Virus genome (UHGV): UHGV-0125821
Length of the DNA stretch: 64,000 nt
Direction: 5' to 3' (one strand)
Source: a virus
Shown here: one piece after another, positions 1 to 64,000 of the stretch
Layout of the letters: each line of letters opens with the position of its first letter
Numbering within the stretch: the first letter of the stretch is position 1
Made by a program: the position numbers and the translations under genes
Notes under the pieces: model-generated
Database searches by the model: none
What the model saw: the letters and a program-made list of their open reading frames with translations, nothing else
What the model was told of the DNA's origin: nothing

Positions 1-85
1 GCAAAGACTTTAAACCTCGTTACGGCTGGCGTGGCAAACGCGACAACCGAGACAGAGCGGTGACGGGCGGAGAGAGTGCCGCATC

Positions 86-162
86 AAGAAAGAAGCCGAC
101 TTGTGATCCCTTTCAGCGGGCATTTGAAAGTGAATCTAGCTCAGGCAGTCGGCTTCTTTCTT
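86..162. repeat. perfect 15-bp inverted repeat around a 47-nt loop
   Basis: AAGAAAGAAGCCGAC at 86-100 and GTCGGCTTCTTTCTT at 148-162, read directly. Confidence 0.6.
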
Positions 163-182
163 GTGTGAGATGTAGCGTATTT

Positions 183-207
183 GCCCATCTTCGGGTGGGC
201 TTTTTTA
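183..207 (+). terminator. intrinsic terminator
   Basis: GC hairpin GCCCA..TGGGC followed by TTTTTT; lies inside track ORF 60..245. Confidence 0.55.
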
Positions 208-379
208 GGGTTTTCGTCATGGTTAGCGACTTTGCGGCGGTTTAGAAACCGACCATTAAAGTAAATGCAAACGATGATCTGATGATGGTAGCGGCCTAAG
301 AAGCCTGACGCCACGGGGTATGAGTCGTCCCCCGTCAAAAAATCGACCGCAGAGTGTCCCCGTCTGTGTATTAGGGAAC

Positions 380-477
380 GGGGAGGCATAACAGGCAAGG
401 GCGCTGGTGTGATTAACCAGATGAATGAGAAGGGTCAGGTCTTTCTGGTCAGCGCCCTTACCTGTTACGTCCCTCCC
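380..477. repeat. 98-nt imperfect palindrome (about 28 paired positions, ~39-nt loop)
   Basis: GGGGAGGCATAACAGGCAAGGGCGCTGG pairs with CAGCGCCCTTACCTGTTACGTCCCTCCC with 3-4 mismatches. Confidence 0.45.
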
Positions 478-666
478 GCGTAATAGCCATTGCTTAATGG
501 CATCCTGGGGGAATTTCTTGTAACGGGTATATCCCGTCATGCTGAAGGCGCTAATCACGCTGGAAGCCAGGGTTATGCATCCCCTGTTACTGAATTGCAG
601 CCAGGGCGCGGTGCGCCGAAAAGCATACGGAGGTGGAAGCCCTCGCCGGAGACGTACCCGGCAAGT

Positions 667-742
667 GATGGTGTAGCTCAGCGGTTAGAGCGGTTGACTG
701 TTAATCAACGGGTCGATGGTTCAAATCCATCCACCATCGCCA
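667..742 (+). tRNA. tRNA-Asn (anticodon GTT)
   Basis: hand-folded cloverleaf: acceptor GATGGTG/CACCATC, anticodon loop CTGTTAA, T-loop TTCAAAT, encoded CCA. Confidence 0.85.
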
Positions 743-744
743 AT

Positions 745-820
745 GCCGGTTTAGCTCAGTTGGTAGAGCGCCTGCCTTGTAAGCAGGATGTCAGCGGTTC
801 GAGTCCGTTAACCGGCACCA
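745..820 (+). tRNA. tRNA-Thr (anticodon TGT)
   Basis: acceptor GCCGGTT/AACCGGC, D-loop AGTTGGTA, anticodon loop CTTGTAA, T-loop TTCGAGT, encoded CCA; 2 nt after tRNA-Asn. Confidence 0.85.
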
Positions 821-828
821 ACACAACA

Positions 829-902
829 GGTAAGGGTATTTTGCGACGTCGGAGATCGCCGTGCTTGGCAGAGGGTTCGAATCCCTACGAAGTACCCTTA
901 CC
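829..902 (+). ncRNA. tRNA-like element that does not fold as a canonical tRNA
   Basis: 10-bp terminal stem GGTAAGGGTA/TACCCTTACC enclosing GGTTCGAATCC T-arm-like motif; no cloverleaf register fits. Confidence 0.3.
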
Positions 903-1241
903 GTTGTGATGAAGTGCAGCTCTTTGAAGCAACCAGAAGATAAGCATCTGGCTTCACAACATAAACCGCAGGAACGACCAATAAACGGTAGTCCGTATGG
1001 AGAACACCCCGTTGAGGAAGAGGCCTGGCCGGAACCGTAACCGGCACTACAACGTTAAGAACACTGGCGTAACGGGGTCATATCCCAATCTATGAATAAA
1101 TGTTGCGTTGCAGCGTGACAACCAGTGTTCTCAACATTGTGGTGAATGCACAGGCTGATGTGCCGCAACTACAGTAGTGCGCGCTTTGCGGGGCTTGCTA
1201 CAACCCTGTGTCGGAGTTCAGCACCGACCATCACAATCACT

Positions 1242-1328
1242 GGAGAGTAGGGAGCATGGTGCTCAAACGGTCTTGAAAACCGTCCCATTGCGCAAGCGAT
1301 GATGGTTCGATTCCATTACTCTCCGCCA
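1242..1328 (+). tRNA. class-II tRNA-like, Ser(TGA)-like anticodon arm, atypical D-arm
   Basis: acceptor GGAGAGT/ACTCTCC plus G plus CCA; anticodon arm ACGGT-CTTGAAA-ACCGT; variable hairpin with GCAA loop; D-loop only 5 nt. Confidence 0.4.
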
Positions 1329-1591
1329 GTGCAACGTTAAGAGTATTTGGCTAATTAAGCGAATGCCGGAAGCAGAACCGGATCACCAAATGCGTACAGG
1401 CGTCATCGCCGCCCAGCCAGCCAAGTGCTCTTACCATTGCGGTGAATGCGGTTAAGCGCACGCGGAACAGTTAAAACAATCCTCCTTAGTGGTTAAGTCA
1501 AACATCCCGGCGTTAATTGTTAACTGGTTAACGTCACCTGGAGGCACCAGGCACCGCAGCTTTTTTATTCGTTAAATAATGGAGTGAGAGG

Positions 1592-1828
1592 ATGCAGAAC
1601 AATCCGAACAAATGTCGAACGCTATGGGTGCGGTTATATATTTATGTCGCCCTCTGTTTGATTGTGTCACTGGTTCTGTATGTTTGGCTTTTGCCAAATA
1701 TGATCTCATCTGACAGCACAATACTTGTATTGTTGGGAGTCCTTCTCGCGCTCATTTACCCGGCTTTTGCAGTAGTCTTTTTTCGTGAAAAAACCAGGAA
1801 ATTGATTAATGAAAAAAACGTTGATTAG
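1592..1828 (+). CDS. small membrane protein with two predicted TM helices
   Basis: hydrophobic 78-aa ORF, SD-like GGAGTGAGAGG before ATG, overlaps start of SPFH gene. Confidence 0.5.
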   Translation: MQNNPNKCRTLWVRLYIYVALCLIVSLVLYVWLLPNMISSDSTILVLLGVLLALIYPAFAVVFFREKTRKLINEKNVD

Positions 1829-2615
1829 TGCAGCGATTATTTTTGGTTCTTTATGTCTGACCGGATGCGACCGGGTAGAACCAGGCAATGTAGGGATCAA
1901 AGTAAATAAGCTGGGGGATGATAAAGGTGTCGGCGAAGTAGTTGGCGTTGGTCGCTACTGGACAGGCTGGAACACAGAAGTTTATATCTTCCCGACCTTT
2001 AAGCAAATGAAGACCTATGATGATCCGTTCAGCTTCCAAATGAGCGACGGGACAACAATTGGTTACCACATTGGTGTAGCTTACAAGGTTGATCCGGCAA
2101 AAGTCACAACTGTATTTCAGACCTACCGCAAAGGCGTGGATGACATTACCGACACTGACCTGCGCCAGAAGATCGCCGATGCACTCAACCGACTGGCCAG
2201 CAAAATGACCACCGATAAGTTTATCGACGGTGGTAAGTCTGAACTGCTGGATTCAGCACTTAAAGATATTCAGGAAGAGATGACCCCCATCGGCATTCAG
2301 GTCATGAGCCTCTCTTATGTCGGTAAACCGGAATATCCGCCAACCGTTATCGACAGCATTAATGCAAAAGTCACGGCGAACCAGAAAACTCTGCAACGCG
2401 AAGCAGAAGCCAACATGCTGCGCGCAGAAGCTGCCGGACAGGCCGATGCCATTCGCACAAAAGCCCAGGCTGAAGCTGATGCCATTCGTTTACGCGGTGA
2501 GGCTCTGCGCCAGAACCCCGGCGTTATGGAGTTGGAAGCGATCAACAAATGGAACGGAACGCTACCGCAGTATATGACCAGTAATACCGCTGTTCCGTTT
2601 GTTCCGGTGAAATAA
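1809..2615 (+). CDS. SPFH/band-7 (prohibitin-like) lipoprotein
   Basis: lipobox LTGC after N-terminal signal; SPFH-type core and Ala/Glu-rich coiled-coil tail. Confidence 0.8.
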   Translation: MKKTLISAAIIFGSLCLTGCDRVEPGNVGIKVNKLGDDKGVGEVVGVGRYWTGWNTEVYIFPTFKQMKTYDDPFSFQMSDGTTIGYHIGVAYKVDPAKVTTVFQTYRKGVDDITDTDLRQKIADALNRLASKMTTDKFIDGGKSELLDSALKDIQEEMTPIGIQVMSLSYVGKPEYPPTVIDSINAKVTANQKTLQREAEANMLRAEAAGQADAIRTKAQAEADAIRLRGEALRQNPGVMELEAINKWNGTLPQYMTSNTAVPFVPVK

Positions 2616-2628
2616 CCAAATAGATAAC

Positions 2629-2760
2629 ATGATGGAATTTTGGACGTTTGCCGACAAGAACCCTTGGTGGACATTTTTATTTCTGCTGGTGGTTGCATAT
2701 GGGGTCGAGCAAGCAGCAAAAGCCTTACGCGGTCCTGGCAAAAAGCGTAAGCGGAATTAA
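2629..2760 (+). CDS. 43-aa membrane peptide with basic C-terminus
   Basis: MMEFWTFADKNPWWTFLFLLVVAYGV...KKRKRN; below track size cut-off, no clear SD. Confidence 0.3.
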   Translation: MMEFWTFADKNPWWTFLFLLVVAYGVEQAAKALRGPGKKRKRN

Positions 2761-2769
2761 CAGTAATCT

Positions 2770-2845
2770 GGCCCTTTAGCTCAGTGGTTAGAGCAGGCGA
2801 CTCATAATCGCACGGTCACCGGTTCAAATCCGGTAGGGGCCACCA
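2770..2845 (+). tRNA. tRNA with CAT anticodon, ileX-like (Ile2 lysidine type) or Met
   Basis: acceptor GGCCCTT/AGGGGCC, anticodon loop CTCATAA, T-loop TTCAAAT, CCA; resembles enterobacterial ileX from memory. Confidence 0.8.
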
Positions 2846-3300
2846 TATTTGGTTGTAACACGGCGTCTGGCACATGCGTCGTTAGCGGTCTGGTGACGTT
2901 AAAAGGGGTATCTTTGACTCTTGCTTAGGCAAACGGACCAGGTAGCCGGAATGTGCAAGCCCCGGTAACAGTGGCGGACCGAGGACTCACCATCCTGGCG
3001 ATTCGGTGTGACAGCCGGAAGAGCACGGCGCACAACAGGAAAAGGCGTTTAATTAGCGTGAGCGCCGTTTCCGTTGTGGTAATTGCGGCTATGCGCTCGT
3101 GACGAAGCCATTTTCATTCACTACGTTCTGATAAGTGACGTCGCCAGGAGTGGCTAACCTGGCAGGTGGAGGCACCACCGCCACAACTCCTTTCAATTCA
3201 TCATATAGCCGCTCAGGCTGTACCCCTTAATTAATACGAAGTTACGACATCACTACCGGTACTTCCGGGGGATAGTCGCGCGTGTAAAAAAGGAGACGTT

Positions 3301-3876
3301 ATGTTAATGGCGAACGATAACGCATATGCAGAAGAAGATCTCATTTTGAGTGACTTCATAGGGAAGCGTGAACGCTGGACCCAAAAGCGAGAGGAACTTT
3401 ACGCCTCATTAGTTCGCAAAGGCGTCAATATCGAAACCGCACAGAGCGGCGATATGACAGTGGTAAGCGTTGGATTGCACGGTGTAAGCGTGTCAGCAAT
3501 CAATCATGAGCCATACGTTGCGTTATCCGAGTCAATGGTAAGGTTAGTTAAGTTCCTGAAGTACACAGAAGCGAATAATGTAATCATTGGCAAAAAGAAT
3601 ATCCCTTTTTCCTCGGCTTTTTACTGGATGATGAAAGGGCTTGATGCCCGGCGGACATCATGGCCTAAAGGGAGCTATATATCGATGTTCCGTGGCAGCA
3701 TTGGCAGCAAAGAAAAGCTCTTCGAATTCTTGCCGGAAGAGGCATTCGATATTGTGGAAGGGTGCGATGTGATGGTGATGCCTCGCCTGGTAATGATGAA
3801 TGGTGATTTACAGGCGCAGACAGACTGGTTTGCAACTGGTGTGGATATTATCGCGACTGACTGGGAGGCTTTCTGA
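3301..3876 (+). CDS. hypothetical protein with Trp-rich C-terminal domain (DUF2829-like)
   Basis: SD AAGGAG before ATG; C-terminus W..G..RR..W ... D(I/L)(I/L)A.DW shared with ORF 11524..12186. Confidence 0.65.
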   Translation: MLMANDNAYAEEDLILSDFIGKRERWTQKREELYASLVRKGVNIETAQSGDMTVVSVGLHGVSVSAINHEPYVALSESMVRLVKFLKYTEANNVIIGKKNIPFSSAFYWMMKGLDARRTSWPKGSYISMFRGSIGSKEKLFEFLPEEAFDIVEGCDVMVMPRLVMMNGDLQAQTDWFATGVDIIATDWEAF

Positions 3877-4268
3877 TGTACGGGACTACCAAATTAAGCA
3901 CTCAACAGGCCACCAATATGGAGTGGTCTATCGCTAACTGTAAGATCGTGTCATGCAATGCCACGCGTACTGATGTGGGCCATAAAAGCACTATAACAGG
4001 CTATCTAGTAATGACCACCAGGGGGATGAGGGTTAGCTTTCGCTGGAAAGCAGAGCAAGTAACGCCATTCAGAGAGCCATCAATGCCGCTGCAGGTTGAG
4101 CAGGATTATCTATGTTTACCAGAAATAGATGGCGGAATGCTGGTGGAGTCTGATGGTAGTAAGGCTGATTTTGAAGCCAATTTGAAGCTGGCACAGGCCG
4201 TAATCAATAGTTATCGCGGAAAGTGGATCGCAAAAGTGAAACATGTTGTTCGTTTGTCTCGCTGGTAG
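3876..4268 (+). CDS. hypothetical protein
   Basis: ATG overlaps upstream stop (TGATG); no family recognised. Confidence 0.55.
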   Translation: MYGTTKLSTQQATNMEWSIANCKIVSCNATRTDVGHKSTITGYLVMTTRGMRVSFRWKAEQVTPFREPSMPLQVEQDYLCLPEIDGGMLVESDGSKADFEANLKLAQAVINSYRGKWIAKVKHVVRLSRW

Positions 4269-4376
4269 CGTTAGGTATTTAATATTAATTTTCTAATACA
4301 ATCATCTTTTTACCAGTCTATACAGTTTTAACATTCTCATTATCATCCCCTCGGTCATTTCCTGCCCGGGGGATTA

Positions 4377-4769
4377 ATGGAACAAATCAGCAGCGCAGAA
4401 ATTGCGGATATCATGATCAGGGCTGACTGCTATCTGACAGTCACTGAAATTACCACTCTCGCCAAAGAAAAATACCCTCATCTCCATGTTTCACGAGTAA
4501 GTGTAACTAACATCATTCGTCATTTTGTTCGTTCAAGCAGGGCAATCTGTGAGCTTGATGATCGTGTTTACCCACGAAAATACTGGTTGCATGGCCTGAA
4601 CGGATATCAGTTCAAGGTGCGTGGGCGAACCCCTGAATATGGCAGTTTACTGGTTAAAAACTGTAGCAGGAAATCAGTCGAACAGGCGCGAAAAGAGCAA
4701 CGAGAGCTGGTGGACATGGCGAATAAGCTGTGGAATGCCGCCGTTATAAAGCGTGGTGTTGCTTTATGA
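4377..4769 (+). CDS. hypothetical protein, Lpa-like by position upstream of terminase
   Basis: position only; stop overlaps pacA-like start (ATGA). Confidence 0.5.
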   Translation: MEQISSAEIADIMIRADCYLTVTEITTLAKEKYPHLHVSRVSVTNIIRHFVRSSRAICELDDRVYPRKYWLHGLNGYQFKVRGRTPEYGSLLVKNCSRKSVEQARKEQRELVDMANKLWNAAVIKRGVAL

Positions 4770-6130
4770 GTCTGGTTAATTGGGAGGAGCACCGCGCCCG
4801 CTTTATAGCGTTGCGTGAAGAAAAAGGGATCACTGTAAAGGAATACTGTGAGGAGCATGGCCTTAGCTTCAATACAGCCAGAAAGCATCTCAATATGAAA
4901 AAAAATGAGGTGCGGTCGCAGGTAAAGACAACAAAAAAAAGCACCAAATCACCTGAAAAAAAACGGGCGGGAAGAGCAACAAAAAAGCTGGAAGAGGGTG
5001 TAGAAAAAACAAAATTTACAGAAATTGACAATTCGCAGGGCGCAGGTTCTTTCCGAAGTATGCCGAGAAAGAAAACTTCGGATCATGAAAATAATTCAAA
5101 TAATAACAATAAGATAAAAGAATCTGTCAGGAGATCATTGCGCGAAAAAATGGCGAAAATGATCCCCGAAGAAGATAAAAACGCCCCAAAAATTGAGGGA
5201 TCTTCTGCAATGATCCATGACGGTGCTGTGCAGCGAGCCACATTGCCAACTACGAATGTGGCTCGCGATATGATGAAGAACGGCGCAGAAGAACACCTGC
5301 GGTTAGCAATTCAAATGGCGCAAGAGCGCGCACTTCAGTATCAAAGCATTGTTGATCAGGAGGCCGAACGTCTACAGGCGGAAATAGACGCCTTGGGCGA
5401 TAAAGAGCCAGAAGGAATGCACCCTGGGCAGCGCCTTCTCGGTCTAATCAGTGACGCGGCCTACTACATGAATGATTTTATCAGTAGGTTGGCAGCTATA
5501 TATCAGTCCGAACAAAAGCTGCGACAGGGGGATGAAAAGCTTCGTCAGAGCGCTCGCCAGCAAGCATTCAAAGAGGCTGAGGCCAGAGAAAAACTCGAAT
5601 TAGCACGCCTACAGGCCGAACAGCGTGGCAAAGAGATTGAATATCGCATTGGCGCTGACGCACGCGCAGCCAGAGTTATCGCCGCCGCTATACGTATGCG
5701 TGAGCGCGAGGAACTGGATGATATCGGTGTTGCTGAATACATCGAGCGCCAGGGTGTCAGCGTCCCGGCTATCCTCGCGGCGCGCGCGGCGAAAGCTATC
5801 ACTCTTCTCGAACCACCTGTTTCTGACGTCAATGATGTTGATGATGAACAGCTGGACAAAGAGGCAAGGGAGTTTGCAACGCTTCAGGCTAACCATCCGC
5901 AATGGCTGGCAGAGCGCCGGGCGGATGTGGCAACCATTGTTGAAGAATTGGGGTGCGGAGATTACGACCGCAATGGCGAGCGTAAAGCTGGAGAATTCGA
6001 GGCCAACGACGAAGAGCTGGATATTGACCCTTCGGCAACGGCTGAAATTTACGGTGATTATGATGCATCTGATGCAGGGTATGACGCCGGAGATGATGAT
6101 ATCGCGATAGAACCGCCGGAGGATGATTAA
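4766..6130 (+). CDS. pacA: terminase small subunit (PacA-like)
   Basis: precedes and is translationally coupled to large terminase; N-terminal HTH-like region, acidic C-terminus; start moved to ATG 4766. Confidence 0.65.
   Translation: MSLVNWEEHRARFIALREEKGITVKEYCEEHGLSFNTARKHLNMKKNEVRSQVKTTKKSTKSPEKKRAGRATKKLEEGVEKTKFTEIDNSQGAGSFRSMPRKKTSDHENNSNNNNKIKESVRRSLREKMAKMIPEEDKNAPKIEGSSAMIHDGAVQRATLPTTNVARDMMKNGAEEHLRLAIQMAQERALQYQSIVDQEAERLQAEIDALGDKEPEGMHPGQRLLGLISDAAYYMNDFISRLAAIYQSEQKLRQGDEKLRQSARQQAFKEAEAREKLELARLQAEQRGKEIEYRIGADARAARVIAAAIRMREREELDDIGVAEYIERQGVSVPAILAARAAKAITLLEPPVSDVNDVDDEQLDKEAREFATLQANHPQWLAERRADVATIVEELGCGDYDRNGERKAGEFEANDEELDIDPSATAEIYGDYDASDAGYDAGDDDIAIEPPEDD
5080..5217. 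other. candidate pac site: five GATC-containing hexamers in 136 bp
   Basis: GATC at 5081, 5134, 5162, 5200, 5213 inside 5-prime part of pacA-like gene. Confidence 0.4.
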
Positions 6131-7638
6131 TGGCTGGCGGGCGCAAGATTAAATGCGTCACCAGAGATCCACGCTGGCGCGATATGGTAATCAAATACCG
6201 CTACAACTTTACCCAGGCTGTTGTCGATATTTTTGGGATGTTCCCCTCCCAGCAGCAGCAGCAGATCATTCAGTCCGTACAGGAAACGGGGAGTAGGACT
6301 ACCGTCACGTCCGGACACGGAACGGGGAAGTCGTCCCTTACCGCGATGTTGCTGTTGATTTTTATGATCCTGTTCCCCGATGCCCGTGTCATCATTGTTG
6401 CTAACAAGATAGGCCAGGTAAAAACAGGCGTATTCAAATACGTTAAACAGTATTGGGCGAATGCAGTTAAGCGTCATGGGTGGTTGCAGACCTATTTTGT
6501 CCTCTCTGACACCATGTTTTATGAGCGCTCCCGTAAGGGGATTTGGGAAGTTCTCTGCAAAGGTTATCGACTCGGCAACGAAGAAGCGCTGGCGGGGGAA
6601 CACGCGGCACATTTGCTTCTAATTCTGGATGAAGCATCTGGTATATCTGATAAGGCGATCGGCGTAATGACCGGTGCTCTTACTGAAGAAGATAACCGGA
6701 TGTTGATGCTATCCCAGCCAACAAGGCCAAGTGGTTATTTCTACGATTCGCACCATTCTCGAGCAAAAACCCCAGACAACCCGAAAGGGATCTGGACAGC
6801 AATTGTTCTTAACTCGGAAGAATCACCGTTCGTCACACCACAATTCATCAAGGAGAAGCTTCTGGAATATGGCGGGCGCGATTCTATTGAGTACATGGTC
6901 AAGGTGCTTGGTCAGTTCCCACGAGAAATTAACGGCTATTTGCTTGGTCGTGATGAATGCGATCGCGCTGCTCGCCGCAAGGTGTTGTTGGAGAAAAACT
7001 GGGGATGGGTGGCAACGGCTGACGTTGGTAATGGGCGAGATAAGTCGGTCCTCAACATCTGCAAGGTATCAGGTCACAGGGATAAGCGGCGCGTTGTTAA
7101 CTTTAAGGTAATGGAGATGCCTGGCACTATGGACCCATTGGCCTTTGCTGACTTCATATATAACGAATGTACGCCGGAAAAATACCCGAATATAACAATC
7201 GCGGTTGATGCTGATGGTTTTGGTTCTGATACGTGTGCGCAGTTGGTGCGTCGTGGTGCGAACCCGGTACGTATTCGGTGGGGAAAACCCATGTTTGCGA
7301 ACAAAGACAGGGAGCGATTTGTTAATCAGCGTGCCTACGCAAATATTATGGCGCGTGATGCCATAAAGTCAGGGCGTATGCGGATAGACAGTGACCCTAA
7401 AACGGCAGAGCAAGCGTCAAAAATCCCCTTTTTACTGAATGAAGAAGGGAAAATGGCGATGATGCGCAAAGAGCACATGCGGCAAAAGCTAAACATCAAA
7501 TCGCCTGACCGATGGGATACCTACTGCTTCACTATGCTGGTGGACTATGTGCCTGCTAATGAAGATATTGGTGCCGAAATGGCAACTTTCCGAGATCAGG
7601 TTCTGGCGGATATCGAAATGCCGGATCTGGATATATAA
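6130..7638 (+). CDS. pacB: terminase large subunit (PacB-like)
   Basis: Walker A GHGTGKS, Walker B-like LLILDEA, nuclease-like C-terminal half. Confidence 0.75.
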   Translation: MAGGRKIKCVTRDPRWRDMVIKYRYNFTQAVVDIFGMFPSQQQQQIIQSVQETGSRTTVTSGHGTGKSSLTAMLLLIFMILFPDARVIIVANKIGQVKTGVFKYVKQYWANAVKRHGWLQTYFVLSDTMFYERSRKGIWEVLCKGYRLGNEEALAGEHAAHLLLILDEASGISDKAIGVMTGALTEEDNRMLMLSQPTRPSGYFYDSHHSRAKTPDNPKGIWTAIVLNSEESPFVTPQFIKEKLLEYGGRDSIEYMVKVLGQFPREINGYLLGRDECDRAARRKVLLEKNWGWVATADVGNGRDKSVLNICKVSGHRDKRRVVNFKVMEMPGTMDPLAFADFIYNECTPEKYPNITIAVDADGFGSDTCAQLVRRGANPVRIRWGKPMFANKDRERFVNQRAYANIMARDAIKSGRMRIDSDPKTAEQASKIPFLLNEEGKMAMMRKEHMRQKLNIKSPDRWDTYCFTMLVDYVPANEDIGAEMATFRDQVLADIEMPDLDI

Positions 7639-7665
7639 AGCCCCGCGATGCGGGGCCGGTTGTGA

Positions 7666-8703
7666 TTACCAGAGCTTCGCGGCGTACTGCGTTTGGGGGA
7701 ATGTGTATCCGTAACGTTCTTCGATTGCTTTGCCGTATTTTTTACGAGCTTCATTCAGTTTAATGCCGGTCAGGTCGTCTCCAGAGGCCATCATTACGTC
7801 TAACAATTCCAGATCCATTTTATCCAGCCTTGCCATTGCTTCACGTGATGTACGTATCTTACGCTCAATGATATGGCGAATAGCCGGATCGGCATCCTCC
7901 AGCATCTTAGCGGATTTCTGCTTAAGGCTTTCATTGCGAATATCGATGTTCCTTAAGATGTACGACTTCGCAACGTAGCTTGGCTGGTGTTTTTCCAGGT
8001 CACGAACACGATATAAGTTAAAATCGCCGAGAAGGCTGCAAGGTACCGATTCGACGCCAGAATAAATTGTAATGCTCCGGCGTTCACCAACATTATTGAC
8101 AACGGGGATCGTTGTCTTCGGTAGTCTTGCGAAAACCAATGCACCATGTGCGCCAACTCTAAAGCGAGAAAGGGCATTGCTGCCTTCGATGTTTGTTGTC
8201 AGCACAACATCTGTATATGCCTCTTTACGCGCCCGGTAGATCTCGCCTTCAGGCTCAGCTTCAAAGAAGCGCTGTTCTTCTTCAAGATCGCCTACGATTT
8301 GAGAAAAAACCCTATTTTTCAGGCTTTTCTTTATGATTTTGTCGTATTTTTTTAGCAATTGTTCACGTGTAAATGTACGTGTTGTTGTAGCGCTTTGCAC
8401 AACGACATGCGTGCTTTGATTGGTGTCCTCAATGATGAATGGGATCGGAGAATATACAGACTCAACAATGTTCGACGCTTTGCCGTCGGCATCGCGGCAC
8501 ATGTCAACGAAGGCTTTCCATTCAGCAAGACATTTTTCAGCTTCTTCTAATATGTTTTGGTCATGCGTTAATGCAACATGGCGGAATTCCTCGCCAGCAT
8601 AACTGGTATCATGGAAAACAGAGTTTGCGACCACCAGCTCTTTCCACCGTTCAGCGGTTTGCAGGAACCGTTTGTACTCTTTCTCGATCGACTTCTTACT
8701 CAT
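7666..8703 (-). CDS. hypothetical 345-aa protein at the position of the P1 c1 repressor
   Basis: antisense between pacB-like and rox/dre; operator-like motif 20 bp upstream of its start; function not established. Confidence 0.6.
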   Translation of the reverse strand: MSKKSIEKEYKRFLQTAERWKELVVANSVFHDTSYAGEEFRHVALTHDQNILEEAEKCLAEWKAFVDMCRDADGKASNIVESVYSPIPFIIEDTNQSTHVVVQSATTTRTFTREQLLKKYDKIIKKSLKNRVFSQIVGDLEEEQRFFEAEPEGEIYRARKEAYTDVVLTTNIEGSNALSRFRVGAHGALVFARLPKTTIPVVNNVGERRSITIYSGVESVPCSLLGDFNLYRVRDLEKHQPSYVAKSYILRNIDIRNESLKQKSAKMLEDADPAIRHIIERKIRTSREAMARLDKMDLELLDVMMASGDDLTGIKLNEARKKYGKAIEERYGYTFPQTQYAAKLW

Positions 8704-8718
8704 TATTCCTACTCGATT

Positions 8719-8738
8719 TAGTTTTCTAACATAAAATT
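8719..8738. promoter_or_regulatory. operator-like motif copy
   Basis: TTATGTTAGAAAACTAAATC on minus strand. Confidence 0.45.
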
Positions 8739-8914
8739 ACTATGACAAATTTATGTCGAATAACAGAGTGAGTAAAGGATCGAACTGTGATTTTTTGTCA
8801 TCAATTTTAGAAAACCAACCGTAGAAACCACACTTCGCAAATTAAAGACCATGAAGGCAACGTGTTACTGGTCATCATCAATCTATGATGGGTTAAAAAA
8901 AAATCGGCATTTTA

Positions 8915-8946
8915 TAACTTTAAATAATTGGCATTATTTAAAGTTA
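8915..8946. other. rox-like recombination site
   Basis: TAACTTTAAATAATTGGCATTATTTAAAGTTA; reverse complement equals the rox sequence as I recall it. Confidence 0.85.
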
Positions 8947-8955
8947 GGCTATAAT
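8928..8955 (+). promoter_or_regulatory. sigma70-like promoter overlapping rox
   Basis: -35 TTGGCA (8928-8933), 16-bp spacer, -10 TATAAT (8950-8955), pointing toward dre. Confidence 0.45.
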
Positions 8956-9098
8956 CATGTGTAGATGAACAGTATTGACATCACTGAAAATACGTACCTC
9001 GAATCAAAGGCTTGTATTTTGAAAATTAACTTATAGCTACCCTGTCATTTTTATATTTTTCGCGTAGCATCATCTGTATATAGAGGTGAAATAGTTTC

Positions 9099-10127
9099 AT
9101 GAGTGAATTGATTATCTCTGGCAGTTCCGGTGGTTTTCTGCGCAACATTGGCAAAGAGTACCAGGAAGCCGCAGAAAACTTTATGCGGTTCATGAATGAC
9201 CAGGGGGCTTATGCGCCGAATACTCTGCGCGACCTCCGGTTGGTGTTTCATTCCTGGGCGCGCTGGTGTCACGCTCGCCAGCTTGCCTGGTTTCCGATCT
9301 CACCAGAAATGGCCCGCGAGTATTTTCTTCAGTTGCATGATGCCGATCTGGCTTCGACCACCATTGATAAGCACTACGCCATGCTTAACATGCTGCTTTC
9401 TCATTGTGGCCTTCCGCCACTTTCGGATGATAAAAGTGTTTCTCTGGCTATGCGGCGTATCCGGCGCGAAGCGGCAACGGAAAAAGGCGAACGAACAGGC
9501 CAGGCTATACCGCTGCGATGGGACGACCTGAAACTGCTCGACGTCCTGTTGTCCAGGTCAGAACGGCTGGTGGACCTGCGCAACCGGGCTTTTCTCTTTG
9601 TTGCATACAATACGCTGATGCGTATGTCGGAAATCTCGCGTATTCGTGTAGGAGATCTGGACCAAACAGGTGACACCGTCACGCTACATATTTCACACAC
9701 GAAGACAATAACGACCGCCGCCGGGCTTGATAAGGTGCTTTCCCGTCGCACTACTGCTGTGCTGAATGACTGGCTGGATGTTTCCGGGCTTCGTGAACAT
9801 CCTGACGCGGTGCTGTTCCCGCCGATACACCGTAGCAATAAGGCCAGGATTACGACAACGCCCCTTACTGCACCTGCAATGGAGAAAATATTCAGCGACG
9901 CCTGGGTGTTGCTGAATAAAAGGGATGCCGCGCCAAACAAAGGGAGATACCGGACGTGGACCGGGCATAGTGCTCGTGTCGGGGCCGCTATCGATATGGC
10001 TGAAAAGCAGGTGTCTATGGTGGAGATCATGCAGGAAGGAACCTGGAAGAAACCGGAAACACTTATGCGGTATCTGCGCCGTGGCGGTGTGTCTGTGGGG
10101 GCTAATAGCCGCTTGATGGATTCGTAG
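9099..10127 (+). CDS. dre: Cre-family tyrosine recombinase (Dre-like)
   Basis: blocks shared with Cre from memory: SWARWC, WFP, AYNTLMRMSEISRIRV, WTGHSARVGAAIDMA. Confidence 0.9.
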   Translation: MSELIISGSSGGFLRNIGKEYQEAAENFMRFMNDQGAYAPNTLRDLRLVFHSWARWCHARQLAWFPISPEMAREYFLQLHDADLASTTIDKHYAMLNMLLSHCGLPPLSDDKSVSLAMRRIRREAATEKGERTGQAIPLRWDDLKLLDVLLSRSERLVDLRNRAFLFVAYNTLMRMSEISRIRVGDLDQTGDTVTLHISHTKTITTAAGLDKVLSRRTTAVLNDWLDVSGLREHPDAVLFPPIHRSNKARITTTPLTAPAMEKIFSDAWVLLNKRDAAPNKGRYRTWTGHSARVGAAIDMAEKQVSMVEIMQEGTWKKPETLMRYLRRGGVSVGANSRLMDS

Positions 10128-10130
10128 ATT

Positions 10131-10148
10131 AAATTTCTAACACATCTT
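10131..10148. promoter_or_regulatory. operator-like motif copy
   Basis: GATGTGTTAGAAATTT on minus strand, just after dre stop. Confidence 0.45.
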
Positions 10149-10200
10149 TTTAGATTGATGTCTTTGCTGTAAAGTACCCTCGCCTATTTCGGAGGGTGCT

Positions 10201-10545
10201 TTGCAGAGTCAAATCACGGAATCAAGACGCTTTAAGGTGGATGGTTACACCGTAACCTTCGCTGCTGGTGTTAAGAACAGTCATGCTGTCGTTGTATTCG
10301 GCATCATGACCGGGCTTGAGGCCGTCCCTGTGTTTACCCTCGAAAAAAACTGGCGAAATCTGGAGGAAGCAGAAAGCTACGTCCGGAAAGTAACCATCAT
10401 TGCCGCCGAAAAACTCCTGGCCCACTATCAGGAAAATTATCGCACTATGGTCGAGAAGATTAATCTCGCTTTCACTCGCCCCACTACCGGCTTTATTGCA
10501 CCGGATACTAATGCAGGTCGCTATCCTGCAAGGGGGCGTCGGTGA
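10201..10545 (+). CDS. hypothetical protein
   Basis: ORF downstream of dre. Confidence 0.55.
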   Translation: MQSQITESRRFKVDGYTVTFAAGVKNSHAVVVFGIMTGLEAVPVFTLEKNWRNLEEAESYVRKVTIIAAEKLLAHYQENYRTMVEKINLAFTRPTTGFIAPDTNAGRYPARGRR

Positions 10546-11018
10546 AAACTTATTACCCATCTCTGAATTGTTACCCGTCTTCCTATCCAGGATTGTCCGG
10601 GAAGCTGTTAGCTCTATTAGCTAAAGCACCTACGGAATGGTTTAAGCCAGTCGTTATCAATCCACACTTCCTGGATTACGGATCTGTTCGCACTCGTAAC
10701 GAACTCAAAAACTTACTGGCGCATGGATTCATTCGACACCGTGCCGGTAAAGGCTATCAGTTATCGATTGCGCCAGAAGAGGCCGTGCGGCTATTCGCAT
10801 ATCGTGACAGCCAGACAAAAGCTCGGGTAATAGCTCAAATACTTCATAACGGCAGCACCTATGCCCGCCAGTTTGGCGGCGACACGTCGCAGTTCTTGCG
10901 GGCGGTGCGATCGCTGGAGGAGCAAGGAGTTATTGAAAGTTCCTGTCTTCCTGTTCCTACCGTTCCACATATCAAACGTCGGGTTTACACCTTCACGCAG
11001 AGAGCTAAAAAACAATGA
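10542..11018 (+). CDS. hypothetical protein
   Basis: coupled ORF (overlapping stop/start). Confidence 0.6.
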   Translation: MKTYYPSLNCYPSSYPGLSGKLLALLAKAPTEWFKPVVINPHFLDYGSVRTRNELKNLLAHGFIRHRAGKGYQLSIAPEEAVRLFAYRDSQTKARVIAQILHNGSTYARQFGGDTSQFLRAVRSLEEQGVIESSCLPVPTVPHIKRRVYTFTQRAKKQ

Positions 11019-11509
11019 TTTACGTAAAAGTGAAACGCCTACATCCGGCAGCAAAACTTCCAGCTTATGCCACCTCCGGATCGGCGGCGATGGATTTTGA
11101 GGCTGTTGAAATAAAACCATGTGTCGATAGCAATGGTGCAATTTCCTCAAGCTGGTGGGTATACACCGGACTGGCTATGGAGATCCCGCCCGGCTGGTGT
11201 CTGAAACTCTATCCGCGTTCCGGATTGGGCTGCAAAAAACATACTCGCCTGGCTAACTGCGTAGGAATTATCGACTCCGATTATCGCGGTGAAATCATGG
11301 CAAAACTGATTACAGATCCCGGTGGTGAAGGCGTTTGCCTCAAGCCAGGAATGGCGGTCATGCAAGGCATTTTTGAGCGTGTTGAACCGGTATCGCTGGT
11401 AGAAGTTGATGAACTCGATGAAACAGAGCGAGGCGCTGGTGGCTTTGGTAGCACATCGGAAGACCGCGTTGAAATCAAGCGTACACCGCTTCAGTACGCA
11501 AAGTTTTAA
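11015..11509 (+). CDS. dut: dUTP diphosphatase
   Basis: motifs PRSGLG, GIIDSDYRGE, RGAGGFGSTS. Confidence 0.85.
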   Translation: MIYVKVKRLHPAAKLPAYATSGSAAMDFEAVEIKPCVDSNGAISSSWWVYTGLAMEIPPGWCLKLYPRSGLGCKKHTRLANCVGIIDSDYRGEIMAKLITDPGGEGVCLKPGMAVMQGIFERVEPVSLVEVDELDETERGAGGFGSTSEDRVEIKRTPLQYAKF

Positions 11510-11523
11510 GTAGAGGAAGGATT

Positions 11524-12186
11524 ATGGTCAGCACTTTTCAGGTGTTCCCCAAATACAAATGCCACAGCATCATTCGGGCATCGAAAATCAAAGATATTGT
11601 TATTGTCGGCAAAGCTTATGCGCCCATTTTTGGCAGTATCGAAGTCGTTGAGCCAAAAGGAATGACGCTTCGTGTTGATGGTGTGTTCTTGGAAAAATTC
11701 CGACCGCAAATAGGAGGATATCTCGTCACTGCTGAAAATGGCTATCTGGTCTATGTGCCAGAGAAAGCATTTGAAAAATGCTATAGCCGGGTTAACGACG
11801 CCTCCGAAAATGGGGTATCGCTCAGCATTGAAGGTCACAATGGGGTGACATTCATTACAGCCAGGGACGTAACTATTTCTGCTGGCGGTATCGCTACTCT
11901 ACAAGAAGAAATCGACCTTGAAGCAGCCGACTTTTCTGACGCGCTGATGTGGCTGAAGGATGGCAAGAAAGTTGCCCGGCGCGGGTGGAACGGCGAAAAC
12001 CAATTCTGCTGGCTGGTTCCTGAAGGACAGTACCCGGCACGAATGGAAGCCATTAAGGGATATTTCCCCGGCGATCTCGTTCCGTATGGTGCTTATTTCG
12101 CCTTAAAAAATGCACAAGGTGTAGTTGTTCCGTGGTTGCCTTCTGTAGGCGACTTACTGGCATGTGACTGGTTTGTAGTGGAGTGA
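11524..12186 (+). CDS. hypothetical protein with DUF2829-like C-terminal domain
   Basis: ALMWLKDGKKVARRGWNG ... DLLACDWFVVE. Confidence 0.65.
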   Translation: MVSTFQVFPKYKCHSIIRASKIKDIVIVGKAYAPIFGSIEVVEPKGMTLRVDGVFLEKFRPQIGGYLVTAENGYLVYVPEKAFEKCYSRVNDASENGVSLSIEGHNGVTFITARDVTISAGGIATLQEEIDLEAADFSDALMWLKDGKKVARRGWNGENQFCWLVPEGQYPARMEAIKGYFPGDLVPYGAYFALKNAQGVVVPWLPSVGDLLACDWFVVE

Positions 12187-12192
12187 TTTAAC

Positions 12193-12993
12193 GTGGAAAA
12201 TACTAAAGCAATTCAATACCGCTTGCGTAATGGCCTGCTGGTGGCTGTGAACGCCGACATGTCACTGCCGTTTGACACGATTGAACGTACTATCATGACG
12301 TATCTCGGCTTTAATGAAGAGCTGAATGAAGAGCATGGCGTAGCTATATGGAGTGATGCAGAAAGCGGCGTTCATCGTTACATCACCGCCAGGGGCAAAG
12401 ACTACTCTCTGGAAGAACTGTTTACCCTTGCACAGTCTTTCGAATGTGTAGCATTAGACATGTTTAATGATCCTGCTATAGCGCAACGACTTATACGCGA
12501 GCTTGGGCTATCCGTTACACCAATTATCTTTAAGAATGGCAGCCTGACTGGCACATGGCGCGTAGAACGCATCTCAAACTACCTTCCATATAACCGACAG
12601 TTAAATGGAGTAATCTCCGGCGTTAATCAGCCCGTAGCGTGTGAAAATGTAAACCTGGTTGCCGCTGTTTTGGCAACCGCATGTCGTGTTATCGGTTTGG
12701 CTAAACAGGCATTTATTCATTTCCCAAATGGTGCAGAAGGTAGCGCAGAGATTATCGCGTGTGATTTCGAATTTACCTGGATGCTACGCGAATATCTGGA
12801 CCAAACAGTATTCCGTGCCGAAGAACTGGATATGTATATCACGTCAACGATTCCAGACGATGTGCGAGCTGAAGCAATCGCTACAGCCAGGGCGAAATGC
12901 CGTGCGGCGATTGCAGAGCAGGCCAAAGAAGAACCGTCCGATGAAGCCGTGGCTGATGTTGAAGCAGAGGTAGCGGAGGATGCTGACGCCTAA
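12193..12993 (+). CDS. hypothetical acidic protein
   Basis: GTG start, 266 aa, acidic C-terminus. Confidence 0.6.
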   Translation: MENTKAIQYRLRNGLLVAVNADMSLPFDTIERTIMTYLGFNEELNEEHGVAIWSDAESGVHRYITARGKDYSLEELFTLAQSFECVALDMFNDPAIAQRLIRELGLSVTPIIFKNGSLTGTWRVERISNYLPYNRQLNGVISGVNQPVACENVNLVAAVLATACRVIGLAKQAFIHFPNGAEGSAEIIACDFEFTWMLREYLDQTVFRAEELDMYITSTIPDDVRAEAIATARAKCRAAIAEQAKEEPSDEAVADVEAEVAEDADA

Positions 12994-13047
12994 AAACATC
13001 ACCGAATTAGCTGGCTGACAGCAGAAAAAATCATTGAGTGATAGTAG

Positions 13048-13076
13048 GAAGCCCGCCTGGTTGAGCGGGCTTCTTT
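13048..13076. terminator. bidirectional intrinsic terminator between convergent genes
   Basis: GCCCGC ctggttga GCGGGC followed by TTCTTTTC. Confidence 0.5.
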
Positions 13077-13457
13077 TCAAATATTGGAACCAAATAATTC
13101 ACGTAGTTTTTCCGCTACTGAAGATACGGGGATTTCTCCAGTTGCGGCCCCCACCGCAAGTTCCACCAGCACGGGAGAATCATATACCTGTATACCGTTA
13201 CGGCGTAGAAATAGCAGCGCACTGTTTAGCGCGGTACGCTTATTGGCATCATTGAATATATGCCCTCTCGCCGTAGCCACCAGGTAGGTGGCGGAGACTT
13301 CGAAAAGGTCGGTGATCTCTTCGTAGGCAACTCTGGCCTGAACTCTCCCGATAATGGCCTCTGCCCTACCCGGATCTGACATTCCCGGCAGGCCGCCGTA
13401 GCGGCTTATATTCGCATCATGAAGCGCAATAAGTTCTTCCGGTGATATATGCCTCAT
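13077..13457 (-). CDS. doc: Doc toxin (Fic-fold kinase)
   Basis: near-identical over most of its length to P1 Doc as I recall it. Confidence 0.9.
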
Positions 13458-13678
13458 TATCGGTTAACCAGTTCCTTGTTGGTGGAGTCCAGGGTGTCAA
13501 ACAGGGATGCAAATTCAGCATCCAGCGCCGCTTTTTTGTAGGCTTCAAAAGTAGCCTTGCTGACAATTACTGCTGGCTCTCGGCCTCTGCGGGTGATTTC
13601 AACCTCTTCCCCGGCTTCAACATTGTTGAGCACTTCAGAAAGGTTGCCGCGCGCGGTACGGAAGTTAATGGATTGCAT
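13457..13678 (-). CDS. phd: Phd antitoxin
   Basis: [49 protein letters not shown]... matches P1 Phd from memory; start set at second Met. Confidence 0.9.
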
Positions 13679-13786
13679 AAACACCTCGTGTGCTCGTTAT
13701 GTGTACGCAATTATAGGTTTTAATGATGCTGAATACCACTTCTTGGTGCCTTAAATCCTCGAGATGCAGTCTTGCAATTGCTGGGA

Positions 13787-14209
13787 TTAAGCAGAATAAG
13801 TGGTTGGAATTCTGAGCAGTAATCCAATCTTGGCTATGTGTGCATATGGCAGCTCTCCGGTTTTACCATCATGTATCGAGGCTATCAGATTCAATTCTTG
13901 CGCCGCTTTACGAATTTCAGTTTCTGATGGAACAAGGCGAAAACCGGTGTGTAACATTTTGATATAGAAAGGTAATAGTTCGTACTTCACCCGTAACTGT
14001 GCTGCCGCATCTTTCAAATCATGGATGATTTCTTGTTTTAAGTCAGAGCGGGGATTCGATAGCTTTGCTTGGTTAGACAATAACAGATGCGATATTTCCC
14101 CCAACTGTTCCTTGAATGAAATGTAAGACTCAACCCCCTTGATGATGAGTCGACCTAGGACAAAAACGCTTACTCCAGTGACAACAGTGACAAAAGCAGA
14201 CGAACTCAT
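13787..14209 (-). CDS. membrane-anchored hypothetical protein (N-terminal TM helix)
   Basis: 140 aa, hydrophobic N-terminus; lies between humD and phd-doc. Confidence 0.55.
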   Translation of the reverse strand: MSSSAFVTVVTGVSVFVLGRLIIKGVESYISFKEQLGEISHLLLSNQAKLSNPRSDLKQEIIHDLKDAAAQLRVKYELLPFYIKMLHTGFRLVPSETEIRKAAQELNLIASIHDGKTGELPYAHIAKIGLLLRIPTTYSA

Positions 14210-14343
14210 TCGCGTACCTAAAAAGAGAATTATAACCTCATCTTATCTTCAAGTGAGTAACCGCGTCTAATGGGAGGAATCATTTAAATGGCCAGGGCGA
14301 TATAGAGCCAGTCATGCCTCTCTATGGTTTCTCTGAAAACAAA

Positions 14344-14733
14344 TCATATAGCAGGACTATCATCAAATTCACCGCCCCTGGCGTCATTGATAATGTGGGT
14401 GATCACACCAAAAACAGCATTACTACCCGTGTAACCATCGTCATCTACTGGTAACGCCTCTTTCTTCCCGGTGCTTAAATCCTCCAGGTGCTGGCGCGGA
14501 TACTTCCGGTATCTTTTTACGCGATATTCCCCCTCCATAGCGCATATAAGCAGTGAGCCATCAACCGGAGTAAGTGAGGAATCAACCACCAGCAAAGCAC
14601 CTTGCAATATTCCCTCACGGTGATGGCTGTCTGCCGCCCGCATGAAGTAGGTCGCTGAAGGATGTCTGATTAGTTGCTGATCAAGAGAAATACGGCTCTC
14701 TGCATAATCCGCCGCAGGAGAAGGGAAGCCCAT
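14344..14733 (-). CDS. humD: UmuD-prime-like protein
   Basis: GFPSPAADY...HPSATYF...FGV(I/V)xH core of UmuD C-terminal domain, no N-terminal cleavage arm. Confidence 0.8.
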   Translation of the reverse strand: MGFPSPAADYAESRISLDQQLIRHPSATYFMRAADSHHREGILQGALLVVDSSLTPVDGSLLICAMEGEYRVKRYRKYPRQHLEDLSTGKKEALPVDDDGYTGSNAVFGVITHIINDARGGEFDDSPAI

Positions 14734-14751
14734 AGCGTTTTACCTCAATGA

Positions 14752-14771
14752 TACTGTTTATTCATACAGTA
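14752..14771. promoter_or_regulatory. LexA box
   Basis: TACTGTTTATTCATACAGTA (CTGT-N8-ACAG) about 20 bp upstream of humD start. Confidence 0.6.
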
Positions 14772-14832
14772 TACATTGAAAAGGCATAGTTTGTGAAAGC
14801 GGGGTTTGCAGGCGCGCCACGCTGGGGGCTAA

Positions 14833-15225
14833 TCACATTGGTGGCGTGAACTTGCCATTCATATATTGCAAAATGCTTGACTCAATTTTTTCATTAAAAT
14901 CAGAATGATGCTCCTCAAGGACAAAGCGCGCCTTATTGTTGCGCACAATAACCTCCGCCAACGGACTAACCAGAGATGTGGAGTTAGAGATTTTCTCGGC
15001 GCGCTCTACATCGCTTTTAAACGTTACGATGAAGTGCTGGTGGCCTGGTGACCGGCGACACAACATGCGTCGCACTTCCACGGTATCTTCACGGCCTTGA
15101 GTATGTACAGGAAAGCTATCGACCACCGCTGTATTGGTGCGGATTGTCTGCATAGAACGCGTGTTGTCGTGATAGTTAAGCATGTTTAATGTCTTCCCCA
15201 TCTTGCCGTTATTTTCTTGGTGCAT
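14833..15225 (-). CDS. hypothetical protein
   Basis: ORF between humD and hot. Confidence 0.55.
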
Positions 15226-15460
15226 CCTCGTTCTGATACACCGGATGGCTCCCTTTTGGCAACTGGAGGCTTAACTGCCGGTAGTGCCGTAACCGTTCCA
15301 TGAAATAGGTGCGCAGGTTCTCTGGTTGCTCGCGGGCTACCTGTTCAGCCATGACAGGTATGTTCAATCGCTCTTTGTACGCCACACCGCTGGCAGCCAG
15401 ATCAACGTTAACCTTATCCCGTTCTTCCTGACTTTTAGCTGCAATATTCCAGTCGCTCAT
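15209..15460 (-). CDS. hot: DNA polymerase III theta-subunit homolog
   Basis: [36 protein letters not shown] closely parallels HolE. Confidence 0.8.
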
Positions 15461-15462
15461 AT

Positions 15463-15735
15463 TTAAGGCTCACATTTCCAGATGGTATTCTGAACACCCG
15501 AACCGGGCGCAAGATTAGGGTTAGCGTTCGCGCTATGCTGATATACTGCTTTAGACTTCCCATATTGCTGACAGGCTTTATCTGCGGTTTTTTGCAGGCT
15601 ATCCAGGCCATACCAACCATCTGACTGTATGCTTACCTTTTCACCGTCGTTGTATTGCACCATTGCACACCCAGATATAGCCAGTATCGCGCCGACAATA
15701 ACGCTTTTCCATAAAACTCTATGCAACATATACAA
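15463..15735 (-). CDS. small lipoprotein
   Basis: signal peptide with lipobox ISGC. Confidence 0.55.
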
Positions 15736-15774
15736 AAATCCCCTCTGTGAATTGAGGGGATTTTAGCATGGTGA

Positions 15775-16605
15775 TCAGATATCGGCCTTATTCGGAATTT
15801 TATCAGCCACCAGCGGCAATAAAGCCTTCGCCATTTCATGAACCAACATGGCATCAATGACGCCTAGCGTATGGCCCGGCTTAATCTTTAATGCGGCCTC
15901 AAGATAGCCTCTTTCCAGAGTGGTTTTTACGCTTTTCTTGGGCGATTGTTGGGAACTATCCGGAAAATCCGGATGGTTGCCAGCCAGTCTACGCAAAACG
16001 GCCTTAACAGCCTCAATACGGTCATCATCGCAATTTTCCAGCGTATCTATGCGGTCGAGCATGATGATTGCGTTATCAATATCAGGATTGCCGGTCCACT
16101 CATTACCGCGATTGGATTCGGCAGCATGGTTGCCGCGTACTGGTTGATTCTCGGCTTTACCCTGTCTGTCGTCGCTGCATGAATGCCCTTCCAGCCAGGC
16201 CAATGCTTGTCGCATGAAATACGCAATATGTTTGCCGTGGTAATCGTCTTCATCGATGTGAAAAGCGATACTGCGGATGTATTCAATTGCGTTTTCAATG
16301 GCCTCCGGCGTTATCGGCGCTGGCGGTGCGGTATAAAACTTCGTCCCCAACGGCAACAACTTCATCGCTTTTTCTCCCTTAATGATGCGATAAGTTGATT
16401 TCCCGCCAAGGTCTACCGTCCCATCCATAACAAGGCCATGTTGCTTCTCTGAAACTTCACCAATAGGCTCTGCTTCCAGCGATGTCAGCGCAATCCGCGC
16501 CAGTTCTTCCGCTTCTTCTGCTGGCAGTACAACGTTGCTACCAGGTCCGTATGTTTCGCGCCACTGCTTGATTGTCAGTAGTCGCTCTTTGGTTATAGTG
16601 GTCAT
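15775..16605 (-). CDS. hypothetical protein
   Basis: 276-aa ORF. Confidence 0.6.
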   Translation of the reverse strand: MTTITKERLLTIKQWRETYGPGSNVVLPAEEAEELARIALTSLEAEPIGEVSEKQHGLVMDGTVDLGGKSTYRIIKGEKAMKLLPLGTKFYTAPPAPITPEAIENAIEYIRSIAFHIDEDDYHGKHIAYFMRQALAWLEGHSCSDDRQGKAENQPVRGNHAAESNRGNEWTGNPDIDNAIIMLDRIDTLENCDDDRIEAVKAVLRRLAGNHPDFPDSSQQSPKKSVKTTLERGYLEAALKIKPGHTLGVIDAMLVHEMAKALLPLVADKIPNKADI

Positions 16606-16883
16606 TTGTTAACCCTCAAAACTTTATGCCCGGGCGCAAAAGCACGCGTTTTGTCTTTGCTTATTCGCCAGCCATCCTTGCGCGCCTCTTTTGCACAGCC
16701 AGCCCATGACGTACCTATATACTCACCGAAGTCTGGCACTGGATATACACCTTCCGTGCACTGACGGCAGTCACAATAGAGATGCATGGTGTAACTTGCA
16801 GCGATAGCCATATCACTCTCCTTTAGTACGCAAGTGGTTTTTCCAGCGGTTTTGCGCCGCGCTGGGCTTTTTGCAAAAACCAC
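16602..16883 (-). CDS. hypothetical Cys-rich protein
   Basis: 93 aa with CDCRQC and other Cys. Confidence 0.45.
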   Translation of the reverse strand: MVFAKSPARRKTAGKTTCVLKESDMAIAASYTMHLYCDCRQCTEGVYPVPDFGEYIGTSWAGCAKEARKDGWRISKDKTRAFAPGHKVLRVNK

Positions 16884-16987
16884 AATCCATCATCCCGTAA
16901 TGTTTCATTAACCCCATCCGTCGGTTGCTGAGTCTCACCCACTGCCAGACGCCAGGAGCGTTTCTACGAACTAACAGAATCTTTGCT

Positions 16988-17740
16988 TTACGGTTTTTCA
17001 TCGTTTTGCTCTCCTGCGTCTCCTTTGATGCAAATGCCAGCGACGCATGGCACATTAACTTCCACGATGCGCACAGTTGGTTTGTACATCTCAATCGCTG
17101 TCAGCCAGTCAGCGCCAGTCATGCGCTTTTCTGCATCGCCATTAGTCCACTTAACCGGTACACCAATAGCCTTCATCGCGATTTCTATTTCCCCGGCGAT
17201 GGCGCTTTTTCCGCAACCAGTAAAACCAGAAACAACGACAAGAACTTCACCTTTGGCTGGTTTTATTTCCCGTGCTTCCAGTTCTGCAATGCGCTTCTCT
17301 GCGGCTTCCAGCTTCTCGCGCATATCGTCAACGTACTCGACCAGAGAACCGCCAGCAGGAATTTCGCACTCCTCGACCAGTTGGAAGTAGATATCAGCTG
17401 CGGCCCGTGTGTTGCTATGCCTAGCGTCGCCCATCTCACCTTCACGAAGAGCATCGCGTTCGGCGGTAAGATTGGCTATTTTGCTGTCTTTGCCTTCCAG
17501 CTCAACACGCAGCTTCCCTACCGTTAGCGCAATATCCTCGTTCTCCTGATCGCGGCTTTTGATGTATTGCAGGTTTCTTTCCCGTTCATCCAACAATGCC
17601 AGCGCGATATCTGGCGAAAAGTGCTTCATAAAATCGTTAAGCGCATTAATTCGCTGATCGAAAGGCATTACAGGTGCTTCACCAGCAATTTTTGTTTTTT
17701 CAGCGATTTCACGAAGCTTTTGATAATCAATCTTGCTCAC
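16988..17740 (-). CDS. Ea22-like family protein
   Basis: N-terminus SKIDYQKLRE, LLDERERNLQYIKSRDQENEDIALTVGKLRVEL block; GTG start overlapping upstream stop. Confidence 0.65.
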   Translation of the reverse strand: MSKIDYQKLREIAEKTKIAGEAPVMPFDQRINALNDFMKHFSPDIALALLDERERNLQYIKSRDQENEDIALTVGKLRVELEGKDSKIANLTAERDALREGEMGDARHSNTRAAADIYFQLVEECEIPAGGSLVEYVDDMREKLEAAEKRIAELEAREIKPAKGEVLVVVSGFTGCGKSAIAGEIEIAMKAIGVPVKWTNGDAEKRMTGADWLTAIEMYKPTVRIVEVNVPCVAGICIKGDAGEQNDEKP

Positions 17741-18381
17741 TGGTTGCCTCCTTTGCGAAGCTGCTCCGCACAATGCAGCAGGGCGTCCGTCGCTTCTTTC
17801 ACCGTAACGATGTCGCCATCGTCCAGCCCGGCAACCGTCGCGTCCTTAACGAACACCGAGCAAAGGTCATTAAACGCCTGCGCACGTACTTCAGCCAGGA
17901 GAGCGTCGGTGACCGGAGTTTCAGGAATCCGTCTCCTCATCCGTTCTATTGCATGATTGAACCCGAAATCTTCAGCAAGAGATACGTCATCCATATTGTC
18001 ATTGTCGTCCTCAATATCCCGTGGTTCTGGAATTGCAGACTTTATTACCGCATTCTCCGCTGCTAGCGCCGCGCACTTGGCCTCAAGAGCGGCAACCACT
18101 TCCTGATGGTCTTTGTACTTAACGTATGAGCCGGAGATGTCATCACCTTCGGTGTTTAGCCATGCGTCATTGCAATTCACTGCGTAGGTTCTGATGCTCA
18201 TGCTGATGCTCTCCCGCCCCTGACAGACGCCAGGCCAGTCAATAAAGTATCCGCAATGCCTACCCTCAGACGTGCGCGCAGGATAAATGCCGTTATGACC
18301 CGGCAAAATATATGCTACCCATTCATCTTGCGTTGCCTGTTTCGCCGCCTCGCGCAGTTCTTTATAGTTAATTTCGCTCAC
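17737..18381 (-). CDS. Ea22-like family protein
   Basis: N-terminus MSEINYKELRE, C-terminus LRKGGNQ; GTG start overlapping upstream stop. Confidence 0.65.
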   Translation of the reverse strand: MSEINYKELREAAKQATQDEWVAYILPGHNGIYPARTSEGRHCGYFIDWPGVCQGRESISMSIRTYAVNCNDAWLNTEGDDISGSYVKYKDHQEVVAALEAKCAALAAENAVIKSAIPEPRDIEDDNDNMDDVSLAEDFGFNHAIERMRRRIPETPVTDALLAEVRAQAFNDLCSVFVKDATVAGLDDGDIVTVKEATDALLHCAEQLRKGGNQ

Positions 18382-18617
18382 TGGTTGCCTCCTTTACGGA
18401 TCTGCGCTGCGATGCGCGAAAAAAAAGACTCCCGCGTATGACTGTTAAGAGCTGGCGCGAACGCTGCGTTAAGAACAGCAGCATCACAGCCGTCATCAAT
18501 ATAGAGCGCAATTTTTTTCTCCAGGCGCGCTTTGGCTTCCTGCAACTGCATACCCCGGCACGCACGCGGGATATAATCAGCAATTTGAGCGATAGCCTTT
18601 TCGTTCTGTTTAAACAT
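18378..18617 (-). CDS. hypothetical protein carrying the RKGGNQ C-terminal module
   Basis: 79 aa ending IRKGGNQ. Confidence 0.5.
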   Translation of the reverse strand: MFKQNEKAIAQIADYIPRACRGMQLQEAKARLEKKIALYIDDGCDAAVLNAAFAPALNSHTRESFFSRIAAQIRKGGNQ

Positions 18618-18813
18618 GCTTCACCTCGATAGGCTTGATGGTGTCTAACAGCAGTCGACGGCGCGTATTTTCTGCAAAGTGGCGGCGTCCGGTATCTTTG
18701 TGGTAAAACTCATTTTTGCCGACGACCCACATCCGCTCTGTTTGGTGCAGTTTTTTTACCTGCGGACCGTCTTTGGTGATCACGGTGCCGGTATGGGTTT
18801 TTACGATTGTCAT
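18610..18813 (-). CDS. hypothetical protein
   Basis: 67-aa ORF. Confidence 0.45.
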   Translation of the reverse strand: MTIVKTHTGTVITKDGPQVKKLHQTERMWVVGKNEFYHKDTGRRHFAENTRRRLLLDTIKPIEVKHV

Positions 18814-18896
18814 GCCACTACCTCTTCGAACAGATGAACGAGACAGGCCGATGCTCGTCCACCTAAAAAGCTGACGACTTGATGCATACTCACGGT

Positions 18897-19589
18897 TTAT
18901 TCCTGAATGCGCTTAAACTCAATTACCCATACCCACGGGTTAGATAGCCAGTTATCCTGCCCGTAAATACTGCGCCAGATATCACCAAAACCAACGCGAT
19001 AAACAGCTTCCGGCGGTGTAATTTTGTACATCGCCGGAGATGCGCCTTCTGCTTTAGCATCTGCCTCGCTCATATCACGCAGCCGTTCCACACGCACGTC
19101 GGTAATTTCCAGCAAAATGCGCGATGCCCAGCGCGGCATGTGAATTGATGGACACCACCCGCCATCAAATTTTTCATTCACAGTGTGAGGTTTCCAGTCG
19201 GCATCATCGGGTATCGACCACAAGCCGTAATCACCCGGCTTTTGCTCACAACTGGCCCGATAAATCCTTGCTGCGTTCTTCTCATCGCCACGACAAAGGT
19301 TGTCGTTCCAGTCCACACTGCAACCATCCTCATTGCCTAATATCGCCCACGCCTCACGGACCCATATGCGATCACCAACGTTACCGAACGGGCATAAACC
19401 ATGTTCAGGTGCATCCATAACGTGGGTATAGACACCATTGCGTTTCTTTGTCGGTTTACGGATAACCAGGCAGTTATCGGCCCTGACATTTTTTACAGGT
19501 CGGCGAGTCTGCGTCTTCCTTCCTTCGAGGATGGCCCTGACCATCTCATCGTTAAAAATCATCCCGCGTTCTTTCATTTTTTGATCCAC
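18897..19589 (-). CDS. hypothetical protein, ASCH/PUA-like N-terminus
   Basis: MIFNDEMVRAILEGRKTQTRR pattern; start codon uncertain. Confidence 0.55.
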   Translation of the reverse strand: MDQKMKERGMIFNDEMVRAILEGRKTQTRRPVKNVRADNCLVIRKPTKKRNGVYTHVMDAPEHGLCPFGNVGDRIWVREAWAILGNEDGCSVDWNDNLCRGDEKNAARIYRASCEQKPGDYGLWSIPDDADWKPHTVNEKFDGGWCPSIHMPRWASRILLEITDVRVERLRDMSEADAKAEGASPAMYKITPPEAVYRVGFGDIWRSIYGQDNWLSNPWVWVIEFKRIQE

Positions 19590-19593
19590 CTCA

Positions 19594-20589
19594 TCAGTTA
19601 TTGAAAGTGATCACTCCGCGCTCGATGGCGAAGTCAAAAAGCTGGTTAGCGGCTACGTAAAGGCGTATGCCATGTGCTTTTTCCCATGCCCGAACATCGT
19701 TTTCTGCGCTTCTGGCGCAGTCATCGCAAAGAGGAACAGCCCAGCGGTCGTGTTCGTTTAACGAGCGGGCGCGGTACATGAACGGGTGGTTAACTTTGCC
19801 ACCGCATCCGATGCACGGACGAGAAACCACAAACCGGAGATAAGCCGGGCTTTTACCGAGGACCGCTTTTGGTCGGCGCATATAAAGCAGACCGGAATCC
19901 TCATCTACAGACAGGTTGACGATCTGCTCTGCGGTTATGTCCACCAGCTCACGGGTGCTGTGCTCCCAGGTGATATCTGATTCTTTCAGCGTACCGGTAG
20001 GGATTTCAGTTTTTGGCTGACAAAATGCAATGCGACCGGCTTCATCTGGCAGCTCATCTTTCAGATTCCGGCGAATGGCCCAAAAAGTGAGTTCAACCAT
20101 GCTCAGATCGCGTTCTGGCGGTAGTTTTAACTCGCTCGCAGCCCAGTTCATAACCCAGTTGGCACGATTCAGGGATAACTGGTCGTCCAGCTTGCTGTAC
20201 CCCTTCATCATGTATTCCGCATCATGCTTCCAGCACAGGCGAACGGCAGAGCCGTTATAGAAATGGGTGGTTAGCTGGTGGCTGCAATCGCGCTTATCGT
20301 GCGCCTGGCAATCGTGGATATTGGAACTTACCCAATGAACAAGCGAATCTTCACCGCCCAACGCGTTAAATACGCGCTCGCTTTGAAAAAACGGTTTCAG
20401 AGACTGGTTGGCAACCAGCGAATAATTCAGATCCACTACGCCATCTGGCGTGTTTTCAGCCTGTTCACGCGGAAGTGGGGAGATAATGAAACGGCGACCT
20501 GCGCCAATGTAGTTGCTGGTGGGCTTGTCTACCGGAAAGACAGCCACACCAGCTCCGTTTACGAAATGAGGTGTGATTATTGCACTCAT
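19594..20589 (-). CDS. hypothetical protein with C-terminal Cys/His cluster (possible DUF968-like)
   Basis: CIGCGGKVNH ... CDDCA near C-terminus. Confidence 0.55.
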   Translation of the reverse strand: MSAIITPHFVNGAGVAVFPVDKPTSNYIGAGRRFIISPLPREQAENTPDGVVDLNYSLVANQSLKPFFQSERVFNALGGEDSLVHWVSSNIHDCQAHDKRDCSHQLTTHFYNGSAVRLCWKHDAEYMMKGYSKLDDQLSLNRANWVMNWAASELKLPPERDLSMVELTFWAIRRNLKDELPDEAGRIAFCQPKTEIPTGTLKESDITWEHSTRELVDITAEQIVNLSVDEDSGLLYMRRPKAVLGKSPAYLRFVVSRPCIGCGGKVNHPFMYRARSLNEHDRWAVPLCDDCARSAENDVRAWEKAHGIRLYVAANQLFDFAIERGVITFNN

Positions 20590-20630
20590 AATGTATACCG
20601 ACTCTGTTTTGTTCCGAGCGGTAAAATAAT

Positions 20631-20667
20631 ATGTTAGAAAACTAAAATCAATGTTCTAACACATTTT
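20631..20667. promoter_or_regulatory. inverted pair of operator-like motifs
   Basis: ATGTTAGAAAACTAAAAT and TGTTCTAACACA facing each other. Confidence 0.5.
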
Positions 20668-20686
20668 GAGTGCGTAAATGATTTGA

Positions 20687-21367
20687 TCAGACTTTAAGCT
20701 GCCCTCCCTTCACCTGCATTAGCGTCAGATTTCCACAAAAAACCGCGCCCGTGTCTATGTAGTGCTGATTCCAGTATGCTTTTGGTCTTCGTACCGGTGT
20801 GTGCCCAAAGATAAAGCGATCTGCGCCTGTGATTTCTCCACCAATGCCATCTATCGAATCACCGACGCGACTGCGCGACCAGACAACATCAAAAAGCGAT
20901 ACATCCTTACCGAACTGGTACTCTCCACCTGGATAGTCGGCATGGGCTATAACGATAGTTTCATGTCCGGTGTTCAACTCAATGATATATGGCAGACGCT
21001 TTACCAGCTCCACCAGCGCCTTGGCTAATATTTCCTGATCAGTGTCCAGCATGAAGAACCATTGTCCGCCATTCATTAGCCAGTTATTCACGTTGCCATC
21101 TGGACTTAACGCATCAAGCATCAACCGCTCATGGTTCCCCATTACTGCCCTGAACCAGGGCATCTGCAATAGTTCCAGACATTCGACATTTTCAGTACCG
21201 CGATCGATAAGGTCGCCAACCGATATCAGTAAATCCTGCGCCGGGTCAAAATCCACACGATGGAGTTCGGACATCAGTCTGGTGTAGCAACCATGCAGAT
21301 CACCAACTACCCATATGTTTCTGTAGCCAGAACCATCAATACGGCTATATAAATTCACTTCATGCAT
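20687..21367 (-). CDS. Ser/Thr protein phosphatase (lambda PPase-like)
   Basis: GDLHG, GDLIDRG, GNHE motifs; start set at MHEVNLYS. Confidence 0.8.
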
Positions 21368-21375
21368 AGCTTGGA

Positions 21376-21687
21376 TCATGCGGCAACCTTCTCCCGCAGC
21401 CAGATACAAACTGGACCATCTTCAGTGTCATGAATAGAGCCAACAAACCAGCCTTCACCCTCTGGTCGCTCCGGTTCCCAGGCGGCAATATCGGGACCAG
21501 CTGCGTCCATATCAAAATCATCTTCATCCATACTGCGAATAGTCCACTGAAGATTATTTTCCTTCATCCAGGCGTCAAATTCCTCAGTGGAAATATATTC
21601 ACGACCTGCGCAAAACTTCTCATACTCCGGATGTGTCCAGCAGCCATATTCATCACGTTCTACCGGCATTTCTTTAATTGTGTTCAC
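21376..21687 (-). CDS. hypothetical protein
   Basis: 103-aa ORF. Confidence 0.5.
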
Positions 21688-21908
21688 TCTTCATCCTCCA
21701 AATCAGCAACCGCGTCCATCACATCAGAACCGCGAATAACTTCAAAAGCGCGGCAGGCCATTTGAAATACCCGTTGCTCTTGCGGGTGCGGAGACTCCCA
21801 ATATTTGAAGCCTGGGCGATGCGTGTACCCCATCATGGAATAAAAATCGCCAGCAAGTTCAATCGCGGCATCAACAAGTTCGCGATTTGTCATCGTCTGT
21901 TCTGTCAT
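21684..21908 (-). CDS. hypothetical protein
   Basis: 74-aa ORF. Confidence 0.45.
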   Translation of the reverse strand: MTEQTMTNRELVDAAIELAGDFYSMMGYTHRPGFKYWESPHPQEQRVFQMACRAFEVIRGSDVMDAVADLEDEE

Positions 21909-22195
21909 TTGGTTTTCTCCTGTCTGAACATCACTATCATCAGGTCGCCTTTTGTCGCTATTCTGGCTGTTGTGCCTGGTTCAATGCTGCCAAGTTCAAA
22001 TGCGTCATAGAACGCTTCTAATGCCTTCTGGCGTAGTTCCTGTTTGCGCCGTTTTTTCCACTGTTTCAGGAAAATGGAACCCAGCCATCGCCATGTACGG
22101 GACATGATGTAAAGCCAACCGAGAAGTGCCAGACCGGAATTTAGGAGCGTATCGATCGTTATTGTCGTGTCGATATTCATTGGATTCTGCCTCAT
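21905..22195 (-). CDS. small membrane protein
   Basis: TM segment LLNSGLALLGWLYIM, basic stretch after it. Confidence 0.45.
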   Translation of the reverse strand: MRQNPMNIDTTITIDTLLNSGLALLGWLYIMSRTWRWLGSIFLKQWKKRRKQELRQKALEAFYDAFELGSIEPGTTARIATKGDLMIVMFRQEKTK

Positions 22196-22271
22196 CTTTT
22201 TTCATCGTATCCCCCTCCCATGCGGGGCGACGGTGCGCCCCGTTAAAATTCAAAGTGATCAAATTCGTCAT

Positions 22272-22595
22272 TCATTTTCTTAAGTCCTCTTCCCGGATAA
22301 CGTTGTTGCACGCATCCACACACTCGTCGCAGATGAAAACGTCTTCCCCGGCAATTAACTTTTTGACGGCGTGCTGTGGTTTATTGCAGAAGCTGCAATA
22401 AAGCGTTCGCCTGACTGATACGGATGGTGCGCCAGATGTCAGCCGCGCGATGTCGTTCTTGCGACGCAATATCACACGGCTGCACTCGACCAGCATCTCC
22501 GGGGATATCTTCTCCTCCGTAGCGAGCGTTTCTAATCGTTCGAGTATGTGGAAGGCTTTTTCCTGGGTAATTGCAGAATGCGATGTGGTCATCAT
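22272..22595 (-). CDS. ClpX N-terminal zinc-binding-domain-like protein
   Basis: C-terminal [39 protein letters not shown] parallels ClpX ZBD; no AAA+ module. Confidence 0.65.
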
Positions 22596-23260
22596 CTTTT
22601 CCCTTCAAAGTTCGGGCGCAGGCAGGATTGTCCTTTACGAAGCAGGGCTGCGAACCTGTCAGCCGCATCCGCGCAAGCAGAAGCAACGGAATCAAAAAAT
22701 GGATCATCTCCGGTATCGCGCATCGTCAAAGCGAATGCCTCCAATCCCTGAGCCTGTATTTCAACAAGGTAAGCTTCAGATGTAGTGCTTTTCGCCTCGC
22801 CTAATTTGTTATGAGCTATGTTCGCTACACATGCGATGTCTATATCTGGATGATTAATTGGGAGATGGCTAAGAATTTCCTCAAGTGCTGCTTTTTTGTT
22901 TTGGCATTCCGCCACCAGCGCCCCGCAATTGCTTTCCAGCTCTGCAATACACTTTTTAGCGGCTTCCAGCTCAACACGCAGATTCTCAAGCGTTAGAGCC
23001 ATCTCCACGTTCTCGTCCAGCAGTTCAATCACATCAGGATCGCTATCATCAACTACTGTTATGCGCGATTTTTTGTAATGCTCGTCAGCATAAGTTCGTC
23101 CAGTTTTGAAGCATCCGTCATCCTCCATGCCAGAACAGGCATAAACAACATGTGATCCAGATATGCGCTGCATTGACATTTCCTCGCCACAAACAGAGCA
23201 TTTAGGCGCTGGTTTCGGTGAAAAACGTTCACGTAACGTCTGATAATAAAGCTCGCTCAC
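22592..23260 (-). CDS. Ea22-like family protein
   Basis: N-terminus [11 protein letters not shown], coiled-coil middle; GTG start overlapping upstream stop. Confidence 0.6.
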
Positions 23261-23766
23261 TGGATGACTCCTTTACGAAGCTGTTCGGCGATATCTTCGA
23301 GAACGCCATCAGAGAATGAGCGATCAAAATCGCCTTCCGGCGCATTAGCCATAAACTCAGTAGAGGTAAGAATCATCCGGGCAATATCCGCGGCGTTCTT
23401 CGCAGTATCATCAATAAAACCAGCTTTCCAGGCAGCCAGCATTCTGTTCGCCACAAAGTAAGCGCCCTCCTTGCGTGCTTCAGTCTTCACTTCATCCAGG
23501 AAAGTGTCGGTCGCAGGAGTAGTTTTTTGTGGTGATAGGGCGATACGAATTGTTTCAAGAGCTGGATCTATTTCCACTGTTGGCACCTTGATAAAACCAA
23601 GCTGCACGCCATTCATAATGAACGTGCGGCGATCCTCACATATCGCCTTCAGTCTCGCATTCTCCGCAGCCAGCGCCGCGCGCTCTTTCTCAAGTCGGGA
23701 AATTTCCGTTACATACTCAGCGTTACGCTCTGCCAGTTGTGCGGGCGTTAAACCTTCAGACTTCAT
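23257..23766 (-). CDS. hypothetical protein with RKG..Q C-terminal module
   Basis: ends EQLRKGVIQ. Confidence 0.55.
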   Translation of the reverse strand: MKSEGLTPAQLAERNAEYVTEISRLEKERAALAAENARLKAICEDRRTFIMNGVQLGFIKVPTVEIDPALETIRIALSPQKTTPATDTFLDEVKTEARKEGAYFVANRMLAAWKAGFIDDTAKNAADIARMILTSTEFMANAPEGDFDRSFSDGVLEDIAEQLRKGVIQ

Positions 23767-24073
23767 ACACTCTCCTTTCGAAATAAACGTACTGATTAAT
23801 CATGCCCAGGGGCATTTCGAGTTTTTCCGCGATCTCACGGCGGGGAACACCACACTGATGAAGCTGCCGTGCCAGTTCTATATCGCTCTGCCGGTATTTG
23901 GCTGACGGATGAAAGTCTCCTTTCAGAATCATGCTGATCCCCAACTCCCGCGCTTTAGTCCTGACGGCATCACCGGTACGACCGATCAGCTTCCCAATAC
24001 TCTCGACCGTCATAGTTCCGGCGCACTGGCGGAGTATCATGATTTCTGCCCTTCCCCATCCCCGCCAGCTCAC
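23756..24073 (-). CDS. hypothetical protein, possible HTH
   Basis: two HTH-like segments. Confidence 0.45.
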   Translation of the reverse strand: MSWRGWGRAEIMILRQCAGTMTVESIGKLIGRTGDAVRTKARELGISMILKGDFHPSAKYRQSDIELARQLHQCGVPRREIAEKLEMPLGMINQYVYFERRVYEV

Positions 24074-24708
24074 GCAGAACTCCTTCTAACCAAAAGAACG
24101 CCATCTTCAGAAACAACGTTGCAGGACTTCAGGTAATTCATTGCCTCTTTCGGTAATGGATTCTTTGGATCGGCGTTTGCCAGGGATTTCGATAACCTCA
24201 TGATAAATTTGATCATTACCTTCTGGCGGAGCTTGTGCTCATGAGATAAAGAAAGGTAATAGGAAATGGTATGGGCTAAACGCTCACGAAGCTGTTCTGT
24301 GCCGTGATATACAGCAGCGATATCACGCAGTGCATTGACCAGTTCCCGGTAAATATGTGGAGCAACCTGGCATTCAATGTTGGTTGGTGACTCATAAATT
24401 ACAGTCAGCCCCAGCTTTTCAGCCAGCGCGTGCTCTGCACGAGCACCAACCGATTCTTCCCATTGATTGAGCAAATAGATCGCATCAGCAGAACGCACCA
24501 TTGCCAGGCAAATATCCATGTATTCACTCTGGCAAAGGCCACCAGGTAACACCGCTGGATTCAGAACGATATGCCCTTCAGCCATCAGCTCGCTCGCTTT
24601 CGCATTAAACGCCGCACGGTTGTAATCTGGATAACCAGTCATCGGCCCCGCGATGTAAATTTTCAAAACACGTTTCACCATCAAAATTTCCCCAAAATCG
24701 TGACGCAA
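24070..24708 (-). CDS. DUF4406-like (deoxyribosyltransferase-fold) protein with C-terminal extension
   Basis: KIYIAGPMTGYPDYNRAAF...HIVLNP; true start may be the internal Met. Confidence 0.55.
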   Translation of the reverse strand: MRHDFGEILMVKRVLKIYIAGPMTGYPDYNRAAFNAKASELMAEGHIVLNPAVLPGGLCQSEYMDICLAMVRSADAIYLLNQWEESVGARAEHALAEKLGLTVIYESPTNIECQVAPHIYRELVNALRDIAAVYHGTEQLRERLAHTISYYLSLSHEHKLRQKVMIKFIMRLSKSLANADPKNPLPKEAMNYLKSCNVVSEDGVLLVRRSSA

Positions 24709-24872
24709 AACATAAGCACTGCGAAAAGCTCAATACCAAGCTCAAGTAGCGCCAACGCCCCGAAAAACAACACATAGAACAGGCCAATCTCATTCACAGA
24801 TGGCTGGTGGATCGCACTTAAAGCTATAAGCATCATGTCCTCCAAACAGTTATCAGGAATGATATTAATGTT

Positions 24873-24906
24873 TTGTGTTAGAAAATCAATTTTGAATATC
24901 TAACTG
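24873..24906. promoter_or_regulatory. operator-like motif with partial inverted half-site
   Basis: TGTGTTAGAAAATCAA ... TATCTAACTG in divergent promoter region. Confidence 0.45.
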
Positions 24907-24953
24907 TTTTGATCAATCATAGAAAAATAGCTGAAAAGTAAGAGGCAGCCATC

Positions 24954-25532
24954 ATGCAGAAACAGAGCTATTGGGAGAAACAGAGACAAAAAGCCATGCA
25001 AAAATTGGCTGACCCAGCCTGGCGAGAGGAACAAAGGGCAAAGCGCCTTCAACAAGCTCAACGCCAGCAGCAACGAGCGAGAGAAAAAGCCGCATCGCCT
25101 GAATATCGGCAAAAGAGAATTGAAAAAGCAAAGCAATATGACCAGCGGAGAAAAGAGAAAACTGTATCCGCTCCGTCCAAAAAAACACGCACGTCACGCG
25201 GCCTGAAGGGCAGATCACTCACAGCCGATGAACGCCGGATACAGACCGCTATCGGTACTCTCCCCTGCATTGCCTGCCATATTCACGGGCAACATAGCCC
25301 AGTGGTATCCCTGCACCATATCTTCGGGAGAACGGCAGAGAACGCGCATAAATATGTCCTCCCTTTGTGTAAATGGCACCACCAGTACGCAGCGCCAGCC
25401 GAGGTCCGAGAACAATATCCCTGGCTGGTCCCTGTTCATGCTGACGGAAAAATAGGCGGAAAAGCAGATTTCATGCGGCACAATGCCGATGAAATGACGT
25501 TATATCAGATGGCGATTGAATTGATAAATTAG
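24954..25532 (+). CDS. ref: HNH-type endonuclease, Ref-like
   Basis: LPCIACHIHG ... LHHIFGRT ... LCKWHHQ His/Cys motifs; similarity to P1 Ref is from memory. Confidence 0.6.
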   Translation: MQKQSYWEKQRQKAMQKLADPAWREEQRAKRLQQAQRQQQRAREKAASPEYRQKRIEKAKQYDQRRKEKTVSAPSKKTRTSRGLKGRSLTADERRIQTAIGTLPCIACHIHGQHSPVVSLHHIFGRTAENAHKYVLPLCKWHHQYAAPAEVREQYPWLVPVHADGKIGGKADFMRHNADEMTLYQMAIELIN

Positions 25533-25548
25533 TTTTCTAACATTTTAA
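25531..25548. promoter_or_regulatory. operator-like motif copy
   Basis: AAATGTTAGAAAACT on minus strand. Confidence 0.45.
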
Positions 25549-25777
25549 GTTGAATTGTAAATTTCTCCGATGTACATTCACTACCGATTGGCACACCGGT
25601 CAACTTTTTGAGACAAACTGTTTAGTTTTTCGTATTATTGCCGCCGCCATACCTATGGCGGTGCAATATAGGTGGCTGAAAAGCCCCCGTTGACTCACGG
25701 TGTTCCAGCCTTTATTGCGCCGCCACCAGACCGTGGAACAGTCGATGGCGGCTCCGAAAGCAAGGAGTCACTACACT

Positions 25778-25867
25778 ATGAACAACTACAGTCTTTTCCC
25801 ATCACTCGTCGTCCACCACTCACGCGATAATCTGCATTCTTTACTCGCGCTGGGGGTGTCAAAATGA
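25778..25867 (+). CDS. 29-aa ORF coupled to next ORF
   Basis: SD AAGGAG 10 nt upstream; stop TGA overlaps next ATG. Confidence 0.3.
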   Translation: MNNYSLFPSLVVHHSRDNLHSLLALGVSK

Positions 25868-26031
25868 CTGTTCGCTACCTCAACTTTCAAATCAAGAACA
25901 TTACTGGCGGTTGCTATGACTGGTTTGTCACTCTCGGAAAAGAAGTGATCACCGGGAAGCTGGATGAAGTGAAAGCTAAAGCAATGGCCTACGCCTGCAA
26001 GCAAGCCCGGAAGAAATCCGCCAAAGCATAA
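25864..26031 (+). CDS. 55-aa hypothetical protein
   Basis: MTVRYLNFQIKNITGGCYDWFV...; followed by terminator. Confidence 0.35.
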   Translation: MTVRYLNFQIKNITGGCYDWFVTLGKEVITGKLDEVKAKAMAYACKQARKKSAKA

Positions 26032-26135
26032 AATACTGACTGTTGCGCCCTGGCATTATCGTGGGGTATATTTCTACGGCACCTTAGAAAAACGGGTGCC
26101 GGGATTGGAACCCCGGATAATGCAAAAGGCGACAC

Positions 26136-26160
26136 AGACGCCGAAAGCGTCTTTTTTTTT
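26136..26160 (+). terminator. intrinsic terminator
   Basis: GACGC cgaaa GCGTC followed by T9. Confidence 0.6.
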
Positions 26161-26345
26161 GTGTCATGCCATCGCACAGCCATACGTAGCGTTTAGCTCA
26201 GAGATCAATGGTAGTGCTGGCTGGGCTGCCGAAAGGCAGGCCGGTTCCCTTTTGCGCCGGTAGTTCCAACCCAGTCAGTGCTACCGCCATTGAGATTGGA
26301 ACCTCACGCGGTAGCTCCTTAAATTAGCAAAAGGAGGCTGCCAAT

Positions 26346-26516
26346 ATGGCTACTATCCCTACCCCAACTCATTCTGAATTTATCTGGCGTTTCTATTCCT
26401 GCCAAAAGCACCTGTATATCTGCGTCATGGCTGCTACCGAATCAGAGGCGCGCTCATACCTTCCCGAAGAACCCTGCATTTTTGCTGCTCGCTTCACTCT
26501 AATTGAAAGGTCTTAA
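26346..26516 (+). CDS. 56-aa hypothetical protein
   Basis: strong SD AGGAGG; MATIPTPTHSEFIWRFYSCQ... Confidence 0.4.
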   Translation: MATIPTPTHSEFIWRFYSCQKHLYICVMAATESEARSYLPEEPCIFAARFTLIERS

Positions 26517-26638
26517 CGATAGTCTGCCACGAATAGTTACTTCCACTGCCTAAAGTTATTTAATTGCATTACAAAGTGTAAATTAGTAACATTAGAATCT
26601 CACACAGCACTATAACTATATGTTTTTTATGTAAAAGG

Positions 26639-26998
26639 ATGATAATCGTGGCTACTAAAATTAAACTTGAAAACCCTCAAACTGGCGAATCAATCACCGG
26701 TTTTTATGGTTTTTCCTGGACTACATTCTTGTTTGGTGCTTTTCCAGCTTTGTTCAGGAAAGACTTTATAACTTTTATTGGGGTATTTGTAGTGATGCTG
26801 ATACTGGCATTCCTCACAGCCGGAATTGGCCCGTGGATTGCCTCATTTATCTGGGCGTTCATGTATAATAAATATTTCACCGTAAATAAGATAAAACAAG
26901 GCTTCATTTTTGCTGGTTCTCACACAGAAAATGAGTTGGCTGCTAGCAAGCTAGGATTGTCATTAAATCAAAACAACTGCAAAACTATTACCGAGTAA
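26639..26998 (+). CDS. membrane protein (2-3 TM helices), AT-rich gene
   Basis: 119 aa; low GC relative to backbone. Confidence 0.6.
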   Translation: MIIVATKIKLENPQTGESITGFYGFSWTTFLFGAFPALFRKDFITFIGVFVVMLILAFLTAGIGPWIASFIWAFMYNKYFTVNKIKQGFIFAGSHTENELAASKLGLSLNQNNCKTITE

Positions 26999-27006
26999 AG
27001 CCAAAA

Positions 27007-27030
27007 AGCAGGCTTAATAGTAAGCCTGCT
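27007..27030. terminator. 10-bp hairpin between convergent genes
   Basis: AGCAGGCTTA atag TAAGCCTGCT. Confidence 0.5.
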
Positions 27031-27037
27031 ATGTCAA

Positions 27038-27871
27038 TCACGAATCTCTCTGACAATTCAGAAACATAAACGCCCGCTTGTCTGTTAAATCCGTAACATA
27101 ATACTCTCTCATGCCTGTAGGTTTTATTCTACGAGCATATACAAACTTATGAACTGGTTGTTTTTCCCCATAACTTACATCAGTCCTAAATTCATCAACC
27201 ACGCTACCATCTTTTTCAGTTTCCTTTCTCACTAGCTGATTTTCTAATACAGGCTTTGATTCGTCCATGCCACTAAAAGCATCCTGACCTGTGCTGTTGC
27301 CTCGGTTTCCGCGTGGCAAATCCCATGAAAAATAAGTGCCATAGTCAGTAATCACACGATCCCATGTTCCGGAATCCCCCATATAGTTAGAACGCTCCCC
27401 CTTGTAAGTTACAGCCACCTTACAGGCATACGTTTCACCATTATTTTTTTTATCATGTCCAGCCATGCTTGCAGGAGTTGCAGGGGAATTATGAATAGAT
27501 GCGCTTACATCATCTTGCGTTAATTCCTCAACTGGAGCAAATTCATATATGGGTGTGCCGAGGCTATTTAAATATAACTTATATCTAACCCTAAGCGCAC
27601 TTCCATCAGAGAATTCATACGTTCCCAGACATTGGAGCTTATTTTTTTCTCTTATCTCATTGATCTGATTATAAGCATCAATTACAGAGATTGCTTCCTG
27701 ATCGTCCTTAAGCAGTTCATTATAATCATCGATTAACATCTGTCTGGTTTTAGGGGCATTACAGTCAATTTTGCTAAAATCATAAGCAAAGGCAAATGTG
27801 GGAACAGAGAGAGCAACAACAGTAGCAAGTATTGTTGAGGAACATCTTTTCCCATTTTTTATAAAAAACAT
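27038..27871 (-). CDS. secreted protein with cleavable signal peptide, AT-rich gene
   Basis: start set at MFFIKNGKR (SD GGAG); signal peptide ending AFA; 4 Cys in mature part. Confidence 0.6.
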   Translation of the reverse strand: MFFIKNGKRCSSTILATVVALSVPTFAFAYDFSKIDCNAPKTRQMLIDDYNELLKDDQEAISVIDAYNQINEIREKNKLQCLGTYEFSDGSALRVRYKLYLNSLGTPIYEFAPVEELTQDDVSASIHNSPATPASMAGHDKKNNGETYACKVAVTYKGERSNYMGDSGTWDRVITDYGTYFSWDLPRGNRGNSTGQDAFSGMDESKPVLENQLVRKETEKDGSVVDEFRTDVSYGEKQPVHKFVYARRIKPTGMREYYVTDLTDKRAFMFLNCQRDS

Positions 27872-28163
27872 TTCATTAACTCCATACTTTACCATCTTAG
27901 CCGCGAGCGCGGTCCCTAAAACCCTTAACTTCACTGCACCGTCCTTCATGCAATCAAAATGACTTTTATGTTATAAAAATAATCAGCAAAATCAACATGA
28001 TTTAGGCCAAATTTCGGTCAAAAATAAAATCCACAAAAAGTGGTTGACACTATTTTGGAAATCACAAACTGCACATAATCCATCGCGCTAACGGCTCCCG
28101 TTGAAGGTTCTTTTGACGATTAACTTTCAGCCGAAGCGCGGTAGGGAGTCATAACGCCAAAGC

Positions 28164-28188
28164 AGGCCGCCATGTGCGGCCTTTTTTT
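28164..28188 (+). terminator. intrinsic terminator immediately upstream of next gene
   Basis: AGGCCGC catgt GCGGCCT followed by T7. Confidence 0.55.
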
Positions 28189-28215
28189 GTATCCGTCATC
28201 CGTGGAGGAAGGACA

Positions 28216-28869
28216 ATGGAAAAGATCGCAATATTCAGCCTGACCACCAGCAAGCCTCAAATGCTCACTGCAATACTGAAAGACGGTGCTCTCATTATTA
28301 ACGAAGTAAAACCCCTCCCCGCGTCAGCATTGGAGCAAAAGCAAAAAATTCCTCCAGCTATAGCAGCCCTGCGGAAAAGCAAATTTAAGGTACTGGTAGA
28401 CGAAATTACGCCAACGATCTCCGCTGGCACCGGAGCAAGCCAGGTGACTCTCAAGACCCGTCATGCCGATGGCAGAGCAGCAATCATCGTCGGGATGGAA
28501 AGATACAGAGAGTTAAAACTCCAGAAGCTATTATCCCTGCCGCAAAATAACAAAGGTGCTTTCGAAATCCCTGACTCCATCGTTGACACCGAATACAACG
28601 GTAACGGAGAAGAAGTCTACCGGGTGAACTGGCAGGATATCAGGCCGGAGCATATTCTGATGATCCTGTGTTGCTACGCAACCGTATACCACAACGTTGC
28701 CAGTGCGGATTACGTAGAGCAGATGATCGGTACAGTCGAGAAAGAGCAAAAAACAGGCATACTCGCTTCGTTCCTGTCCATTATTGGGCATGAAAAAGTT
28801 AAAGCAGGCACCTCCCAGCCAAAGTCACTGACTGGGAAAGAAGTTGATGAAGATACCGTGATACTTTGA
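28216..28869 (+). CDS. hypothetical protein
   Basis: start set at MEKIAIF with SD GGAGGAAGG. Confidence 0.6.
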   Translation: MEKIAIFSLTTSKPQMLTAILKDGALIINEVKPLPASALEQKQKIPPAIAALRKSKFKVLVDEITPTISAGTGASQVTLKTRHADGRAAIIVGMERYRELKLQKLLSLPQNNKGAFEIPDSIVDTEYNGNGEEVYRVNWQDIRPEHILMILCCYATVYHNVASADYVEQMIGTVEKEQKTGILASFLSIIGHEKVKAGTSQPKSLTGKEVDEDTVIL

Positions 28870-29004
28870 TCACATTAGTAGCTTTGTTAACTCCCTCAAT
28901 ACCAGGTAGAAGAGTAACAAAAATATTGACGCGAGTATTTGAGTGGTCAATGAAGCGTTCATAAACAGATCAATTAGCATTAATAATTCGAAGATAACAT
29001 CCAT
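28870..29004 (-). CDS. 44-aa hydrophobic peptide (single TM), type I toxin-like
   Basis: MDVIFELLMLIDLFMNASLTTQILASIFLLLFYLVLRELTKLLM; SD GGAG 9 nt upstream; hand translation, may be off by 1 nt. Confidence 0.35.
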   Translation of the reverse strand: MDVIFELLMLIDLFMNASLTTQILASIFLLLFYLVLRELTKLLM

Positions 29005-29197
29005 GTCATTCACTCCGTTTAATTTTTAATCTAATGCCAGCAAATGAAGCTGGCCCCCGCATAAAGATTAATGAAAGTCACTTGTCACCAGTGAGGGGAT
29101 TTATGAACCACATCCCCCTGAACTGGTGGCCTGTCTGTTTCTCGCATTTCACACCCTGCATACAGTTTCCCCCAGGTTATGACTGAGAGGCTTTGTT

Positions 29198-29527
29198 ATG
29201 GGCTATAGCAGACTCGACGATAGGTACATTGAAGACGATATTTTTCGTGCGCTGTTTCACCAGGAAATGATTAAGCGGGTATCGGAGTATCACTCTGATA
29301 ATTTCCAGTACACGATAAAGATTGATGAAGTATATCGTTCAGATCTTGCAGCCTACCGGGCGTATGGCAATGCAGATTTGCGCTGGGTATTCCGGGTGCT
29401 GGTGGGCCATGAGTCAGAAATGGAAGAAATGCCCGCAGGGACCACGTTAACTCTTCCTGATGTGGCATGGCTGAGGAACAAGATCCGTGATTACGCGAGC
29501 GCGGAACCGGAGATAGAAAATGCCTGA
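29198..29527 (+). CDS. hypothetical protein
   Basis: 109-aa ORF. Confidence 0.55.
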   Translation: MGYSRLDDRYIEDDIFRALFHQEMIKRVSEYHSDNFQYTIKIDEVYRSDLAAYRAYGNADLRWVFRVLVGHESEMEEMPAGTTLTLPDVAWLRNKIRDYASAEPEIENA

Positions 29528-30713
29528 TTTCCTGAAAAACCAGGACGGGCGCTATATCACTGACGGCCTGTCCTCTAAGGACTTCACGCGTTTATTCGAG
29601 CTTATCAGGAAAGAACAAACCCGTAAGCGCCGACAAGCTCACCGGACGCTGACGCCAGGTAGACTGAGGAACAAATCCGCCGAAGATATTCTCAAGTTAG
29701 GGAAGAAAAAAGGCGGCACGTTCTTCACGCGAGACGACCTGAAAGGTTTCGAAAAGCTACGGAGTAAAACGCGCGAAAAATACGACAGCAAGACGGCTGG
29801 CATCACATACGCCCAGCTGGTGGCATCCAGCCAGGCAATCGATATTAAGCGTGCAAATAACGCCGTGGATGACGGATCTGGTATCAAAAGAGCTACACCC
29901 GTATCTCTTCGCCACAATGTGATTAATATCCGCGTAGAAGCATCGGATATATCCGTCCACCAGCACCATATCGTCCGGATACGCTTTGAAGAATGGGATC
30001 AGATGGTTGATGACATCGCAGAAGACGATAAATCAGCTCTCAAAATCACTAAATCACTGTGCGCCGGGCGAGTGTCTTTCGATTGTGACTGTGGTCGTCA
30101 TCAATACTGGTATCGTTACATCGCCACTGCGGGTAACTTTGCCCTGGCACCGCCAAAAGAATACGCCTATCCAAAAGTTCGCAACCCGAAGCTGCAAGGC
30201 GTCGCCTGTAAACACGTGATCCACTCAATGACGCGGTTACAGTCCGCCAGTTGGCAAATGAGTATTGCTCGTGCGCTACAAAAGGCTGCAACGCAAATTG
30301 CATTTGGTGATGATCGCCGCCGTACAACCAAACACTTCTCAAAAGAAGACGAGAAGGAGTTTAATCGCAATCGTAGCAGTAAAACGAACGTTGAAGCCGC
30401 CAAACGCGAATGGAGGCTCTATCAGAAGCGCCAGGCAGCTTTAAGTACAAAACTGGCAAAGGACAACGGCAAGATCGACAAACTACGTGACCAATTGACC
30501 AAGGCCAGAAAGTTGTCAGATGCACAGAAAAAACGGGCGGCAGCAAAAGAAGCGGCCTTGCAACGTGAGAAACAGAAAAACAAGGAGCTTCAGCAACGCC
30601 TTGCCGATCAGTTCGCACTGAAGAAGCAGGCGTTCATTGATGCGCTTGTCATGGCTGGAACACCACCAGCACAAGCTGAAAAAATGTTCATGGAGTATGT
30701 AAAAAAAGCATAA
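29520..30713 (+). CDS. SWIM-type zinc-finger protein with basic coiled-coil C-terminus
   Basis: FDCDCGRHQ ... GVACKHVIH (CxC-Xn-CxH). Confidence 0.65.
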   Translation: MPDFLKNQDGRYITDGLSSKDFTRLFELIRKEQTRKRRQAHRTLTPGRLRNKSAEDILKLGKKKGGTFFTRDDLKGFEKLRSKTREKYDSKTAGITYAQLVASSQAIDIKRANNAVDDGSGIKRATPVSLRHNVINIRVEASDISVHQHHIVRIRFEEWDQMVDDIAEDDKSALKITKSLCAGRVSFDCDCGRHQYWYRYIATAGNFALAPPKEYAYPKVRNPKLQGVACKHVIHSMTRLQSASWQMSIARALQKAATQIAFGDDRRRTTKHFSKEDEKEFNRNRSSKTNVEAAKREWRLYQKRQAALSTKLAKDNGKIDKLRDQLTKARKLSDAQKKRAAAKEAALQREKQKNKELQQRLADQFALKKQAFIDALVMAGTPPAQAEKMFMEYVKKA

Positions 30714-30746
30714 ACCACACATAGCCTAGTAGTTTATGCTGGGCTT

Positions 30747-31475
30747 TCATTTTTTTGAAAGATCAATTCCAGTATTATCAAACAAACTGGAAATATCAGA
30801 CACCAATTTATTAAAATGCTTGTCATCATTATAGAATGATGTGCTTTTTATAGCGACTATAAAATCACATAAATCTTGCGGAGATTCAATGCTAACCCCC
30901 TTATTTTTATATAGTTCAATAATACTGCCAACATCAGTATGCAATAGTTTTATCGCGCCACAAATTTCTCGCTGTTTCGTAACCAAGTCATTAAGTTTAT
31001 TTTCATTTTCATCTAAGATTTGTTTTGAATATTTAGCGTCATTGGTTGCTTGATTTAACTTTGTTTTCTTTCTTTGCAATTCTATTCTTTTATCATAATC
31101 AGCAACTTCATCTAAATATCTTATTTCAGTGTATAATTTACTTGTTAGCTTAGATATCTTCAGTGTGAGAACAGGAGCTAACACAGATGCAAATACTCCA
31201 TAAACAAATGGGATTACAACGTGATAAACCCACGGGGATACAATCCAATTATCAATGAACGGGACATTACCACCAACAGAAACAATAGATAATGTATATA
31301 GGATGTCGTCCTTTGACTTTAATATAATTAAAATATCCTTCCAGTTAAAAATTAGAAAAGAAATGACAACATATGCAAAAACCTTGTTAAATATTTTATC
31401 TTTTATTATTTCAGAAAATGATTTTAGTTCTGTTTCATTTATAGACGGATTATCTTTAACTTTTTCTGACATCAT
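30747..31475 (-). CDS. membrane protein with cytoplasmic coiled-coil domain, very AT-rich gene
   Basis: 2-3 TM helices then Lys/Asn-rich coiled coil; SD AGGA before ATG. Confidence 0.6.
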   Translation of the reverse strand: MMSEKVKDNPSINETELKSFSEIIKDKIFNKVFAYVVISFLIFNWKDILIILKSKDDILYTLSIVSVGGNVPFIDNWIVSPWVYHVVIPFVYGVFASVLAPVLTLKISKLTSKLYTEIRYLDEVADYDKRIELQRKKTKLNQATNDAKYSKQILDENENKLNDLVTKQREICGAIKLLHTDVGSIIELYKNKGVSIESPQDLCDFIVAIKSTSFYNDDKHFNKLVSDISSLFDNTGIDLSKK

Positions 31476-31496
31476 AGCTTATCCTGATTACTTTTA

Positions 31497-31697
31497 TTAT
31501 GGATAGTTAAAAGATTCAACAGGTGATGGTGGTTGAATTGGGTAATGTTTCTTCTCGTACTCCTCAATGAGAAGACTCATAACCTCAAAGAAATCACCTT
31601 CCGGAGTATTCATTTCCGGTTCGTTATCGAACATCGGTTCGACCGCACGCAGTGCGGCCTCATAATCTTGTTCTGTACGGATAGGTTTAATGTTCAT
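31497..31697 (-). CDS. 66-aa protein resembling the N-terminal domain of HigA-type antitoxins, no HTH
   Basis: IRTEQDYEAALRAVEPMFDNEPEMNTPEGDFFEVMSLLIEEYEKKHYPI; no obvious SD. Confidence 0.45.
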   Translation of the reverse strand: MNIKPIRTEQDYEAALRAVEPMFDNEPEMNTPEGDFFEVMSLLIEEYEKKHYPIQPPSPVESFNYP

Positions 31698-31710
31698 TAA
31701 TTACAAAGGA

Positions 31711-31737
31711 AAGCCCACTTGCTAAGTGGGCTTTTTG
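31711..31737 (+). terminator. intrinsic terminator-like hairpin
   Basis: AAGCCCACT tgcta AGTGGGCTT followed by TTTT. Confidence 0.5.
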
Positions 31738-31753
31738 TATGTGTTTTACTATA

Positions 31754-32092
31754 TCAGGCTGCTTTTTTATTCAGGTTCCGCTGAGAAATAAATTTTTCAG
31801 CAGTATTGATACGACTTAACTCTTCCTGAACGCGCATATCATTTTCGACTTCCCACAGATCTACTGCGGTCTGAAGATTAATCCAAAAATCTACAGAAGT
31901 ATCGAATGCTTTTGCCAGGCGATATGCCATATCCATCGTTAGCTTACGATTGTTATTAACAAGAGCACTTACGGTGTTACGATGAACATGAAGTATTTCT
32001 GCTAACTCGTTGATCTTCAGCTCTAACGGCTCCAGGTATTCGTACAGCAGGATATCACCTACGGTCGTCGGTTTTCTGGTTGCCTGTTTCAT
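31754..32092 (-). CDS. higA: HigA-family antitoxin (XRE-type HTH)
   Basis: TTVGDILLYEYLEPLELKINELAEILHVHRNTVSALVNNNRKLT. Confidence 0.8.
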   Translation of the reverse strand: MKQATRKPTTVGDILLYEYLEPLELKINELAEILHVHRNTVSALVNNNRKLTMDMAYRLAKAFDTSVDFWINLQTAVDLWEVENDMRVQEELSRINTAEKFISQRNLNKKAA

Positions 32093-32162
32093 TTTTTGCC
32101 CTTACTAGCGTGCGTATTAAGTGGACTCTGGTCAGAACCCGGTCCGTAACCGGGTATCTGTT

Positions 32163-32465
32163 TTAGTATTTGTGAGGGTCGAGATACAAGTCCTCGGCCT
32201 TTCCGTTAACCCACTTAAAAATTAACCTATATTGCTTATTCACCCTTACTGATGAATAGCCATTTAGCTTCCCTGACAGTTCCTCATACCGATTACCTGG
32301 TGGTGATCTTAAATCCTTACAGGTAGTTGCGGCATTGATAATGTCCAACTTCCGTGACAATGTCATATGAATATCAGGAGGTATCTTTCTATGTGGTGTT
32401 GAAAATTCAAAAAAATCATCAAGCCACGCATCCCTGAAATCCTTTATGTTAATTTTTTTGGTCAT
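32163..32465 (-). CDS. higB: HigB-family toxin (RelE/ParE superfamily)
   Basis: DFRDAWLDDFF...HRKIPPDI...LRSPPGNRYEEL...RLIFKW...LYLDPHKY. Confidence 0.8.
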   Translation of the reverse strand: MTKKINIKDFRDAWLDDFFEFSTPHRKIPPDIHMTLSRKLDIINAATTCKDLRSPPGNRYEELSGKLNGYSSVRVNKQYRLIFKWVNGKAEDLYLDPHKY

Positions 32466-32627
32466 TAGTCATTTGATCCTCCGTGATGATTACCGAATGC
32501 CATAACTATAGCGCACCGTTGCACTGTGCGCAAGTGCATTTTATGAATTCCCCCTCCTTCATCCAAAATCACAATCTCCAGAAAATCTTCCTTTCGATAC
32601 CTGACAGATCGACCTTTGAGGATGCTT

Positions 32628-33419
32628 ATGGGCCGTTTTGACGAATGGTTTGCTGACGATGCAAACCTGGCAAGTAAGGAGTCAGAACATGACAGCACGC
32701 AGAGAGAAACGCCAGCGCCGATTGAAGCGAATGCAGGAGGCGCGCCGGAACATGGCAATACCGGTTCGGATTCATTCAGCATTCTGGAAGAGCAACCCGC
32801 CGCCCAAGCTGATAGCCATGATAATTTTGCTGATAGCAACGGTGGCCTTACTCCGGATGCTGGCGAATCAGATATAGCCATACTTCCATCTTCCCTGGCT
32901 GGCAGAGAACCGACTCCACAGTTAAAAGCACGCTATAACGGGCATAAAGCCTTTAACGACCAAATCCGCGCAGACTGGATGCTGATTATTGAATCCAGCC
33001 CAGACGCGTTTCAGGCTCTCTTATATCGACCAGATGTTGGCACATATGGGGTAGTCAGCGACGAAACAGGAGAAGAGTCATTCACTGAACTGGATAACAA
33101 CCAACGCGAACTGACTTACCAGGAACCTGAAATCGTTTATGTGCTGGATAACCCTGACGGGCGTGACTCTTTCCATGCGATTGACGCAGACGGTGAGCAG
33201 GATGGCTTAACCGATGATGTTCTGATTCTGCGTATTGCAGCAAATAACGTCCCCGTCGGCTCAATTCTTGAATGGAATGAAGAGATGGTAAACGGCGTAG
33301 CGCGCCGCTGGTGGTACGTGCACCGTATTTTTAGCTACGGCACACAGCATGTTGGTTCGCTTTACTACTGCATACCTGCCAGGAATTTTGATACGACTCA
33401 AAACGGAGTGATCGAATGA
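32628..33419 (+). CDS. hypothetical acidic protein, possible virion component
   Basis: start set at MGRFDEWF with SD GAGGA. Confidence 0.6.
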   Translation: MGRFDEWFADDANLASKESEHDSTQRETPAPIEANAGGAPEHGNTGSDSFSILEEQPAAQADSHDNFADSNGGLTPDAGESDIAILPSSLAGREPTPQLKARYNGHKAFNDQIRADWMLIIESSPDAFQALLYRPDVGTYGVVSDETGEESFTELDNNQRELTYQEPEIVYVLDNPDGRDSFHAIDADGEQDGLTDDVLILRIAANNVPVGSILEWNEEMVNGVARRWWYVHRIFSYGTQHVGSLYYCIPARNFDTTQNGVIE

Positions 33420-34183
33420 CTTCAAATAAAACCCTCCTGGCGCGAACAGGTGAATGGCAAACCTCACGCACAGGAAAATTCCAGACCACGGGCTTTGAAA
33501 ACGTGGATAACGCGTTTGCGACGCTAATCAGCAACATTTTTTCTGATATCTTACTGGTGGCCCCCGCGCCGGAAGAAAAACGCTTTGCGTCATTCCTGAA
33601 TCGTCCACCAGCAGAGCGTGTCTATGTGGCCCGTTTCGACAATGCGATCGAGTTTCTTAAAGCAGTTCGTCGCGCAAATGCCGGGCAAGGGAGAAAACCT
33701 GAAAACCAGAACATTAACCGGGATGCTCTCCCCCTGGTCAATATCTCACGCACTATGGATATCAATTATATCAACGATGATCAGCAGATTGACCGCAAAA
33801 AAGTAGCCAGTTTTTGCGAACCGGATACCGGAATGCCTTTAGCAGAACTGGAATACACCCAGGCCATTCTGACGTATGACGTTACGTTAATGGCAACTGA
33901 TAAAGCGACCATGAGTCTGATGTGTAATTCGCTGGGCGCACGGCTTCGCCTGATGACAGGTACACAATTTGAAGCAACCACTCACCTTGTTCGTGTCCCG
34001 GTCCCGCTGATTTGCTCGATACAGGATGCCAAAGAAGTCGGCTTTACGGATGTTTCAGCACCAATTGGAGAAGAGCGTATTTATGCCACACAAGCGCCGA
34101 TAAGTGTGATTGCAGACGTGATCACAGCATGGGAGTTGGACGCAAAACGTATTATTACCGAAACCTCGATATCTATGGGGTGA
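33416..34183 (+). CDS. hypothetical protein, possible baseplate or tail component
   Basis: coupled to neighbours in plus-strand block. Confidence 0.55.
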   Translation: MTSNKTLLARTGEWQTSRTGKFQTTGFENVDNAFATLISNIFSDILLVAPAPEEKRFASFLNRPPAERVYVARFDNAIEFLKAVRRANAGQGRKPENQNINRDALPLVNISRTMDINYINDDQQIDRKKVASFCEPDTGMPLAELEYTQAILTYDVTLMATDKATMSLMCNSLGARLRLMTGTQFEATTHLVRVPVPLICSIQDAKEVGFTDVSAPIGEERIYATQAPISVIADVITAWELDAKRIITETSISMG

Positions 34184-34186
34184 TAA

Positions 34187-35167
34187 GTGGCCCAGGAGTT
34201 ACAACAATATTTTCTACAGTCAGTGCTCATTAACGATAACAAAGTGCCACGAGACTGGATTTTTACCGCAGTATATGTAGAAAAAACCAGCCTCAAAGCC
34301 CCTTTGCTAAAACTGGAAATTCATGACGCTACCGGCACCGTAATTGATGACTGGAAAGCCAAATACGGTGCATCGCTGGTGGCTGAAATGGGCGATCCAA
34401 ACGGTAATGCAGGCACTTTTAAAACAGATTTCTTTGTTACGTCTGCAATGCTGGCTGGTGATGTTGTTACCGTTATTGCTGTCAGTGAAGACGTGCGCAG
34501 GTTTAAGATCCCCTCCCCGCGCACAAATTTACATACCAACAAAACACCAGACGCTATATTCAAGGCATATTCCGGCAAACTTAAAATTACCAGCAGCGTG
34601 CTAAAACGCGCAGTTACATATCATCTGAATGCCGGTGACAAACCGTCAAAAATGCTTTCGGAGATAGCGCGAGACAAAGGTGCATTGTGTTGGGTATGTC
34701 GGGGGGAATTTAACTTTTACACCCTGGCTGATCTGATGAAGCAAACGCCATCATTTACCTACGAGGGGAATAACCCTAAAGCAGAATACACTTTGTCCAA
34801 AATGCGCCTACTCCAACAGGAACATGCGACAACAGCAAAGAATCAATATCGTTTTGTTGGGTATTCCATGACCGATGGCTACGTCGAATATGGCGATAGC
34901 TCACTCCCAGTGCGTTATATATCCGACTCTGATATGGAAACTCTTCGCAATATGCAGCTGTCTCTCGTCCCCAAAATGGATATAGAAGTCGCAGGCAATC
35001 CTGATATAAAACCGGGGATGGTAATAGAGATTATCGTATACCGCTATGACCAGGAAAACCGCATTGATGAATCAATGCCCCGTAAGCTGATAGTAAAAAA
35101 TGTTGCGCACTTTGAGGACCGCGTAGGCTACACAACACGAATGATATTGGGAGTGCCTAACAAATGA
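34187..35167 (+). CDS. hypothetical protein, possible baseplate component
   Basis: 326 aa, adjacent to gpV-like gene. Confidence 0.55.
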   Translation: MAQELQQYFLQSVLINDNKVPRDWIFTAVYVEKTSLKAPLLKLEIHDATGTVIDDWKAKYGASLVAEMGDPNGNAGTFKTDFFVTSAMLAGDVVTVIAVSEDVRRFKIPSPRTNLHTNKTPDAIFKAYSGKLKITSSVLKRAVTYHLNAGDKPSKMLSEIARDKGALCWVCRGEFNFYTLADLMKQTPSFTYEGNNPKAEYTLSKMRLLQQEHATTAKNQYRFVGYSMTDGYVEYGDSSLPVRYISDSDMETLRNMQLSLVPKMDIEVAGNPDIKPGMVIEIIVYRYDQENRIDESMPRKLIVKNVAHFEDRVGYTTRMILGVPNK

Positions 35168-35817
35168 AGCGTAGAGCGCAAATTGTTGGAACTGTGCACC
35201 CGGCAGGGCTTATGCGTGCTCAAGTCCGTGTTTTACCTGACTGGAATGGCGTTCCTGATGACGATCTACCCTGGGCGGAATACCAGTTACCCATCGGGAA
35301 CGCTTTTGTACCTACAGTCAAAGGTGACCTGGTCTGGGTAGAGTTTCCTTATTTAGATGTTAACGGTCGAATAGACACCAGACGCCCAATGATAGTTGGT
35401 GCCGCTCAGGATGCACCGGGAGGAATTCCAAACGTTGCACCAGAAGCATCTGGCAAAGGCAACGGCTGGACGCCGCCGGAAGTAGATGGAGCACCTCCCC
35501 GCCCCCAAATCTCAGCAACGAAAGACTTCGTTATTCACCGCAACAATATTCTTGAAGTACGAACTGCTGGTGGCGGCTATGAAATTGCCAATACGGCAGC
35601 AGGCTCAAGGATTGGCATGAATGAGTCCGGGCAGATATATATCATTGGTCCGGCTGATGTAATCGTGAATGCAGGAGGGAGTGTTAACGTCAAATCAGCC
35701 AACAACATCAATGTTAATGGGGAAAATATAGCTGTCACCGCTAACGGAGACATAGCTTTCAAGGCAGGAGGAACCTTTCAGGCCACTGCTGGCAACTTCG
35801 ATTTCAAGAAAGGATAG
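35164..35817 (+). CDS. baseplate spike/hub protein (gpV-like)
   Basis: N-terminal OB-like VRVLPDW...LPWAEY...VKGDLVWVEF, C-terminal beta-helix repeats. Confidence 0.65.
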   Translation: MKRRAQIVGTVHPAGLMRAQVRVLPDWNGVPDDDLPWAEYQLPIGNAFVPTVKGDLVWVEFPYLDVNGRIDTRRPMIVGAAQDAPGGIPNVAPEASGKGNGWTPPEVDGAPPRPQISATKDFVIHRNNILEVRTAGGGYEIANTAAGSRIGMNESGQIYIIGPADVIVNAGGSVNVKSANNINVNGENIAVTANGDIAFKAGGTFQATAGNFDFKKG

Positions 35818-35826
35818 AAAATGCAC

Positions 35827-35870
35827 CCATTTGTGTTAGATAATTAATATGTATTTTCTAACACAAATGG
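35827..35870. promoter_or_regulatory. palindromic operator pair
   Basis: CCATTTGTGTTAGA, 16-bp spacer, TCTAACACAAATGG; ends 7 bp before rdgC ATG. Confidence 0.55.
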
Positions 35871-35876
35871 TGAGAC

Positions 35877-36782
35877 ATGAGATCAGTCGCTTTCAAAAAT
35901 ATCTTCATCTATCGTCTTTCACGCGAAGTTAGCTGGGATACTGCAGAAGTAAATGCAGCCCTTAGCAAGTTTGTGTTTACCCCATGCGGTTCTCAGGATA
36001 TGGCTAAAGCTGGTTGGACCTCCGTTCTTGGTGACAACCTCACCCATGAATACCAGGGTTTTCTTCTGATACAGCATAAACGAGAGGAAAAAATCCTACC
36101 CTCTCAAGTGCTCAAAGAAGAGTTACAGAAAAAAATCCTGACACTTGAAGAAGAGCAAGACAGAAAGCTGAAGAAGACTGAAAAAGATTCGCTGAAGGAT
36201 GAAGTGCTTCACTCTCTGCTTCCTCGTGCTTTCACGAGAAAATCAGTCGCTAAAATCCTGATAGACCGAAGCAATCATCTGGTTTTTGTCGAGGCCAGCA
36301 GTGCTAAAAAAGCAGAGGATCAGCTGGCTTTGTTACGGAAATCGCTTGGCAGCTTGCCCGTTGTCCCCTTCTCTCCGAAAGACCCATTAGAACTGACCAT
36401 CACTGGCTGGATTAAAAATGGCTTCCCGAACGGTTTCCGTGCCGGTGAGGAAGCGACCTTAAAAGCATTGCTTGATGATGGCGGCGCGGTCCGCTGCAAA
36501 AAAGTGGACCTGCTATCCGACGAGATCATGAGTCATATAGAAGCTGGTAAGGTTGCAACCACAGTTGCGGTTAACTGGCAAGACCGTGCATTTTTCAGAC
36601 TGAATGACGATATGAGTATCAAGGCTTTGTCGTTCAGCGACGAATTGTACGACCAGAACGACGATATTGATCGAGAGGATGTTGCGCAACGATTTGACGC
36701 TGACTTTATCCTGTTTACTGCTGAATTATCCGCGATGTTCACTTCGCTGGTGGAGGCCGTTGGTGGTGAAGCTGAACGTTAA
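35877..36782 (+). CDS. rdgC: recombination-associated protein RdgC
   Basis: [14 protein letters not shown] ... [21 protein letters not shown] ... [18 protein letters not shown] parallels E. coli RdgC. Confidence 0.9.
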
Positions 36783-36795
36783 CAATAGACCTCTG

Positions 36796-37446
36796 ATGGT
36801 GAGTCTTTGTGATTTCACGGGGAAAATGGTCGCCCCCTGGCTGGAGCATGGTATAGATGCTGTTATCGTCGATCCACAACACGCAGAGACCAGAGATGAG
36901 CTGATGCAATCAGGCGCAGTTCTGACACGTATCAGTGCGATTATCGATAGTGATGAAGTTTATGCTTTTCTCCGAAATAATTTACAACGTATTGTGTTTT
37001 TAGCTGGTTTTCCGCCGTGCACGGACCTTGCTGTTTCCGGTGCGCGCTGGTTTGCGCATAAGGCTGACAAAGATCCGTTTTTCCAGTTCAAAGCAATGCA
37101 GGTTGTCTGGCAGTGTTATGACATTGCAAAGATGATCGGTTGTCCGTACATGATTGAAAATCCGGTCAGCAAAATATCGACATTCTGGCGTAAGCCAGAT
37201 CACATCTTTCACCCTTACTTCTTCACTGCATATTGTCAGGAAGATAACTACACCAAAAAAACATGCCTCTGGAGCGGCCAGGGCTTTGTCATGCCTGATG
37301 CCCTAATGGACGAATCATTAGGCAAGCCAGATAACAGAATCCATGCCGCGCCACCAGGGCCTGACAGGGCTAATTTTCGAAGTGCTACTCCACATGGATT
37401 CGCAAAGGCAGTTTTCGAAGCGAATAAGGGGGTGCTCTATGAGTAA
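36796..37446 (+). CDS. small C5-cytosine-methyltransferase-like protein
   Basis: FTG, GFPPC and ENP motif-like segments; too short for a full MTase; start set at MVSLCDF. Confidence 0.4.
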   Translation: MVSLCDFTGKMVAPWLEHGIDAVIVDPQHAETRDELMQSGAVLTRISAIIDSDEVYAFLRNNLQRIVFLAGFPPCTDLAVSGARWFAHKADKDPFFQFKAMQVVWQCYDIAKMIGCPYMIENPVSKISTFWRKPDHIFHPYFFTAYCQEDNYTKKTCLWSGQGFVMPDALMDESLGKPDNRIHAAPPGPDRANFRSATPHGFAKAVFEANKGVLYE

Positions 37447-38344
37447 ATCTATAGCAAGCATAGCCATAGAAAAACAGGATACGATGGCTGAAATTAGCTA
37501 TATGCGCACCATTCGGACTCCGGATGAATATGAGCGTCCGATATTCAAATGGGTAGGTGGTAAATTCTCAGAATTGCCTACAGTGCTTGAGCATCTACCA
37601 CACGGTAAGCGGTTAATAGAACCATTCGTTGGTGGCGGTTCCGTATTTACGAATGCAGGATTTTGCCACAACCTGCTTAATGATATTAACGGTGACCTGA
37701 TTAACTTCTATCAGACATTGCAGCGAGAAGGACATTCGCTCGTCACGCTGTCATATAGTTTTTTCCAAAATTACAACAACGCTGACGCTTACCTCGAAGT
37801 GCGTGAGGCATTTAACAGAGGAAAGTATGACCAGCTACATCATGCTGCCGCCTTTTTGTACCTTAATCGGCACTGTTTTAATGGCGTAACGCGGTACAAC
37901 CAAAATGGCGAGTTCAACGTGGGGTATGGCAAATACAAAGCGCCCTACTTCCCACATGCAGAGATGGAGGCATTTTTGGCTGATGACGTACTCAAAAACA
38001 CGTCCTTTGTATCAGGTGACTTTGCTGGCGTCATCGAGGCGGCTGGTGAAGGCGATGTGATTTTTTGCGATCCGCCGTATGAACCGCTGCCGGATACAGA
38101 AGGGTTTACCAGTTATTCAGGAAATAGCTTCCGTTTCGACGAACAGAAACGGCTGGTATCTCTATTGGTGGAAGCCCACCAGCGCGGCGCTAAGGTAGTG
38201 ATAACAAATAGTGGTGCGCCAAACATCCGTGAACTATATGAAGGAAACGGGTTTAAAGTACATCATATGGCAGCCAGACGGTCGGTGTCCTGCAAGGCGT
38301 CAACACGTGTAGTTGCTAACGATATAATTGCAATAATGAAGTAA
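37439..38344 (+). CDS. dam: DNA adenine methyltransferase (Dam family)
   Basis: FKWVGGK, EPFVGGGSVF, DPPY motifs; start set at MSKSIAS. Confidence 0.85.
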   Translation: MSKSIASIAIEKQDTMAEISYMRTIRTPDEYERPIFKWVGGKFSELPTVLEHLPHGKRLIEPFVGGGSVFTNAGFCHNLLNDINGDLINFYQTLQREGHSLVTLSYSFFQNYNNADAYLEVREAFNRGKYDQLHHAAAFLYLNRHCFNGVTRYNQNGEFNVGYGKYKAPYFPHAEMEAFLADDVLKNTSFVSGDFAGVIEAAGEGDVIFCDPPYEPLPDTEGFTSYSGNSFRFDEQKRLVSLLVEAHQRGAKVVITNSGAPNIRELYEGNGFKVHHMAARRSVSCKASTRVVANDIIAIMK

Positions 38345-38346
38345 AA

Positions 38347-38376
38347 AACGCCGCAGTAGCGGCGTTTACTTTTTTA
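38347..38376. terminator. bidirectional intrinsic terminator between dam and glnS
   Basis: AACGCCGC agta GCGGCGTT with T-runs on both strands. Confidence 0.6.
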
Positions 38377-38392
38377 TGTGGCGAAATACCTA

Positions 38393-40054
38393 TTAACCTA
38401 ACTTCGCCCAGGTATCACGCAGCCCAACGGTGCGGTTAAATACCGGTTTTTCCGCCGTAGAATGGCGGCTGTCGAGGCAGAAATAACCTTCACGCTCAAA
38501 CTGGAATGCTTTACCCGCTACCGCTTCTTTCAGCGACGGTTCAGCAAAACCCTGTTTGATCACCAGCGATTCCGGGTTAATCACCGACAGGAAATCATCC
38601 GCAGCACCTGGGTTCGGCACGCTGAACAGACGATCGTACAGGCGGATTTCAACCGGCAGCGCATGTGCCGCGCTCACCCAGTGAATAACGCCTTTCACTT
38701 TACGACCATCTGCCGGATCTTTGCTTAAGGTGTCGGCGTCATAAGTACAGAAGATGGTGGTGATATTGCCTTCGGCATCTTTCTCCACGCGTTCAGCCTT
38801 AATGACGTAAGCATTACGCAGACGCACTTCTTTACCCAGCACCAGACGTTTGTACTGCTTGTTAGCTTCTTCGCGGAAATCGGCGCGGTCGATCCAAATC
38901 TCACCGCTAAACGGCACCTGACGGCTACCCATTTCCGGTTTGTTCGGATGGTTCGGCATGGTGACCATTTCGCCTTCGCCCTGGTAGTTTTCGATAACCA
39001 GTTTCACCGGATCGATAACCGCCATTGCGCGCGGCGCATTTTCGTTGAGATCTTCACGGATGCAGGATTCCAGCGACGCCATCTCAATGGTGTTGTCCTG
39101 CTTGGTCACGCCGATGCGTTTGCAGAACTCACGAATAGAAGCCGCAGTGTAACCACGACGACGCAGACCGGAAATGGTCGGCATACGCGGGTCATCCCAG
39201 CCTTCAACGTGCTTGTCGGTCACCAGCAGGTTCAGCTTACGCTTGGACATCACGGTGTATTCCAGATTCAGGCGCGAGAATTCGTACTGGCGCGGGTGAA
39301 CAGGAATGGTGATGTTGTCCAGCACCCAGTCGTACAGGCGACGGTTGTCCTGGAACTCAAGCGTACACAGAGAGTGCGTAATACCTTCCAGCGCATCGCT
39401 GATGCAATGGGTGAAGTCGTACATCGGGTAGATGCACCACTTGTTGCCAGTCTGGTGGTGTTCAGCAAATTTAATGCGGTACAGCACCGGATCGCGCATT
39501 ACGATAAATGGCGACGCCATGTCGATTTTCGCACGCAGGCAGGCTTTACCTTCTTCAAAACCACCGGTACGCATTTTTTCGAACAGCGCCAGGTTCTCTT
39601 CAACGCTGCGGTCGCGGTACGGGCTGTTTTTACCCGGCTGCGTCAGGGTGCCGCGGTATTCGCGGATCTGTTCCGGCGTCAGTTCATCAACGTACGCCAG
39701 GCCTTTATTGATCAGTTCGATCGCATAGGCGTGGAGCTGATCAAAATAATCGGAGGAGTAACGGACGTTACCAGACCAGTGAAAACCTAACCACTCAACG
39801 TCGTTTTTGATCGACTCAACATACTCGATATCTTCTTTTACCGGGTTAGTGTCGTCGAAACGCAGGTTGCACTGGCCTTTATAGTCCTGGGCGATCCCGA
39901 AGTTCAGGCAGATAGATTTCGCATGACCAATATGCAGATAGCCATTCGGTTCCGGCGGGAAACGGGTATGTACTGTGGTGTGCTTACCACTGGCCAGATC
40001 TTCATCGATGATCTGACGAATAAAGTTAGTCGGGCGGGCTTCTGCCTCACTCAT
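38393..40054 (-). CDS. glnS: glutaminyl-tRNA synthetase
   Basis: 553 aa essentially identical to enterobacterial GlnS as recalled; last residues read KLG. Confidence 0.95.
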
Positions 40055-40225
40055 TGTGGATTCCTCAAAGCGTAAACTACGTATAACAGCGTATGATCTT
40101 ATAAGCCGAATAGGCTGACAACCACTAGTTGATTAGAAATTGCTTTCTATCGTTATTTCAATAATGAGCTTTTTCATGAAGCCCACTTTTGCGCATAAGT
40201 AAATTAATGACAAATGGTACACAAT

Positions 40226-40285
40226 TGGAACCAAAAAGGATGTAAAGGTGCACCAAATTAGTGGTGTATTGGTGCACCTTTGGTT
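40226..40285. repeat. GGTGCACC-type short repeats
   Basis: TTGGAACCA, GGTGCACCA, GGTGCACC downstream of parG-like gene. Confidence 0.4.
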
Positions 40286-40322
40286 CAAGACTTTTTAAGT
40301 TCTAAAACCAACCTGAAAGACT

Positions 40323-40610
40323 TTATTTTGCTTCCTCAGACTCCGCTAACATGAGGATAGCATGGCGGATCATATTCAATTTGCTGCGATTATGCTTTTT
40401 ACTTAACGCATCAAGTACCTGGTACTCGTATTCATTGAAACCAACACGAATAGATTTAAAATCACGTGGAGCGTCCTTATCGAGCACTTTGTTGTCTTCT
40501 GGTTGCTCACCTGGCACCAAATCAGCCTTACTGGCAAAATCCTCAATTCGGCGTTCAAGATCGGGGTCTTTTACTTCGGGGGCTTTTACCGATTTACGAG
40601 GCTTAATCAC
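40323..40610 (-). CDS. parG: ParG-like ribbon-helix-helix partition protein
   Basis: C-terminal RHH-like SIRVGFNEYEYQVLDALSKKHNRSKLNMIRHAI; coupled to ParF-like gene. Confidence 0.7.
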   Translation of the reverse strand: MIKPRKSVKAPEVKDPDLERRIEDFASKADLVPGEQPEDNKVLDKDAPRDFKSIRVGFNEYEYQVLDALSKKHNRSKLNMIRHAILMLAESEEAK

Positions 40611-41244
40611 TTAATAACTCCTTAACCAACATCTGGATTTCACCTTTAGCTTTCCCGTTGTCCATCTCAACAACGCCCTTCCCTTCAGCCATGCAATCGC
40701 GGTAAACCTTACGATCACGAATGATGGTTTTCAGCAACTTCAGTTGCGGATATTCAGCCAGGTACTCTTTGGCCTCATTGGTTTCATTCACAACCGGATT
40801 GGATGGGGCCATTGTTAAGACTGCGAACGCCTTAATGCTAGGATTAGGCATCAGGTCCAAAGCCTCTTCAAACACTTCAACAAAGTGTGCCAGCGTGTCT
40901 AAATCTGGTTGAGATGGTCTGAATGGGACCAACACAATATCTGCAGCGGTTATGCCTGTACGCATCTCTTTGCTATCGCGCCCGGCTGTATCAACAACTA
41001 CAAATTCATAACGCTTATCCAGATCGAGAAGTGTTTCTCGAATATTACCAAACTTCTGGACACAATGAATAACAGGAGAAACCTCTGCCGTGTTACGGTC
41101 AGCTGCCCAGCGGGCAGCTGTTCCTTGCTTGTCTGCATCTAGTAACACTACATCCTTATTTGCGCGGGCAAGCTCCGCACAGATGTTTACGCTTGTGGTT
41201 GATTTTCCACAGCCACCTTTTTGGCTGACTACCAATATAATCAT
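40603..41244 (-). CDS. parF: ParF-like (type Ib ParA) partition ATPase
   Basis: Walker A KGGCGKST; start set at ATG with SD GAGGAA. Confidence 0.8.
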   Translation of the reverse strand: MIILVVSQKGGCGKSTTSVNICAELARANKDVVLLDADKQGTAARWAADRNTAEVSPVIHCVQKFGNIRETLLDLDKRYEFVVVDTAGRDSKEMRTGITAADIVLVPFRPSQPDLDTLAHFVEVFEEALDLMPNPSIKAFAVLTMAPSNPVVNETNEAKEYLAEYPQLKLLKTIIRDRKVYRDCMAEGKGVVEMDNGKAKGEIQMLVKELLSD

Positions 41245-41404
41245 ATCCGTTCCTCGGTGTGATTTTGGTATCAAAACGGTTCCAGATAAGAGCCTTTTTG
41301 ATGCGGGACAGGCTCTATAATGGAGTCATGAATGTTTGGCAAAGTATAACATCAATCAGACCAAATACACCTTATATTGCATCCTATTTAACACGAAATC
41401 AGCC

Positions 41405-41485
41405 CCAAATTGGAACCAGATACAAAACTGCACCATAACAGCACCTAACTGGTGCCAGATAAACACCAATTAGGCACCATTAAGG
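41405..41485. repeat. centromere-like array of GG(T/C)(G/A)CCA motifs upstream of parF
   Basis: TGGAACCAG, TGCACCAT, GGTGCCAG, ACACCAAT, GGCACCAT. Confidence 0.45.
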
Positions 41486-41513
41486 CATAAAAAAGGCTGC
41501 AATTTGCAGCCTT
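41485..41513 (-). terminator. intrinsic terminator after parR
   Basis: AAGGCTGC aattt GCAGCCTT followed by T-run on minus strand. Confidence 0.55.
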
Positions 41514-41531
41514 AAACCAGCACATCTTCTG

Positions 41532-41876
41532 TCAATCAGGTAGAGAGTCAGCCAGATTGCGCGCCGACGCGCTTTTGGCAACAACTTGCTCCTTCACTGG
41601 CTCAATGGAGGCAGGGCGCTCCTCAACCGCAGCTGGTAGTTCCAGGAAGGATGCCAGCATTTTTCGGATCAGCTCCGGATTATTATCTTCGGTCAGCAGG
41701 GAAGCCAGTAATCCTGGAAGCCTGCTATCGACTTCTCCCAGCGCAAGCCCTGCCAACAATGCGGTTCTTGCCATATCGCTATGTTTTTTTATCTTCTCGC
41801 TCGCCGCCTTTTCATTAGCATAAGCCTCTGGGCGAAGATAAATCATCACTTTCTTACGTTCCTGAGACATGGACAT
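41532..41876 (-). CDS. parR: ParR/StbB-like centromere-binding protein
   Basis: ARTALLAGLALGEVDSRLPGLLASLLTE parallels R1 ParR. Confidence 0.7.
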   Translation of the reverse strand: MSMSQERKKVMIYLRPEAYANEKAASEKIKKHSDMARTALLAGLALGEVDSRLPGLLASLLTEDNNPELIRKMLASFLELPAAVEERPASIEPVKEQVVAKSASARNLADSLPD

Positions 41877-41883
41877 TACCTCG

Positions 41884-42864
41884 TTAACCGATTGCTTTCA
41901 GGCCATGAACAAGAGCAAGTTGCGGGTCATCCGCCACGAAGAAACGGTCATCACGAATATTAACTTGCTCGCGAATTGCATCTGCCACCAGCGGTGCGCC
42001 ACCACCGATCACCATGACATGCGTATATCCTTTAAAGTCGCCAATCACATCAAGAACGCGGGTACGCAGACGGTCAATGCTTGCGGCAATGGCCTTTTTC
42101 ACATCACCAATCGCTGATGGGTCATTGATATTGTCGTTCAGATAATCTTCATCGTGGCGGTTAATAATGAGCTGATCGACATTGTAATTTGACGTTTCGG
42201 TATTGGCTCTGGCAAGTGCTTGCCTTACTTCCCTGGTAACCAGAGAGACGCCAAGATTCGAATCGCCAAAAACACGGGAAACTGCCGTCATTTGCCCGGC
42301 GACCATTGAAACATCAAGGGTAGTTCCACCCAAATCGACGATAAGAACAGAATGGGCAGGGTTCAGATTGTCGCACAGGCCAATTCCTGCCGGAATAGAC
42401 TCCGGGCGTACCGTAACTTTCTTAATCGTGAACACATTGCCTTTATTCAGCGTGACGGGGCGCATAAGGCTGGCTTTCTTGCGCTCGATGTTATCGAGAT
42501 TGTATTGCGCGTCGTCGTCGTAAAACTCCGCCAGAGGCAGCGTGACCACAATTTCTACTTCCTGCGGCTCAATGCCACTTGTCAGCAGGGCATGGTGAAC
42601 AGCCAGGACGTTAAGCGGGCTGTATTGCCATTCCACGTTATTCGTCGGCAGAACATCTGGCGAGATCAAATCATACGAATACTTTTCGTCGTCAATGACA
42701 TAGTTAAACGGCTTGCCCGCACCAAATGTTGCTGACCATCCGCGCTTAAAGCTGTTAGGGCTGATGTGAGTGCGAGTTTCCCCGTCGTGCTCCCACAGCA
42801 TTTTGATATTGGTTGAACCATCATCGATAAAAATGCGCATCTTCTTGCTCCACTTCTGAGACAC
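41884..42864 (-). CDS. parM: ParM/StbA actin-like partition ATPase
   Basis: FIDDGSTNIK ... IVDLGGTTLD ... VMVIGGGA parallels R1 ParM. Confidence 0.85.
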   Translation of the reverse strand: MSQKWSKKMRIFIDDGSTNIKMLWEHDGETRTHISPNSFKRGWSATFGAGKPFNYVIDDEKYSYDLISPDVLPTNNVEWQYSPLNVLAVHHALLTSGIEPQEVEIVVTLPLAEFYDDDAQYNLDNIERKKASLMRPVTLNKGNVFTIKKVTVRPESIPAGIGLCDNLNPAHSVLIVDLGGTTLDVSMVAGQMTAVSRVFGDSNLGVSLVTREVRQALARANTETSNYNVDQLIINRHDEDYLNDNINDPSAIGDVKKAIAASIDRLRTRVLDVIGDFKGYTHVMVIGGGAPLVADAIREQVNIRDDRFFVADDPQLALVHGLKAIG

Positions 42865-42865
42865 A

Positions 42866-43020
42866 TTTGAGAATCAAAATGCAATTTTAAAAGAGAAGCA
42901 CCCAAAAATCCACACCAAAAGAGATAAAAAAGAGTGATTATTGAGTTCATTTTGAGAATATCTTAATCACCCAATGAATGATGGTCTGACAGTGAGATTT
43001 ATTTGAGAATGAATTGAGAA
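42866..43020. repeat. parC-like repeats upstream of parM
   Basis: at least four copies of TTGAGAAT. Confidence 0.45.
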
Positions 43021-43106
43021 TACAAAAATATTCCGAAATTTAACTCTCAGTTTGAATGACGAAATAACAAAGTGATGACAATAGGAGGATAACCAGGAGG
43101 TGAAGA

Positions 43107-43391
43107 ATGAGCGCAATAGCCACCAGCGACACCCTTTGTTCTGGTCACGGAGGATTTCCGCCGCGACTGGTAGCTGAAACTGTTCCCTGGTTCACCGTTA
43201 ACGGTAAGCCAATTGTTGTAGATGGTGCCATGTTTCCCAGTCACACTGACGGTAACAGTGCACATCCAGGGGCAGCTGTATCGACGCGAGTATGGTTTTC
43301 GATAGGTGGAAAGGGAGTTGTCTGTGTAGGCGATCCGCTTTCTTGTGGTTCTGTTATCGCCAACGGCGAGGATATTTTTCAGGTTGCATAA
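43107..43391 (+). CDS. PAAR-like baseplate spike-tip protein
   Basis: 94 aa, SD AGGAGG, Gly/His-rich PAAR-like pattern. Confidence 0.6.
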   Translation: MSAIATSDTLCSGHGGFPPRLVAETVPWFTVNGKPIVVDGAMFPSHTDGNSAHPGAAVSTRVWFSIGGKGVVCVGDPLSCGSVIANGEDIFQVA

Positions 43392-44194
43392 TGCTTGATT
43401 CAATAGGTGAAGTTAAAGCCTTCAAAATTCTGTCAGATGCCGGTATCTCTACACCAGAATCTATAACCATAAGCCGGGCAGCTTCTGTAAAAGCCTCATC
43501 GCTCGCCAGCGCCATACAGGGAATAGTTCACGCCGATAAAGCCTATCCTGATTCTGTTTCGGCCTGGACTACTCAATTGCTTGGCTTTTCTGAACAGCTC
43601 AATGAGGCCAGCAAAGCGTCTTCATTACTGGCTGATTCTCTTTCCCCATACACCAAGCCATCAGAGCTGTTACAGATGAAGATTGGCTGGGAATGCTACG
43701 TAAAAGGTAACGAGCTGACCCCCATACCTGCTTTCGCCCTTGTTGAGGGGATGGGGAATGTTTCCATTCCGCAATCTCTAACGGACGCATTGACGGCGCT
43801 AAAACTTGATGCTCTGAAAACCGCCATGAACGCCATTAACGCAAAAATAGAAGCTGCTGGAAGTGCTGGTGGTTATAGCAATGGTGGACAGGGTGGTGCT
43901 GGGGGCGCTCAGGCTCCAGTCATTACTCAGGATGAAATTGATGCTTTACGGGAAGCCGTGACAGCCGCCGAAGTTTTACTCTCCGAAATTAACTCAGCAA
44001 GTGAGAGTGTCGTAGCCCTTACAGGTCGCATTAAAACGTCAACCACTCAGGCAACCAAAGGTTTAGAGAACGCTGTCGCCATCACGTTAACTGGTTCTCT
44101 ACTGGATGATGCAGTAATGAGTCCGGCAATCAGTTTAATCATGCCACAAGGCGTTATCGATGCGCTCCAAAAGAACACCAAAAAGGAACAATAG
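43391..44194 (+). CDS. hypothetical protein
   Basis: start set at ATG overlapping PAAR stop (TAATG). Confidence 0.55.
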   Translation: MLDSIGEVKAFKILSDAGISTPESITISRAASVKASSLASAIQGIVHADKAYPDSVSAWTTQLLGFSEQLNEASKASSLLADSLSPYTKPSELLQMKIGWECYVKGNELTPIPAFALVEGMGNVSIPQSLTDALTALKLDALKTAMNAINAKIEAAGSAGGYSNGGQGGAGGAQAPVITQDEIDALREAVTAAEVLLSEINSASESVVALTGRIKTSTTQATKGLENAVAITLTGSLLDDAVMSPAISLIMPQGVIDALQKNTKKEQ

Positions 44195-44249
44195 CAACAC
44201 CACTTAGGAACACAAAAGGATGTGAATTGGTACATGTTTAACACCAAAA

Positions 44250-44723
44250 ATGAACCTGAAGAGGATGGTTTTGAAAAAGATAATTTTGATTGTAATTGCG
44301 CTTTTAGCCATTTCTGGAATTTACCGAACAACGACGGCAGTTATCGAACACATCAGGTATGTCCGATCGCTTGAAGACTCAAAATCACAACTGGAAAGCA
44401 CGAACAACACACTTTCTACCGCATTACAGTTAAGTGAGAACGCTCGCTCAGCCATGCTGACCGAAAACGAAAGAATTAAAGCACTGGAAAAGGAGTACCA
44501 GCGCAAAACAGCAGAACTGAATGCCAACCTAATCAAACAACGGGAGGAAAGCCAGAATGAAATCACTCGCCTTGAAAATGCGTTACGCCGTGCTGGGATT
44601 AACGATGTGCGTGTGCCTGATGACGTTATCAGGATGCAGCGGGAACGGGCAAAAGCCATCAACCAGCGTGCCAGTGAAAATTACCGTAGAAGCCACCAGC
44701 AGGCCGCAGGCAAATCTGATTGA
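44250..44723 (+). CDS. i-spanin (Rz-like)
   Basis: N-terminal TM helix then coiled-coil periplasmic domain. Confidence 0.65.
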   Translation: MNLKRMVLKKIILIVIALLAISGIYRTTTAVIEHIRYVRSLEDSKSQLESTNNTLSTALQLSENARSAMLTENERIKALEKEYQRKTAELNANLIKQREESQNEITRLENALRRAGINDVRVPDDVIRMQRERAKAINQRASENYRRSHQQAAGKSD

Positions 44724-44889
44724 TTACTCCCCTTGTTTAGTGCCAGAAGACACGCCAGTGCTGTTAAACAAGTATCCGACATACGCTGAACAGTTATTCA
44801 GCACGATCGACGAATGCAACCAACGAAACGCACTGAATAACCAAAGAAACAGGGAGATTTGGGAAGGGAAGGGGGATCAAGGCTCCTGA
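44557..44889 (+). CDS. o-spanin (Rz1-like lipoprotein) overlapping the i-spanin gene
   Basis: SD GGGAGGA; lipobox LSGC; Pro-rich; starts inside Rz-like ORF in +1 frame. Confidence 0.6.
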   Translation: MKSLALKMRYAVLGLTMCVCLMTLSGCSGNGQKPSTSVPVKITVEATSRPQANLIDYSPCLVPEDTPVLLNKYPTYAEQLFSTIDECNQRNALNNQRNREIWEGKGDQGS

Positions 44890-45335
44890 AGCCAGATGTC
44901 CTGGCTGTCAGCTTCTTCGAAACCGTGACAGACGTTAAAGTCACTCAAACGATACTGACGCTGACGGCCCCTATTTCGCTCATGCCAATGCATATATCCA
45001 CCAGCAAATGCCAGCGGACAATCGCTATAGTCTATGTAACCAATACCATTCCCCAAACGTGCTTCGCGCGCACCAGCTTTCCAGGACAGTAGAAAAGAGT
45101 CACGATCCGCCAGCATAACAACAAAATCGTCCGGATCTCCGATACAGTGAAGAATACCAGCCTTACATAACTGCTTGAGCGCTTTTGACTGGCTCAGGAT
45201 GTCTTCTCCGTAATACTGAAAACAATCATCAACAACAGCGGGATAGCCTGTCGGGGGATTCAGGCTGGCTGGTATAGCTGACGCGATCGCCAGCATTAAG
45301 CGATATTGTGTTTTTGATGGGTTAACGTGACTCAT
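44877..45335 (-). CDS. hypothetical protein
   Basis: 152-aa ORF. Confidence 0.55.
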   Translation of the reverse strand: MSHVNPSKTQYRLMLAIASAIPASLNPPTGYPAVVDDCFQYYGEDILSQSKALKQLCKAGILHCIGDPDDFVVMLADRDSFLLSWKAGAREARLGNGIGYIDYSDCPLAFAGGYMHWHERNRGRQRQYRLSDFNVCHGFEEADSQDIWLQEP

Positions 45336-45351
45336 TTTGTCCCTTGTTTAC

Positions 45352-45744
45352 TCATTGTCGCCATGCATTTTTTAACTCAGGAATATCTGCCATTTCAATT
45401 AACTTGCGAAGTCCAGCACTGACTTTCCCATTGCCAACCATAGCAAGCCAATCTCTTACAGCTTTCGGCATGTAGAGCGTTGCAGTTACCGGCTCTTCAA
45501 CCCTGGCAGGACATCCGCATACAGGCCATTTAATTGATTCCATAACTTCGGATGCCGGGGTGAGGGCGGGGACATTGAGTATATCTCTACCAGAAAACTG
45601 GATAACGATCCGTTCAGCGAGCGAGAGTATCTCACTTTCGGCAAGAATTGATGCCAACTGCGCCTCAACAAGAAAGCGACTTGTTGTGTTCAGAGAGTGG
45701 CTCTTAGCGCCATTTTTATACGAAACAAAGATTCGATACGCCAT
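45352..45744 (-). CDS. hypothetical protein
   Basis: 130-aa ORF. Confidence 0.55.
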   Translation of the reverse strand: MAYRIFVSYKNGAKSHSLNTTSRFLVEAQLASILAESEILSLAERIVIQFSGRDILNVPALTPASEVMESIKWPVCGCPARVEEPVTATLYMPKAVRDWLAMVGNGKVSAGLRKLIEMADIPELKNAWRQ

Positions 45745-45764
45745 AACTCTAATGATTTGTGTTA

Positions 45765-45790
45765 GAAAACTAAAATTAAATCACATAACA
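45765..45790. promoter_or_regulatory. operator-like motif copy
   Basis: TTTGTGTTAGAAAACTAAAATTAAATC between divergent genes. Confidence 0.5.
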
Positions 45791-45902
45791 ACATGAGTGT
45801 TAATAGATTTTATTTTACTAAACCTATTGACTAAATCACAAAGTAAGTATTGTTAGCCCGTCAAAAGAACCTTCACGCCGCGCCCGAATTTAGGGCTTAA
45901 CC

Positions 45903-47600
45903 GTGAATAAAAACATTCAGCCAGCTCGTGATCGCGAGCGCGAGATTATGAATCGGGCGGCAAGCGTCATGGCTATGACCGTCGATCCGACCACCGATGC
46001 AGCAGGCAACATGATTGCTGACCAGGCAGTAATGATGGAAAACCTGGATAAAGCAATCCAGAAAGTGCCTATGTTTGAAGGCGTAAATCCAGAGGTCGCT
46101 CGTCAGATCACTGGTGGGTGGGCTATGTCTCTGCATGAGTATAAACGTCAACATGGTCATTACCCGGCAAGTGACATCCTGGCGAACGCACACATGGCTC
46201 TTGAGCGCCTGATGACTGAATGTGCCAGTGATACCCATGAAGGCACGGGTAAGGCAATGTTTGAGTCTGTCGCGCAATCAATGCGTAGCTCTGACGGCGT
46301 AATGAAAGTTGCTCAATATGCTGCTCTAATTCTGCCTGCCTCTCTGGGCGCTGCTACCAGTGATGCCTGTACTTTTGTTCCTTGTGATCGTGACGAGTCA
46401 AATATTTATGAACTGGTCAACGTAGCAGGCACAAAATTCGGCACCTTCAACCAAGGTGACGAACTGAATATGCAGTCAGCTGGTGTTTATTCTCAAATGA
46501 AGCGCCTGTATGCCCTTTCCACTAAAGGGGATGGCAGCACCAAAACCTTCCAGTTCAACATCCAAAAATTTGAGGGACAATCCTGCCCGCTTCGCGCTGG
46601 TTATAACAAACTGCTGATCAACCGCAAACCGTCCAAAGTTGACGACGGCGATGGCAACCTTTATTTCAATGCTAAAGACAGCAAAGGTAATACTTTCTCA
46701 GCGACTGCCAAAGTTGCCTATGACACTGGTGTCATTGACATTACATTTACCCAGGCTCCGCCAGAAGGTACTGAAATTGCTGTTCAGGTCGAAATTAACA
46801 TCGAGCGCAATCCAAGCCTGATTCCGGTGATCAACCAGGCTATGCGTAAGTACGAAGTTCGTCCGTCCCAGTACGTACTTGCTTCCGAACACACGGTAAT
46901 GTCCGCATCCGATTTAAGCCGTGAGCACGGCCTTGAATTAGCGGCACTTCAGTTCTCCGCGATGCGTAACTGGATCTCCCATGAAACCGACATCATGCGT
47001 CTGCGCACCCTGGTATTCCATACCGTTTATGGTCGTGAATTTGATGTGGCTCTGCCGGAAGCTCAAAACTATGAGTCCTGGGTCGGCCTCCTGCGTCACG
47101 TAGTAAACGCTCTGTCTCAAGAAATGGCAAATCGTACCCTGACAACGGGTATTCGTGGCGGCTTTGCTGGTAGTGACGCCGCGAACTTCCTGCGCTCTCT
47201 GCCTCCACAGCACTTCCAGATCGCACCAGGTTACGTTCAGTCGCCGTATGTACAGTACATCGGCACCCTGTTTGGCACGATTCGTATTTACGAAGTGCCG
47301 CAACCTGTCTGTGAGCAATTCCAGGCACAGGGATATGACTTCGGGCTGGATGACATCTTCTTCTATGGGCGTGGCGAAGGCATTGGTAAAGCCGGTCTGA
47401 TTGCTGGTGATGCAGTCCCAGCAATCCCTTACGTTCACGAAACCAATCCGTCTCTCGTTAACCGTACCACTCTCTGGGGCAGTGCCATCAACGAAGTACA
47501 TCCTCGCAACGGTGAAAACTACTTCACCCGCCTGCGTCTGACTCGTGCCAAAGAAGGTGCTTTCGACATGCTGACAGGCAAGGTTAACGAAAAAAAGTGA
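45903..47600 (+). CDS. major capsid protein candidate
   Basis: 565 aa, GTG start; assignment by size, late-block context and Ig-like fragments downstream. Confidence 0.55.
   Translation: MNKNIQPARDREREIMNRAASVMAMTVDPTTDAAGNMIADQAVMMENLDKAIQKVPMFEGVNPEVARQITGGWAMSLHEYKRQHGHYPASDILANAHMALERLMTECASDTHEGTGKAMFESVAQSMRSSDGVMKVAQYAALILPASLGAATSDACTFVPCDRDESNIYELVNVAGTKFGTFNQGDELNMQSAGVYSQMKRLYALSTKGDGSTKTFQFNIQKFEGQSCPLRAGYNKLLINRKPSKVDDGDGNLYFNAKDSKGNTFSATAKVAYDTGVIDITFTQAPPEGTEIAVQVEINIERNPSLIPVINQAMRKYEVRPSQYVLASEHTVMSASDLSREHGLELAALQFSAMRNWISHETDIMRLRTLVFHTVYGREFDVALPEAQNYESWVGLLRHVVNALSQEMANRTLTTGIRGGFAGSDAANFLRSLPPQHFQIAPGYVQSPYVQYIGTLFGTIRIYEVPQPVCEQFQAQGYDFGLDDIFFYGRGEGIGKAGLIAGDAVPAIPYVHETNPSLVNRTTLWGSAINEVHPRNGENYFTRLRLTRAKEGAFDMLTGKVNEKK
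47591..47597 (+). other. A_AAA_AAG slippery heptamer at last codons of capsid-candidate gene
   Basis: codons GAA AAA AAG TGA; -1 frame continues 35 codons. Confidence 0.35.
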
Positions 47601-47746
47601 TGGTGGCGAACGTGTCGGTATCACCAACGTCACTTGACGTAGATGAAGGTGAAACTATCGCCGCGAACACTTCAAAGGCACAGAAAAAAACAAAGCAGAA
47701 GTAAGGCAAAAACACGCCCCTGATTAAGGGGCGTTCAGGAGAAAAA

Positions 47747-48025
47747 ATGGCAAACATTCAAGTAACTATCACGCCATCTGACGCAACAGACAAATCTTTC
47801 ACTGTTGAGTCAGATCACCCTGAAATTGTCCGGGTTGATGGCACTACATGTACCGCTCTTAAGGCCGGGCAGGCAGTGCTGACAATCAAAACAAATGACG
47901 GCAATAAAACCGCACAGTGCACAGTCACTGTTAGGGAGGCACATAAAAGCGTAAGCACCGTCAGTGTTGAACCAACTACGAAAGAAGTAACCGTAGGCGA
48001 TAACTTCACGGTAAGCGAATCCTGA
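47747..48025 (+). CDS. Ig-like (Big_2-type) domain protein
   Basis: TITPSDATDKSFTVESDHPEIVRVDGTTCTALKAGQAVLTIKTNDGNKTAQCTVTV; SD AGGAG. Confidence 0.6.
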   Translation: MANIQVTITPSDATDKSFTVESDHPEIVRVDGTTCTALKAGQAVLTIKTNDGNKTAQCTVTVREAHKSVSTVSVEPTTKEVTVGDNFTVSES

Positions 48026-48092
48026 TCAGAGGCTGCCCATTAACCGTGGGTAGCCTTGCCTCGTTCTCTCGCTTTAGAGGATAAGAACCAGC

Positions 48093-49751
48093 ATGAATAA
48101 GATTAGTTTTTCGGTAGGGCAGGCAGCTGGCGTTGCTGTAATGTCAGTAAATGCTGACGCTACCCTCACCAATACCAGCGGTGGCGCATCCGTCTTTGCT
48201 GGGCTTGTAATATCGCGTCGTGGCGCACCGGGTAAGGTACTGAAAGTTGACGATACGACTTATCAAAGCGTATTAGGTTCACCGATTCACCCTCGCCAGG
48301 GCGCGGCATTTGAACCATATCGCCACGTGGAGCGTGCAGTAAAAGGCGGCTCTGGATATGTCGTTCGAGTTTGCGCTAAAGACATGAAGGTGCCGGGTAT
48401 TTCTGTTTCCGTTGTGGGCAGAGCAAAAGCGGCAAAGGCGAGTAAAGAACTTTCCGTTGAACCAACTGAAACCACAGTAAATCCAGGTGTCACATTAAGC
48501 GTTGGTGTTGCTTCAACTGCAACGACTCAATCAGTGACCTTCACACCCAAAGAGACGCCCCAGATTAAAGGTGAAGAGAAGGCATTATTCTTCATCAAAG
48601 ATGGTGATGCATCTCAAAATCGCACGTTATCACTAACTCGCGATGATGAAGAAAGCGAACTCTTTACGCTGACGCTGAAAGAAAAACAAACCGATGGGTC
48701 CATTGAGGTGCTGGAAAGCCACCAAGTGTCTTTCAATCCAGAAGGCACCAACGACATGGGCCAACCAGCATGGATTCCGACACTGCTTGAAAGCCAGTCC
48801 ACTCGCATTGGTGCCGTACTGGCAGATAATGCAGAAGCATCCGCTGCTCAACTCATTTTTGAGGATGTAGCTTTTGAAGGTGGTACTGATGGAAATCTAT
48901 CCGAAATTAACGCTGCAGACTATCTGGAAGCATTAAAGGTTCTCGAAGCTTCAGAGGTTAATTACACCGCATTGCTGTCATTGGGTTGTTATGACGCATC
49001 CGCCTTAGCCGCAATCAAAAAGCTGGCTGAAGATGTTCGCGTAGACATGTTCTATGACCTGAAGGGCAACCAGACACCTGAAAACGCTATTTCAGAAGCG
49101 AAAAGCCATAGTTTTGGCGGCTCACATCAACCAAGCCGTTACTACTTCCCGCTCTCCTGCCGAGATACTTTCACTGGAATGAATGTCGTCTATGGCATTA
49201 GCTGCGACGCATTCGTAGCGAAGGCAAAAGGAGTGGCGCTGGTACCGGATGTTGGTGGTTGGCATTACGCACCGGCAGGTATATCACGCGCGATTATTGA
49301 TCGACAGAACATTGCCCGAATTCCAAATATCGGTGCAGTTGATCGTGAAGCGTTCGTTCTTGCGCGCATTAATCCAGTTTCAGTTGCTGCTGACGGGTCC
49401 GTTTACATTGACGACTCTTTAACAACTTACAGCAAAAACAACTATCTGCGATTCCAGCATGTGTCTTCCTTGATGAACGCCATCGCCAGAGATTTCTATG
49501 AAGTAGCTCAGGCGATTAAGCACGAACCGGATGGCATTACCAAAGAAACGCTAATGAAAGCAATGACTGAATTGCTTGACCGTTACGTTGCAGCCGGTGC
49601 GCTGGTTACTCCACGAGACAAGTCCCAGGGTGAAGATCCATATGTTGTTCAGGTTGTCCAAAAGGACATCGATCTGTGGGAAGTGTCCTGGTCTGTTTGT
49701 CCGACCGGCACAGCTCGCCGAATCGTCGGTAAGCCAATTCTGATGCGCTGA
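48093..49751 (+). CDS. tail sheath protein candidate
   Basis: 552 aa upstream of tube-like genes. Confidence 0.6.
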   Translation: MNKISFSVGQAAGVAVMSVNADATLTNTSGGASVFAGLVISRRGAPGKVLKVDDTTYQSVLGSPIHPRQGAAFEPYRHVERAVKGGSGYVVRVCAKDMKVPGISVSVVGRAKAAKASKELSVEPTETTVNPGVTLSVGVASTATTQSVTFTPKETPQIKGEEKALFFIKDGDASQNRTLSLTRDDEESELFTLTLKEKQTDGSIEVLESHQVSFNPEGTNDMGQPAWIPTLLESQSTRIGAVLADNAEASAAQLIFEDVAFEGGTDGNLSEINAADYLEALKVLEASEVNYTALLSLGCYDASALAAIKKLAEDVRVDMFYDLKGNQTPENAISEAKSHSFGGSHQPSRYYFPLSCRDTFTGMNVVYGISCDAFVAKAKGVALVPDVGGWHYAPAGISRAIIDRQNIARIPNIGAVDREAFVLARINPVSVAADGSVYIDDSLTTYSKNNYLRFQHVSSLMNAIARDFYEVAQAIKHEPDGITKETLMKAMTELLDRYVAAGALVTPRDKSQGEDPYVVQVVQKDIDLWEVSWSVCPTGTARRIVGKPILMR

Positions 49752-49794
49752 TTTATAACCCCCGCTAAATGATGCGGGGGAGAGAGGTTTGAAT

Positions 49795-50529
49795 ATGAAA
49801 AATTATACTGCTGATCCTTTTATGCGTGCGATTTTCGGTTCTGGCTGCTTTGAAAGCGGTGATAAATCCACGCAGGACAATAATGATAACGCCATGCTGG
49901 AAAGCGCAGGACAGAAAGGAAAGGACACTCAACCAAAGCCCAAAGGCGACATTGAAACCGCGATGATGGAAGCGGTTGAATCCCGTGCACAAGGTGATAT
50001 GCGCAGCCTGGCAGCTTCCATGCTTGCTGGTTGGGTTGAAGATGGTGATCCGGAGGCTGACTCATTTGATGCATTAGCAATCACTATGGCTGGCCTGGCT
50101 GATATCGATGAAGACACCGATTTCACCGATGAGCAAATCGATGCTTATAACGATGCTCTCGCAGCTCTTGCTGATGCAGCTGTTGCGCTTGGCGCTGATC
50201 AGGACGATGTAACCGAAATGATCGACGATGAAGATGACTCAGCTGCCGAACGTGTTTATGACGCTCTTTCCGAAAGCGACACCGACATGATGGAAACAGC
50301 TATTGCCATTTACACCGTTGCTGGTGGTGATAGCGCAATGCTGGAAGCGGTACGTAAAAAAGTGGTTCGTGATGGCAAGGTTACCATCATCCGTAAACGC
50401 CCGCGTCCTCGCCGCATGACGTCATTGCAAAAACAGGCGCTGAAAAAAGCACGCCGCAAAGCACATACATCCGTAGCGAATATCAACCGCAAAAAATCAA
50501 TGCGCATTCGCAAAAAACGCGGTTTGTAA
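49795..50529 (+). CDS. highly acidic protein with strongly basic C-terminal tail
   Basis: Asp/Glu-rich body, C-terminus RKRPRPRRMTSLQKQALKKARRK...; start set at ATG with SD GAGAGG. Confidence 0.6.
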   Translation: MKNYTADPFMRAIFGSGCFESGDKSTQDNNDNAMLESAGQKGKDTQPKPKGDIETAMMEAVESRAQGDMRSLAASMLAGWVEDGDPEADSFDALAITMAGLADIDEDTDFTDEQIDAYNDALAALADAAVALGADQDDVTEMIDDEDDSAAERVYDALSESDTDMMETAIAIYTVAGGDSAMLEAVRKKVVRDGKVTIIRKRPRPRRMTSLQKQALKKARRKAHTSVANINRKKSMRIRKKRGL

Positions 50530-50578
50530 GTGACATAGGTCGCCTGCAAAGGTGGCCTCTACCTGGGAGAAATAGCGT

Positions 50579-51169
50579 TTGATTTGCGGCGCGATAATGC
50601 CTGACGGAATAAGTCCGTTAATGAAGGTTTATATCCTCTCTTCAGAGGATATGGTCGTCGGTTATATCGGTGAAGGATCTACCGCAGAACTGTCATCAAT
50701 GTGGCAATCACCATTTGAAAACCAGTCAGTAGGAGGTTTGCTTGGCGGTATTAGCGCTGCGGCTGGCTCTCTTGCAGATACGCTTCAGACCGCAACCGGC
50801 GTAACAACAAAAACCCTCTTCAACTCAATGCTTGTTTGGGAAGGTCAGCAACCGCCTGAATTTAATCTGGTAATTGATTTCATGGCGACAACGAACGCGC
50901 AACTTGAAGTGAACGCAGCCATTACAGCATTGCTGAAGATGGAATCGCCGGAACTGAACAATGTAGCGCCATTCGGTCGTCGCCCGGAGACAGTAACGTT
51001 AAACATAGGTAGGAACATAGCCCTTACCGACGTTGTTATCAAAAGCGTGAGTTACCAACTGGACGCCCCGCGCACACCGGAAGGCTATTTCACTCATAAC
51101 ACGGTAACCCTGCAATGCAGCGGTAACACATCGATCAACCGTAGCAATATCTCATCTGTTTTTGTGTAG
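50579..51169 (+). CDS. hypothetical tail-associated protein
   Basis: 196-aa ORF between sheath and tube candidates; start uncertain. Confidence 0.55.
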   Translation: MICGAIMPDGISPLMKVYILSSEDMVVGYIGEGSTAELSSMWQSPFENQSVGGLLGGISAAAGSLADTLQTATGVTTKTLFNSMLVWEGQQPPEFNLVIDFMATTNAQLEVNAAITALLKMESPELNNVAPFGRRPETVTLNIGRNIALTDVVIKSVSYQLDAPRTPEGYFTHNTVTLQCSGNTSINRSNISSVFV

Positions 51170-51177
51170 GAGTATTT

Positions 51178-51669
51178 ATGTCCGGTTTTGCAAATACAAA
51201 AGCCGATATGGCCTTTCTAAAATCCCGGTTTAATAAAAACCTGGCTGCAGGCGAAAAACTTATTGGTTCTGAATATTGGATGACCATTAAGGGTTACGAA
51301 CATCTGTCTGTACTAGTTCGTACAGCTCAGTTACCAGAAATGACACGTGAAGATGTGGAGGATTACGCCCCTGGTGGCATGAAATTCAACCAGCACGGAC
51401 CATTACGCAACTCTGGTGAATTTCAGGTCACATGCGCGGAAACTATCGAAGGCGCAGTTCTCGCCGCTGTAAAACAGATGGTATACGGAAAAGAATATCT
51501 GGAAATTACCTTACAGGCGGCGGCTGAATCGAATAGCGGTAACCATAAAGGTCTGACCCGCACATATTCTCATTGCAAAGTGTATTCCGACGCCGTGGAC
51601 TTCTCATCCGAAGACGTAACGGCGGTCGTTAAACCTTCCCTGCGCATTGTTTACAACTGGGCGGAATAA
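51178..51669 (+). CDS. tail tube protein candidate
   Basis: 163 aa, size and position typical of contractile-tail tube. Confidence 0.55.
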   Translation: MSGFANTKADMAFLKSRFNKNLAAGEKLIGSEYWMTIKGYEHLSVLVRTAQLPEMTREDVEDYAPGGMKFNQHGPLRNSGEFQVTCAETIEGAVLAAVKQMVYGKEYLEITLQAAAESNSGNHKGLTRTYSHCKVYSDAVDFSSEDVTAVVKPSLRIVYNWAE

Positions 51670-51723
51670 TCCCTATCCCGCCCTTGTGGCGGGAACATCC
51701 TTGTTATTGAGTTGTAGGCAACA

Positions 51724-52275
51724 ATGACACCAATTGAATTATTAGAAAGCGTTAAAGAGCGATTTAATCCGCTGCTTGTGCGTGAAGAAGAAACGTTGAA
51801 AGCATTCCTGATCAAAGCTCTGACCACGTATCAGGACAGGGCAGGGGTAGTGAAAACGTTAAAACTTGAAAAAGCTGGTGGTACTGCAATCCCGTTGCCA
51901 GAAGATTATCTCTCTCTGGTTCATGTTACCGACAACAACGGCTTGTTGGTCTATTCGGATGAATTATCCGGATTTATTGAATTAGAGCTAACAGGTTCAG
52001 AACGCTGGCCTTTTCGAATGCTGTATCTGGTTAATCTACGCGACAGAGAGCTGGATGAATGGCAAGTGCCTCCTGCAATCATTGGAATGCTGGAGGAATA
52101 TCTGGAGGCGCTTATCAATGTAAGAAATGTCGCCCGGCAGCGTAGAGCGTCCATCGACGGGAAATTTGACTACTCCGATCTGCCCGATGAAGCCACGCTA
52201 TATGCCCGCGTGCAGGAGATTGAGGAAAAAATGTCCTCAAACCGGGCCATTATTCCGGGGGCTACCATTTTTTAA
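51724..52275 (+). CDS. hypothetical tail assembly protein
   Basis: 183-aa ORF. Confidence 0.55.
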   Translation: MTPIELLESVKERFNPLLVREEETLKAFLIKALTTYQDRAGVVKTLKLEKAGGTAIPLPEDYLSLVHVTDNNGLLVYSDELSGFIELELTGSERWPFRMLYLVNLRDRELDEWQVPPAIIGMLEEYLEALINVRNVARQRRASIDGKFDYSDLPDEATLYARVQEIEEKMSSNRAIIPGATIF

Positions 52276-52290
52276 CGCTGGAGGCGCAGA

Positions 52291-52998
52291 GTGAGTATTT
52301 TCAGCAGCGTTGGTAGAACGTTGACCACCGCATTGTCATTTAACACGAAATCATTCACCAGCAACCTCATTAGCGACATTCTTGATAAAGCCATATCAGG
52401 CGGCGGGGTAAGCGGGAATTACAGTAGCGATATTGCCTACGGGAAAAATATTGTTGCTGCCGCTATGCGTATCCGTTACGCCCAGGGGTGGCAGTGGACC
52501 GTTGAAGTGGATGGCCTGAACGGCTTCGATATGTTCGTGAAGGATATCACCTACAGCAGTGGAAACATTGAGACAGAAAGCAAGGTGATCGGCAGCGTAG
52601 AATTCAGCAAGCCAACCTATGTTAGCGCCGGACCGGTCACTATGACCGTGAGGGATACCGAAGATGGCAAGATCATGGACTGGTTCAAAGAGCGTCGTTC
52701 TCGTGTAACAAATCCTGATGGAACAATAAACCTTCCTCCTGAATATCTGATGAAAATCCGTGTCTACCGGGTGACTCAGGACGGCGGAAAAGAACTGGAA
52801 GAAGAAATGCGCGTATTTCCTACGCAACTTGGGGAAATCACACGCTCACGTGATCAGGTGTCAGAGTTCTTGTCATACCCAATCACTTTCCAGAAATACA
52901 CATCCGCAGGCTCAGGTGTTTCTGCTTTGGTCAACGGTGCCGCTGGCATGGCTACAAGTGCGTTAAAGGGGGCTGTGAGTGGAGTGATCAAATTCTGA
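52291..52998 (+). CDS. hypothetical tail-associated protein
   Basis: GTG start with SD GGAGG. Confidence 0.55.
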   Translation: MSIFSSVGRTLTTALSFNTKSFTSNLISDILDKAISGGGVSGNYSSDIAYGKNIVAAAMRIRYAQGWQWTVEVDGLNGFDMFVKDITYSSGNIETESKVIGSVEFSKPTYVSAGPVTMTVRDTEDGKIMDWFKERRSRVTNPDGTINLPPEYLMKIRVYRVTQDGGKELEEEMRVFPTQLGEITRSRDQVSEFLSYPITFQKYTSAGSGVSALVNGAAGMATSALKGAVSGVIKF

Positions 52999-53087
52999 AT
53001 AGCTTTAATTATGTGTGCTGGAGGGTTGCTCATTTCCCGTCAGCACCCACGCCCTCAACGATAGCGGGTAGGGAAGGTAGCGCAATT

Positions 53088-53384
53088 TTGAGGGCATTTT
53101 TTACATCATCAATTCATCTGTAATGAAGGCATTCTTTACACATTTCAATAATATCAATCAGTTAACACAGTGAATGATAATAAAAAAGCGCAATAAGAAT
53201 GCACGATACGCACGATATTGGTTGAGGGCGATTTTTACATAGTCCTTACATATCAATACGTTATATAAAAACACAACTTGCTAATAACAAGATACATGCA
53301 ATTAAGATGTAAAAATTGCCCTCAATTGCCGATCGTTAAGGGCAAATTCTACACCTTGAGAGGGGTGTAAAAATTGCCCTTAAG
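53088..53384. repeat. iteron array downstream of repA (incA-like), five copies in both orientations
   Basis: TTGAGGGCATTTTTTACATC, TTGAGGGCGATTTTTACAT and relatives in AT-rich DNA; last copy overlaps repA stop. Confidence 0.6.
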
Positions 53385-54135
53385 ACTGCTGATAGGTAAA
53401 TTTTATCCTGGTAACTTTGCCGCCTTCCGTCACCTCTGAGAAGACTATTTTCATTTTTGTATTTTTTTCAATCTCTGCTACAGCCTTCGTTAAAAAACTT
53501 CTCTTAAATTCGGCATACCGCTGATAGCTTTTTGGTAACCCATAACGCTCCCGCATCCATTCGACGCCAAGTATGGCAAAGCCGCTTCCATCATCCTTCC
53601 TGTACTGGCATAAGGACTCATAAAGCCGCATAGAATAAGGATTTGTAAGGCGAGATACTTCGGTAAAATTCAGCCTTGTGAATCTCTTATCAAGCAGAGT
53701 AAAAAACGGCATGAGATATGGATTAAGATGAATAATGTAAGTCCCGCGACGTGGTGAATAGGCATCCTTAATCATCCAGGGATAAGACTCATAACTGTCT
53801 TCTGATTCGGTCGATTCATCAGGGTTATATATCGTAACTTTCTTCTCGCTAAGACCTGAAATGGCCTTACGAATATCCTTGCTGGCTTCAGCAGAGGGCA
53901 AATTATACATCTCTGCATATTCGTTGACCGTCAACTCACAGGCACCTGAACCAAGAACGCCATCCTTAGAAGCATAGCGAAGTCTTCCCACCACAATAAA
54001 CAACAGTCGCTTTTGGTCGCGAGTCAGGTGATAAGCAGCCTCCGTGATCTCATTGGCTTGTGCCAAACTACGACTAATAGGTGTCGCTGACTCAATCAGG
54101 CTGACGGCTTTTGCTGTTAATTCCGCTCTGTTCAT
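53380..54135 (-). CDS. repA: iteron-binding replication initiator RepA (Rep_3-like)
   Basis: TNPYSMRLYESLCQYR signature-like block; flanked by iterons; start set at internal ATG. Confidence 0.75.
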   Translation of the reverse strand: MNRAELTAKAVSLIESATPISRSLAQANEITEAAYHLTRDQKRLLFIVVGRLRYASKDGVLGSGACELTVNEYAEMYNLPSAEASKDIRKAISGLSEKKVTIYNPDESTESEDSYESYPWMIKDAYSPRRGTYIIHLNPYLMPFFTLLDKRFTRLNFTEVSRLTNPYSMRLYESLCQYRKDDGSGFAILGVEWMRERYGLPKSYQRYAEFKRSFLTKAVAEIEKNTKMKIVFSEVTEGGKVTRIKFTYQQS

Positions 54136-54159
54136 AACCCTGTGTGATCCTTCAAATGG

Positions 54160-54277
54160 TGAGGGCAATTTTTACATCACTTTGAGGGCAATTACTACAC
54201 CTTTTGAGGGCAAATCTTACACCTTCTGAGGGCAAATCTTACACCGACCGTATTTAATTGAGGGCAAATCTTACACC
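54160..54277. repeat. iteron array upstream of repA (incC/oriR-like), five direct copies
   Basis: TTGAGGGCAAATCTTACACC at 22-bp spacing; sixth inverted copy near 54400. Confidence 0.7.
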
Positions 54278-54372
54278 AGCCTCCTCTACAGCCCGCGCCA
54301 CTACTGGCTCCAGCGACGCCTAAAAAGGATCTAAAAAGGATTAAAAATGGAAAAAGGTTTATAAAAATACTC

Positions 54373-54381
54373 TGTGGATAT
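54373..54381. promoter_or_regulatory. DnaA-box-like 9-mer
   Basis: TGTGGATAT, 8 of 9 to TGTGGATAA, beside AAAAAGGAT repeats. Confidence 0.4.
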
Positions 54382-54523
54382 GTGAGTAGCGTCACTTAAG
54401 GTGTAAAAATCACCCTCAATAATCGCTTCTCGACCGGCAAAGATCTTCATTCAATCCCCATCGCAAATCACACACTCCCTATCCTCTGGAAAATGAACAG
54501 ATACCTGCTTTTCGGAGGAATAA

Positions 54524-55345
54524 TTGAACATTCCAAAATTCCCATTGCCTTCCCGTCCTGAGACAGAAATTCAGTTCCACGCCCCTACCGTGAAGGATGC
54601 GCTGAAATATTCTGACCTGAACCCGGCAGAAGATGAGGCAACTACTACAGAGTACCTTAACTCTATGCAGGATGGTGAAATTAACGACAGTGCTAACTGG
54701 ACAGTTCAGGATCGCAGAACTGCTCTTTGGTGGATATTTGTTAATTCGCGCCCCGATGCAGTAATGACCTACTCCTATGAGTGCAGTCACTGCGGTAATA
54801 CGCATCATGCAGATATTAACCTGAGCGACCTGGCCCAAACAGTAGAAATACTCACTGTACCTCCTTACGTGAAAACCAACGTACCAGTAAATGGAGTACC
54901 AACTGACTGGATACTTAAACCATTAACCGGGAAAGGCGCGGAACTCCTTGAACGAATGCGAGCGTCACTTCCTGATATGAAAAGCCCCGAATACAGTGCT
55001 GGCGTGGCACGGATGCGAATTGCTGAACTCGCTTTATGCACGGCGCTTGAAGACGATCCGGAGGACTTCACGCAGGCCGCTAACCGACGCTTTGACATCA
55101 TTGAAAGCATGGCGCTTGAAACCGAATTTACCCCGCTTGTGGCTCGCATACAGCTTATGCAAAAAGACCTACGCCACGGCCTGAAAATGTCTATTGAGAG
55201 AGGCTCAAGCCGACTGATCCTGCCTCCGCAACATTGCAAAAACGCTAAGGAGGGTGCAGATGTGACAACCACACTGTACGTCCCCTTTCTCAATAGAGAG
55301 TTTATCCCATCAATTAGATCTGAATGGATGGCTAACCATTATTAA
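54524..55345 (+). CDS. hypothetical protein upstream of tape measure
   Basis: 273-aa ORF, TTG start in track. Confidence 0.55.
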   Translation: MNIPKFPLPSRPETEIQFHAPTVKDALKYSDLNPAEDEATTTEYLNSMQDGEINDSANWTVQDRRTALWWIFVNSRPDAVMTYSYECSHCGNTHHADINLSDLAQTVEILTVPPYVKTNVPVNGVPTDWILKPLTGKGAELLERMRASLPDMKSPEYSAGVARMRIAELALCTALEDDPEDFTQAANRRFDIIESMALETEFTPLVARIQLMQKDLRHGLKMSIERGSSRLILPPQHCKNAKEGADVTTTLYVPFLNREFIPSIRSEWMANHY

Positions 55346-55359
55346 CAACCTGACTCTGT

Positions 55360-58300
55360 ATGGATATCAGCCCGTTAGTGACGTTGAACAATTGCCACAA
55401 TGGCGAGCACTCCATATGTCAAAAGCCCTGGAAGAAAAATACAAAGCTCAAGCCGGGAAACGTTGTCGCCGCTGGTAAAAGAGAGGTTATTTTGAAAGAG
55501 AATAAAGACCGTATCGCAATAATTGACGCTATTCAGGGGGCGAGCACAAACGAACTTAAGGCTCTTGCTGAGATCAAAGATGCCATTCTTTCTGGGGCAA
55601 GCACCATAACTCAACAGGCCGAAAGGCAAGGCAGAGTTAGCAACAGACTATCACGCAGGCGTAAAGAGTACGAGCAAAGTACATCTGATAGCGTTAGAGA
55701 TGTCCAAACTAACCCATATAAAAAACGTCTCCCTGCTAAAAAGGAAAGGGCACCGTTAAACCAAACCGTGGACCGCTCTATCGTTGCAACGAACACACCA
55801 GAAAGTGTTCGCTCCGTGCAATCACGTCAGACCATCCGAAAATCGGACGGTTTTATACCGGTAGCTGCTAATTCAGCCCCTCTTGAACCACAATCCCCCC
55901 AAAGTCTAAAAGGCCCGCTGCGGGATAGTAATGGACGTTTTGTATCCCAAAAAAGCAATGAGGATGTAGCCAGAAAAAAAGAATTGCAGAACGCACGTAA
56001 AGCCGACGCAAAATTACAAGCTGGCTTTCTCAGAAAGCTAGGTTCCATTATGGGGGTAGATGGCAATCGGTCTTCCAGTGAAGAGTCTTTAACAAATGCA
56101 GCTGGTGTCGGTGCTGGTGGGCCGTTCTGGATGGCGGCTCGTGGCATGTACGACATAACTAAAGAGATCACAGGTAAAGCAGAATCTCTTAAAGAATGGG
56201 TAGAAAAGGGGAAAAAAGAAACATCAACCTCGAAAGCAATATCACCAGTAATTACTTATCCGGCGGCGGTGAATTCTCAAAAAGCAACATCTGCAAAAGC
56301 GTTCAATAACGCTGTTGAGACAAAATCCGCACAAGCAGTAGAAGAGCAAACCAAAATCCTTCAGACCAATGACAACAAAATAATTGATGGTCTGGAAAAT
56401 GTTTCTGACGAGATAGTTAAGCTTCGGAAATCAGTGTCTTCTGGAAATAAGTTCGGCTTAAGTGATCTCTGGAAAAATCGAGCAAGCAGAAGAAATAAAA
56501 TCAATATTGGTGATCAGACGGGAAAAAATAAACGGAACAAATCGAAAAGGAAAGGACGCAATCTTGGGAAAAAAGCACTCTCCGCTGGCGAAAAAGTTGC
56601 TGCCGGTAGCGCTGCGGCTGGCACTGGTGTCGGAGCAGCAAAAGTAGTTAAAAATAAGATCAGCAAACCCAAAGATGTAAGCACTATCAGCGATACATCA
56701 AAGGGGATTGCAAAGGAAACAAAAAATACTGCTAAGGCCGTGAAGTCAGCTGGTGTTGTGGCTGAAGATGCCACCATTAAAACCGGCGAAGCCATTGCAA
56801 AGAAAAAAACTGAATCTGTAGCCCTCAAAAGTGCTGCAAAAATAGGTGTTAAATCAGCAGCATCCACAGCGGCAAGAGCGGTCCCTATCATCGGTTCGCT
56901 GGCAATGGCTGGATATGACGCCATAGATGGTTACACAGATACAGAGGCGCAAAAGGCAGCCTTTGGCTTAAGTGATGATAATGCTGTATCCACACAGCAA
57001 AAAACCGCTTATGCAGCAGCTAATGTGCTTGATATGGGCGGCTTAGTGTCGGGTGCAACCAACCTAATAGGCAAAGGGATTTCTGCGTTAGGCTTTGAAG
57101 GGGCAGGTGAAAAACTTCAGAATTTTAACACTGGAGATATTGCTCGTGACATAAATAGTTCTATAGACACGACAAAAACCGTATTCAGCAGCCTAAAAGA
57201 ATCGTTCTCATCAAGCAGCGAAGGCACTGCGCAGGTTAAGAAAGCCGTTGAAGATGGCACCAAGCAAACGGTAACCGCAATTAATAACCTGGGCCGACAG
57301 CTACAAGGCGGGCGTGATGGTGAAGATGGTGTTGGTGAGCACGGGTATACTTCCCCGGCTGAATTTAATGCGCCTACCAGTAACACCATTGCTGCGGATC
57401 TGAATATTGGTGGCAGCAACGCTAAAAACCGCAATTATCGGAATAATAATCTCGGGAACCTTGTTTTCGCCAATCAGGAAGGGGCGACGCTGGAAGCACC
57501 GAATGCAAAAGGTGAACAGCGTTTTGCTCGATTCAACACGCCTGAAGAAGGGATCAGGGCGTTGGCAAACCAAGTGTCAAGCTATTACAACGGCACCAGT
57601 GCCGCAGCAGGACATCAGAAGTTACAGACGGTATCAAGCATCATTTCCAAATGGGCGCCGCCAAATGAGAACAATACCAATCAATATATTGATAACGTCA
57701 GTAAATATCTTGGCGTCTCGCCTAATGAAAAAATAGACGTCAGCAACCCAGAGGTTATGACGCAATTAGTTCGTGCAATAGCGACGAAAGAAGGTGGAAA
57801 CCCGGCGGTTAACAATGAGTTCATAAAGAATGCTCTTGGGGCATTCAACGCAAATACTGGTCGTTGGGAAGGGCGGTTCTCCGATGAAACATTGGCGCGG
57901 CTTAATAAAATTCAGCAAGAGAATGGCGGTCAACTAATTGCTCGTGATTCGCAATATAGCGTTGGTCGCAAGGTGAAATATGCTGATGGTACATCTCCAG
58001 CACAACCTGTATTGAATGCAGTTCCAACAGCAACACCTAAGCCAATTGAAGTTGCACAACATGCCCAGGCCGCCAAAAAGCCACAAAAAAAAGGTAACCA
58101 ACCACAACCGATTAATCCAGAGAACGCTGATGTTAATACCGGCTCTCCATCGAGTTTGCTTGAGCGGTTAATCGCAATAAATGAAAGCGGAATCAGTGGT
58201 GCAAGTAATTTATTTGGCGGCGCGGCTACCAGCCTTGCTGGAACAAGTCTGGACCTGGTAAAGGATTTTGCGTCGGCTACTTCGTTTGGTTCTATATCTT

Positions 58301-59529
58301 CGCTTTCCGAAAAAGCGAAAGGAATGGATCAGGCTCTTACTGAAAAGATATCCGGCTTAACCGGTAAATCTTTTGGATTTAAAAAAGCTTCTCAAGTGGC
58401 TGATATCGCAACAGCCATACAACAAAAACGCACTGTTAATCACGATACAGAAATCATTGATCTACTTCCGGGAGATCAAGTATCCCCTTCTACTCCGAAA
58501 ACTCCACAGCAGGAGCAGGCTCTAGCAATCAGCCAGGCTATGGCGGGCTTTTCGTCTGCAGCGCCAGCACCGAAAACCCCACAGCAGGAGCAGGCTCTAG
58601 CAATCAGCCAGGCTATGGCGGGCTTTTCATCTGCAGCGCCAGCACCGAAAACCCCACAGCAGGAGCAGGCTCTAGCAATCAGTCAGGCTATGGCGGGCTT
58701 TTCGTCTGCAGCGCCAGCACCGAAAACCCCACAGCAGGAGCAGGCTCTAGCAATCAACCAGGCTATGGCGGGCTTTTCGTCTGCAGCACCAGCACCGAAA
58801 ACCCCACAGCAGGAGCAGGCTCTAGCAATCAACCAGGCTATGTCGGGAGCTGCGCCAGTAGTTACCTCTGGAAAACGAACTATCACGGCACCAAGTGATG
58901 TGCAGATTTATGACAACGGCTACAAGGTGGTTACAGGTGAGGATAAGAGCTTCTTTGGTTCGCTATTTGATTCCACGGTGTCAGGGCTTAAACAGGCAGG
59001 AACCGCAGTAATTCCTGCCGTTGGCGATAACCTTTCACGACTTGTTGGGGGGATTGATAGTACAGGGATATTGAACGATCTTGTAATGCAGTCTACTGGG
59101 CAGAATAGTGCGATTGCGCGAGCTATTAGCCCATTAACAAGAAATGTTGGAGACTGGCTGAATGGGGGGATTCAACAAACCGCTAATAGCATTAGGGGAA
59201 TAGCAACTGGTGCCAATAACGCCATATTTGGCTCTGCTTCAGCTGTGCAAGAACCTTTTCTTGCTATGCCGCCACAACTCCCTACTGTAACCGATCTCGC
59301 ACGAAGCGGAATAAGACAACCATTAACTACTGACACTATAAATAACGATCCTGCTATGTTGAAGGCGCTGGATAACATCTGCTCTATCCTGAACGATCTG
59401 CTGAATGTGAACAAGAACAATACAAAAGGCGATCCGGATAATGTTGTCAAAACATCGCAGCCGCAGCCGCGACCACGTGCGAGCACAACTATTAATGACC
59501 AGTCGCTGGATGCTCTGCTTGAGGATTAA
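55360..59529 (+). CDS. tail tape measure protein candidate
   Basis: 1389 aa, Ala/Gly/Lys-rich, upstream of baseplate genes; contains 25-aa tandem repeats. Confidence 0.7.
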   Translation: MDISPLVTLNNCHNGEHSICQKPWKKNTKLKPGNVVAAGKREVILKENKDRIAIIDAIQGASTNELKALAEIKDAILSGASTITQQAERQGRVSNRLSRRRKEYEQSTSDSVRDVQTNPYKKRLPAKKERAPLNQTVDRSIVATNTPESVRSVQSRQTIRKSDGFIPVAANSAPLEPQSPQSLKGPLRDSNGRFVSQKSNEDVARKKELQNARKADAKLQAGFLRKLGSIMGVDGNRSSSEESLTNAAGVGAGGPFWMAARGMYDITKEITGKAESLKEWVEKGKKETSTSKAISPVITYPAAVNSQKATSAKAFNNAVETKSAQAVEEQTKILQTNDNKIIDGLENVSDEIVKLRKSVSSGNKFGLSDLWKNRASRRNKINIGDQTGKNKRNKSKRKGRNLGKKALSAGEKVAAGSAAAGTGVGAAKVVKNKISKPKDVSTISDTSKGIAKETKNTAKAVKSAGVVAEDATIKTGEAIAKKKTESVALKSAAKIGVKSAASTAARAVPIIGSLAMAGYDAIDGYTDTEAQKAAFGLSDDNAVSTQQKTAYAAANVLDMGGLVSGATNLIGKGISALGFEGAGEKLQNFNTGDIARDINSSIDTTKTVFSSLKESFSSSSEGTAQVKKAVEDGTKQTVTAINNLGRQLQGGRDGEDGVGEHGYTSPAEFNAPTSNTIAADLNIGGSNAKNRNYRNNNLGNLVFANQEGATLEAPNAKGEQRFARFNTPEEGIRALANQVSSYYNGTSAAAGHQKLQTVSSIISKWAPPNENNTNQYIDNVSKYLGVSPNEKIDVSNPEVMTQLVRAIATKEGGNPAVNNEFIKNALGAFNANTGRWEGRFSDETLARLNKIQQENGGQLIARDSQYSVGRKVKYADGTSPAQPVLNAVPTATPKPIEVAQHAQAAKKPQKKGNQPQPINPENADVNTGSPSSLLERLIAINESGISGASNLFGGAATSLAGTSLDLVKDFASATSFGSISSLSEKAKGMDQALTEKISGLTGKSFGFKKASQVADIATAIQQKRTVNHDTEIIDLLPGDQVSPSTPKTPQQEQALAISQAMAGFSSAAPAPKTPQQEQALAISQAMAGFSSAAPAPKTPQQEQALAISQAMAGFSSAAPAPKTPQQEQALAINQAMAGFSSAAPAPKTPQQEQALAINQAMSGAAPVVTSGKRTITAPSDVQIYDNGYKVVTGEDKSFFGSLFDSTVSGLKQAGTAVIPAVGDNLSRLVGGIDSTGILNDLVMQSTGQNSAIARAISPLTRNVGDWLNGGIQQTANSIRGIATGANNAIFGSASAVQEPFLAMPPQLPTVTDLARSGIRQPLTTDTINNDPAMLKALDNICSILNDLLNVNKNNTKGDPDNVVKTSQPQPRPRASTTINDQSLDALLED
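58495..58869 (+). repeat. in-frame 75-bp tandem repeat, about 4.6 copies
   Basis: unit encodes PKTPQQEQALAISQAMAGFSSAAPA; copies differ by 1-3 substitutions. Confidence 0.85.
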
Positions 59530-59534
59530 TACTG

Positions 59535-59909
59535 ATGCTTTACGAAATAGACGCAAGACTTCAAACGAATGAGAGCGGTGTCATTATTGCAGAAGGAAGT
59601 ACCGCAGCATGGATGGCCCGACTTGACGAGTGGCTACGAACCCCTGAAGGGAGTGTTTATGGTTTACCCTCTTGGGGGAGTCCAATGGAAGAATTTAAGC
59701 ATGAACCATTCGGCTCTGAAACTTCGCACATAGTTGAAGTGGCTATTGAAGGGAGAATGATGAAAAAACTACGACAAGACTTGCCAGGTTTGGATGTGCA
59801 GGGGATTCGTTGCACATCAATTTCTGAAGATTCTTTATTAATTAGTTTTTATGCGAAAGGTGGGAGCATGGATATTGTTATGCAGAAATCAAGTGGGGTG
59901 GGCGCGTGA
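59535..59909 (+). CDS. baseplate wedge protein (gpW/gp25-like)
   Basis: 124 aa, position before gpJ-like gene. Confidence 0.55.
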   Translation: MLYEIDARLQTNESGVIIAEGSTAAWMARLDEWLRTPEGSVYGLPSWGSPMEEFKHEPFGSETSHIVEVAIEGRMMKKLRQDLPGLDVQGIRCTSISEDSLLISFYAKGGSMDIVMQKSSGVGA

Positions 59910-61336
59910 CGATTACAGAATTACTGGACAAATTTAACGCCAAGTTAAATGAAAACACATGGTGGTCACGATTTGTAAATAGTCAGTTTGTGCAGATGCA
60001 CGCTATATTCGGATCGCAGCTTATTTATATTGCCCGTACATTTGCAAGCCGCGGCCTCACTGAGGGACTTATTTCAACGGCAACGCGTCGCTCAAGTATT
60101 TTAGCGGTTGCTGAAGACCGTAGCTACGTAGGGCGATTTGTTAGTGCTTCATACGGAACAACGTCTATAACCAATAAAACTGATCGGGATATTACGTTAC
60201 CAGCCGGGGCTGAATTGCTTGCCAATGACCAAACACCTTTGGCAATTATTAACAGTGTTGTAATTCCTGCTGGAGGAACTGTTTCTGGCGTAGAAACTAA
60301 ACAGCATGAAGCTGTTAGCATTACATTTGATATTGAGAAGGAAACTTTATTTCTGACATTGTTGCTTTCCAGAGAGTTAACAAAAGAAGTCTCTAGCCTG
60401 GATGTTTATGTTATTACAGATGGAGTAGAAGAAAAATGGACATATAACCCATTATTTAGAATGTCCAGAGACAAGAGTAAGCACTATTCATTGGCATATA
60501 AACCTACAGAACAACTTGGAGTCAAGTTTGGTGATGGTTCTATGGGTATGATGCCTCCAGCAGGCTGTCAGGTTCGAATCGATGTTATGGCTAGCCTTGG
60601 CGACTATACTTTGGCTGAAGGACAAAAGTTAGAACCGGCTGGAAATATCGCTCAATATGTGGAGTCACTAGAGTTTAAAACTGATTCGATCATTACCGGT
60701 GGTAGTGGTATGGAAACTACAGAAGAAACTCGAAATCGTGCTCAGTATTATGTTGCATACGATGAACAAGTGGTATGGGGCGGTGATTATCGCCAATTCA
60801 TTCAGAATGTTGTTCATGGAACTTCATGGTTGAACGTTTGGGGCGAAGCGTTACAAGAGAAAATAACTGGGTTTGACGTTCGAAACATCAACAAAATTTT
60901 CTTTTGCGGACATAAGCCGGGTGTAAGCCAGGCTCAGCTAAAATCAGAAATACTGAAAGCTCTAGAGAATGTTCCAAATGAGTTGAACAAGCGGTTCGAG
61001 TATGTAGATACAAATGAACAGCCATTTACTATAAATTTTATAGGTATTGCACGTAAAAATGTTCTGATAGACGATGCTCAAAATGCTATTAAAGCAGCAT
61101 TGGAAGATAATTTTGGCCGTGATTCGTCATCATTCAGTTTATTACTACAGAGTGATGATGATTCCCAACAATGTTATGCACAGGTAAAAGTTAAAGATAT
61201 TTGGCGAGTAATAGAGTCTCTGGATATGTTTCTGTCTTACGACATAACAATACAAAATATGAAAGATGCTGTTTACTTTAATGACTTCATTTATCTTAAC
61301 GTAAAATCTTCAACGTTCAGCATTTCTTACCCGTAA
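59906..61336 (+). CDS. baseplate protein (gpJ-like)
   Basis: 476 aa, position and size. Confidence 0.6.
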   Translation: MTITELLDKFNAKLNENTWWSRFVNSQFVQMHAIFGSQLIYIARTFASRGLTEGLISTATRRSSILAVAEDRSYVGRFVSASYGTTSITNKTDRDITLPAGAELLANDQTPLAIINSVVIPAGGTVSGVETKQHEAVSITFDIEKETLFLTLLLSRELTKEVSSLDVYVITDGVEEKWTYNPLFRMSRDKSKHYSLAYKPTEQLGVKFGDGSMGMMPPAGCQVRIDVMASLGDYTLAEGQKLEPAGNIAQYVESLEFKTDSIITGGSGMETTEETRNRAQYYVAYDEQVVWGGDYRQFIQNVVHGTSWLNVWGEALQEKITGFDVRNINKIFFCGHKPGVSQAQLKSEILKALENVPNELNKRFEYVDTNEQPFTINFIGIARKNVLIDDAQNAIKAALEDNFGRDSSSFSLLLQSDDDSQQCYAQVKVKDIWRVIESLDMFLSYDITIQNMKDAVYFNDFIYLNVKSSTFSISYP

Positions 61337-61346
61337 TGAGGTTAGC

Positions 61347-62192
61347 ATGAAAGATAATTGGCTTAAGGAACGATTAACTAAAGTAAAACAGGATTCACAT
61401 CTCTGGAGTGCATTTATAGACGCTTTACAGGATGTCTGGAATGAGGCAGTAGAACCAATATTAACAAGAATAAGTAACAGAAAATCCTTCTTCACTATGG
61501 ACAGTGAGGATATGGATGCCCGCATTGCTGAATACGGGCGTTTTTTCGTTATCACTGAAAAAGATAAGGACCGTAGGCCAATGCTGCTGGCGCAACGTTT
61601 AGATGAAGTGCACTTTAAAGGCACTATCTTGCCTATTGAGCAGACATTCTGGCGTGAATTCGGTTGTATTCCTGTTAGTTGGGAACCGCTGTATGCACCT
61701 GTAAATATAGAAAAACACCCCTATGGTTCATATTTTGCGACCGAAATAGAAATACCTACGGCACAGGCTCAATTCGGTGAGTTCTTCCTGACATCAAGGG
61801 GGCTGGTCGTTGTTGATCAGAACAAGCTATATCGCTCATATGGAGAGCAGGATAAAGAAGCCGCTGTGCAGAAATTGTTATCTGACTTCGAAACAGTAAT
61901 AGCCCCTTTGTTGCCATTGCATATTGTTTTTGATGGCGTCTCGTTTCGGCTTAGTGCTGTATTCCCTGAAGTGGCAGAAATACTAAATTGCTTGTCTACG
62001 GATGTTTCGGTAATTGAAGGTGTTTATGTTACTGAGAGTATGGCTGATATGCTATCCCGTAGTGATACCTCCTGCCAGGTAAACAATATTTCTCTTAACG
62101 CCATACAGAACAGAACGGCAGAAAAGCAATTACATCTTGATGTAACCCCACTCGATGCGTGGCCTTTGGATTACCACCTTCAACCTGTTTAA
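61347..62192 (+). CDS. baseplate protein (gpI-like)
   Basis: 281 aa following gpJ-like gene. Confidence 0.5.
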   Translation: MKDNWLKERLTKVKQDSHLWSAFIDALQDVWNEAVEPILTRISNRKSFFTMDSEDMDARIAEYGRFFVITEKDKDRRPMLLAQRLDEVHFKGTILPIEQTFWREFGCIPVSWEPLYAPVNIEKHPYGSYFATEIEIPTAQAQFGEFFLTSRGLVVVDQNKLYRSYGEQDKEAAVQKLLSDFETVIAPLLPLHIVFDGVSFRLSAVFPEVAEILNCLSTDVSVIEGVYVTESMADMLSRSDTSCQVNNISLNAIQNRTAEKQLHLDVTPLDAWPLDYHLQPV

Positions 62193-62286
62193 TAATTCTT
62201 CCCCCAAATGCGGGGGAAGAACAACGGAAATCACAAACTGAGCATACTCTCCTTTGGTTCATTGCTTATGAAGGGGCTATGTTCGT

Positions 62287-62733
62287 ATGGCTGAAAATTT
62301 AAAGGCAAGAGATGGTAACCGCCTGTATAAGGCGCAATTGCTTTCCTACTATTATTCACGCCGCGCTGAGTCGGCGATCGGCAAAGGTGCGCGTTTTGTT
62401 ATCTCTAAGGCGTATTGGTGCAAATCTAGTCTGGTAACTGCTAATGGTGCAGGAGGCTGGAATATAGCGGACATTCCACTCGATTTTAAATTGAGAAACG
62501 CTCAACAGTTTGCTGTGTCCGATCTGATATTGTCCAGTGTGGATGGGATTATCACTATCAATGCAGCCTTCCCTCAAGAAAGAATGCCGGATAACACGCC
62601 TTACGACTTTAACACGCTTGTGCTTGTTGATGCTGAGGAACAGGCTTTTGCTGTGCTTTGCACCCAGCAAGACACCCTCTATAAAGGTAAACGTTACAGT
62701 ATTCTCATGACAATCGAGCAAGTTGAGGGGTGA
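62287..62733 (+). CDS. hypothetical tail protein
   Basis: 148-aa ORF before tail fibre gene. Confidence 0.5.
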   Translation: MAENLKARDGNRLYKAQLLSYYYSRRAESAIGKGARFVISKAYWCKSSLVTANGAGGWNIADIPLDFKLRNAQQFAVSDLILSSVDGIITINAAFPQERMPDNTPYDFNTLVLVDAEEQAFAVLCTQQDTLYKGKRYSILMTIEQVEG

Positions 62734-62735
62734 TT

Positions 62736-64000
62736 ATGGGTGCTGATAAAACGAACAACATAATGACACTATCCTCTGGTGTCTCACAGCCGTTGCTTGC
62801 TGATGTTCAATATTTCGAACTCTATAGTAGTTCGGCTCTTAACAGAAAACTTAAAAATATTGTTTTGCCGGGCTTTTACTGTGGATTTGAACCAGTTCCC
62901 GGCACAGGGTTGAGCGTCCGTATAACTTCTGAAAACTCAGAAGGTAAAGGGGCTGCTTCAGTAGATGTAAATAATGTTCAGATATCCGTTCAGCAAATAG
63001 AAGATGTGACTGTCTCGGTAAAGGCTGGGGCTACCAACATTATTGTGCTGGAAGCCAATTTTGAACATGGTGTAAAAACGACACAGGTAGAGAGCGCATC
63101 TTCTGTCAGTGCTGCAAGAATTTACGCGCGTACGGACAATACTATTGGGCAGAATCAAATTGAATTATGTCGAGTTATCGTGCCTAACGGCGCAACGGCT
63201 GTGACTAAAGAAATGATTGTGCTTAAATACCGGGTTAACCGTGCTGTTGGTGTCGAATTCTCTAATGAAATAAGCAGTACAGAAGAAAGAAAAGCGGCTA
63301 CACCTCTGGCTGTCAAAACTCTCCATGATTTGGTTGATACAAAAGCTCCGCTCGATAGTCCACATCTGTCAGGTACGCCGACTTCGCCGACACCTGAACC
63401 CGGTACAAACAACACACAGATCGCAAATGCGGCCTTTGTTAAGGCAGCTATAACGGCACTTATCAACGGTGCACCTGGCACATTGGATACGCTGAAAGAA
63501 ATAGCGGCTGCGATCAATAACGACCCGAATTTCAGCACAACTATCAACAATGCTCTGGCCCTTAAAGCGCCTTTAGCAAGTCCTGCATTAACGGGAATAC
63601 CTACTGCGCCTACCGCTGCACAGGGTACGAATAACACGCAGATTGCTACGACCGCTTATGTAAGAGCTGCTATCTCTGCATTGGTCGGCTCATCACCTGA
63701 AGCTCTTGATACCCTGAATGAGCTTGCAGCAGCACTGGGCAATGACCCGAACTTTGCGACAACAATGACAAATGCGCTGGCAGGCAAACAGCCTCTGGAT
63801 GCAACTTTAACCGCGCTCGCTGCCCTTGCGACTGGTGCAAACAAACTGCCTTATTTCACTGGTAAGGATACGGTAGCGCAGACTGATTTAACGTCAGTCG
63901 GTCGCGATATTCTGGCTAAAACAAGCACACTGGCCGTTATCCAATACCTTGGTTTAAGAGAACTCGGTACCAGCGGTGAAAAGATCCCCCTGTTGAGCAC
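62736..64000 (+). CDS. tail fibre protein, 3-prime partial (runs off window)
   Basis: open frame from ATG 62736 to window end; two copies of a ~55-aa GTNNTQIA...NDPNF...T(I/M)(N/T)NALA motif. Confidence 0.7.
   Translation, partial: MGADKTNNIMTLSSGVSQPLLADVQYFELYSSSALNRKLKNIVLPGFYCGFEPVPGTGLSVRITSENSEGKGAASVDVNNVQISVQQIEDVTVSVKAGATNIIVLEANFEHGVKTTQVESASSVSAARIYARTDNTIGQNQIELCRVIVPNGATAVTKEMIVLKYRVNRAVGVEFSNEISSTEERKAATPLAVKTLHDLVDTKAPLDSPHLSGTPTSPTPEPGTNNTQIANAAFVKAAITALINGAPGTLDTLKEIAAAINNDPNFSTTINNALALKAPLASPALTGIPTAPTAAQGTNNTQIATTAYVRAAISALVGSSPEALDTLNELAAALGNDPNFATTMTNALAGKQPLDATLTALAALATGANKLPYFTGKDTVAQTDLTSVGRDILAKTSTLAVIQYLGLRELGTSGEKIPLLS

Follow-up and report, generated by a model that had tools for sequence, protein, structure and literature searches.

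An AT-rich gene in the 64,000-nucleotide stretch of virus genome UHGV-0125821 that we analyzed (the window) encodes a 242-aa predicted inner-membrane protein (30747..31475, minus strand), here called X, which is a real gene under purifying selection. As part of a single evolutionary reconstruction that we hold to be very probable as a whole, X combines a conserved membrane module with a hypervariable coiled-coil and C-terminal part. Our preferred functional reading, to which we assign a probability of roughly 40%, is that X is a phage-exclusion or abortive-infection membrane protein which acts independently of the antitoxin fragment encoded just upstream. This reading is based on genomic context and evolutionary pattern, and the same figure covers its companion claim, that the 66-aa ORF encoding this fragment (the stump) would be a decaying relic with no part in X action.

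The window is in all probability a D6-like phage-plasmid of the P1 family from E. coli, an assignment which belongs to the same reconstruction. Phage D6 matches this element at 94.6% identity, and ~90-kb plasmids of E. coli classed as non-mobilizable match it at 100%. Among 5426 complete E. coli genomes, 95 had this region, always on a plasmid, and 51 of the 95 were of the window type; D6-like phage-plasmids, present in ~1-2% of complete E. coli genomes, occur in Salmonella and Shigella too. X is the last gene of a cargo island that runs antisense to the late genes between homologs of P1 tail gene 25 (29520..30713, plus strand; dS versus D6 of 0.008) and P1 tail gene 7 (32628..33419, plus strand, its start taken as the ATG at 32628, following the D6 annotation). 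Because genes 26-25-7-24-6-5 are contiguous in P1, where 25 and 7 abut with no gene between them, the island represents an insertion, and neither X nor the 66-aa ORF is conserved backbone. All four island ORFs (242, 66, 112, and 100 aa) are on the minus strand, and a hairpin that is terminator-like on the plus strand (30723..30745) lies between the convergent stops of X and the gene 25 homolog. No P1 late-promoter box was recognizable by eye upstream of gene 7, and Rfam returned zero matches across 30500-32700. A recent survey recorded a complete recognized defense system in only one D6-like element (bioRxiv 10.1101/2025.09.12.675607).

Placement among tail genes, along with two TM helices and a coiled coil that superficially recall a holin or i-spanin, would fit a backbone role for X in the virion, in lysis (as holin or spanin), or elsewhere in the phage, which we nevertheless regard as extremely improbable. 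X is missing from P1, and D6 was the only one of 50,697 phage genomes on deposit to have it; it runs against the late operon and is flanked by toxin–antitoxin (TA) genes and a tail gene with no adjoining endolysin or o-spanin. It is also hypervariable in comparison with the conserved tail genes and disrupted in some otherwise complete elements, and class II holins are far smaller than 242 aa.

The original prediction for this DNA had placed the 242-aa ORF in the most AT-rich part of the window, and this proved correct: gene X has a GC content of 29.2% versus 47.1% for the window, and the window's lowest-GC 729-nt stretch is 30791-31519, at 29.1% (runner-up 35.8%). The good Shine-Dalgarno sequence attributed to the ORF was found as AGGA (31485-31482), 6 nt 5' of the ATG and within the 21-nt spacer (31476..31496, minus strand) that separates the stump stop from the X ATG. 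Lys is the commonest residue of the protein (28 of 242), which also has 15 Asn. Of the proposed two to three TM helices and long coiled coil, two hydrophobic segments (~residues 32-54 and 77-108) and a long helix were recovered. An AlphaFold2 model built from 30 homologs (mean pLDDT 79.8; an earlier 4-sequence model was poor, at pLDDT 54) predicted, in order, an amphipathic N-terminal helix followed by TM1, a loop made of a short helix and a beta-hairpin, a helix of ~110 residues (81-192) that begins as TM2, and a small helical C-terminal domain, and residues 110-192 showed a hydrophobic periodicity peak at 3.55 residues. We tentatively place the coiled coil in the cytoplasm because the charge distribution in 30 family members favors an N-in/C-in arrangement. 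A scan found no minus-strand sigma-70-like promoter between X and the hairpin at 31710..31734, which precedes the stump, and the junction sequence TTGAAT-17-TAAAAG looked weak as a promoter when judged by eye; transcripts that start at the higBA promoter upstream would probably read through into X.

Selection on X was evident within the window-type loci, where the gene was intact in 13 of 13 and where 16 codons with synonymous changes only, versus 17 with replacements, argued against neutrality (binomial p=3e-4); X is therefore more than a chance ORF. Between X alleles, omega was ~0.2-0.5 and fell below 1 in every comparison made, and the closest allele pair gave 0.84 for the cytoplasmic part versus 0.17 for the TM part. 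Amino-acid identity among X alleles was 37-63%, whereas across the same loci gp25 and the antitoxin were 96-100% identical and gp7 was 98.5-100% identical, except in one locus (L005, ~79%). Between the window and D6, dS was 1.16 for X versus 0.008-0.03 for the flanks. Within the protein, mean identity was 76% in the amphipathic/TM1 segment and 28% in the coiled coil; much of this variability could stem from weak constraint plus recombination, as coiled coils tolerate substitution. The gene is dispensable, since some relatives have it broken: IS903B interrupts it in Klebsiella IncF plasmids, and loci L040 and L045 carry a frameshift or stop.

The 66-aa ORF (31497..31697, minus strand) is what it had been taken for, an N-terminal HigA-class fragment without the helix–turn–helix (HTH). 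It is a remnant of the E. coli K-12 (YgjM) type and corresponds to D6 orf72, a 119-aa protein with HTH_3 at residues 63-115; its codons 1-54 equal those of orf72 at the DNA level, it stops after codon 66, and the HTH-coding DNA is missing from the window. The 66-aa product had no Pfam match and no HTH; it matched PHROG 10398, PHROG 1373 ("transcriptional regulator," E=8e-19), and positions 1-65 of PADLOC PD-Lambda-2_B (E=2.5e-16), and full-length D6 orf72 aligned to PDB HigA (5IFG/5YCL) over residues 6-112 (E=8e-8). The fragment is also an orphan, as proposed, in that the PF09907 HigB toxin type cognate to it has been replaced upstream. Not mentioned in the original prediction was that immediately upstream lies a complete, different pair, consisting of a 100-aa HigB toxin (32163..32465, minus strand; PF05015 HigB-like_toxin, E=4.4e-35) and its 112-aa HigA antitoxin partner (31754..32092, minus strand; HTH_3, E=7e-11), both with 100% protein identity to the D6 pair. 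With the toxin preceding the antitoxin on one strand (32465..31754), the pair follows the Rts1-type HigB/HigA layout, and the PF05015 HigB had no PADLOC match.

The whole PF05015 cassette, comprising promoter region, both genes, and hairpin (31705..32565, minus strand; junction 7 nt before the old antitoxin ATG), stands where L002- and L004-like loci have a 383-bp promoter plus PF09907 higB. It ends in a GC-rich, terminator-like hairpin with a weak U-tract (31710..31734, minus strand), located between the HigA stop and the stump ATG. No Shine-Dalgarno sequence precedes this ATG, the GGAG of relatives with a PF09907 HigB-antitoxin-X trio having been lost, and the palindromic operator/promoter region was also lost in the cassette swap. 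Given these losses and the hairpin directly upstream, co-option of the stump, one of the two fates that had been envisaged for it, is unlikely.

We tallied architectures in 35 loci, 33 of which include the antitoxin site. The PF09907 HigB-antitoxin-X trio was present in seven loci (L002, L004, L039, L041, L042, L045, and L046) and a deeply diverged version of it in two (L011 and L044), while 11 loci had PF05015 HigB-HigA-antitoxin-X and 13 had PF05015 HigB-HigA-stump-X. Alignment with relatives bore out the suspicion that a full-length antitoxin can occupy this site: phage D6 and 20 of those 33 loci have the 119-aa form there, and in all relatives examined, an X homolog lay directly 3' of this full-length gene. 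In D6 (MF356679), the two genes, orf72 and orf73, are annotated as "HigA family addiction module anti-toxin" (ASR76362) and "hypothetical protein" (ASR76396), and both are uncharacterized. D6 resembles the window in the slot between tail genes 25 and 7, in a 242-aa X, and in the DNA-identical first 54 antitoxin codons; unlike the window, it has the full antitoxin with its HTH and a hairpin before orf73, and its X is only 59% identical to that of the window (dS ~1.2).

Zero differences from D6 were found in the antitoxin gene upstream of an approximate recombination breakpoint at codon 54/55 (31535..31536, minus strand), whereas from codon 55 through X the dS was ~1.1. The deletion junction falls in 109 bp (31407..31515, minus strand) that BLASTN did not match to D6; D6 has 309 bp there, made up of the HTH-coding half of orf72, the hairpin, and ~23 codons from the start of orf73. 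This antitoxin/X hairpin of D6-type loci is missing from the window spacer.

From these comparisons we reconstruct an island history in which a cassette swap was followed by recombination at codon 54/55 with loss of ~200 bp, a sequence-based account of a real and selected X that we consider very likely to be right. The ancestral island likely consisted of an E. coli K-12-type PF09907 HigB, a HigA of 119 aa with both an N-terminal domain and an XRE HTH, and, last, X. A self-contained PF05015 HigB/HigA cassette ending in a hairpin then took the place of the PF09907 toxin and promoter in the D6 lineage, which deprived the old antitoxin of its toxin, promoter/operator, and ribosome-binding site. 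Homologous recombination at codon 54/55 later introduced, in the window lineage, a deeply diverged antitoxin 3' part and X, and ~200 bp (HTH and intergenic hairpin) missing from the incoming allele left a 66-aa stump abutting X. The earlier idea of a foreign insertion that truncated the antitoxin holds to the extent that the diverged segment starts inside the antitoxin gene. However, insertion of X is not what broke the antitoxin, because every relative examined has a homolog 3' of its full-length antitoxin; the event is better described as allelic replacement plus a ~200-bp deletion.

An antitoxin gene lies 5' of X in every D6-like locus, is largely intact in 10 of the 11 loci that have a PF05015 pair in place of the PF09907 toxin and retain more than the stump, and even as a stump is an open ORF in 13 of 13 loci. 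This pattern could mean that X is a membrane toxin neutralized by the N-terminal domain of the upstream antitoxin, here the 66-aa product, and in the analogous but unrelated VcHigA2, an N-terminal segment alone neutralizes the toxin (PMC5416850). The same precedent would suit a second possibility, that the stump is kept as an anti-addiction factor neutralizing the PF09907 HigB left by a displaced trio-type D6-like plasmid; both island types circulate in one plasmid family, and exactly the non-HTH domain is retained, with codons 1-54 unchanged. We find X as a toxin very unlikely. The stump has neither Shine-Dalgarno sequence nor promoter and lies directly behind a hairpin; in L043, the orphan antitoxin is frameshifted and X is intact; and no such partner accompanies the X homologs of P2-like prophages and islands. 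An antitoxin 96-100% identical across loci where X is 37-63% identical argues against a coevolving pair, and with backbones this alike (dS<0.05), an orphan would be expected to stay intact in the absence of selection too. The anti-addiction role, which we rate as highly improbable, faces the same missing expression signals, and the many truncated or frameshifted copies of this antitoxin found elsewhere have the look of ordinary decay. HTH-less relatives of the 66-aa ORF were mostly frameshifted or contig-end fragments. The stump ORF had only three polymorphic sites, too few to judge selection; all 13 stump-bearing loci carry the window X allele, and the stump occurs with no other.

X could also depend on its neighbors as the obligate third part of a HigB-HigA-X module, in which the TA pair senses infection and X executes or targets the response, the window being a crippled relic. 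The model for such a module is PD-lambda-2, a tripartite TA-like defense system composed of a HigB-like component A, a component B with HigA-like HTH plus C-terminal peptidase, and a P4-antitoxin-like component C, the third gene being needed for defense and not for neutralization (Vassallo et al. 2022, PMC9519451). Trio-type relatives of the window similarly have an A-like HigB (PF09907 HigB versus PADLOC PD-Lambda-2_A: full length, E=1e-41), a B-like antitoxin (full-length protein versus PD-Lambda-2_B: positions 1-119 of 402, E=4e-43), and a third gene on the same strand. The trio exists in two deeply diverged versions (identity of 26% for the toxin, ~29% for the antitoxin, and ~35% for X), the diverged one also being present, at 96% nucleotide identity and with no tail genes nearby, in Klebsiella IncF plasmids, and another X homolog follows a TacA/GNAT-toxin pair. 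In contrast to PD-lambda-2, the antitoxin stops short of the ImmA/IrrE peptidase domain that fills the other ~280 positions of component B, X does not resemble component C, and the window has no A homolog or intact B-like gene. The A and B matches may reflect only general HigB/HigA homology; among solved structures, the full-length antitoxin is closest to the ordinary HigA of E. coli K-12 HigB/HigA (YgjN/YgjM; 5IFG, 5YCL). That HigA has the same two-domain layout, and trio-type relatives share its PF09907 partner toxin type, whereas the window has the first domain only and no PF09907 toxin; no X-like third gene is known at the K-12 locus.

Other observations weigh against an obligate module as well, and we consider it unlikely. 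X is intact and selected in 13 of 13 loci without the PF09907 toxin and the antitoxin HTH, its alleles reassort independently of a 96-100% conserved antitoxin, a hairpin separates antitoxin and X in D6-type and L011-type loci, and homologs in P2-like prophages have no TA neighbor. Because X is intact in stump loci and the same X allele classes lie behind either toxin cassette (e.g., L002/L038 and L039/L005), its function appears to be independent of the antitoxin. We are equally doubtful of a modified version in which PF09907 HigB-HigA-X is a new PD-lambda-2-related module, with a membrane coiled coil replacing the peptidase and component C and with alleles as specificity variants. These alleles would be kept by frequency-dependent selection against phages or rival phage-plasmids of the same family, and X would since have gained the ability to act without partners, the window and P2-like prophages being examples. 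TAC (HigBAC) systems, some of which act in abortive infection (PMC11980606), likewise have a HigB/HigA pair followed by a third same-strand gene; unlike the third TAC component, X is a membrane protein without SecB similarity, and it persists without the antitoxin.

As the original prediction had it, the 242-aa protein falls outside known families. It matched PHROG 8191 over its full length (1-242 of 242, E=6.6e-121), a group without functional annotation, and had no match in Pfam, NCBIfam, PADLOC, or PDB or by fold; no publication mentioning the accessions or PHROG 8191 turned up. When 30 family members were compared with Pfam and PADLOC, only coiled-coil noise was returned (BRE1, ZapB, LmuB, JetC; SMC-like models), as in a PDB profile search, and there was no significant Pfam or PADLOC profile match to described membrane exclusion/abortive-infection proteins or CBASS-type 2TM effectors. 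One distant member (L011) marginally matched PADLOC "Effector 2TM" (E=4e-4), and the other 29 did not. Window X and its D6 homolog were unmatched by the PADLOC defense models, including PD-lambda-2 component C.

A word-indexed homolog search gave seven clusters and a profile query almost none more, while an exhaustive search of representatives gave an X family of 50 members. In P2-like Klebsiella prophages, distant homologs were lone opposite-strand genes between tail genes, with no TA neighbor; a keyword search of a recent P2/P4 hotspot paper found no mention of the S-V slot. One homolog lay 3' of ogr in a P2-like remnant, where an AAA_15 plus DUF4435 pair is also found, some were in genomic islands beside a WYL regulator or resolvases, one was 12 bp downstream of a PD-T7-4-like protein, and in three unrelated settings, the TacA/GNAT-toxin locus included, homologs stood directly 3' of TA pairs. 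PADLOC applied to ten neighbors of distant homologs detected only the WYL regulator, coiled-coil noise, and the one PD-T7-4-like protein. The ~145-aa convergent neighbors of three homologs (L012, L014, and L053) were considered as a conserved partner and rejected, being mutually unrelated. Because distant homologs are single genes in P2-like prophages and islands, X would seem to have a stand-alone function.

Such a function could lie outside defense, with X as an accessory or conversion protein acting on the host envelope or division, or in the establishment or maintenance of lysogeny, and its neighbors as fellow cargo. X has no similarity to any defense protein, is dispensable in several lineages, and occurs in an Enterobacter genome as a lone chromosomal gene among ordinary genes, and division and envelope proteins are often membrane-tethered cytoplasmic coiled coils. 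However, extreme allele divergence in near-identical backbones is unexpected if the target is conserved host machinery, and X is repeatedly placed in cargo slots beside TA or defense genes; we judge this alternative rather improbable.

In the exclusion or abortive-infection reading that we prefer, X would be a lysogeny-expressed accessory protein that excludes, or aborts infection by, other phages or competing elements at the inner membrane and would act alone, independent of the stump. The conserved TM hairpin would be its membrane-acting part, and contact with the invader and specificity would fall to its variable coiled coil and C-terminal domain in the cytoplasm. Inner-membrane exclusion and abortive-infection proteins such as P22/lambda SieB, HK97 gp15, and T4 Imm are small, accessory, and prophage-expressed, and proteins of this type are often morons among structural genes and variable between related phages. 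X differs from them in being larger and mostly a coiled coil of predicted cytoplasmic location, with no detectable likeness in fold or, by Pfam scan, in sequence. Against our reading stand this lack of sequence or fold likeness to known exclusion or defense proteins; the chance that weak constraint plus recombination explains much of the variability of X; its dispensability in some relatives; the failure to find a promoter for X, together with the hairpin before the stump, such that lysogen expression is assumed; and the X homologs after TA pairs in three settings, which fit the TA-dependent alternative.

These data describe one accessory gene with many deeply diverged alleles (dS of at least 1) in backbones differing by dS<0.05, adjoining TA cassettes that are themselves being swapped, a pattern typical of mobile-element conflict genes. 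The antitoxin stump provides a clean, dated example of orphaned-antitoxin decay after a toxin cassette swap. Should X have no exclusion or abortive-infection role, the locus would be an ordinary moron; if it does have one, X would represent a new membrane-protein family for phage defense, the cargo slot of D6-like plasmids would be explained, and its alleles would offer a natural series for studying specificity.

Across 29500-33500, the sequence shares 94.6% identity with Escherichia phage D6, a plasmid prophage of the P1 family, and positions 30600-32600 match several non-mobilizable E. coli plasmids of ~89 to 93 kb at 100% identity, which makes the window a D6-like phage-plasmid. Because genes 26-25-7-24-6-5 are contiguous and in unbroken order in P1, the entire cargo island between tail genes 25 and 7 is an insertion, and its orientation is antisense to the late operon. 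Its four ORFs all lie on the minus strand: a 100-aa HigB toxin (32465..32163; PF05015 HigB-like toxin, Pfam E = 4.4e-35), a 112-aa HigA antitoxin (32092..31754; HTH_3, Pfam E = 7e-11), and two ORF calls, the 66-aa stump (31697..31497) and the 242-aa X (31475..30747), neither of whose proteins gave a match in a Pfam scan. The functional-looking addiction module of the island is the PF05015 HigB/HTH_3 HigA pair (31754-32465, minus strand), not the stump. Upstream of this HigB (32500-32545), the palindrome TGCACTGTGCGCAAGTGCA at 32520-32538 overlaps a promoter-like TTGCGC-17-TATAGT, and together they are probably the operator/promoter of the pair. The island region was found in 95 of 5426 complete E. 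coli genomes, plasmid-borne every time and of window type in 51; within 50,697 deposited phage genomes, X was found in D6 alone. The gp25-like tail protein (29520-30713, plus strand) had no Pfam match. Its CxC...CxH motif (SFDCDCGRHQYW...GVACKHVIH) recalls a SWIM zinc finger, and a coiled coil rich in Lys and Gln follows it at the C terminus.

The original prediction had described X as an AT-rich membrane/coiled-coil ORF a small gap downstream of the stump, and this description holds. The GC content of X is 29.2%, versus 47.1% window-wide, and no 729-nt stretch anywhere in the 64 kb has a lower GC than the one in X (runner-up stretch, 35.8%); an AGGA stands 6 nt before the X ATG, and the spacer from the stump stop to that ATG is 21 nt. 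After X, the most AT-rich parts of the window are four other islets (60785-61513, 26532-27260, 8332-9060, and 53083-53811; 35.8-38.1% GC), which may hold additional cargo genes. Two segments of X are hydrophobic, residues ~32-54 and ~77-108. An AlphaFold2 model built on 30 homologues (pLDDT 79.8) runs from an amphipathic N-terminal helix through TM1 and a short loop containing a helix plus a beta-hairpin into a single continuous helix (81-192), which opens as TM2 and is followed by a small helical C-terminal domain. Family charge counts favor an N-in/C-in topology and the hydrophobic periodicity of the long helix peaks at 3.55 residues, from which we infer that this helix is likely a cytoplasmic coiled coil. 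When 1.84 billion representatives were searched exhaustively with a profile, just 50 relatives came up; common to them are an invariant TM1 Asn and a pair of TM2 prolines. X falls outside every described family. In NCBI assemblies, many copies of X are recorded as "partial" proteins at a contig end, the contig frequently being about 55 kb long, and short-read assemblies of these plasmids seem to break repeatedly in this 29% GC gene.

The 35 loci that we classified came from plasmids, metagenomes, and viral contigs. In seven D6-like elements, the island is a trio of PF09907 HigB (E. coli K-12 type, E = 3e-34), whose stop lies 3 nt before the next gene, a 119-aa antitoxin, and X. Eleven loci including D6 carry PF05015 HigB, its own HigA, the 119-aa antitoxin, and X, and another 13, the window among them, match these except that the 66-aa stump replaces the 119-aa antitoxin. 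Two more distant Enterobacter phage-plasmids (L011 and L044) contain a deeply diverged version of the trio (toxin 26%, antitoxin ~29%, and X ~35% identity; tail proteins 68-82%), and this version recurs at 96% nucleotide identity in large Klebsiella IncF plasmids that have no tail genes and in which X is split by IS903B; the trio without phage genes is seen at L006:3153-5746 (Klebsiella pneumoniae IncF plasmid NZ_CP089990) and in ~50 similar records. By BLASTN, the cassette swap extends in the window from 32565 to 31705, with its junction 7 nt before the old antitoxin ATG. Since the swap took the old promoter with its palindromes and the GGAG ahead of the antitoxin ATG, formerly inside the PF09907 gene, and left a GC-rich hairpin (31734-31710) directly ahead of the stump ATG, the old antitoxin became an orphan without evident expression signals. 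One D6-like element from IMG/VR (L043, UViG_2563366977_000001) has an additional 159-aa ORF between X and tail gene 25 (L043:5811-6290), so the slot accepts more cargo; PADLOC gave no match for this protein. In some D6-like plasmids, a second RelE/ParE-HigA pair lies just past baseplate gene 26, a few hundred bp off the island, at L003:4894-5465 and also in L035 and L043.

At the stump site, D6 carries orf72, annotated as a 119-aa HigA-family antitoxin, with HTH_3 at residues 63-115; in PADLOC, it aligns to positions 1-119 of the 402-position PD-Lambda-2_B profile (E = 4e-43), and its closest solved structure is E. coli HigA (5ifg/5ycl; E = 8e-8, residues 6-112). The stump corresponds to the first domain alone of this protein, as the original prediction of an antitoxin N-terminal domain with no HTH had it. 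Codon by codon, dS between window and D6 is 0-0.03 in the tail genes, in the HigB/HigA pair, and in the first 54 antitoxin codons, which have zero differences; codons 55-66 (dS 1.1, dN 0.31) and X (dS 1.16, dN 0.31) are alike in their divergence. This jump after codon 54 places a homologous-recombination breakpoint at ~31535/31536, and the DNA downstream comes from a deeply diverged lineage that likewise had this antitoxin ahead of X. The original prediction of a foreign insertion truncating an antitoxin gene stands insofar as diverged DNA begins inside that gene, but X is not an insertion that broke it. Within the imported segment, 109 bp of the window (31515-31407) take the place of 309 bp in D6; missing are a hairpin and the half of the antitoxin gene that encodes the HTH. 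Decay of the orphan antitoxin has occurred independently at least one further time, through a frameshift in L043, and other genomes also commonly hold truncated or frameshifted copies of it. The nearest known system to the stump is E. coli K-12 HigBA, from which it differs in having neither an HTH nor a cognate toxin. We conclude with high confidence that the stump is a relic, itself a case of ordinary gene decay; that it acts as an anti-addiction factor is improbable, as is the reading of X as a toxin that the stump neutralizes. The window X allele (at least 96% identity) is present in 13 of 13 stump loci, and the stump occurs with no other allele.

X is intact in all 13 window-type loci and is under purifying selection in this clade (16 synonymous-only vs 17 replacement codons; p = 3e-4), with a constraint more relaxed than that on tail gene 25 (55 vs 16; Fisher p = 0.006). 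Between D6-like plasmids, X alleles, all of 29-33% GC, share 37-63% identity; across the same plasmids gp25 and the antitoxin are 96-100% identical and gp7 98.5-100%, except ~79% in L005. Average X identity is 76% in the amphipathic/TM1 part, 58% in TM2, 28% in the coiled coil, and 36% in the C-terminal domain. In the least diverged allele pair, cytoplasmic codons have an omega of 0.84 and membrane codons one of 0.17; older pairs have 0.2-0.5 at dS of 1 or more. The same allele classes are found behind either toxin cassette. X is thus an old polymorphism, which recombination shuffles into very young backbones. This variability and the P1 comparison effectively exclude X as a virion or lysis protein.

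Next to this observed history of cassette swap, breakpoint, and stump, we propose, with a probability of roughly 40%, that X is an accessory protein with which the prophage-plasmid contends with other phages or with rival elements. This reading is suggested by cargo slots in two unrelated temperate phage types, orientation opposing the late genes, low GC, neighbors that are TA or defense genes, ancient alleles persisting in young backbones, and a cytoplasmic part that changes fast while the membrane module attached to it is conserved. X would be made from the prophage-plasmid, probably by read-through from the higBA promoter (we found no promoter-like site between the hairpin and X in the window), and would work at the inner membrane, with the TM hairpin as the acting part and the coiled coil and C-terminal domain setting specificity. 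Distant homologues are found as lone genes on the opposite strand among the tail genes of P2-like Klebsiella prophages, at a site upstream of the spike gene gpV; one follows ogr in a P2-like remnant in Lelliottia, and one stands alone on an Enterobacter chromosome. Others lie in islands that also have a WYL regulator, DUF4942, H-NS, or resolvases; one is 93 bp downstream of a TacA/GNAT-toxin pair, and one 12 bp downstream of a DUF4145 protein matching PD-T7-4. The P2-like remnant, on a Lelliottia amnigena contig, also carries an AAA_15/AAA_21 ATPase and DUF4435 pair (L053:210-2529), a composition apparently like that of the PARIS defense system. No conserved partner gene emerged for the distant homologues. 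A conversion function outside defense is an unlikely, though not negligible, account of X.

The main rival, which we consider similarly doubtful, casts X as the third part of a tripartite module, HigB-HigA-X, that works like PD-lambda-2, whose third gene is required for defense, not for neutralization (PMC9519451). The trio toxin matches PD-Lambda-2 A, the antitoxin matches the N-terminal part of B, and the trio persisted and moved as a unit; however, X is kept under selection without the PF09907 toxin or the antitoxin HTH, reassorts independently of both, is separated from the TA genes by a hairpin in D6-type and L011-type loci, and is solitary in P2-like prophages. Relatives of the window share the A and N-terminal B homology, but the window island is not a PD-lambda-2 member since an A homologue, the peptidase domain, and a C homologue are all absent. 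The nearest named relatives of the stump and X, D6 orf72 and orf73, are both uncharacterized, and the likeness of X to prophage membrane exclusion or abortive-infection proteins and to TAC modules is one of analogy. What X appears to be, an accessory membrane protein carried by a prophage within a TA cargo island, is familiar in kind. Its allele pattern and repeated TA linkage provide a lead that is concrete and can be tested, in a family of elements where few defenses have been recognized (bioRxiv 10.1101/2025.09.12.675607).

Follow-up and report, generated by a model that had tools for sequence, protein, structure and literature searches.

The window analysed here, a 64,000-nucleotide stretch of viral DNA (UHGV-0125821), comes from an E. 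coli plasmid prophage of the D6-like, P1-related type. It is syntenic with phage D6, for instance in its P1-like tail genes, its phd-doc pair and its par genes. Phage D6 shows 99.2% DNA identity over the higBA module region, and the 89-kb plasmid NZ_CP029365.1 is about 97% identical across the window. Within the window, we identified a higB-higA module in a variable accessory-gene slot, bounded by tail genes that resemble genes 25 and 7 of P1 and outside the replication/partition region. All features described below are on the minus strand. The module is already annotated and present in the literature, so its novelty is low: the D6 record lists one RelE-family toxin and two HigA-family antitoxins at this position, and PGAP labels the identical sequence as a toxin, an antitoxin and a truncated HTH pseudogene. 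A location between tail genes, rather than in the replication/partition region, would also fit a role in defence or competition.

The first gene of the module, higB (32163-32465), encodes a 100-aa RelE-fold toxin that in a profile search covers the full PF05015 domain (HigB-like_toxin; positions 1-91 of 91; E=4.4e-35; 120.5 bits, cutoff 27). Directly adjacent after a 70-nt spacer lies higA (31754-32092), encoding a 112-aa, YbaQ-like XRE-HTH antitoxin that matches TIGR02607 (antidote_HigA; E=7.9e-30; 102.5 bits, cutoff 47.7), HTH_3 (E=7e-11; 42.4 bits, cutoff 23) and the structure of E. coli YbaQ (2eby; E=1e-53). Both genes thus score above curated family thresholds, and the toxin-first HigB/HigA pair called at these positions in the initial annotation is borne out.

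The best solved-structure relative of the window HigB is P. putida GraT (6f8s_B, E=2.8e-14). GraT/GraA (6f8s) and the Rts1 HigB/HigA pair of Proteus vulgaris (4mct, 4ypb) resemble the window module in having a PF05015 RelE-fold toxin encoded first and an XRE-HTH antitoxin, but the window HigB is distant from GraT and more so from Rts1 HigB (E~2e-3). In the alignment with P. vulgaris HigB, the Asp and His at the C-terminus of that protein fall opposite Asp96 and His98 of the window toxin, and the position of Tyr91 in Rts1 HigB is occupied by proline. The HigB protein is 100% identical in most relatives of the element. Comparisons with the chromosomal paralogues gave pN=0.13 and pS=0.86 for higB against higB-1, and pN=0.12 and pS=0.77 for higA against ybaQ, values that indicate purifying selection on both genes.

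Upstream of higB, we located by eye a candidate promoter with an overlapping operator (32505-32538), comprising a -35 hexamer TTGCGC (32533-32528), a 17-nt spacer and a -10 hexamer TATAGT (32510-32505). The -35 hexamer matches at only three of six positions, and the promoter was not listed by a promoter scan. Overlapping this candidate promoter is a palindrome, TGCACT-N7-AGTGCA (32520-32538), that is unique in the window (0.18 occurrences expected), and the same region contains a second inverted repeat at 32511-32531. Between the two genes, the 70-nt spacer contains a stem-loop (ACCCGGT...ACCGGGT; 32137-32155) with a predicted folding energy of -20.8 kcal/mol (z=-2.5). At the 3' end of the module, 19 nt past the higA stop codon, we found a terminator-like hairpin (31710-31734) whose arms (31710-31720 and 31724-31734) form an 11-bp stem with 100% complementarity and a 3-nt loop. 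The hairpin was scored as terminator-like on both strands in a terminator scan, and its region folds with -17.9 kcal/mol (z=-3.3). The coding-strand T-tract that follows is weak (CCTTTGTAAT), so termination here may be partial. An Rfam search of the region at E<=1 returned sub-threshold terminator-like matches and no structured RNA.

The ATG of a 66-aa ORF (31497-31697) lies 12 nt beyond this hairpin, and the claimed hairpin between it and the higBA pair is present, with a perfect stem and a weak T-tract. By homology to D6 orf72, we identify this ORF as the 5' remnant of a 119-aa HigA of the K-12 (YgjM) type. Its residues 1-60 are near-identical to the intact, 119-aa orf72, with divergence beginning past window position 31516 (codon 60/61), and orf72 in turn aligns over residues 6-112 with E. 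coli K-12 HigA (5ifg_B, 5ycl_A; E=8e-8). Searches of Pfam and NCBIfam found no C-terminal HTH domain in the 66-aa ORF. PGAP flags it as a pseudogene (‘incomplete; missing C-terminus’), and among its plasmid homologues in PLSDB, 393 of 473 are full length and 80 records carry the window-type truncation. The ORF also matches positions 1-65 of the PADLOC profile PD-Lambda-2_B (E=2.5e-16), phrog_1373, and phrog_10398 over its entire length (1-66 of 66; E=1.6e-42). Because phrog_10398 is made up of exactly the 66-aa form, the ORF might be read as a complete protein from some other small-protein family, the outcome that would have counted against the initial annotation, but this PHROG just gathers truncated antitoxin copies. 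With near-identity to 119-aa proteins over the first 60 residues, the lengths of the plasmid homologues and the PGAP call of a partial gene all against it, that reading is refuted. Compared with the full E. coli K-12 HigB/HigA pair (YgjN/YgjM; 5ifg, 5ycl), the window remnant lacks both the toxin and the C-terminal HTH/dimerisation half. The alignments thus identify the ORF as a C-terminally truncated K-12-type HigA, in which the N-terminal domain was kept and the HTH half deleted.

Relatives of the element show what this slot contained previously. In pTB423, pNCYU-26-73-5 and several IMG/VR relatives, a PF09907 HigB gene lies directly upstream of the 119-aa HigA gene in the same slot, forming an intact second pair (L003, L004, L011, L026, L028, L029, L032 and L033). 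The PF09907 toxin resembles K-12 HigB (E=1e-7), and its gene is found in 21 PLSDB records. The suggestion that a second toxin-antitoxin locus had been disrupted next to higBA is thus supported by the intact PF09907 HigB and 119-aa HigA pair that a search of relatives recovered from the same slot. The alignment with pTB423 (L003) also delimits the exchanged segment: homology with the window covers 31507-31704, stops, and resumes at 32566. The intervening 861-bp cassette (31705-32565) comprises the promoter/operator, higB, the spacer, higA and the terminator hairpin, and in its place pTB423 carries 383 bp (3890-4272) corresponding to the PF09907 higB and its promoter. In the window, no cognate PF09907 HigB is found upstream of the 66-aa ORF, and its stop codon alone is left: the window sequence ...G TAA TTA ATG aligns with ...GAG TAA ATC ATG of pTB423, placing the vestigial TAA of the replaced K-12-type higB at 31701-31703. 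These junctions show that it was the higBA cassette that broke up the second locus, replacing exactly the toxin gene and promoter of the older pair. Phage D6 carries its higA-higB genes (MF356679, orf70/orf71) in the same slot and with the same junction to the older antitoxin, but there the older antitoxin is full length (orf72, 119 aa), compared to 66 codons in the window.

The replacement also removed a GGAG Shine-Dalgarno sequence that formerly lay within the last toxin codons and is missing ahead of the 66-aa ORF, and a promoter scan upstream of the ORF found none. Nor does the window offer other binding sites for the lost antitoxin, a search with the K-12-type operator palindrome from pTB423 (GTCCCA-N3-TGGGAC) having given nothing significant. 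Where the 119-aa antitoxin is still linked to its toxin, all eight copies are intact. Of the 20 copies orphaned by the cassette, eight are intact and ten show the window-type truncation; the copy in L025 is interrupted by a nonsense codon and that in L030 by a frameshift, amounting to three independent lesions at codons ~53, 60/61 and 69. All ten sequenced window-type truncations share the same junction and are always paired with the window-type allele of the neighbouring 242-aa gene, and so represent one event. The antitoxin’s HTH half was lost later and separately, in a swap of that downstream gene. What is left, the 66-aa ORF, is most likely a pseudogene in decay that is expressed poorly.

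The 242-aa gene (phrog_8191 by PHROG match; 30747-31475) shares the slot but lies outside the higBA module. It is hypervariable among relatives, and its D6 allele shows 74% DNA identity and ~56-59% protein identity to the window allele. We found no Pfam or PADLOC match for the protein. An AlphaFold model reached a poor pLDDT of 54 from 4 sequences and 74.6 from 14, the latter depicting an extended helical protein; Foldseek searches with the model against viral and PDB libraries returned nothing below E=1. No relatives turned up when GTDB genomes were scanned with a sequence pattern. We considered whether this gene might be the missing toxin of the orphan antitoxin and rejected the idea, as the 119-aa gene is retained in pTB423 and pF719-4 although the 242-aa gene is missing there, and intact PF09907 toxins lie upstream of the antitoxin in relatives.

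A chromosomal origin of the incoming cassette is not supported. Of 5426 complete E. coli genomes, 76 contain the cassette, in every case on a plasmid; no chromosome matched at megablast level. The chromosomal higB-1/ybaQ pair of E. coli phylogroups B2/F has the same families in the same order, with a toxin 80% and an antitoxin 78% identical to those of the window, but its DNA identity of only ~70% means that it is not the direct donor. The plasmid pair further differs in having its own terminator and an extra 35 nt between the genes, an insertion missing from the chromosomal spacer that contains the stem-loop at 32137-32155. The two pairs share an 18-nt core of the candidate promoter, TGCACTTGCGCACAGTGC, the palindrome at 32520-32538 is conserved with the higB-1 promoter, and the chromosomal promoter is reported by Rousset et al. 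to contain a YbaQ motif, suggesting that YbaQ may recognise the same operator as the window HigA. Rousset et al. found that ybaQ becomes essential only in the presence of an intact higB-1 and that ybaQ knockdown derepresses higB-1; toxicity of the window HigB is suggested by this 80%-identical homologue, studied by others. The same authors note that the antitoxin ybaQ is kept without its toxin, with its function unexplained. We counted 4833 chromosomal ybaQ matches among the 5426 genomes (~89%), mostly without the toxin. Chromosomal YbaQ could therefore neutralise or repress the plasmid module, weakening addiction in most hosts.

We also compared the locus with PD-lambda-2, a validated defence system whose component A is HigB-like (Vassallo et al, 2022). 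D6 orf72 matches the PD-Lambda-2_B profile over its first 119 positions (E=4e-43). In PD-lambda-2, however, the HigA-like domain of component B is followed in the same protein by a C-terminal peptidase and the third component is P4-antitoxin-like, and neither is present in the window. We therefore rejected membership in this system: the profile match ends at position 119 of 402, there is no peptidase domain, and the third gene is the unrelated 242-aa protein.

The element also encodes other stabilisation functions, and the phd-doc module and two partition gene sets that had been proposed alongside higBA were all located. The phd (13457-13684; PF02604, E=3e-13) and doc genes (Fic/DOC; 13077-13457; PF02661, E=3e-9) span 13077-13684. 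In the region 41532-42864 are parM (41884-42864; PF06406, E=2e-69, with PF21523 also matched) and a parR/stbB-like gene (41532-41876; PF10784, E=3.5e-11). The second set (40323-41274) consists of a ParA-like Walker ATPase (40603-41274; matches to AAA_31, CbiA, MipZ and VirC1) and a downstream 95-aa gene for which a Pfam search gave no match; it is a putative partition system, judged from the ATPase and the gene arrangement only. A paper on D6-like prophages (e.g. pYU39_89) describes phd-doc and higA-higB as their two post-segregational killing systems.

Taken together, these data make it likely that the locus, on a D6-like prophage, is a complete PF05015/TIGR02607 HigBA operon that replaced the toxin of a K-12-type pair, with the 66-aa ORF as a remnant of the older antitoxin. 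By analogy with the family, HigB would act as a ribosome-dependent mRNA endonuclease, and a HigA dimer would bind HigB and repress the operon through the palindrome. On plasmid loss, the labile antitoxin would decay and HigB would arrest growth, so that higBA, alongside phd-doc, ParMR, the ParA-like system and Cre/lox, would help to hold the prophage plasmid in its lineage. As to the older locus, replacement of its toxin by the cassette cost the antitoxin its ribosome-binding site, and exchange of the downstream 242-aa gene cost it the HTH half.

Other roles for the module deserve consideration. The cassette might serve mainly in phage defence or in competition between mobile elements, by abortive infection or exclusion, at a cassette-exchange hotspot. 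Among relatives, this slot is home to three different HigBA-type cassettes: the PF05015 pair, the PF09907 HigB with the 119-aa HigA, and, in L031, a pair like YgjN/YgjM. The tail genes on either side are well conserved, the hypervariable 242-aa gene adjoins the slot, HigB-like toxins occur in PD-lambda-2, and the element is already equipped with phd-doc and two partition systems. We nevertheless regard this role as unlikely, since PADLOC has no match for the window HigB and only generic HTH matches for HigA, the subfamily has no known defence phenotype, and the published account of D6-like prophages treats the pair as a killing system. Similarly improbable is a module that does little in the usual hosts because YbaQ cross-neutralises HigB and cross-represses the promoter, leaving a mostly silent, selfish passenger that hardly stabilises the plasmid. 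The abundance of mostly toxin-free ybaQ, its 78% identity to the window HigA, the common promoter core and the retention of ybaQ without a toxin would all be accommodated by such silencing, but the 20-22% protein divergence in both partners may insulate the two pairs, and the complete conservation of HigB in most relatives together with strong purifying selection on both genes argues for activity.

The truncated antitoxin could also be more than debris, acting as a functional mini-antitoxin that uses toxin-wrapping N-terminal helices to counter the PF09907 HigB encoded by rival, incompatible plasmids of the D6-like group (anti-addiction). K-12-type HigA wraps HigB with two helices and carries its HTH at the C-terminus; all three independent lesions map to the linker, so that the N-domain ORF stays open; the truncated form, with its 80 PLSDB records, is the commonest allele; and the same hosts harbour plasmids that encode the cognate toxin. 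On the other hand, the ORF has no Shine-Dalgarno sequence, starts 12 nt past a hairpin and has no promoter found upstream. An N-terminal ORF necessarily survives any lesion further downstream, three events are a small post hoc sample, and hitch-hiking with the window-type allele of the 242-aa gene can account for how common the truncation is, so that we hold this function to be quite doubtful. An equally speculative picture, to which we assign a low probability, combines these ideas: the slot would be an exchange hotspot for HigBA cassettes, perhaps coupled to the 242-aa membrane/coiled-coil gene as a TA-driven exclusion or defence effector, with the antitoxin stub kept for anti-addiction.

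Under the favoured reading, a maintenance operon that displaced the toxin of an older pair, the practical value of these results lies mainly in annotation hygiene: the locus holds a standard HigBA module, next to which lies a fragment of a pseudogene, the small ORF, rather than a new gene. For any description of the module as an addiction system, a caveat is that most E. coli hosts carry a 78%-identical YbaQ that may share its operator. More broadly, the locus provides an example of toxin-antitoxin turnover on mobile elements, in which an incoming cassette displaced exactly the resident toxin gene, and the orphan antitoxin left by the replacement has since been struck by three separate inactivating lesions in different lineages.

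The toxin-first HigB/HigA pair that the initial annotation placed upstream of the 66-aa ORF was confirmed by profile matches. The higB gene (32163-32465, minus strand; 100 aa) matches PF05015 across the whole domain (E=4.4e-35), and higA (31754-32092, minus strand; 112 aa) encodes an HTH_3 protein scoring above the curated cutoff of the HigA equivalog TIGR02607 (E=7.9e-30). GraT of P. putida (6f8s_B) is the best solved relative of this HigB, and HigA matches E. coli YbaQ (2eby) with E=1e-53. All sequence criteria that we tested place the pair in the PF05015/TIGR02607 HigBA family. The hairpin reported between higA and the 66-aa ORF was likewise found (31710-31734), with a perfect 11-bp stem and a 3-nt loop between the higA stop codon and the next ATG; because its T-tract on the coding strand is weak, termination there may be leaky. 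The higB-higA spacer (32093-32162) contains another stem-loop (32137-32155), lacking a coding-strand T-tract and located in a 35-nt insertion absent from the chromosomal higB-1/ybaQ spacer, which could affect the toxin:antitoxin expression ratio. A 138-aa ORF (32465-32881, minus strand), which abuts the higB start and lies opposite the beginning of the gene 7-like tail gene, antisense to it, has no family match and no RefSeq annotation, and is probably spurious. Identification of the module as PD-lambda-2 was rejected.

The module region shares 99.2% DNA identity with Escherichia phage D6 and 100% with non-mobilizable E. coli plasmids of ~90 kb, among them NZ_CP029365.1, which aligns with the whole window at ~97%. 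The flanking genes in the D6 record are annotated homologues of P1 genes mat, 26, 25, 7, 24, 6 and 5. These sequence relationships identify the carrying element as a D6-like, P1-related plasmid prophage. As initially described, the window also encodes phd-doc (13077-13684) and two sets of partition genes: one comprises parM and a parR-like gene (41532-42864), the other (40323-41274) a ParA-like ATPase gene and its small partner. The closely related plasmid NZ_CP029365.1 encodes a glutamine-tRNA ligase (glnS; 84387-86048), adjoining its partition genes, and a TnpB-family RNA-guided endonuclease (32636-33805).

The 66-aa ORF (31497-31697, minus strand) aligns with the N-terminal part of HigA-like profiles and has no match in Pfam or NCBIfam. 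Its D6 counterpart, orf72, is a 119-aa protein annotated as a HigA-family antitoxin. The ORF tracks this sequence as far as codon 60/61 (window position 31516), past which the two diverge. Residues 6-112 of orf72 align with E. coli K-12 HigA (YgjM; 5ifg_B, 5ycl_A), whose HTH is C-terminal. RefSeq labels the identical sequence [quoted passage not shown], and tblastn found this antitoxin family in 473 PLSDB records, at full length in 393 of them and limited to residues 1-65, the window-type truncation, in 80. The ORF is therefore not a full-length member of a different family.

The initial annotation proposed that a second toxin-antitoxin locus had been disrupted, and an intact pair was found in relatives. 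In plasmids pTB423 and pNCYU-26-73-5, the same slot holds a 100-aa PF09907 HigB toxin (E=3.3e-34; E=1e-7 to K-12 HigB, 5ycl_B), and the full-length 119-aa antitoxin begins 3 nt downstream. This toxin also occurs in L011, L026, L028, L029, L032 and L033, all loci with the downstream 242-aa gene, and in 21 PLSDB records. Homology between the window and pTB423 covers 31507-31704 and resumes at 32566; between these points, the window has 861 bp (promoter, higB, higA and hairpin) where pTB423 has a toxin gene with its promoter (383 bp). At the junction, the old toxin's TAA is kept and the antitoxin's former ribosome-binding site, GGAG, is removed. Because D6, pF719-4 and a further relative (L006) have an identical junction, the sequences suggest that a single replacement event put the cassette in place of the older toxin. 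A more distant D6-like element (L031, 2153-3687) carries a YgjN/YgjM-like HigB (103 aa) and HigA (139 aa) in the same slot, here too with a 242-aa gene homologue downstream. pF719-4 (NZ_OY754396.1) encodes a further RelE/ParE toxin and HigA-family antitoxin between its mat-like and gene 26-like genes (1306-1877), a place where the window has no such pair.

The 242-aa gene downstream (phrog_8191; 30747-31475, minus strand) belongs to a very small family, with 50 representatives among 1.84 billion proteins, and a pattern scan of GTDB species genomes found no relatives. All 23 recovered loci place it in this slot of D6-like phage-plasmids, downstream of and co-oriented with a HigBA-type pair. Its identity between elements ranges from 35 to 100%; the gene 25-like tail gene, at the opposite end of the slot, is at least 96% identical in all but one of the 23. 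The protein is predicted to have membrane-like N-terminal helices and a ~110-residue helix; we found no structural or fold match, family match or known domain.

The antitoxin truncation invariably occurs together with the window-type allele of this gene, and all other alleles accompany a 119-aa antitoxin reading frame. This linkage, together with the junction inside antitoxin codon 60/61, indicates that a second event, exchange of the downstream gene, removed the antitoxin's HTH half and the intergenic hairpin. Among readable loci, toxin-linked antitoxins are intact in 8 of 8; the 20 cassette-orphaned copies comprise 10 with the window-type truncation, 8 intact, one with a nonsense codon at 69 (L025, 2512-2868) and one with a frameshift after codon 52 (L030, 2558-2915). 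In this small sample of related members, the pattern fits relaxed selection on the orphan antitoxin. Less probably, the 66-aa ORF is a functional mini-antitoxin: the retained N-domain corresponds to the portion of HigA that wraps the toxin in the K-12 structure, and the linker preceding the HTH is where all three independent lesions lie, a pattern noticed after the fact in few copies. However, the ORF has no ribosome-binding site and begins 12 nt past a hairpin.

By analogy with other HigB-family toxins (Rts1 HigB, GraT), HigB would cleave mRNA on the ribosome, HigA would bind HigB and repress the operon, and plasmid loss would free the toxin through faster antitoxin decay. A paper on D6-like Salmonella prophages names phd-doc and higA-higB as these elements' two post-segregational killing systems. 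A role in defence or competition is possible, as the slot, an accessory-gene island flanked by tail genes, holds three different HigBA-type cassettes across relatives, and HigB-like toxins are active in PD-lambda-2, although PADLOC gave no specific match. 

Upstream of higB, a palindrome unique in the window (TGCACT-N7-AGTGCA, 32520-32538) overlaps a candidate promoter read by eye (TTGCGC/17 nt/TATAGT), which a promoter scan omitted because its -35 matches at only 3/6 positions. The module shares an 18-nt promoter core with chromosomal higB-1, whose promoter contains a YbaQ motif; ybaQ is essential only where higB-1 is intact, and its knockdown derepresses higB-1 (Rousset et al.). The window toxin and antitoxin are 80% and 78% identical to the chromosomal pair, with saturated synonymous sites and low non-synonymous divergence. 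Across 5426 complete E. coli genomes, a sensitive DNA search matched ybaQ on 4833 chromosomes, in the ybaP-copA interval (L009, 2567-3246; L010, 2508-2849), with the toxin upstream in only ~400 of them; the higBA cassette occurs in 76 of the genomes, on plasmids only. The plasmid module and YbaQ may cross-talk.

Public records and literature already contain the module, with its annotation and presumed role. Our analysis adds the history of the locus, precise replacement of a toxin by another toxin-antitoxin cassette and then decay of the orphaned antitoxin. It also adds a reservation about plasmid stabilisation: most hosts would be only weakly addicted were YbaQ to cross-neutralise HigB or to repress the promoter on the plasmid.

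Follow-up and report, generated by a model that had tools for sequence, protein, structure and literature searches.

Between the stop codon of a baseplate gene similar to P1 gene 5 (35164..35817, + strand), with which the gp7-24-6-5 tail cluster ends, and the ATG of an RdgC/HrdC gene at 35877, the window (the whole stretch of 64,000 nucleotides analysed here) carries a long palindrome with the local sequence GGATAGAAAATGCACCCATTTGTGTTAGATAATTAATATGTATTTTCTAACACAAATGGTGAGACATG. Its left arm CCATTTGTGTTAGA (35827-35840, + strand) and its right arm TCTAACACAAATGG (35857-35870, + strand) are 14 nt long each, are exact reverse complements of each other and are separated by 16 nt, a geometry that had been given in the preliminary description of the site and that has been confirmed by direct reading and by a repeat finder. 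According to the latter, the arms can be extended inward to 18 nt each with one mismatch, leaving an 8-nt centre (35827-35844 / 35853-35870). The distance to the start codon, which had been stated as 7 bp, is correct within one base, as six bases (TGAGAC) lie between the right-arm end at 35870 and the ATG of hrdC. The 14-mer CCATTTGTGTTAGA has no second exact copy anywhere in the window. By rough arithmetic, ∼0.005 perfect inverted repeats of 14 nt with gaps not exceeding 20 nt are expected by chance (64000 × 21 / 4^14). The 64 kb contain eight inverted repeats of 13 nt or more with gaps not exceeding 40 nt, of which the hrdC palindrome is the second longest. Folded as RNA, the 56-nt segment reaches −21.3 kcal/mol as compared to −7.3 ± 2.4 kcal/mol for shuffled sequences (z = −5.9), a value equalled by none of 200 shuffles.

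The window shares 94% identity with phage D6, and its region 35000-38400 is 100% identical to an E. coli plasmid. This region is carried by 101 out of 5,426 complete E. coli genomes, and all of the 101 matches are located on plasmids. Accordingly, the window is a D6-type (P1-related) phage-plasmid of E. coli and not an integrated prophage. The lysogen of the earlier description is thereby one with a plasmid prophage of the D6/P1 type. Phage-plasmids of the D6 type are frequently found in E. coli, Salmonella, and Shigella, and public collections contain more than 200 D6-like plasmids. Genes have been assigned by mapping the D6 proteins onto the window; between the window and the RefSeq plasmid used for annotation an indel has been noticed near 26000. 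Around the palindrome, the D6 annotation lists counterparts of the P1 genes 26, 25, 7, 24, 6, and 5, followed by an hrdC gene labelled “similar to P1 gene hrdC”, by two methylase genes, one for a “putative” cytosine methylase and one for a Dam enzyme described as “similar to C-terminal half of P1 dmt”, and by glnS, which is phage-borne here.

In the window, hrdC (35877..36782, + strand) encodes an RdgC-family protein of 301 aa and is the first gene of the presumably controlled operon, followed as second gene by a D6 orf64-like DNA methyltransferase (36766..37446, + strand; phrog_757) and as third gene by a Dam-type N6-adenine methyltransferase (37439..38344, + strand; PF02086), which is similar to the C-terminal half of P1 dmt. 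The hrdC-dam unit is closed by a terminator-like GC hairpin (38346..38367), which faces glnS and has been reported for both strands by a terminator scan. The hrdC product is a full-length RdgC (Pfam PF04381, E = 6e-102, residues 6-298), with a strong match to E. coli RdgC (PDB 2OWL, E = 2.6e-109), 60-62% identity to the chromosomal RdgC of other Enterobacterales, and 55% identity to P1 HrdC, so that its initial description as close to the host protein has been a fair one. The range of 60-62% comes from a query of genome contigs with the RdgC protein, by which only chromosomal host rdgC genes were matched. The tail-gene cluster adjoining hrdC lies on the same strand and consists of late genes by P1 homology, and the scan predicts no terminator between gene 5 and hrdC. 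As hrdC thus follows directly downstream of this cluster, late read-through expression is possible.

Copies of a 21-nt motif across the window

The hrdC palindrome can be resolved exactly into two 21-nt copies of one asymmetric motif, which abut head to head. Copy L, CATTTGTGTTAGATAATTAAT, occupies 35828..35848 on the + strand (27.9 bits), and copy R, CATTTGTGTTAGAAAATACAT, occupies 35849..35869 on the − strand (25.7 bits), which brings the two centres 21 bp apart. A half-site search with mismatches has revealed related copies elsewhere in the window, and ten aligned copies yield a consensus of ∼ATTTGTGTTAGAAAAyTAAt. Based on such sites a 21-nt matrix has been derived, the training sites of which, including copy L, have been picked by eye, so that their own matrix scores are circular. 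With this matrix, 12 copies at ten loci have been found in the window at scores of at least 17 bits, among them the sites at 25528 and 27963, which were recovered even though they are absent from the training set. Independently of the matrix, matches to TGTTAGAAAA with at most one mismatch have been counted, giving 15 as compared to 6.0 ± 2.4 in shuffled sequence, and none of 100 shuffles has reached 15. As to the positions of the copies, all of the eight strongest loci are intergenic, which is expected with P ∼4e-8 given a non-coding share of 11.7% of the annotated sequence, and they are found 10-75 nt from a start codon.

Most copies are single. One lies 14 nt upstream of the c1 start (8717..8737, − strand), equivalent to P1 Oc1, and another one 73 nt upstream of lpa (4284..4304, − strand), equivalent to P1 Olpa/Op94. 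A further copy follows the cre stop codon (10128..10148, − strand), 53 nt upstream of the orf117-orf116-dut-orf114-isaA cluster. The copy between the divergent genes orf88 and ref (24870..24890, + strand) is equivalent to P1 Oref and is replaced by a full pair in some relatives, while the copy at the ref stop codon (25528..25548, − strand) lies upstream of the isrK-like RNA, the c4 RNA, and icd and is equivalent to P1 Oc4/Op51; the c4 RNA in the ref-icd region has been confirmed by Rfam. Between orf52 and gene 23 a copy is placed at 45754..45774 (+ strand), 10 nt from orf52, which runs on the − strand, and 129 nt from the major capsid gene 23. A weaker copy is found between simB and mat (27963..27983, + strand), P1 having an Omat as well, and a weak one of 18.2 bits lies within the simB coding sequence (27235..27255, − strand), no other site that reaches 17 bits being inside a gene. 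Paired copies occur in the window at the hrdC and pdcB loci; the abutting pair before pdcB (20626..20667, both strands) lies 37 nt upstream of this − strand gene and has the same geometry as at hrdC, all pairs sharing the 21-nt offset. The D6 genome contains 16 sites of at least 14 bits, mostly single, which comprise the sites of the window and extra ones flanking pmgS (pmgR/S), before the second icd copy, and before repL.

In view of these solitary copies, the characterization of the palindrome as a palindromic operator pair needs to be modified: the sites are indeed paired, but they are asymmetric sites of a monomer type, not the halves of a classical dimer palindrome. In the operators of lambda CI, P22 C2, and 434, one dimer reads both half-sites, which are 6-8 bp long and non-functional singly. 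The hrdC site resembles these systems in being a palindromic site over a candidate promoter that would be occupied in the lysogen, whereas each of its arms is a complete site of ∼17-21 bp that is mostly solitary elsewhere in the genome.

The upstream regions of phage relatives, taken from plasmid and IMG/VR collections, allow the conservation of the site to be followed. The core GTTAGATAATT-N8-TTTTCTAAC has been found unchanged in plasmids of E. coli, Shigella, and E. fergusonii, in which the flanking genes are ∼68-84% identical to those of the window, and the central 8 nt of the palindrome vary freely among the same plasmids. The core GTTAGATAATT of copy L is invariant in all relatives found. 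The same pattern has been observed in 26 IMG/VR contigs and 15 D6-type metagenome contigs, which were collected with search patterns that fixed the core. In a full scan of the diverged relative NZ_LR890273.1, the C1 of which is 80% identical, the same motif has been located at equivalent loci, including five pairs, each with the 21-nt offset.

Comparison with the C1 operators of P1

The protein presumed to bind the motif is encoded by c1 (7666..8703, − strand), a 345-aa homologue of the P1 C1 repressor, as judged from the D6 annotation (orf1, “similar to P1 gene C1”), alignment, and PHROG assignment. The C1 proteins of the window and of P1 are 21% identical over 268 aa (E = 1e-8), and both match phrog_1678 over their full length. 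In P1, 22 dispersed asymmetric C1 operators with the consensus ATTGCTCTAATAAATTT have been described (PMC8546580). The P1 record places C1 operators at c1/coi, lpa, ref, c4, mat, kilA-repL, pmgR, pmgT, ppp, 26, ssb, and ban, and it contains Odmt (former Op68) together with the promoter Pdmt before the uhr-hrdC-dmt operon. As the sites of the window precede c1, lpa, ref, c4-icd, mat/sim, and hrdC-dam, the motif occupies positions of C1 operators in P1.

Regarding the sequence of the sites, the two systems have diverged. A search for the P1/P7 consensus ATTGCTCTAATAAATTT with up to three mismatches has yielded no match in the window, and this absence of P1-type operators fits a different immunity specificity. 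Judged by its sequence, the hrdC site is not an operator of P1 specificity, and its divergence is to be expected under a different immunity specificity. Around a TCTAA core, a residual similarity of the D6-type and P1 matrices has been observed (4.95 as compared to 3.40 ± 0.53 for column shuffles, 3 out of 300 of which reach the former value), which is of modest significance and ambiguous in orientation. [quoted passage not shown]

The closest known counterpart of the hrdC site is P1 Odmt (Op68) with Pdmt, as in both cases a repressor operator would be found at the promoter of an operon for an RdgC homologue and a Dam-type methylase in a plasmid prophage of the P1 family, and the protein presumed to bind shares its family with P1 C1. 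In P1, however, a single 17-bp copy of ATTGCTCTAATAAATTT is located just upstream of the −35 element, and uhr precedes hrdC, whereas the window has two copies of different sequence directly before hrdC, over the putative −10 element and start, and behind a tail-gene cluster. The paired arrangement is reminiscent of the bivalent P1 operators Obanab (Op72ab) and Oc1ab (Op99ab), in which inverted asymmetric C1 sites form an incomplete palindrome over a promoter; in these, however, the 17-mers share 6 bp and are spaced by 11 bp from centre to centre, while the copies at hrdC have no overlap and a centre-to-centre distance of 21 bp. This distance corresponds to two helical turns, which places both hrdC copies on the same face of the DNA, and the 11-bp spacing of P1 and the 21-bp spacing of the D6 type would both bring paired sites onto one face of the helix.

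Taken together, we consider the palindrome to be, most likely, a bivalent operator of the C1 type that overlies the presumed promoter of the hrdC-methylase operon, and the counterpart of P1 Odmt/Op68. The original proposal, i.e., an immunity-repressor operator pair on the rdgC promoter that causes repression in the lysogen, is supported in this form by the motif sites, by P1 Odmt, by the overlap with the candidate promoter, and by the invariant core, from which we infer binding, promoter, and repression. Most likely, the hrdC operator is a well-supported yet fairly ordinary regulatory element, the site sequence and 21-bp pair geometry of which differ from P1. If the assignment is true, the palindrome provides an operator consensus and the first map of a C1 regulon for D6-type phage-plasmids. 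Such a map would predict silence in the carrier state for lpa, the late-gene activator, for the RecA-dependent nuclease Ref, for the antirepressor region, and for the RdgC/methylase operon, and the sites could be used for engineering or for immunity typing. C1 control of hrdC-dam would have been retained despite divergence of the repressor (21% identity), of the site, and of the gene order, which suggests that the timing of RdgC and Dam matters to these phages. P1 hrdC has been non-essential in a CRISPRi screen and is dispensable in the laboratory (PMC10695390); a large phenotype is consequently not expected.

Candidate promoter and proposed control of hrdC

A promoter scan has suggested a sigma-70-like element pair, with a candidate −35 hexamer TAGAAA (35815..35820, + strand), which includes the TAG stop codon of the gene-5-like coding sequence, and a candidate −10 hexamer GATAAT (35839..35844, + strand) inside operator copy L. 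The combination TAGAAA-18-GATAAT has 9 of 12 matches with a weak −35 element, and promoter-like sites in the region as a whole show no excess over chance (6 as compared to 6.5 expected). Two features of this candidate recur among relatives. The distance from the gene-5 stop codon with TAGAAA to GATAAT has been kept at 17-18 nt in four diverged lineages. Moreover, in the hrdC-type sites the left copy always reads GATAAT and the right copy always GAAAAT, also in searches that left those positions free, while both copies of the ref pair read GAAAAT. The T that creates GATAAT, and with it the one inner mismatch of the palindrome, is thus fixed in the left copy only, an asymmetry that fits a −10 hexamer facing hrdC. 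Based on these elements, transcription would start near 35851, and RNA folding predicts an unstructured leader for a transcript that begins at this position.

In the proposed mechanism, each arm of the palindrome would represent one copy of an asymmetric C1-type site of ∼17-21 bp, which elsewhere is mostly single, as are the C1 operators of P1. Copy L would cover the promoter spacer and the −10 hexamer GATAAT, and copy R the presumed start (∼35851) together with the ∼18 bases transcribed first. With two repressor molecules bound in the plasmid-prophage state, RNA polymerase would be kept off the promoter, and read-through from the upstream tail genes might be stopped in addition. Inactivation of C1 would then lead to early transcription of the operon with its unstructured leader. 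The original proposal needs to be modified in that read-through from the adjoining tail genes may also express hrdC late in infection; hrdC could even be expressed mainly by this route. A further feature is left unexplained by the operator model: the covariation of the outer five arm positions, since those positions vary among the other operators.

Alternative readings of the palindrome

The covariation of the outer arms leads to the alternative that the palindrome acts mainly or additionally as a + strand RNA stem-loop in read-through transcripts of the tail genes, which we regard as a possible but rather doubtful reading. The proposed hairpin of 14-18 bp would be formed just before the ribosome-binding region of hrdC in the gp7-24-6-5 read-through RNA, the gene 5-hrdC interval being free of a predicted terminator, and might serve as a processing or stability element (e.g., an RNase III-type site) or restrict how far late transcripts are translated into HrdC. 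The hairpin would be absent from RNA that begins within the loop. The outer approximately five arm positions are unconserved among the other operators of the window, and at hrdC they remain complementary through double changes (ATTTG/CAAAT, AATTG/CAATT, ATTATG/CATAAT, AACTG/CAGTT, CAATG/CATTG). As MAFFT gapped the right arm and thereby broke the pairing register, a gap-free, dyad-centred alignment of 15 distinct sequences has been used, in which RNAalifold finds 17 pairs, six of them with compensatory changes. The covariation score of 0.291 exceeds that of shuffled alignments (0.100 ± 0.019, none of 500 as high) and of slid partners (at most 0.086), the sequences being related and their core mostly fixed by the search. 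In the hrdC stem, 98.4% of the alignment cells are paired, and the hairpin is stable in every lineage, with −18.5 to −25.2 kcal/mol and z = −5.4 to −8.4. Among the single-sided changes on the + strand, seven cells are compatible with G-U pairing and two are of the A-C type, a weak bias (∼P = 0.09), and within one group of relatives a series of G-C, G-U, and A-U is visible. In the paired operator at ref, by comparison, the outer arm varies on one side only, and none of these changes is compensated.

The covarying positions are located outside of the conserved operator core, and they are not tied to the lineage of the repressor: the explanation that they reflect a lineage-specific repressor specificity has been rejected, as the other operators of a group-3 plasmid lack the AAACTG flank of its hrdC site. 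Against a role of the RNA, the inner 11 pairs never vary, which is demanded by sequence-specific recognition by a protein and not by a stem, and the same core is present at about ten single sites that are not palindromic. The position of the stem relative to the Shine-Dalgarno sequence and start codon is not conserved across the lineages, and a search at Rfam gathering thresholds has given no match at 35800-35900, the matches of the window being c4, the isrK-like RNA, and three tRNAs. Furthermore, template-switch correction of DNA quasipalindromes can yield covariation without selection, the related sequences are non-independent and most of them were collected with a pattern that fixes the core, and the 7:2 bias towards G-U is weak. 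As an extension of the hairpin reading, one may tentatively postulate that the same 44 bp are used twice, as a two-copy DNA operator in the prophage and as a selected 14-16 bp hairpin in late read-through RNA, although we rate this as rather unlikely. In such a case, selection on the RNA would keep the outer arms complementary and the repressor would keep the inner positions invariant, while the hairpin would process, stabilise, or translationally uncouple the tail and hrdC gene sets. The covarying outer stem is a small hint of a second, RNA-level layer, and this possible dual use of DNA and RNA is the sole part of the site that goes beyond expectation.

Returning to the DNA operator, the motif might be a real regulatory site that is bound not by C1 but by another phage-encoded DNA-binding protein or by a host factor. 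Besides C1, the element has further small genes for DNA-binding or regulator proteins, and in sequence the motif resembles the P1 operator only modestly, with C1 binding deduced from position and homology. Nevertheless, one copy lies 14 nt before c1 and others take the positions of P1 C1 operators before homologues of C1-controlled genes, which makes a different regulator quite improbable. The motif has also been kept in the relative with a C1 of 80% identity, and the window offers no P1-type operator as an alternative target of C1.

Far less probable still is a P1-type late promoter element, in which a 9-bp inverted repeat at −22 supports Lpa-assisted transcription and which would make hrdC a late gene. 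P1 late promoters do share with the hrdC site a short inverted repeat and a −10-like hexamer in a genome of the P1 family, and the window encodes an Lpa homologue (PF25716, E = 5e-56). The P1 −22 box, AAGTGACTT, is however unlike the motif in sequence, in its 9-bp size, and in the genes it serves. A search for the P1-type late box (a AAGTGACTT-like 9-mer, 4 nt, TAnnnT) has resulted in a single match in the window at 29065-29083 and none at hrdC, and inspection by eye of the regions upstream of late genes has revealed no clear late-promoter motif of D6. As the sequence differs and as the motif precedes early and immunity genes (c1, lpa, ref, and c4), with hrdC-dmt being C1-controlled in P1, this reading has been rejected. 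A LexA-type site (CTGT-N8-ACAG) has likewise been rejected from the sequence. Finally, an intrinsic terminator of the tail-gene operon can practically be dismissed: the stop codon closing the tail-gene cluster is indeed followed at once by a strong hairpin, but the stem of the latter is AT-rich, with three G-C pairs in the perfect 14 bp and four in the 17-pair stem, UGAGACAUG follows on the + strand without a U tract, and the terminator scan reports not the palindrome but the GC hairpin at 38346-38367.

A possible sequence replacement, and operator pairing

Nucleotide comparison with phage D6 has revealed near-identity in 35000-36200 and again in 37100-38400, whereas the intervening 36200-37100 carries ∼15-29 differences per 100 nt. 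This mosaic patch spans the C-terminal half of hrdC, the RdgC-like gene, together with most of the orf64 methylase gene that follows it. Because the patch falls in the C-terminal half, the HrdC protein of the window is only 90% identical to D6 HrdC, with neighbouring proteins being 99-100% identical. The patch looks like a recombination replacement within the hrdC operon.

A second pair of abutting copies of the 21-nt operator motif has been found at 20626-20667, 37 nt before pdcB and within a long minus-strand gene array. Its copies are set at the identical 21-nt offset as those of the pair preceding hrdC. In the diverged D6-like relative NZ_LR890273.1, the lpa and ref operator sites are also paired, and therefore the pairing of operator sites differs among lineages. 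A different conserved palindrome, ...CTCCT.TCTGTTAGATAATAGCATG.TTTTTTCTAACAA..., is common to several unrelated environmental contigs (metagenome loci L131, L133 and L142); it was caught by a loose search pattern and is not D6-like.

The c4/icd region and a lox-equivalent repeat

Rfam has recognized two plus-strand RNAs that closely follow the operator copy at 25528-25548 and precede icd, namely an isrK-like Hfq-binding RNA (26079-26157, 62.5 bits) and a c4 antisense RNA (26204-26291, 76.7 bits). For icd itself, in the region 26346-26650, 52 of the 71 residues have been matched to D6 icd, and the genes next after it in D6, the antirepressor gene (orf82) and pmgF (orf81), have no match anywhere in the window. 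In this copy, the immI-like antirepressor module seems to have undergone deletion or truncation.

The interval separating c1 from the cre-like recombinase gene contains a perfect 14-nt inverted repeat, TAACTTTAAATAAT-N4-ATTATTTAAAGTTA (8915-8946), with ATAACTT-like arms. Its position and these arms agree with "rox", the lox-equivalent site in the D6 annotation.

Late promoters

The only P1-type late-promoter −22 box accompanied by a −10 element in the 64 kb, AAGTGACTT TCAT TAATCT, has been located at 29065-29083 on the minus strand, between mat and gene 26; a homologue of Lpa, the P1-type late-gene activator, is nonetheless encoded. Given this single box despite the Lpa homologue, D6-type late promoters may use a different or looser box than those of P1. 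Heptamers of the form AAGTGAC/GTCACTT have been observed 5′ of several late genes.

Phage-borne glnS, tRNA genes and a partial HigA-like match

On the minus strand, a second HigA-like antitoxin gene (31503-31697) matches only 65 of the 119 residues of D6 orf72, and the equivalent gene in a near-identical plasmid has been labelled a pseudogene by RefSeq. The window further carries three tRNA genes (667-739, 745-817 and 2770-2842) and a complete glutaminyl-tRNA synthetase gene, glnS (38396-40054, minus strand), which is 99% identical to D6 orf62 and which the preliminary description might have mistaken for host DNA flanking an integrated prophage. A perfect 13-nt inverted repeat, AAAGGTGCACCAA-N12-TTGGTGCACCTTT (40244-40281), occupies the gap that separates orf61 from the glnS start and could be a candidate regulatory site for glnS.

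Follow-up and report, generated by a model that had tools for sequence, protein, structure and literature searches.

In phage D6, a gene (orf62, gp065) is annotated as "glutaminyl-tRNA synthetase, similar to E. coli GlnS." All D6-like genomes carry glnS (Silva et al., 2019; PMC6799933), and the gene had been annotated and discussed in such elements before (Gilcrease and Casjens, 2018; PMC5800970; Silva et al., 2019). Its presence in these elements is therefore already known; it is a hallmark of the group and not the surprise that the preliminary description of this DNA had taken it for. A 2025 preprint surveying phage-plasmids does not mention glnS. A similar case is cysS on plasmid pBT1 of Salmonella Typhimurium ST313, where a housekeeping aminoacyl-tRNA synthetase is likewise duplicated on a low-copy extrachromosomal element; essentiality and down-regulation of the chromosomal copy were shown experimentally (Canals et al., 2019; PMC6333337). 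The cysS paralogues are 79% identical, whereas the plasmid and chromosomal glnS copies are 97-99% identical and recombine. On the E. coli chromosome, glnS (b0680) lies between nagE and chiP, and its promoter is reported to be repressed by Dam (Plumbridge and Soll, 1987; confirmed by RNA-seq, PMC12369378). An Enterobacter ludwigii plasmid (NZ_CP116349.1) also has a complete glnS with native promoter and terminator, but this is an Enterobacter-type allele (86.7%) beside two integrase genes on a non-D6 backbone with different junctions, and it is an independent event.

The window analyzed here (64,000 nucleotides from virus genome UHGV-0125821) is a plasmid prophage of the phage D6 type with an intact bacterial glutaminyl-tRNA synthetase gene. 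D6 matches a 2.7-kb query with 100% coverage and 97.9% identity. The earlier label of P1-type plasmid is right as to the P1/D6 group, and D6-like is the more precise term. In D6 and D6-like prophages (e.g., pYU39_89), the same gene is found in the same position, between dam and the ParA-like operon, with the same junctions and the same 553-amino-acid product ending in KLG. Coordinates of the features are listed in Table 1.

Table 1. Features of the glnS locus in the window (positions of the whole stretch; strand + or -, or. where none applies).
Feature	Position	Strand	Basis and remarks
Dam-family adenine methyltransferase ORF	37343..38344	+	TIGR00571, 250 bits; convergent with glnS
Bidirectional intrinsic terminator, AAACGCCGC-TACT-GCGGCGTTT	38346..38367	.	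Terminator scan of both strands; T runs on both strands
Tandem stops TAA-TAG	38390..38395	-	In-frame alignment of 3' ends
glnS coding sequence	38393..40054	-	ORF of 553 codons plus TAA stop; ATG start; end ...RDTWAKLG*
Gene-conversion tract in glnS (coding nt ~234 to 650-760)	39295..39821	-	Informative-site table
5' untranslated region with Shine-Dalgarno GAGGAA (40066-40061)	40055..40092	-	Alignment
Native glnS sigma-70 promoter	40093..40121	-	Promoter scan; aligned with K-12 glnS promoter
5' edge of captured chromosomal segment	40122..40139	-	BLAST homology
AT-rich spacer from cassette to par-side repeats	40140..40195	.	Sequence comparison
par-operon downstream region with GGTnCC-like repeats and inverted repeat	40196..40322	.	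Sequence
Partition genes: small ORF (40323-40610) and ParA-family ATPase (40603-41274)	40323..41274	-	NF041546 and D6 annotation

The glnS product scores 1066.9 bits against the NCBIfam equivalog TIGR00440 (cut-off 425.8 bits), matching profile positions 1-524 of 524. Residues 1-553 align to E. coli GlnRS structures (e.g., 1o0b, chain 1o0b_A, and 1gtr), the C-terminal anticodon-binding domains are present in a full-length architecture, and the catalytic motifs are intact, including the class I motifs HIGH (residue 41) and VMSKR (residue 268), which is the form that KMSKS takes in GlnRS. Nucleotide identity to E. coli chromosomal glnS is 97.0-98.9%. Codons 1-550 show 43 nucleotide differences from K-12 and only two amino acid changes, A163T, which is found in chromosomal alleles too, and D510E; at the C-terminus, V552L is followed by loss of E554. 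Crystallized E. coli GlnRS constructs stop at residue 547/548 (1nyl, 1euq), and the last three residues, where the tail is altered, therefore fall beyond the part of the fold that has been solved. The GC content of the coding sequence is 0.529, compared to 0.470 in the remainder of the window, and GC3 is 0.617, compared to 0.459 in other ORFs. These results bear out the preliminary description: the phage-plasmid has as cargo a complete enterobacterial (Escherichia-type) glnS that came from a chromosome and resembles host genes in composition.

Some synthetase paralogues on mobile elements confer inhibitor resistance (mupA/ileS2 type) and are recognized by clear divergence from the sensitive housekeeping enzyme. 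With differences from K-12 GlnS limited to A163T, D510E, V552L, and the loss of E554, the window protein does not fit this pattern. A glutamine-rich phage proteome as the reason for the gene is also unsupported. Glutamine makes up 3.8% of the phage proteome (55 ORFs), so there is no obvious added demand for Gln-tRNA.

Positions 38345-40322, bounded by the stop codons of dam (38344) and of the small ORF in the par operon (40323), are occupied by glnS and its flanks. The gene is convergent with dam and lies downstream of the par operon in the same direction. The D6 annotation places the start of the dam equivalent at an internal start (~37439). The ATPase matches NF041546 with an E-value of 1e-47 and 162 bits, which is below the equivalog cut-off of 180 bits, so only assignment to the ParA family is supported. 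The repeat-rich region next to the partition genes includes a perfect 13-bp inverted repeat (AAAGGTGCACCAA, 40244-40256 and 40269-40281); it is plasmid backbone outside the glnS cassette, and relatives without glnS (L100-L102) have an analogous 140-bp repeat-rich intergenic region. The AT-rich spacer has no match in E. coli chromosomes, in 80 other genomes, or in the empty-site relatives.

The captured cassette is complete, spanning approximately 38346 to 40122/40139 (~1.78 kb), with the native sigma-70 promoter and Shine-Dalgarno sequence ahead of the coding sequence and the native terminator of glnS behind it. The predicted promoter consists of a -35 hexamer TTGTCA (40121-40116), a 17-nt spacer, and a -10 hexamer GATCAT (40098-40093) that includes a Dam site (GATC, 40095-40098). 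The plasmid copy shares with E. coli b0680 both promoter hexamers (-35 and -10, Dam site included), the Shine-Dalgarno sequence, and the type of terminator; it differs by three substitutions in the promoter spacer and by lineage-specific changes in the 5' untranslated region, such as A for G directly before the ATG. In BLAST comparisons, homology to the sequences upstream of glnS in Escherichia and Citrobacter begins 68 nt before the ATG (40122), and weaker similarity (AACTA) extends to about -85.

At the other end, the cassette adjoins the dam stop codon (38342-38344), and the terminator located there now also ends the convergent dam. This terminator is the native one of glnS and arrived with the gene. 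The same stem is found 20-30 nt past the glnS stop on chromosomes of Salmonella, Citrobacter, Kluyvera, Pseudescherichia, Enterobacter, Trabulsiella, Klebsiella, and Atlantibacter. Ownership by dam was considered because empty-site relatives also have a terminator after dam; it was rejected since their stem (GCCCC-N4-GGGGC) differs, while the window stem matches native glnS terminators at 25 of 26 positions. Unlike the loci of present-day E. coli and E. ruysiae, and unlike b0680 in particular, the cassette has no REP elements between the glnS stop and the terminator.

The product ends in KLG, where E. coli GlnS ends in KVGE, and the preliminary description had suggested that a junction might coincide with the end of the gene. 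When the 3' ends are aligned in frame, the plasmid codons AAG TTA GGT TAA TAG correspond to chromosomal AAA GTA GGC GAG TAA. The TAA stands in place of the ancestral Glu554 codon GAG (a nonsense change), and the TAG is at the position of the ancestral TAA stop, so V552L and the GAG-to-TAA change account for the altered terminus. Alignment of the 3' flanks with those of 13 enterobacterial loci led us to reject a junction at the stop codon, because homology runs on into the terminator that abuts the dam stop. The stem-loop that follows 26 nt downstream is the native terminator of glnS, which is conserved in Enterobacteriaceae, and the real 3' junction is ~45-50 nt beyond the end of glnS, at the dam stop codon. 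The 553-amino-acid product ending in KLG is encoded by every full-length D6-like copy examined except two of 554 amino acids: that of the E. fergusonii plasmid pEF-4, which ends in KVEG, and that of a plasmid-chromosome hybrid contig (L127), which ends in KVGE.

The search for the same insertion in related elements that had been proposed earlier was productive. Approximately 100 elements carry glnS with the same two junctions, which are always 1785 bp apart where both are present. The shared junction sequences (TTTCTAATCAACTAGTG|GTTGTCAGCC and GCGGCGTTTTTTAC|TTCATTATTGC) are identical in phage D6 and in 97-98 PLSDB plasmids. Both are spanned in 70 E. coli RefSeq plasmids (a collection that overlaps PLSDB), and the junction strings were found in IMG/VR (11 and 18 contigs) and in metagenomes (5 contigs). 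The left junction and the terminator/dam side are common to all 12 other D6-like alleles that were fetched (D6 included, window excluded); pEF-4 has both, with a full-length glnS end. Most D6-like plasmids listed carry an annotated intact glnS, and related plasmids without the gene show an empty site with the same dam-par arrangement.

This recurrence disposes of the earlier suggestion that the window is an assembly chimera or contains chromosomal contamination. The GC content and codon usage of glnS are unlike those of its flanks, as such an artifact would predict, but identical junctions occur in an independently sequenced phage and in ~100 complete plasmids that many laboratories sequenced from many hosts and countries, and the promoter and terminator flanks carry plasmid-lineage substitutions absent from chromosomes. 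We regard an artifact as practically out of the question.

A recent capture from the current host, also raised in the preliminary description, does not hold up either. The same junctions and the KLG terminus are shared by elements whose glnS differs by up to 5%, and KLG copies include those of pTB423 and of Salmonella-hosted elements. The promoter and 3' end carry lineage-specific substitutions, and Salmonella-hosted elements keep an Escherichia-type allele (97-98% identity) that is 85% identical to Salmonella's own glnS. Shared ends despite this divergence, together with the Escherichia-type copies in Salmonella, point to one old, inherited capture. Modern E. coli as the donor is unsupported. 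No E. coli chromosome is more than ~93% identical to the plasmid haplotype block (coding nt 191-420), and the REP elements of E. coli and E. ruysiae are missing from the cassette. The donor comparison covered 80 loci, a set outside which the chromosomes of E. albertii, E. fergusonii, and E. marmotae fall.

Within the coding sequence, plasmid glnS alleles are mosaics, and this detail is new. None of ~5,425 E. coli chromosomes carries the plasmid-specific haplotype; a search with it found 71 records with at least 95% identity, against 76 plasmid places, and the remaining 5,429 records were at 90-95%. In the window, a tract of the gene carries an ST2747-type allele like that of E. coli chromosomes in place of the plasmid-lineage haplotype. 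This segment has 1-2 differences to chr_ST2747, compared to 12-21 to other plasmid alleles, and the maximum chi-square analysis of the tract gave 0 of 2000 permutations. Chromosomal gene conversion explains why window glnS is 98.9% identical to some E. coli chromosomes and only 96.8% identical to D6, which lacks this tract and has another in the 3' half. Plasmid and chromosomal glnS copies demonstrably exchange sequence.

Such exchange raises the idea that glnS serves as a recombination handle, with 1.7 kb of near-identity available for RecA-dependent integration or chromosome mobilization. In one metagenome contig (L127, OFLS01000123.1), D6-like DNA continues into the chromosomal sequence that follows glnS, which would fit this idea, but the contig may be chimeric, misassembled at the repeat that plasmid and chromosome share, and the plasmid haplotype block occurs in no chromosome. 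The D6 par locus was found in 0 of 5,426 complete E. coli chromosomes, with all 101 matches on plasmids, and none of these genomes has a D6-like prophage integrated at glnS. A role as a handle is very improbable.

Phage morons are autonomous cargo genes. With its own promoter and terminator, a composition unlike the backbone, and absence from close relatives, glnS has the features of one. We consider it probable that glnS is a lineage-wide moron of D6-like phage-plasmids that provides a functional extra GlnRS. An ancestor of the D6 lineage captured the self-contained ~1.78 kb cassette a single time from an Escherichia-like chromosome, from a locus without the REP elements that part stop codon and terminator in today's E. 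coli and E. ruysiae. The insertion was into the short intergenic region between convergent dam and the par operon. Nearly all descendants have kept the gene intact, although gene conversion has repeatedly replaced stretches inside it with sequence from the glnS of the resident chromosome. It is probably transcribed from its own sigma-70 promoter, which has the Dam site in its -10 hexamer GATCAT and would be repressed by full methylation, as on the chromosome, with higher activity while phage DNA is unmethylated or freshly replicated. The 553-amino-acid product is predicted to be a fully active GlnRS; it would charge host tRNA-Gln because the element encodes no tRNA-Gln, and would thus supply extra GlnRS dosage proportional to element copy number. 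A selective benefit could be more charging capacity, either in the lysogen or while the phage grows lytically, or a host that comes to depend on the plasmid gene.

The dN/dS values against K-12 are 0.012-0.028 for all plasmid glnS alleles (computed without one error-rich record), but this is a weak sign that the plasmid gene is under selection, since chromosomal alleles, which are selected in their own right, supplied much of the variation. Gene conversion could keep even a useless copy intact. The gene could then be a neutral hitchhiker without selected function that persists between essential backbone modules, is repaired by conversion, and supplies dam with a terminator. Demonstrated conversion from the chromosome, the present use of the glnS terminator by dam, and a protein essentially equal to the host enzyme agree with this, and sister phage-plasmids with the same dam-par arrangement manage without glnS. 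Against it, glnS is intact in nearly all of the ~100 elements, including those in Salmonella, where the chromosomal copy is only 85% identical and a poor conversion donor. A useless 1.8 kb in a size-limited genome packaged by the headful mechanism would also be expected to decay or be lost. Neutral persistence is unlikely.

Among possible functions, addiction through an essential gene has the experimental precedent of plasmid cysS, and Silva et al. suggested it for D6-like glnS. The plasmid gene would be the working GlnRS, the chromosomal copy would be down-regulated, and plasmid loss would be costly. That glnS has its own promoter and is kept across the lineage is consistent with this proposal. 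However, 5,425 of 5,426 complete E. coli genomes, those of carriers among them, have a chromosomal glnS (at least 80% coverage), the promoters of the two copies are nearly identical with no sequence sign of repression of the chromosomal copy, and D6-like elements already have toxin-antitoxin systems. The near-identity of the glnS copies also sets them apart from the divergent pBT1 paralogues. Addiction is slightly less probable than neutral persistence. A fuller version, in which the phage-plasmid gene would be the working GlnRS of the lysogen, its Dam-sensitive promoter would act beside the phage Dam, and conversion would keep it matched to the host, is more doubtful still.

Essential translation genes are uncommon on phages and plasmids, and their presence raises the question of whether mobile elements manipulate core functions or create host dependence on them. 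Because glnS was already documented in D6-like elements, the value of this analysis is mainly clarification: one old capture brought in a whole expression cassette, and a point change accounts for the unusual C-terminus. A practical caution is that assemblers and plasmid typing can be misled by the 1.7-kb repeat that plasmid and chromosome share. With its exchange between plasmid and chromosomal glnS, the locus is a clean example from nature of an essential host gene and a phage-plasmid linked by gene conversion.

Most of the 1,978 bp between the genes flanking glnS in UHGV-0125821 is taken up by the only long open reading frame listed there, and its sequence identifies the product as a glutaminyl-tRNA synthetase (GlnRS). 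The product covers the whole TIGR00440 profile (glnS equivalog) at 1066.9 bits (equivalog cut-off 425.8 bits), matches the crystal-structure chains of E. coli GlnRS along its entire length, and has both class I motifs, HIGH at residue 41 and VMSKR at residue 268. Over codons 1-550, 43 nucleotide differences from K-12 glnS result in two amino acid changes, A163T and D510E; A163T is also frequent among chromosomal alleles. GC content is 0.529 in glnS versus 0.470 in the remaining window, and GC3 is 0.617 versus 0.459 outside the gene. The preliminary description of a complete E. coli-like glnS with host-like composition is borne out on both points.

Features of the glnS region in the window and segments of the glnS coding sequence
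Feature	Position	Strand	Details
Dam-family methyltransferase ORF	stop at 38344	plus	TIGR00571 profile match
Stem-loop AAACGCCGC-TACT-GCGGCGTTTTTT	38346-38367		glnS terminator, 26 nt beyond the glnS stops
glnS ORF	38393..40054	minus	553 aa, ATG start, end ...RDTWAKLG*
Shine-Dalgarno GAGGAA	upstream of glnS ATG, within retained segment	minus	sequence
-10 hexamer GATCAT	40098-40093	minus	promoter scan; includes Dam site
-35 hexamer TTGTCA	40121-40116	minus	promoter scan; followed by 17-nt spacer
Repeat-rich stretch, GGTnCC-like motifs	40196-40322		127 bp; between AT-rich spacer and par operon, downstream of par operon
Perfect 13-bp inverted repeat AAAGGTGCACCAA	40244-40256 and 40269-40281		within 40196-40322
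Small ORF and ParA-family ATPase operon	40323-41274	minus	profile search
glnS plasmid-type segment	coding nt 1-190		0 differences to D6, 3-4 to chromosomes
glnS chromosome-type segment (strain ST2747)	coding nt 191-900		2 differences in 710 nt, 19-39 to other plasmid alleles
glnS plasmid-type segment	coding nt 901-1650		0 differences to pEHP91H1-2, 8-23 to E. coli chromosomes

Phage D6 matches a 2.7-kb window stretch across both junctions at 97.9% identity over its full length, and its GenBank entry describes the product as "glutaminyl-tRNA synthetase, similar to E. coli GlnS". The same stretch occurs at coverage of at least 80% in 98 PLSDB plasmids (~90 kb; E. coli, Salmonella, Shigella) and in 70 plasmids from complete RefSeq E. 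coli genomes, the top match having 99.9% identity. Exact 25-27-nt strings spanning the left and right junctions were found in 11 and 18 IMG/VR contigs, respectively, and in five metagenome contigs, and they are 1785 bp apart in every contig having both. Because both junctions recur in phage D6, plasmids, and other contigs, the assembly chimera first considered is excluded, and the search for the same insertion in related elements gave a positive answer. In all tests run on position, junctions, and product, the window gene behaves as a D6-like glnS; it is the same feature as D6 orf62/gp065 and the glnS of pYU39_89-type plasmids, whose presence in D6-like elements is already known (Silva et al., PMC6799933). 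About 80% of E. coli plasmids with the D6 par locus keep glnS (76-81 plasmid places versus 101 par-locus plasmids).

A few D6-like PLSDB records have no annotated glnS coding sequence, and their glnS matches differ slightly in length. In pSa1423-160k (NZ_MK356558.1) the gene is full of indels and translation ends after 56 aa. In NZ_CP031917.1, CP088384.1, and CP042632.1 the match lacks 5 nt or has 1 extra nt relative to the query. The differences in these records probably stem from sequencing errors or the occasional pseudogene. The window also has P1/D6-type features, namely four tRNA genes at 667-2845 (Asn-GTT, Thr-TGT, Ser-TGA, Met-CAT) and a C4 antisense RNA (26204-26291) preceded by an isrK-like RNA (26079-26157), a pair typical of the P1-type immunity region. 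As in D6, its methyltransferase region (36667-38344) is divided between ORFs at 36667-37446 and 37343-38344, which overlap; a single fused Dam-family gene of ~2.3-2.6 kb is present instead in some relatives, such as pKY1497_2 and the glnS-less relative L102 (positions 1264-3828).

Cassette limits were determined by aligning the window, D6, 11 further D6-like plasmids, six E. coli chromosomes, E. ruysiae, and Salmonella. Similarity to chromosomal glnS starts 68-85 nt before the ATG (40122-40139), just beyond the -35 hexamer, and the retained promoter is the native glnS promoter with a Dam site in its -10 hexamer. At the 3' end, the codons align in frame (plasmid AAG TTA GGT TAA TAG, chromosome AAA GTA GGC GAG TAA), giving V552L and a Glu554-to-stop change, with the ancestral stop persisting as TAG. 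Homology continues to the terminator, so the junction once placed at the last glnS codons does not lie there. The same terminator is found 20-30 nt past the glnS stop in Salmonella, Citrobacter, Kluyvera, Pseudescherichia, Enterobacter, Trabulsiella, Klebsiella, and Atlantibacter, while REP element insertions push it away from the stop in E. coli and E. ruysiae (198 nt in K-12). The donor locus had none of the REP elements that E. coli carries today. The 5' similarity limit, the conserved terminator, and an untruncated gene in the same cassette of pEF-4 together show that the unit runs from native promoter to native terminator (~38346 to 40122/40139), with its 3' edge adjoining the dam stop codon. 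The altered tail is unlikely to matter, since PDB constructs of GlnRS stop at residue 547/548 and the natural end of Kluyvera GlnS comes five residues sooner.

A 7-kb query revealed the empty site in related plasmids, three of which were compared with the window. These plasmids have rdgC, dam, small ORF/ParA, and ParM in the same order but are ~1.8 kb shorter. In the three glnS-less relatives, dam is followed by its own, distinct terminator (GCCCC-N4-GGGGC), then ~140 bp of GGTnCC-like repeats and the par operon; similarity to the window ends at 38352-38367 and restarts at 40325. On the cassette side of the window repeats lies ~56 bp of AT-rich DNA (40140-40195) that matches neither E. coli chromosomes, 80 other genomes, nor the empty-site relatives, and the repeat stretch itself could be a partition site or par terminator. 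One glnS-less relative (NZ_CP104667.1) has 97% identity to the window in the small-ORF/ParA region versus 73% in the dam region, which indicates that the par and dam modules flanking the glnS site recombine independently.

The left junction is common to all D6-like copies, as are the terminator/dam side and four promoter substitutions (three in the spacer, one beside the ATG), and every full-length copy other than pEF-4 ends in KLG. Salmonella-hosted elements share these features (Salmonella's own glnS has 85% identity), and the junction and promoter features extend to the divergent sub-lineages pTB423 and pEF-4 (~95% identity). This distribution argues for one old capture inherited by the lineage, and against the recent host-gene capture initially proposed. 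The E. fergusonii plasmid pEF-4 (NZ_CP137859.1, locus 3001-4665) has the same cassette and terminator with an untruncated 554-aa glnS ending in KVEG; its allele, ~95% identical to all others, may reflect conversion by the E. fergusonii chromosome or an older state. An Enterobacter-type glnS (86.7% identity, 555 aa) on an unrelated 133-kb E. ludwigii plasmid (NZ_CP116349.1, locus 715-5929) is an independent case; it has native promoter and terminator and adjoins two site-specific integrase genes and dinQ.

Informative-site comparison showed that the plasmid glnS interior is mosaic. In most plasmids, coding nt 191-420 form a common block in which 16-19 of 230 positions differ from each sampled E. 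coli chromosome. When this block was searched against 5,426 complete E. coli genomes, 71 records had at least 95% identity (versus 76 plasmid places), the other 5,429 were all at 90-95%, and the first-ranked chromosome had 93.0%; the plasmid haplotype was thus on no chromosome among these genomes. The mosaic pattern of the window recurs in its nearest relatives, an IMG/VR contig and pCR-0543_3 (99.8% identity in the coding sequence and 99.9% across the 2.7-kb region). Two-breakpoint maximum chi-square analysis placed the window tract at nt 234-648/762, and D6 and two near-identical plasmids have another tract, with a K-12/O157-like 3' half (0/2000 permutations reached the observed value in each case). 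These results are statistical evidence for chromosome-to-plasmid gene conversion, and the tract explains why identity of the window gene to some chromosomes (98.9%) exceeds that to D6 (96.8%). The dN/dS ratio versus K-12 is 0.012-0.028, but its value as an indicator of plasmid-level selection is reduced because much of the variation was imported from chromosomal alleles. That glnS is a neutral hitchhiker kept intact by conversion is considered improbable.

In a 45-kb metagenome contig (OFLS01000123.1, locus 1767-11635), D6-like DNA equivalent to window 38397-45140, with a promoter junction and glnS body of plasmid type, continues into the chromosomal region found downstream of glnS in E. coli (chiP side); the glnS of this contig has the chromosomal end KVGE. 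Either a prophage integrated at glnS by homologous recombination, or assembly across the shared 1.7-kb repeat produced a chimera. A role for glnS as an integration handle is disfavored because the D6 par locus is on 0 of 5,426 complete E. coli chromosomes.

The expression cassette on the element is intact and self-contained, and the enzyme it encodes is essentially identical to host GlnRS. Deletion of dam or mutation of the promoter Dam sites derepresses chromosomal glnS (Plumbridge and Soll, 1987), and RNA-seq of a dam deletion strain agrees, with a log2 fold change of +1.08 (PMC12369378). Transcription from its own promoter would add GlnRS in proportion to element copy number, and expression would peak on DNA that is unmethylated or newly replicated, given the Dam site in the -10 hexamer and the adjoining phage Dam gene. 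Addiction of the kind described for pBT1-cysS, in which the host would depend on plasmid glnS, is considered unlikely; 5,425 of 5,426 genomes have a chromosomal glnS. A resistance-type paralogue is excluded by the near identity of the plasmid and host proteins. A glutamine-rich phage proteome also fails as a reason (3.8% Gln), and no tRNA-Gln is among the tRNA genes of the 64-kb window.

Beyond the published description, this analysis defines the cassette limits exactly, identifies the native, REP-less terminator and the Dam-site promoter, accounts for the KLG end, and adds the empty site and the statistical evidence for chromosome-to-plasmid conversion. These additions sharpen the known picture of glnS in D6-like elements and leave the kind of feature unchanged.
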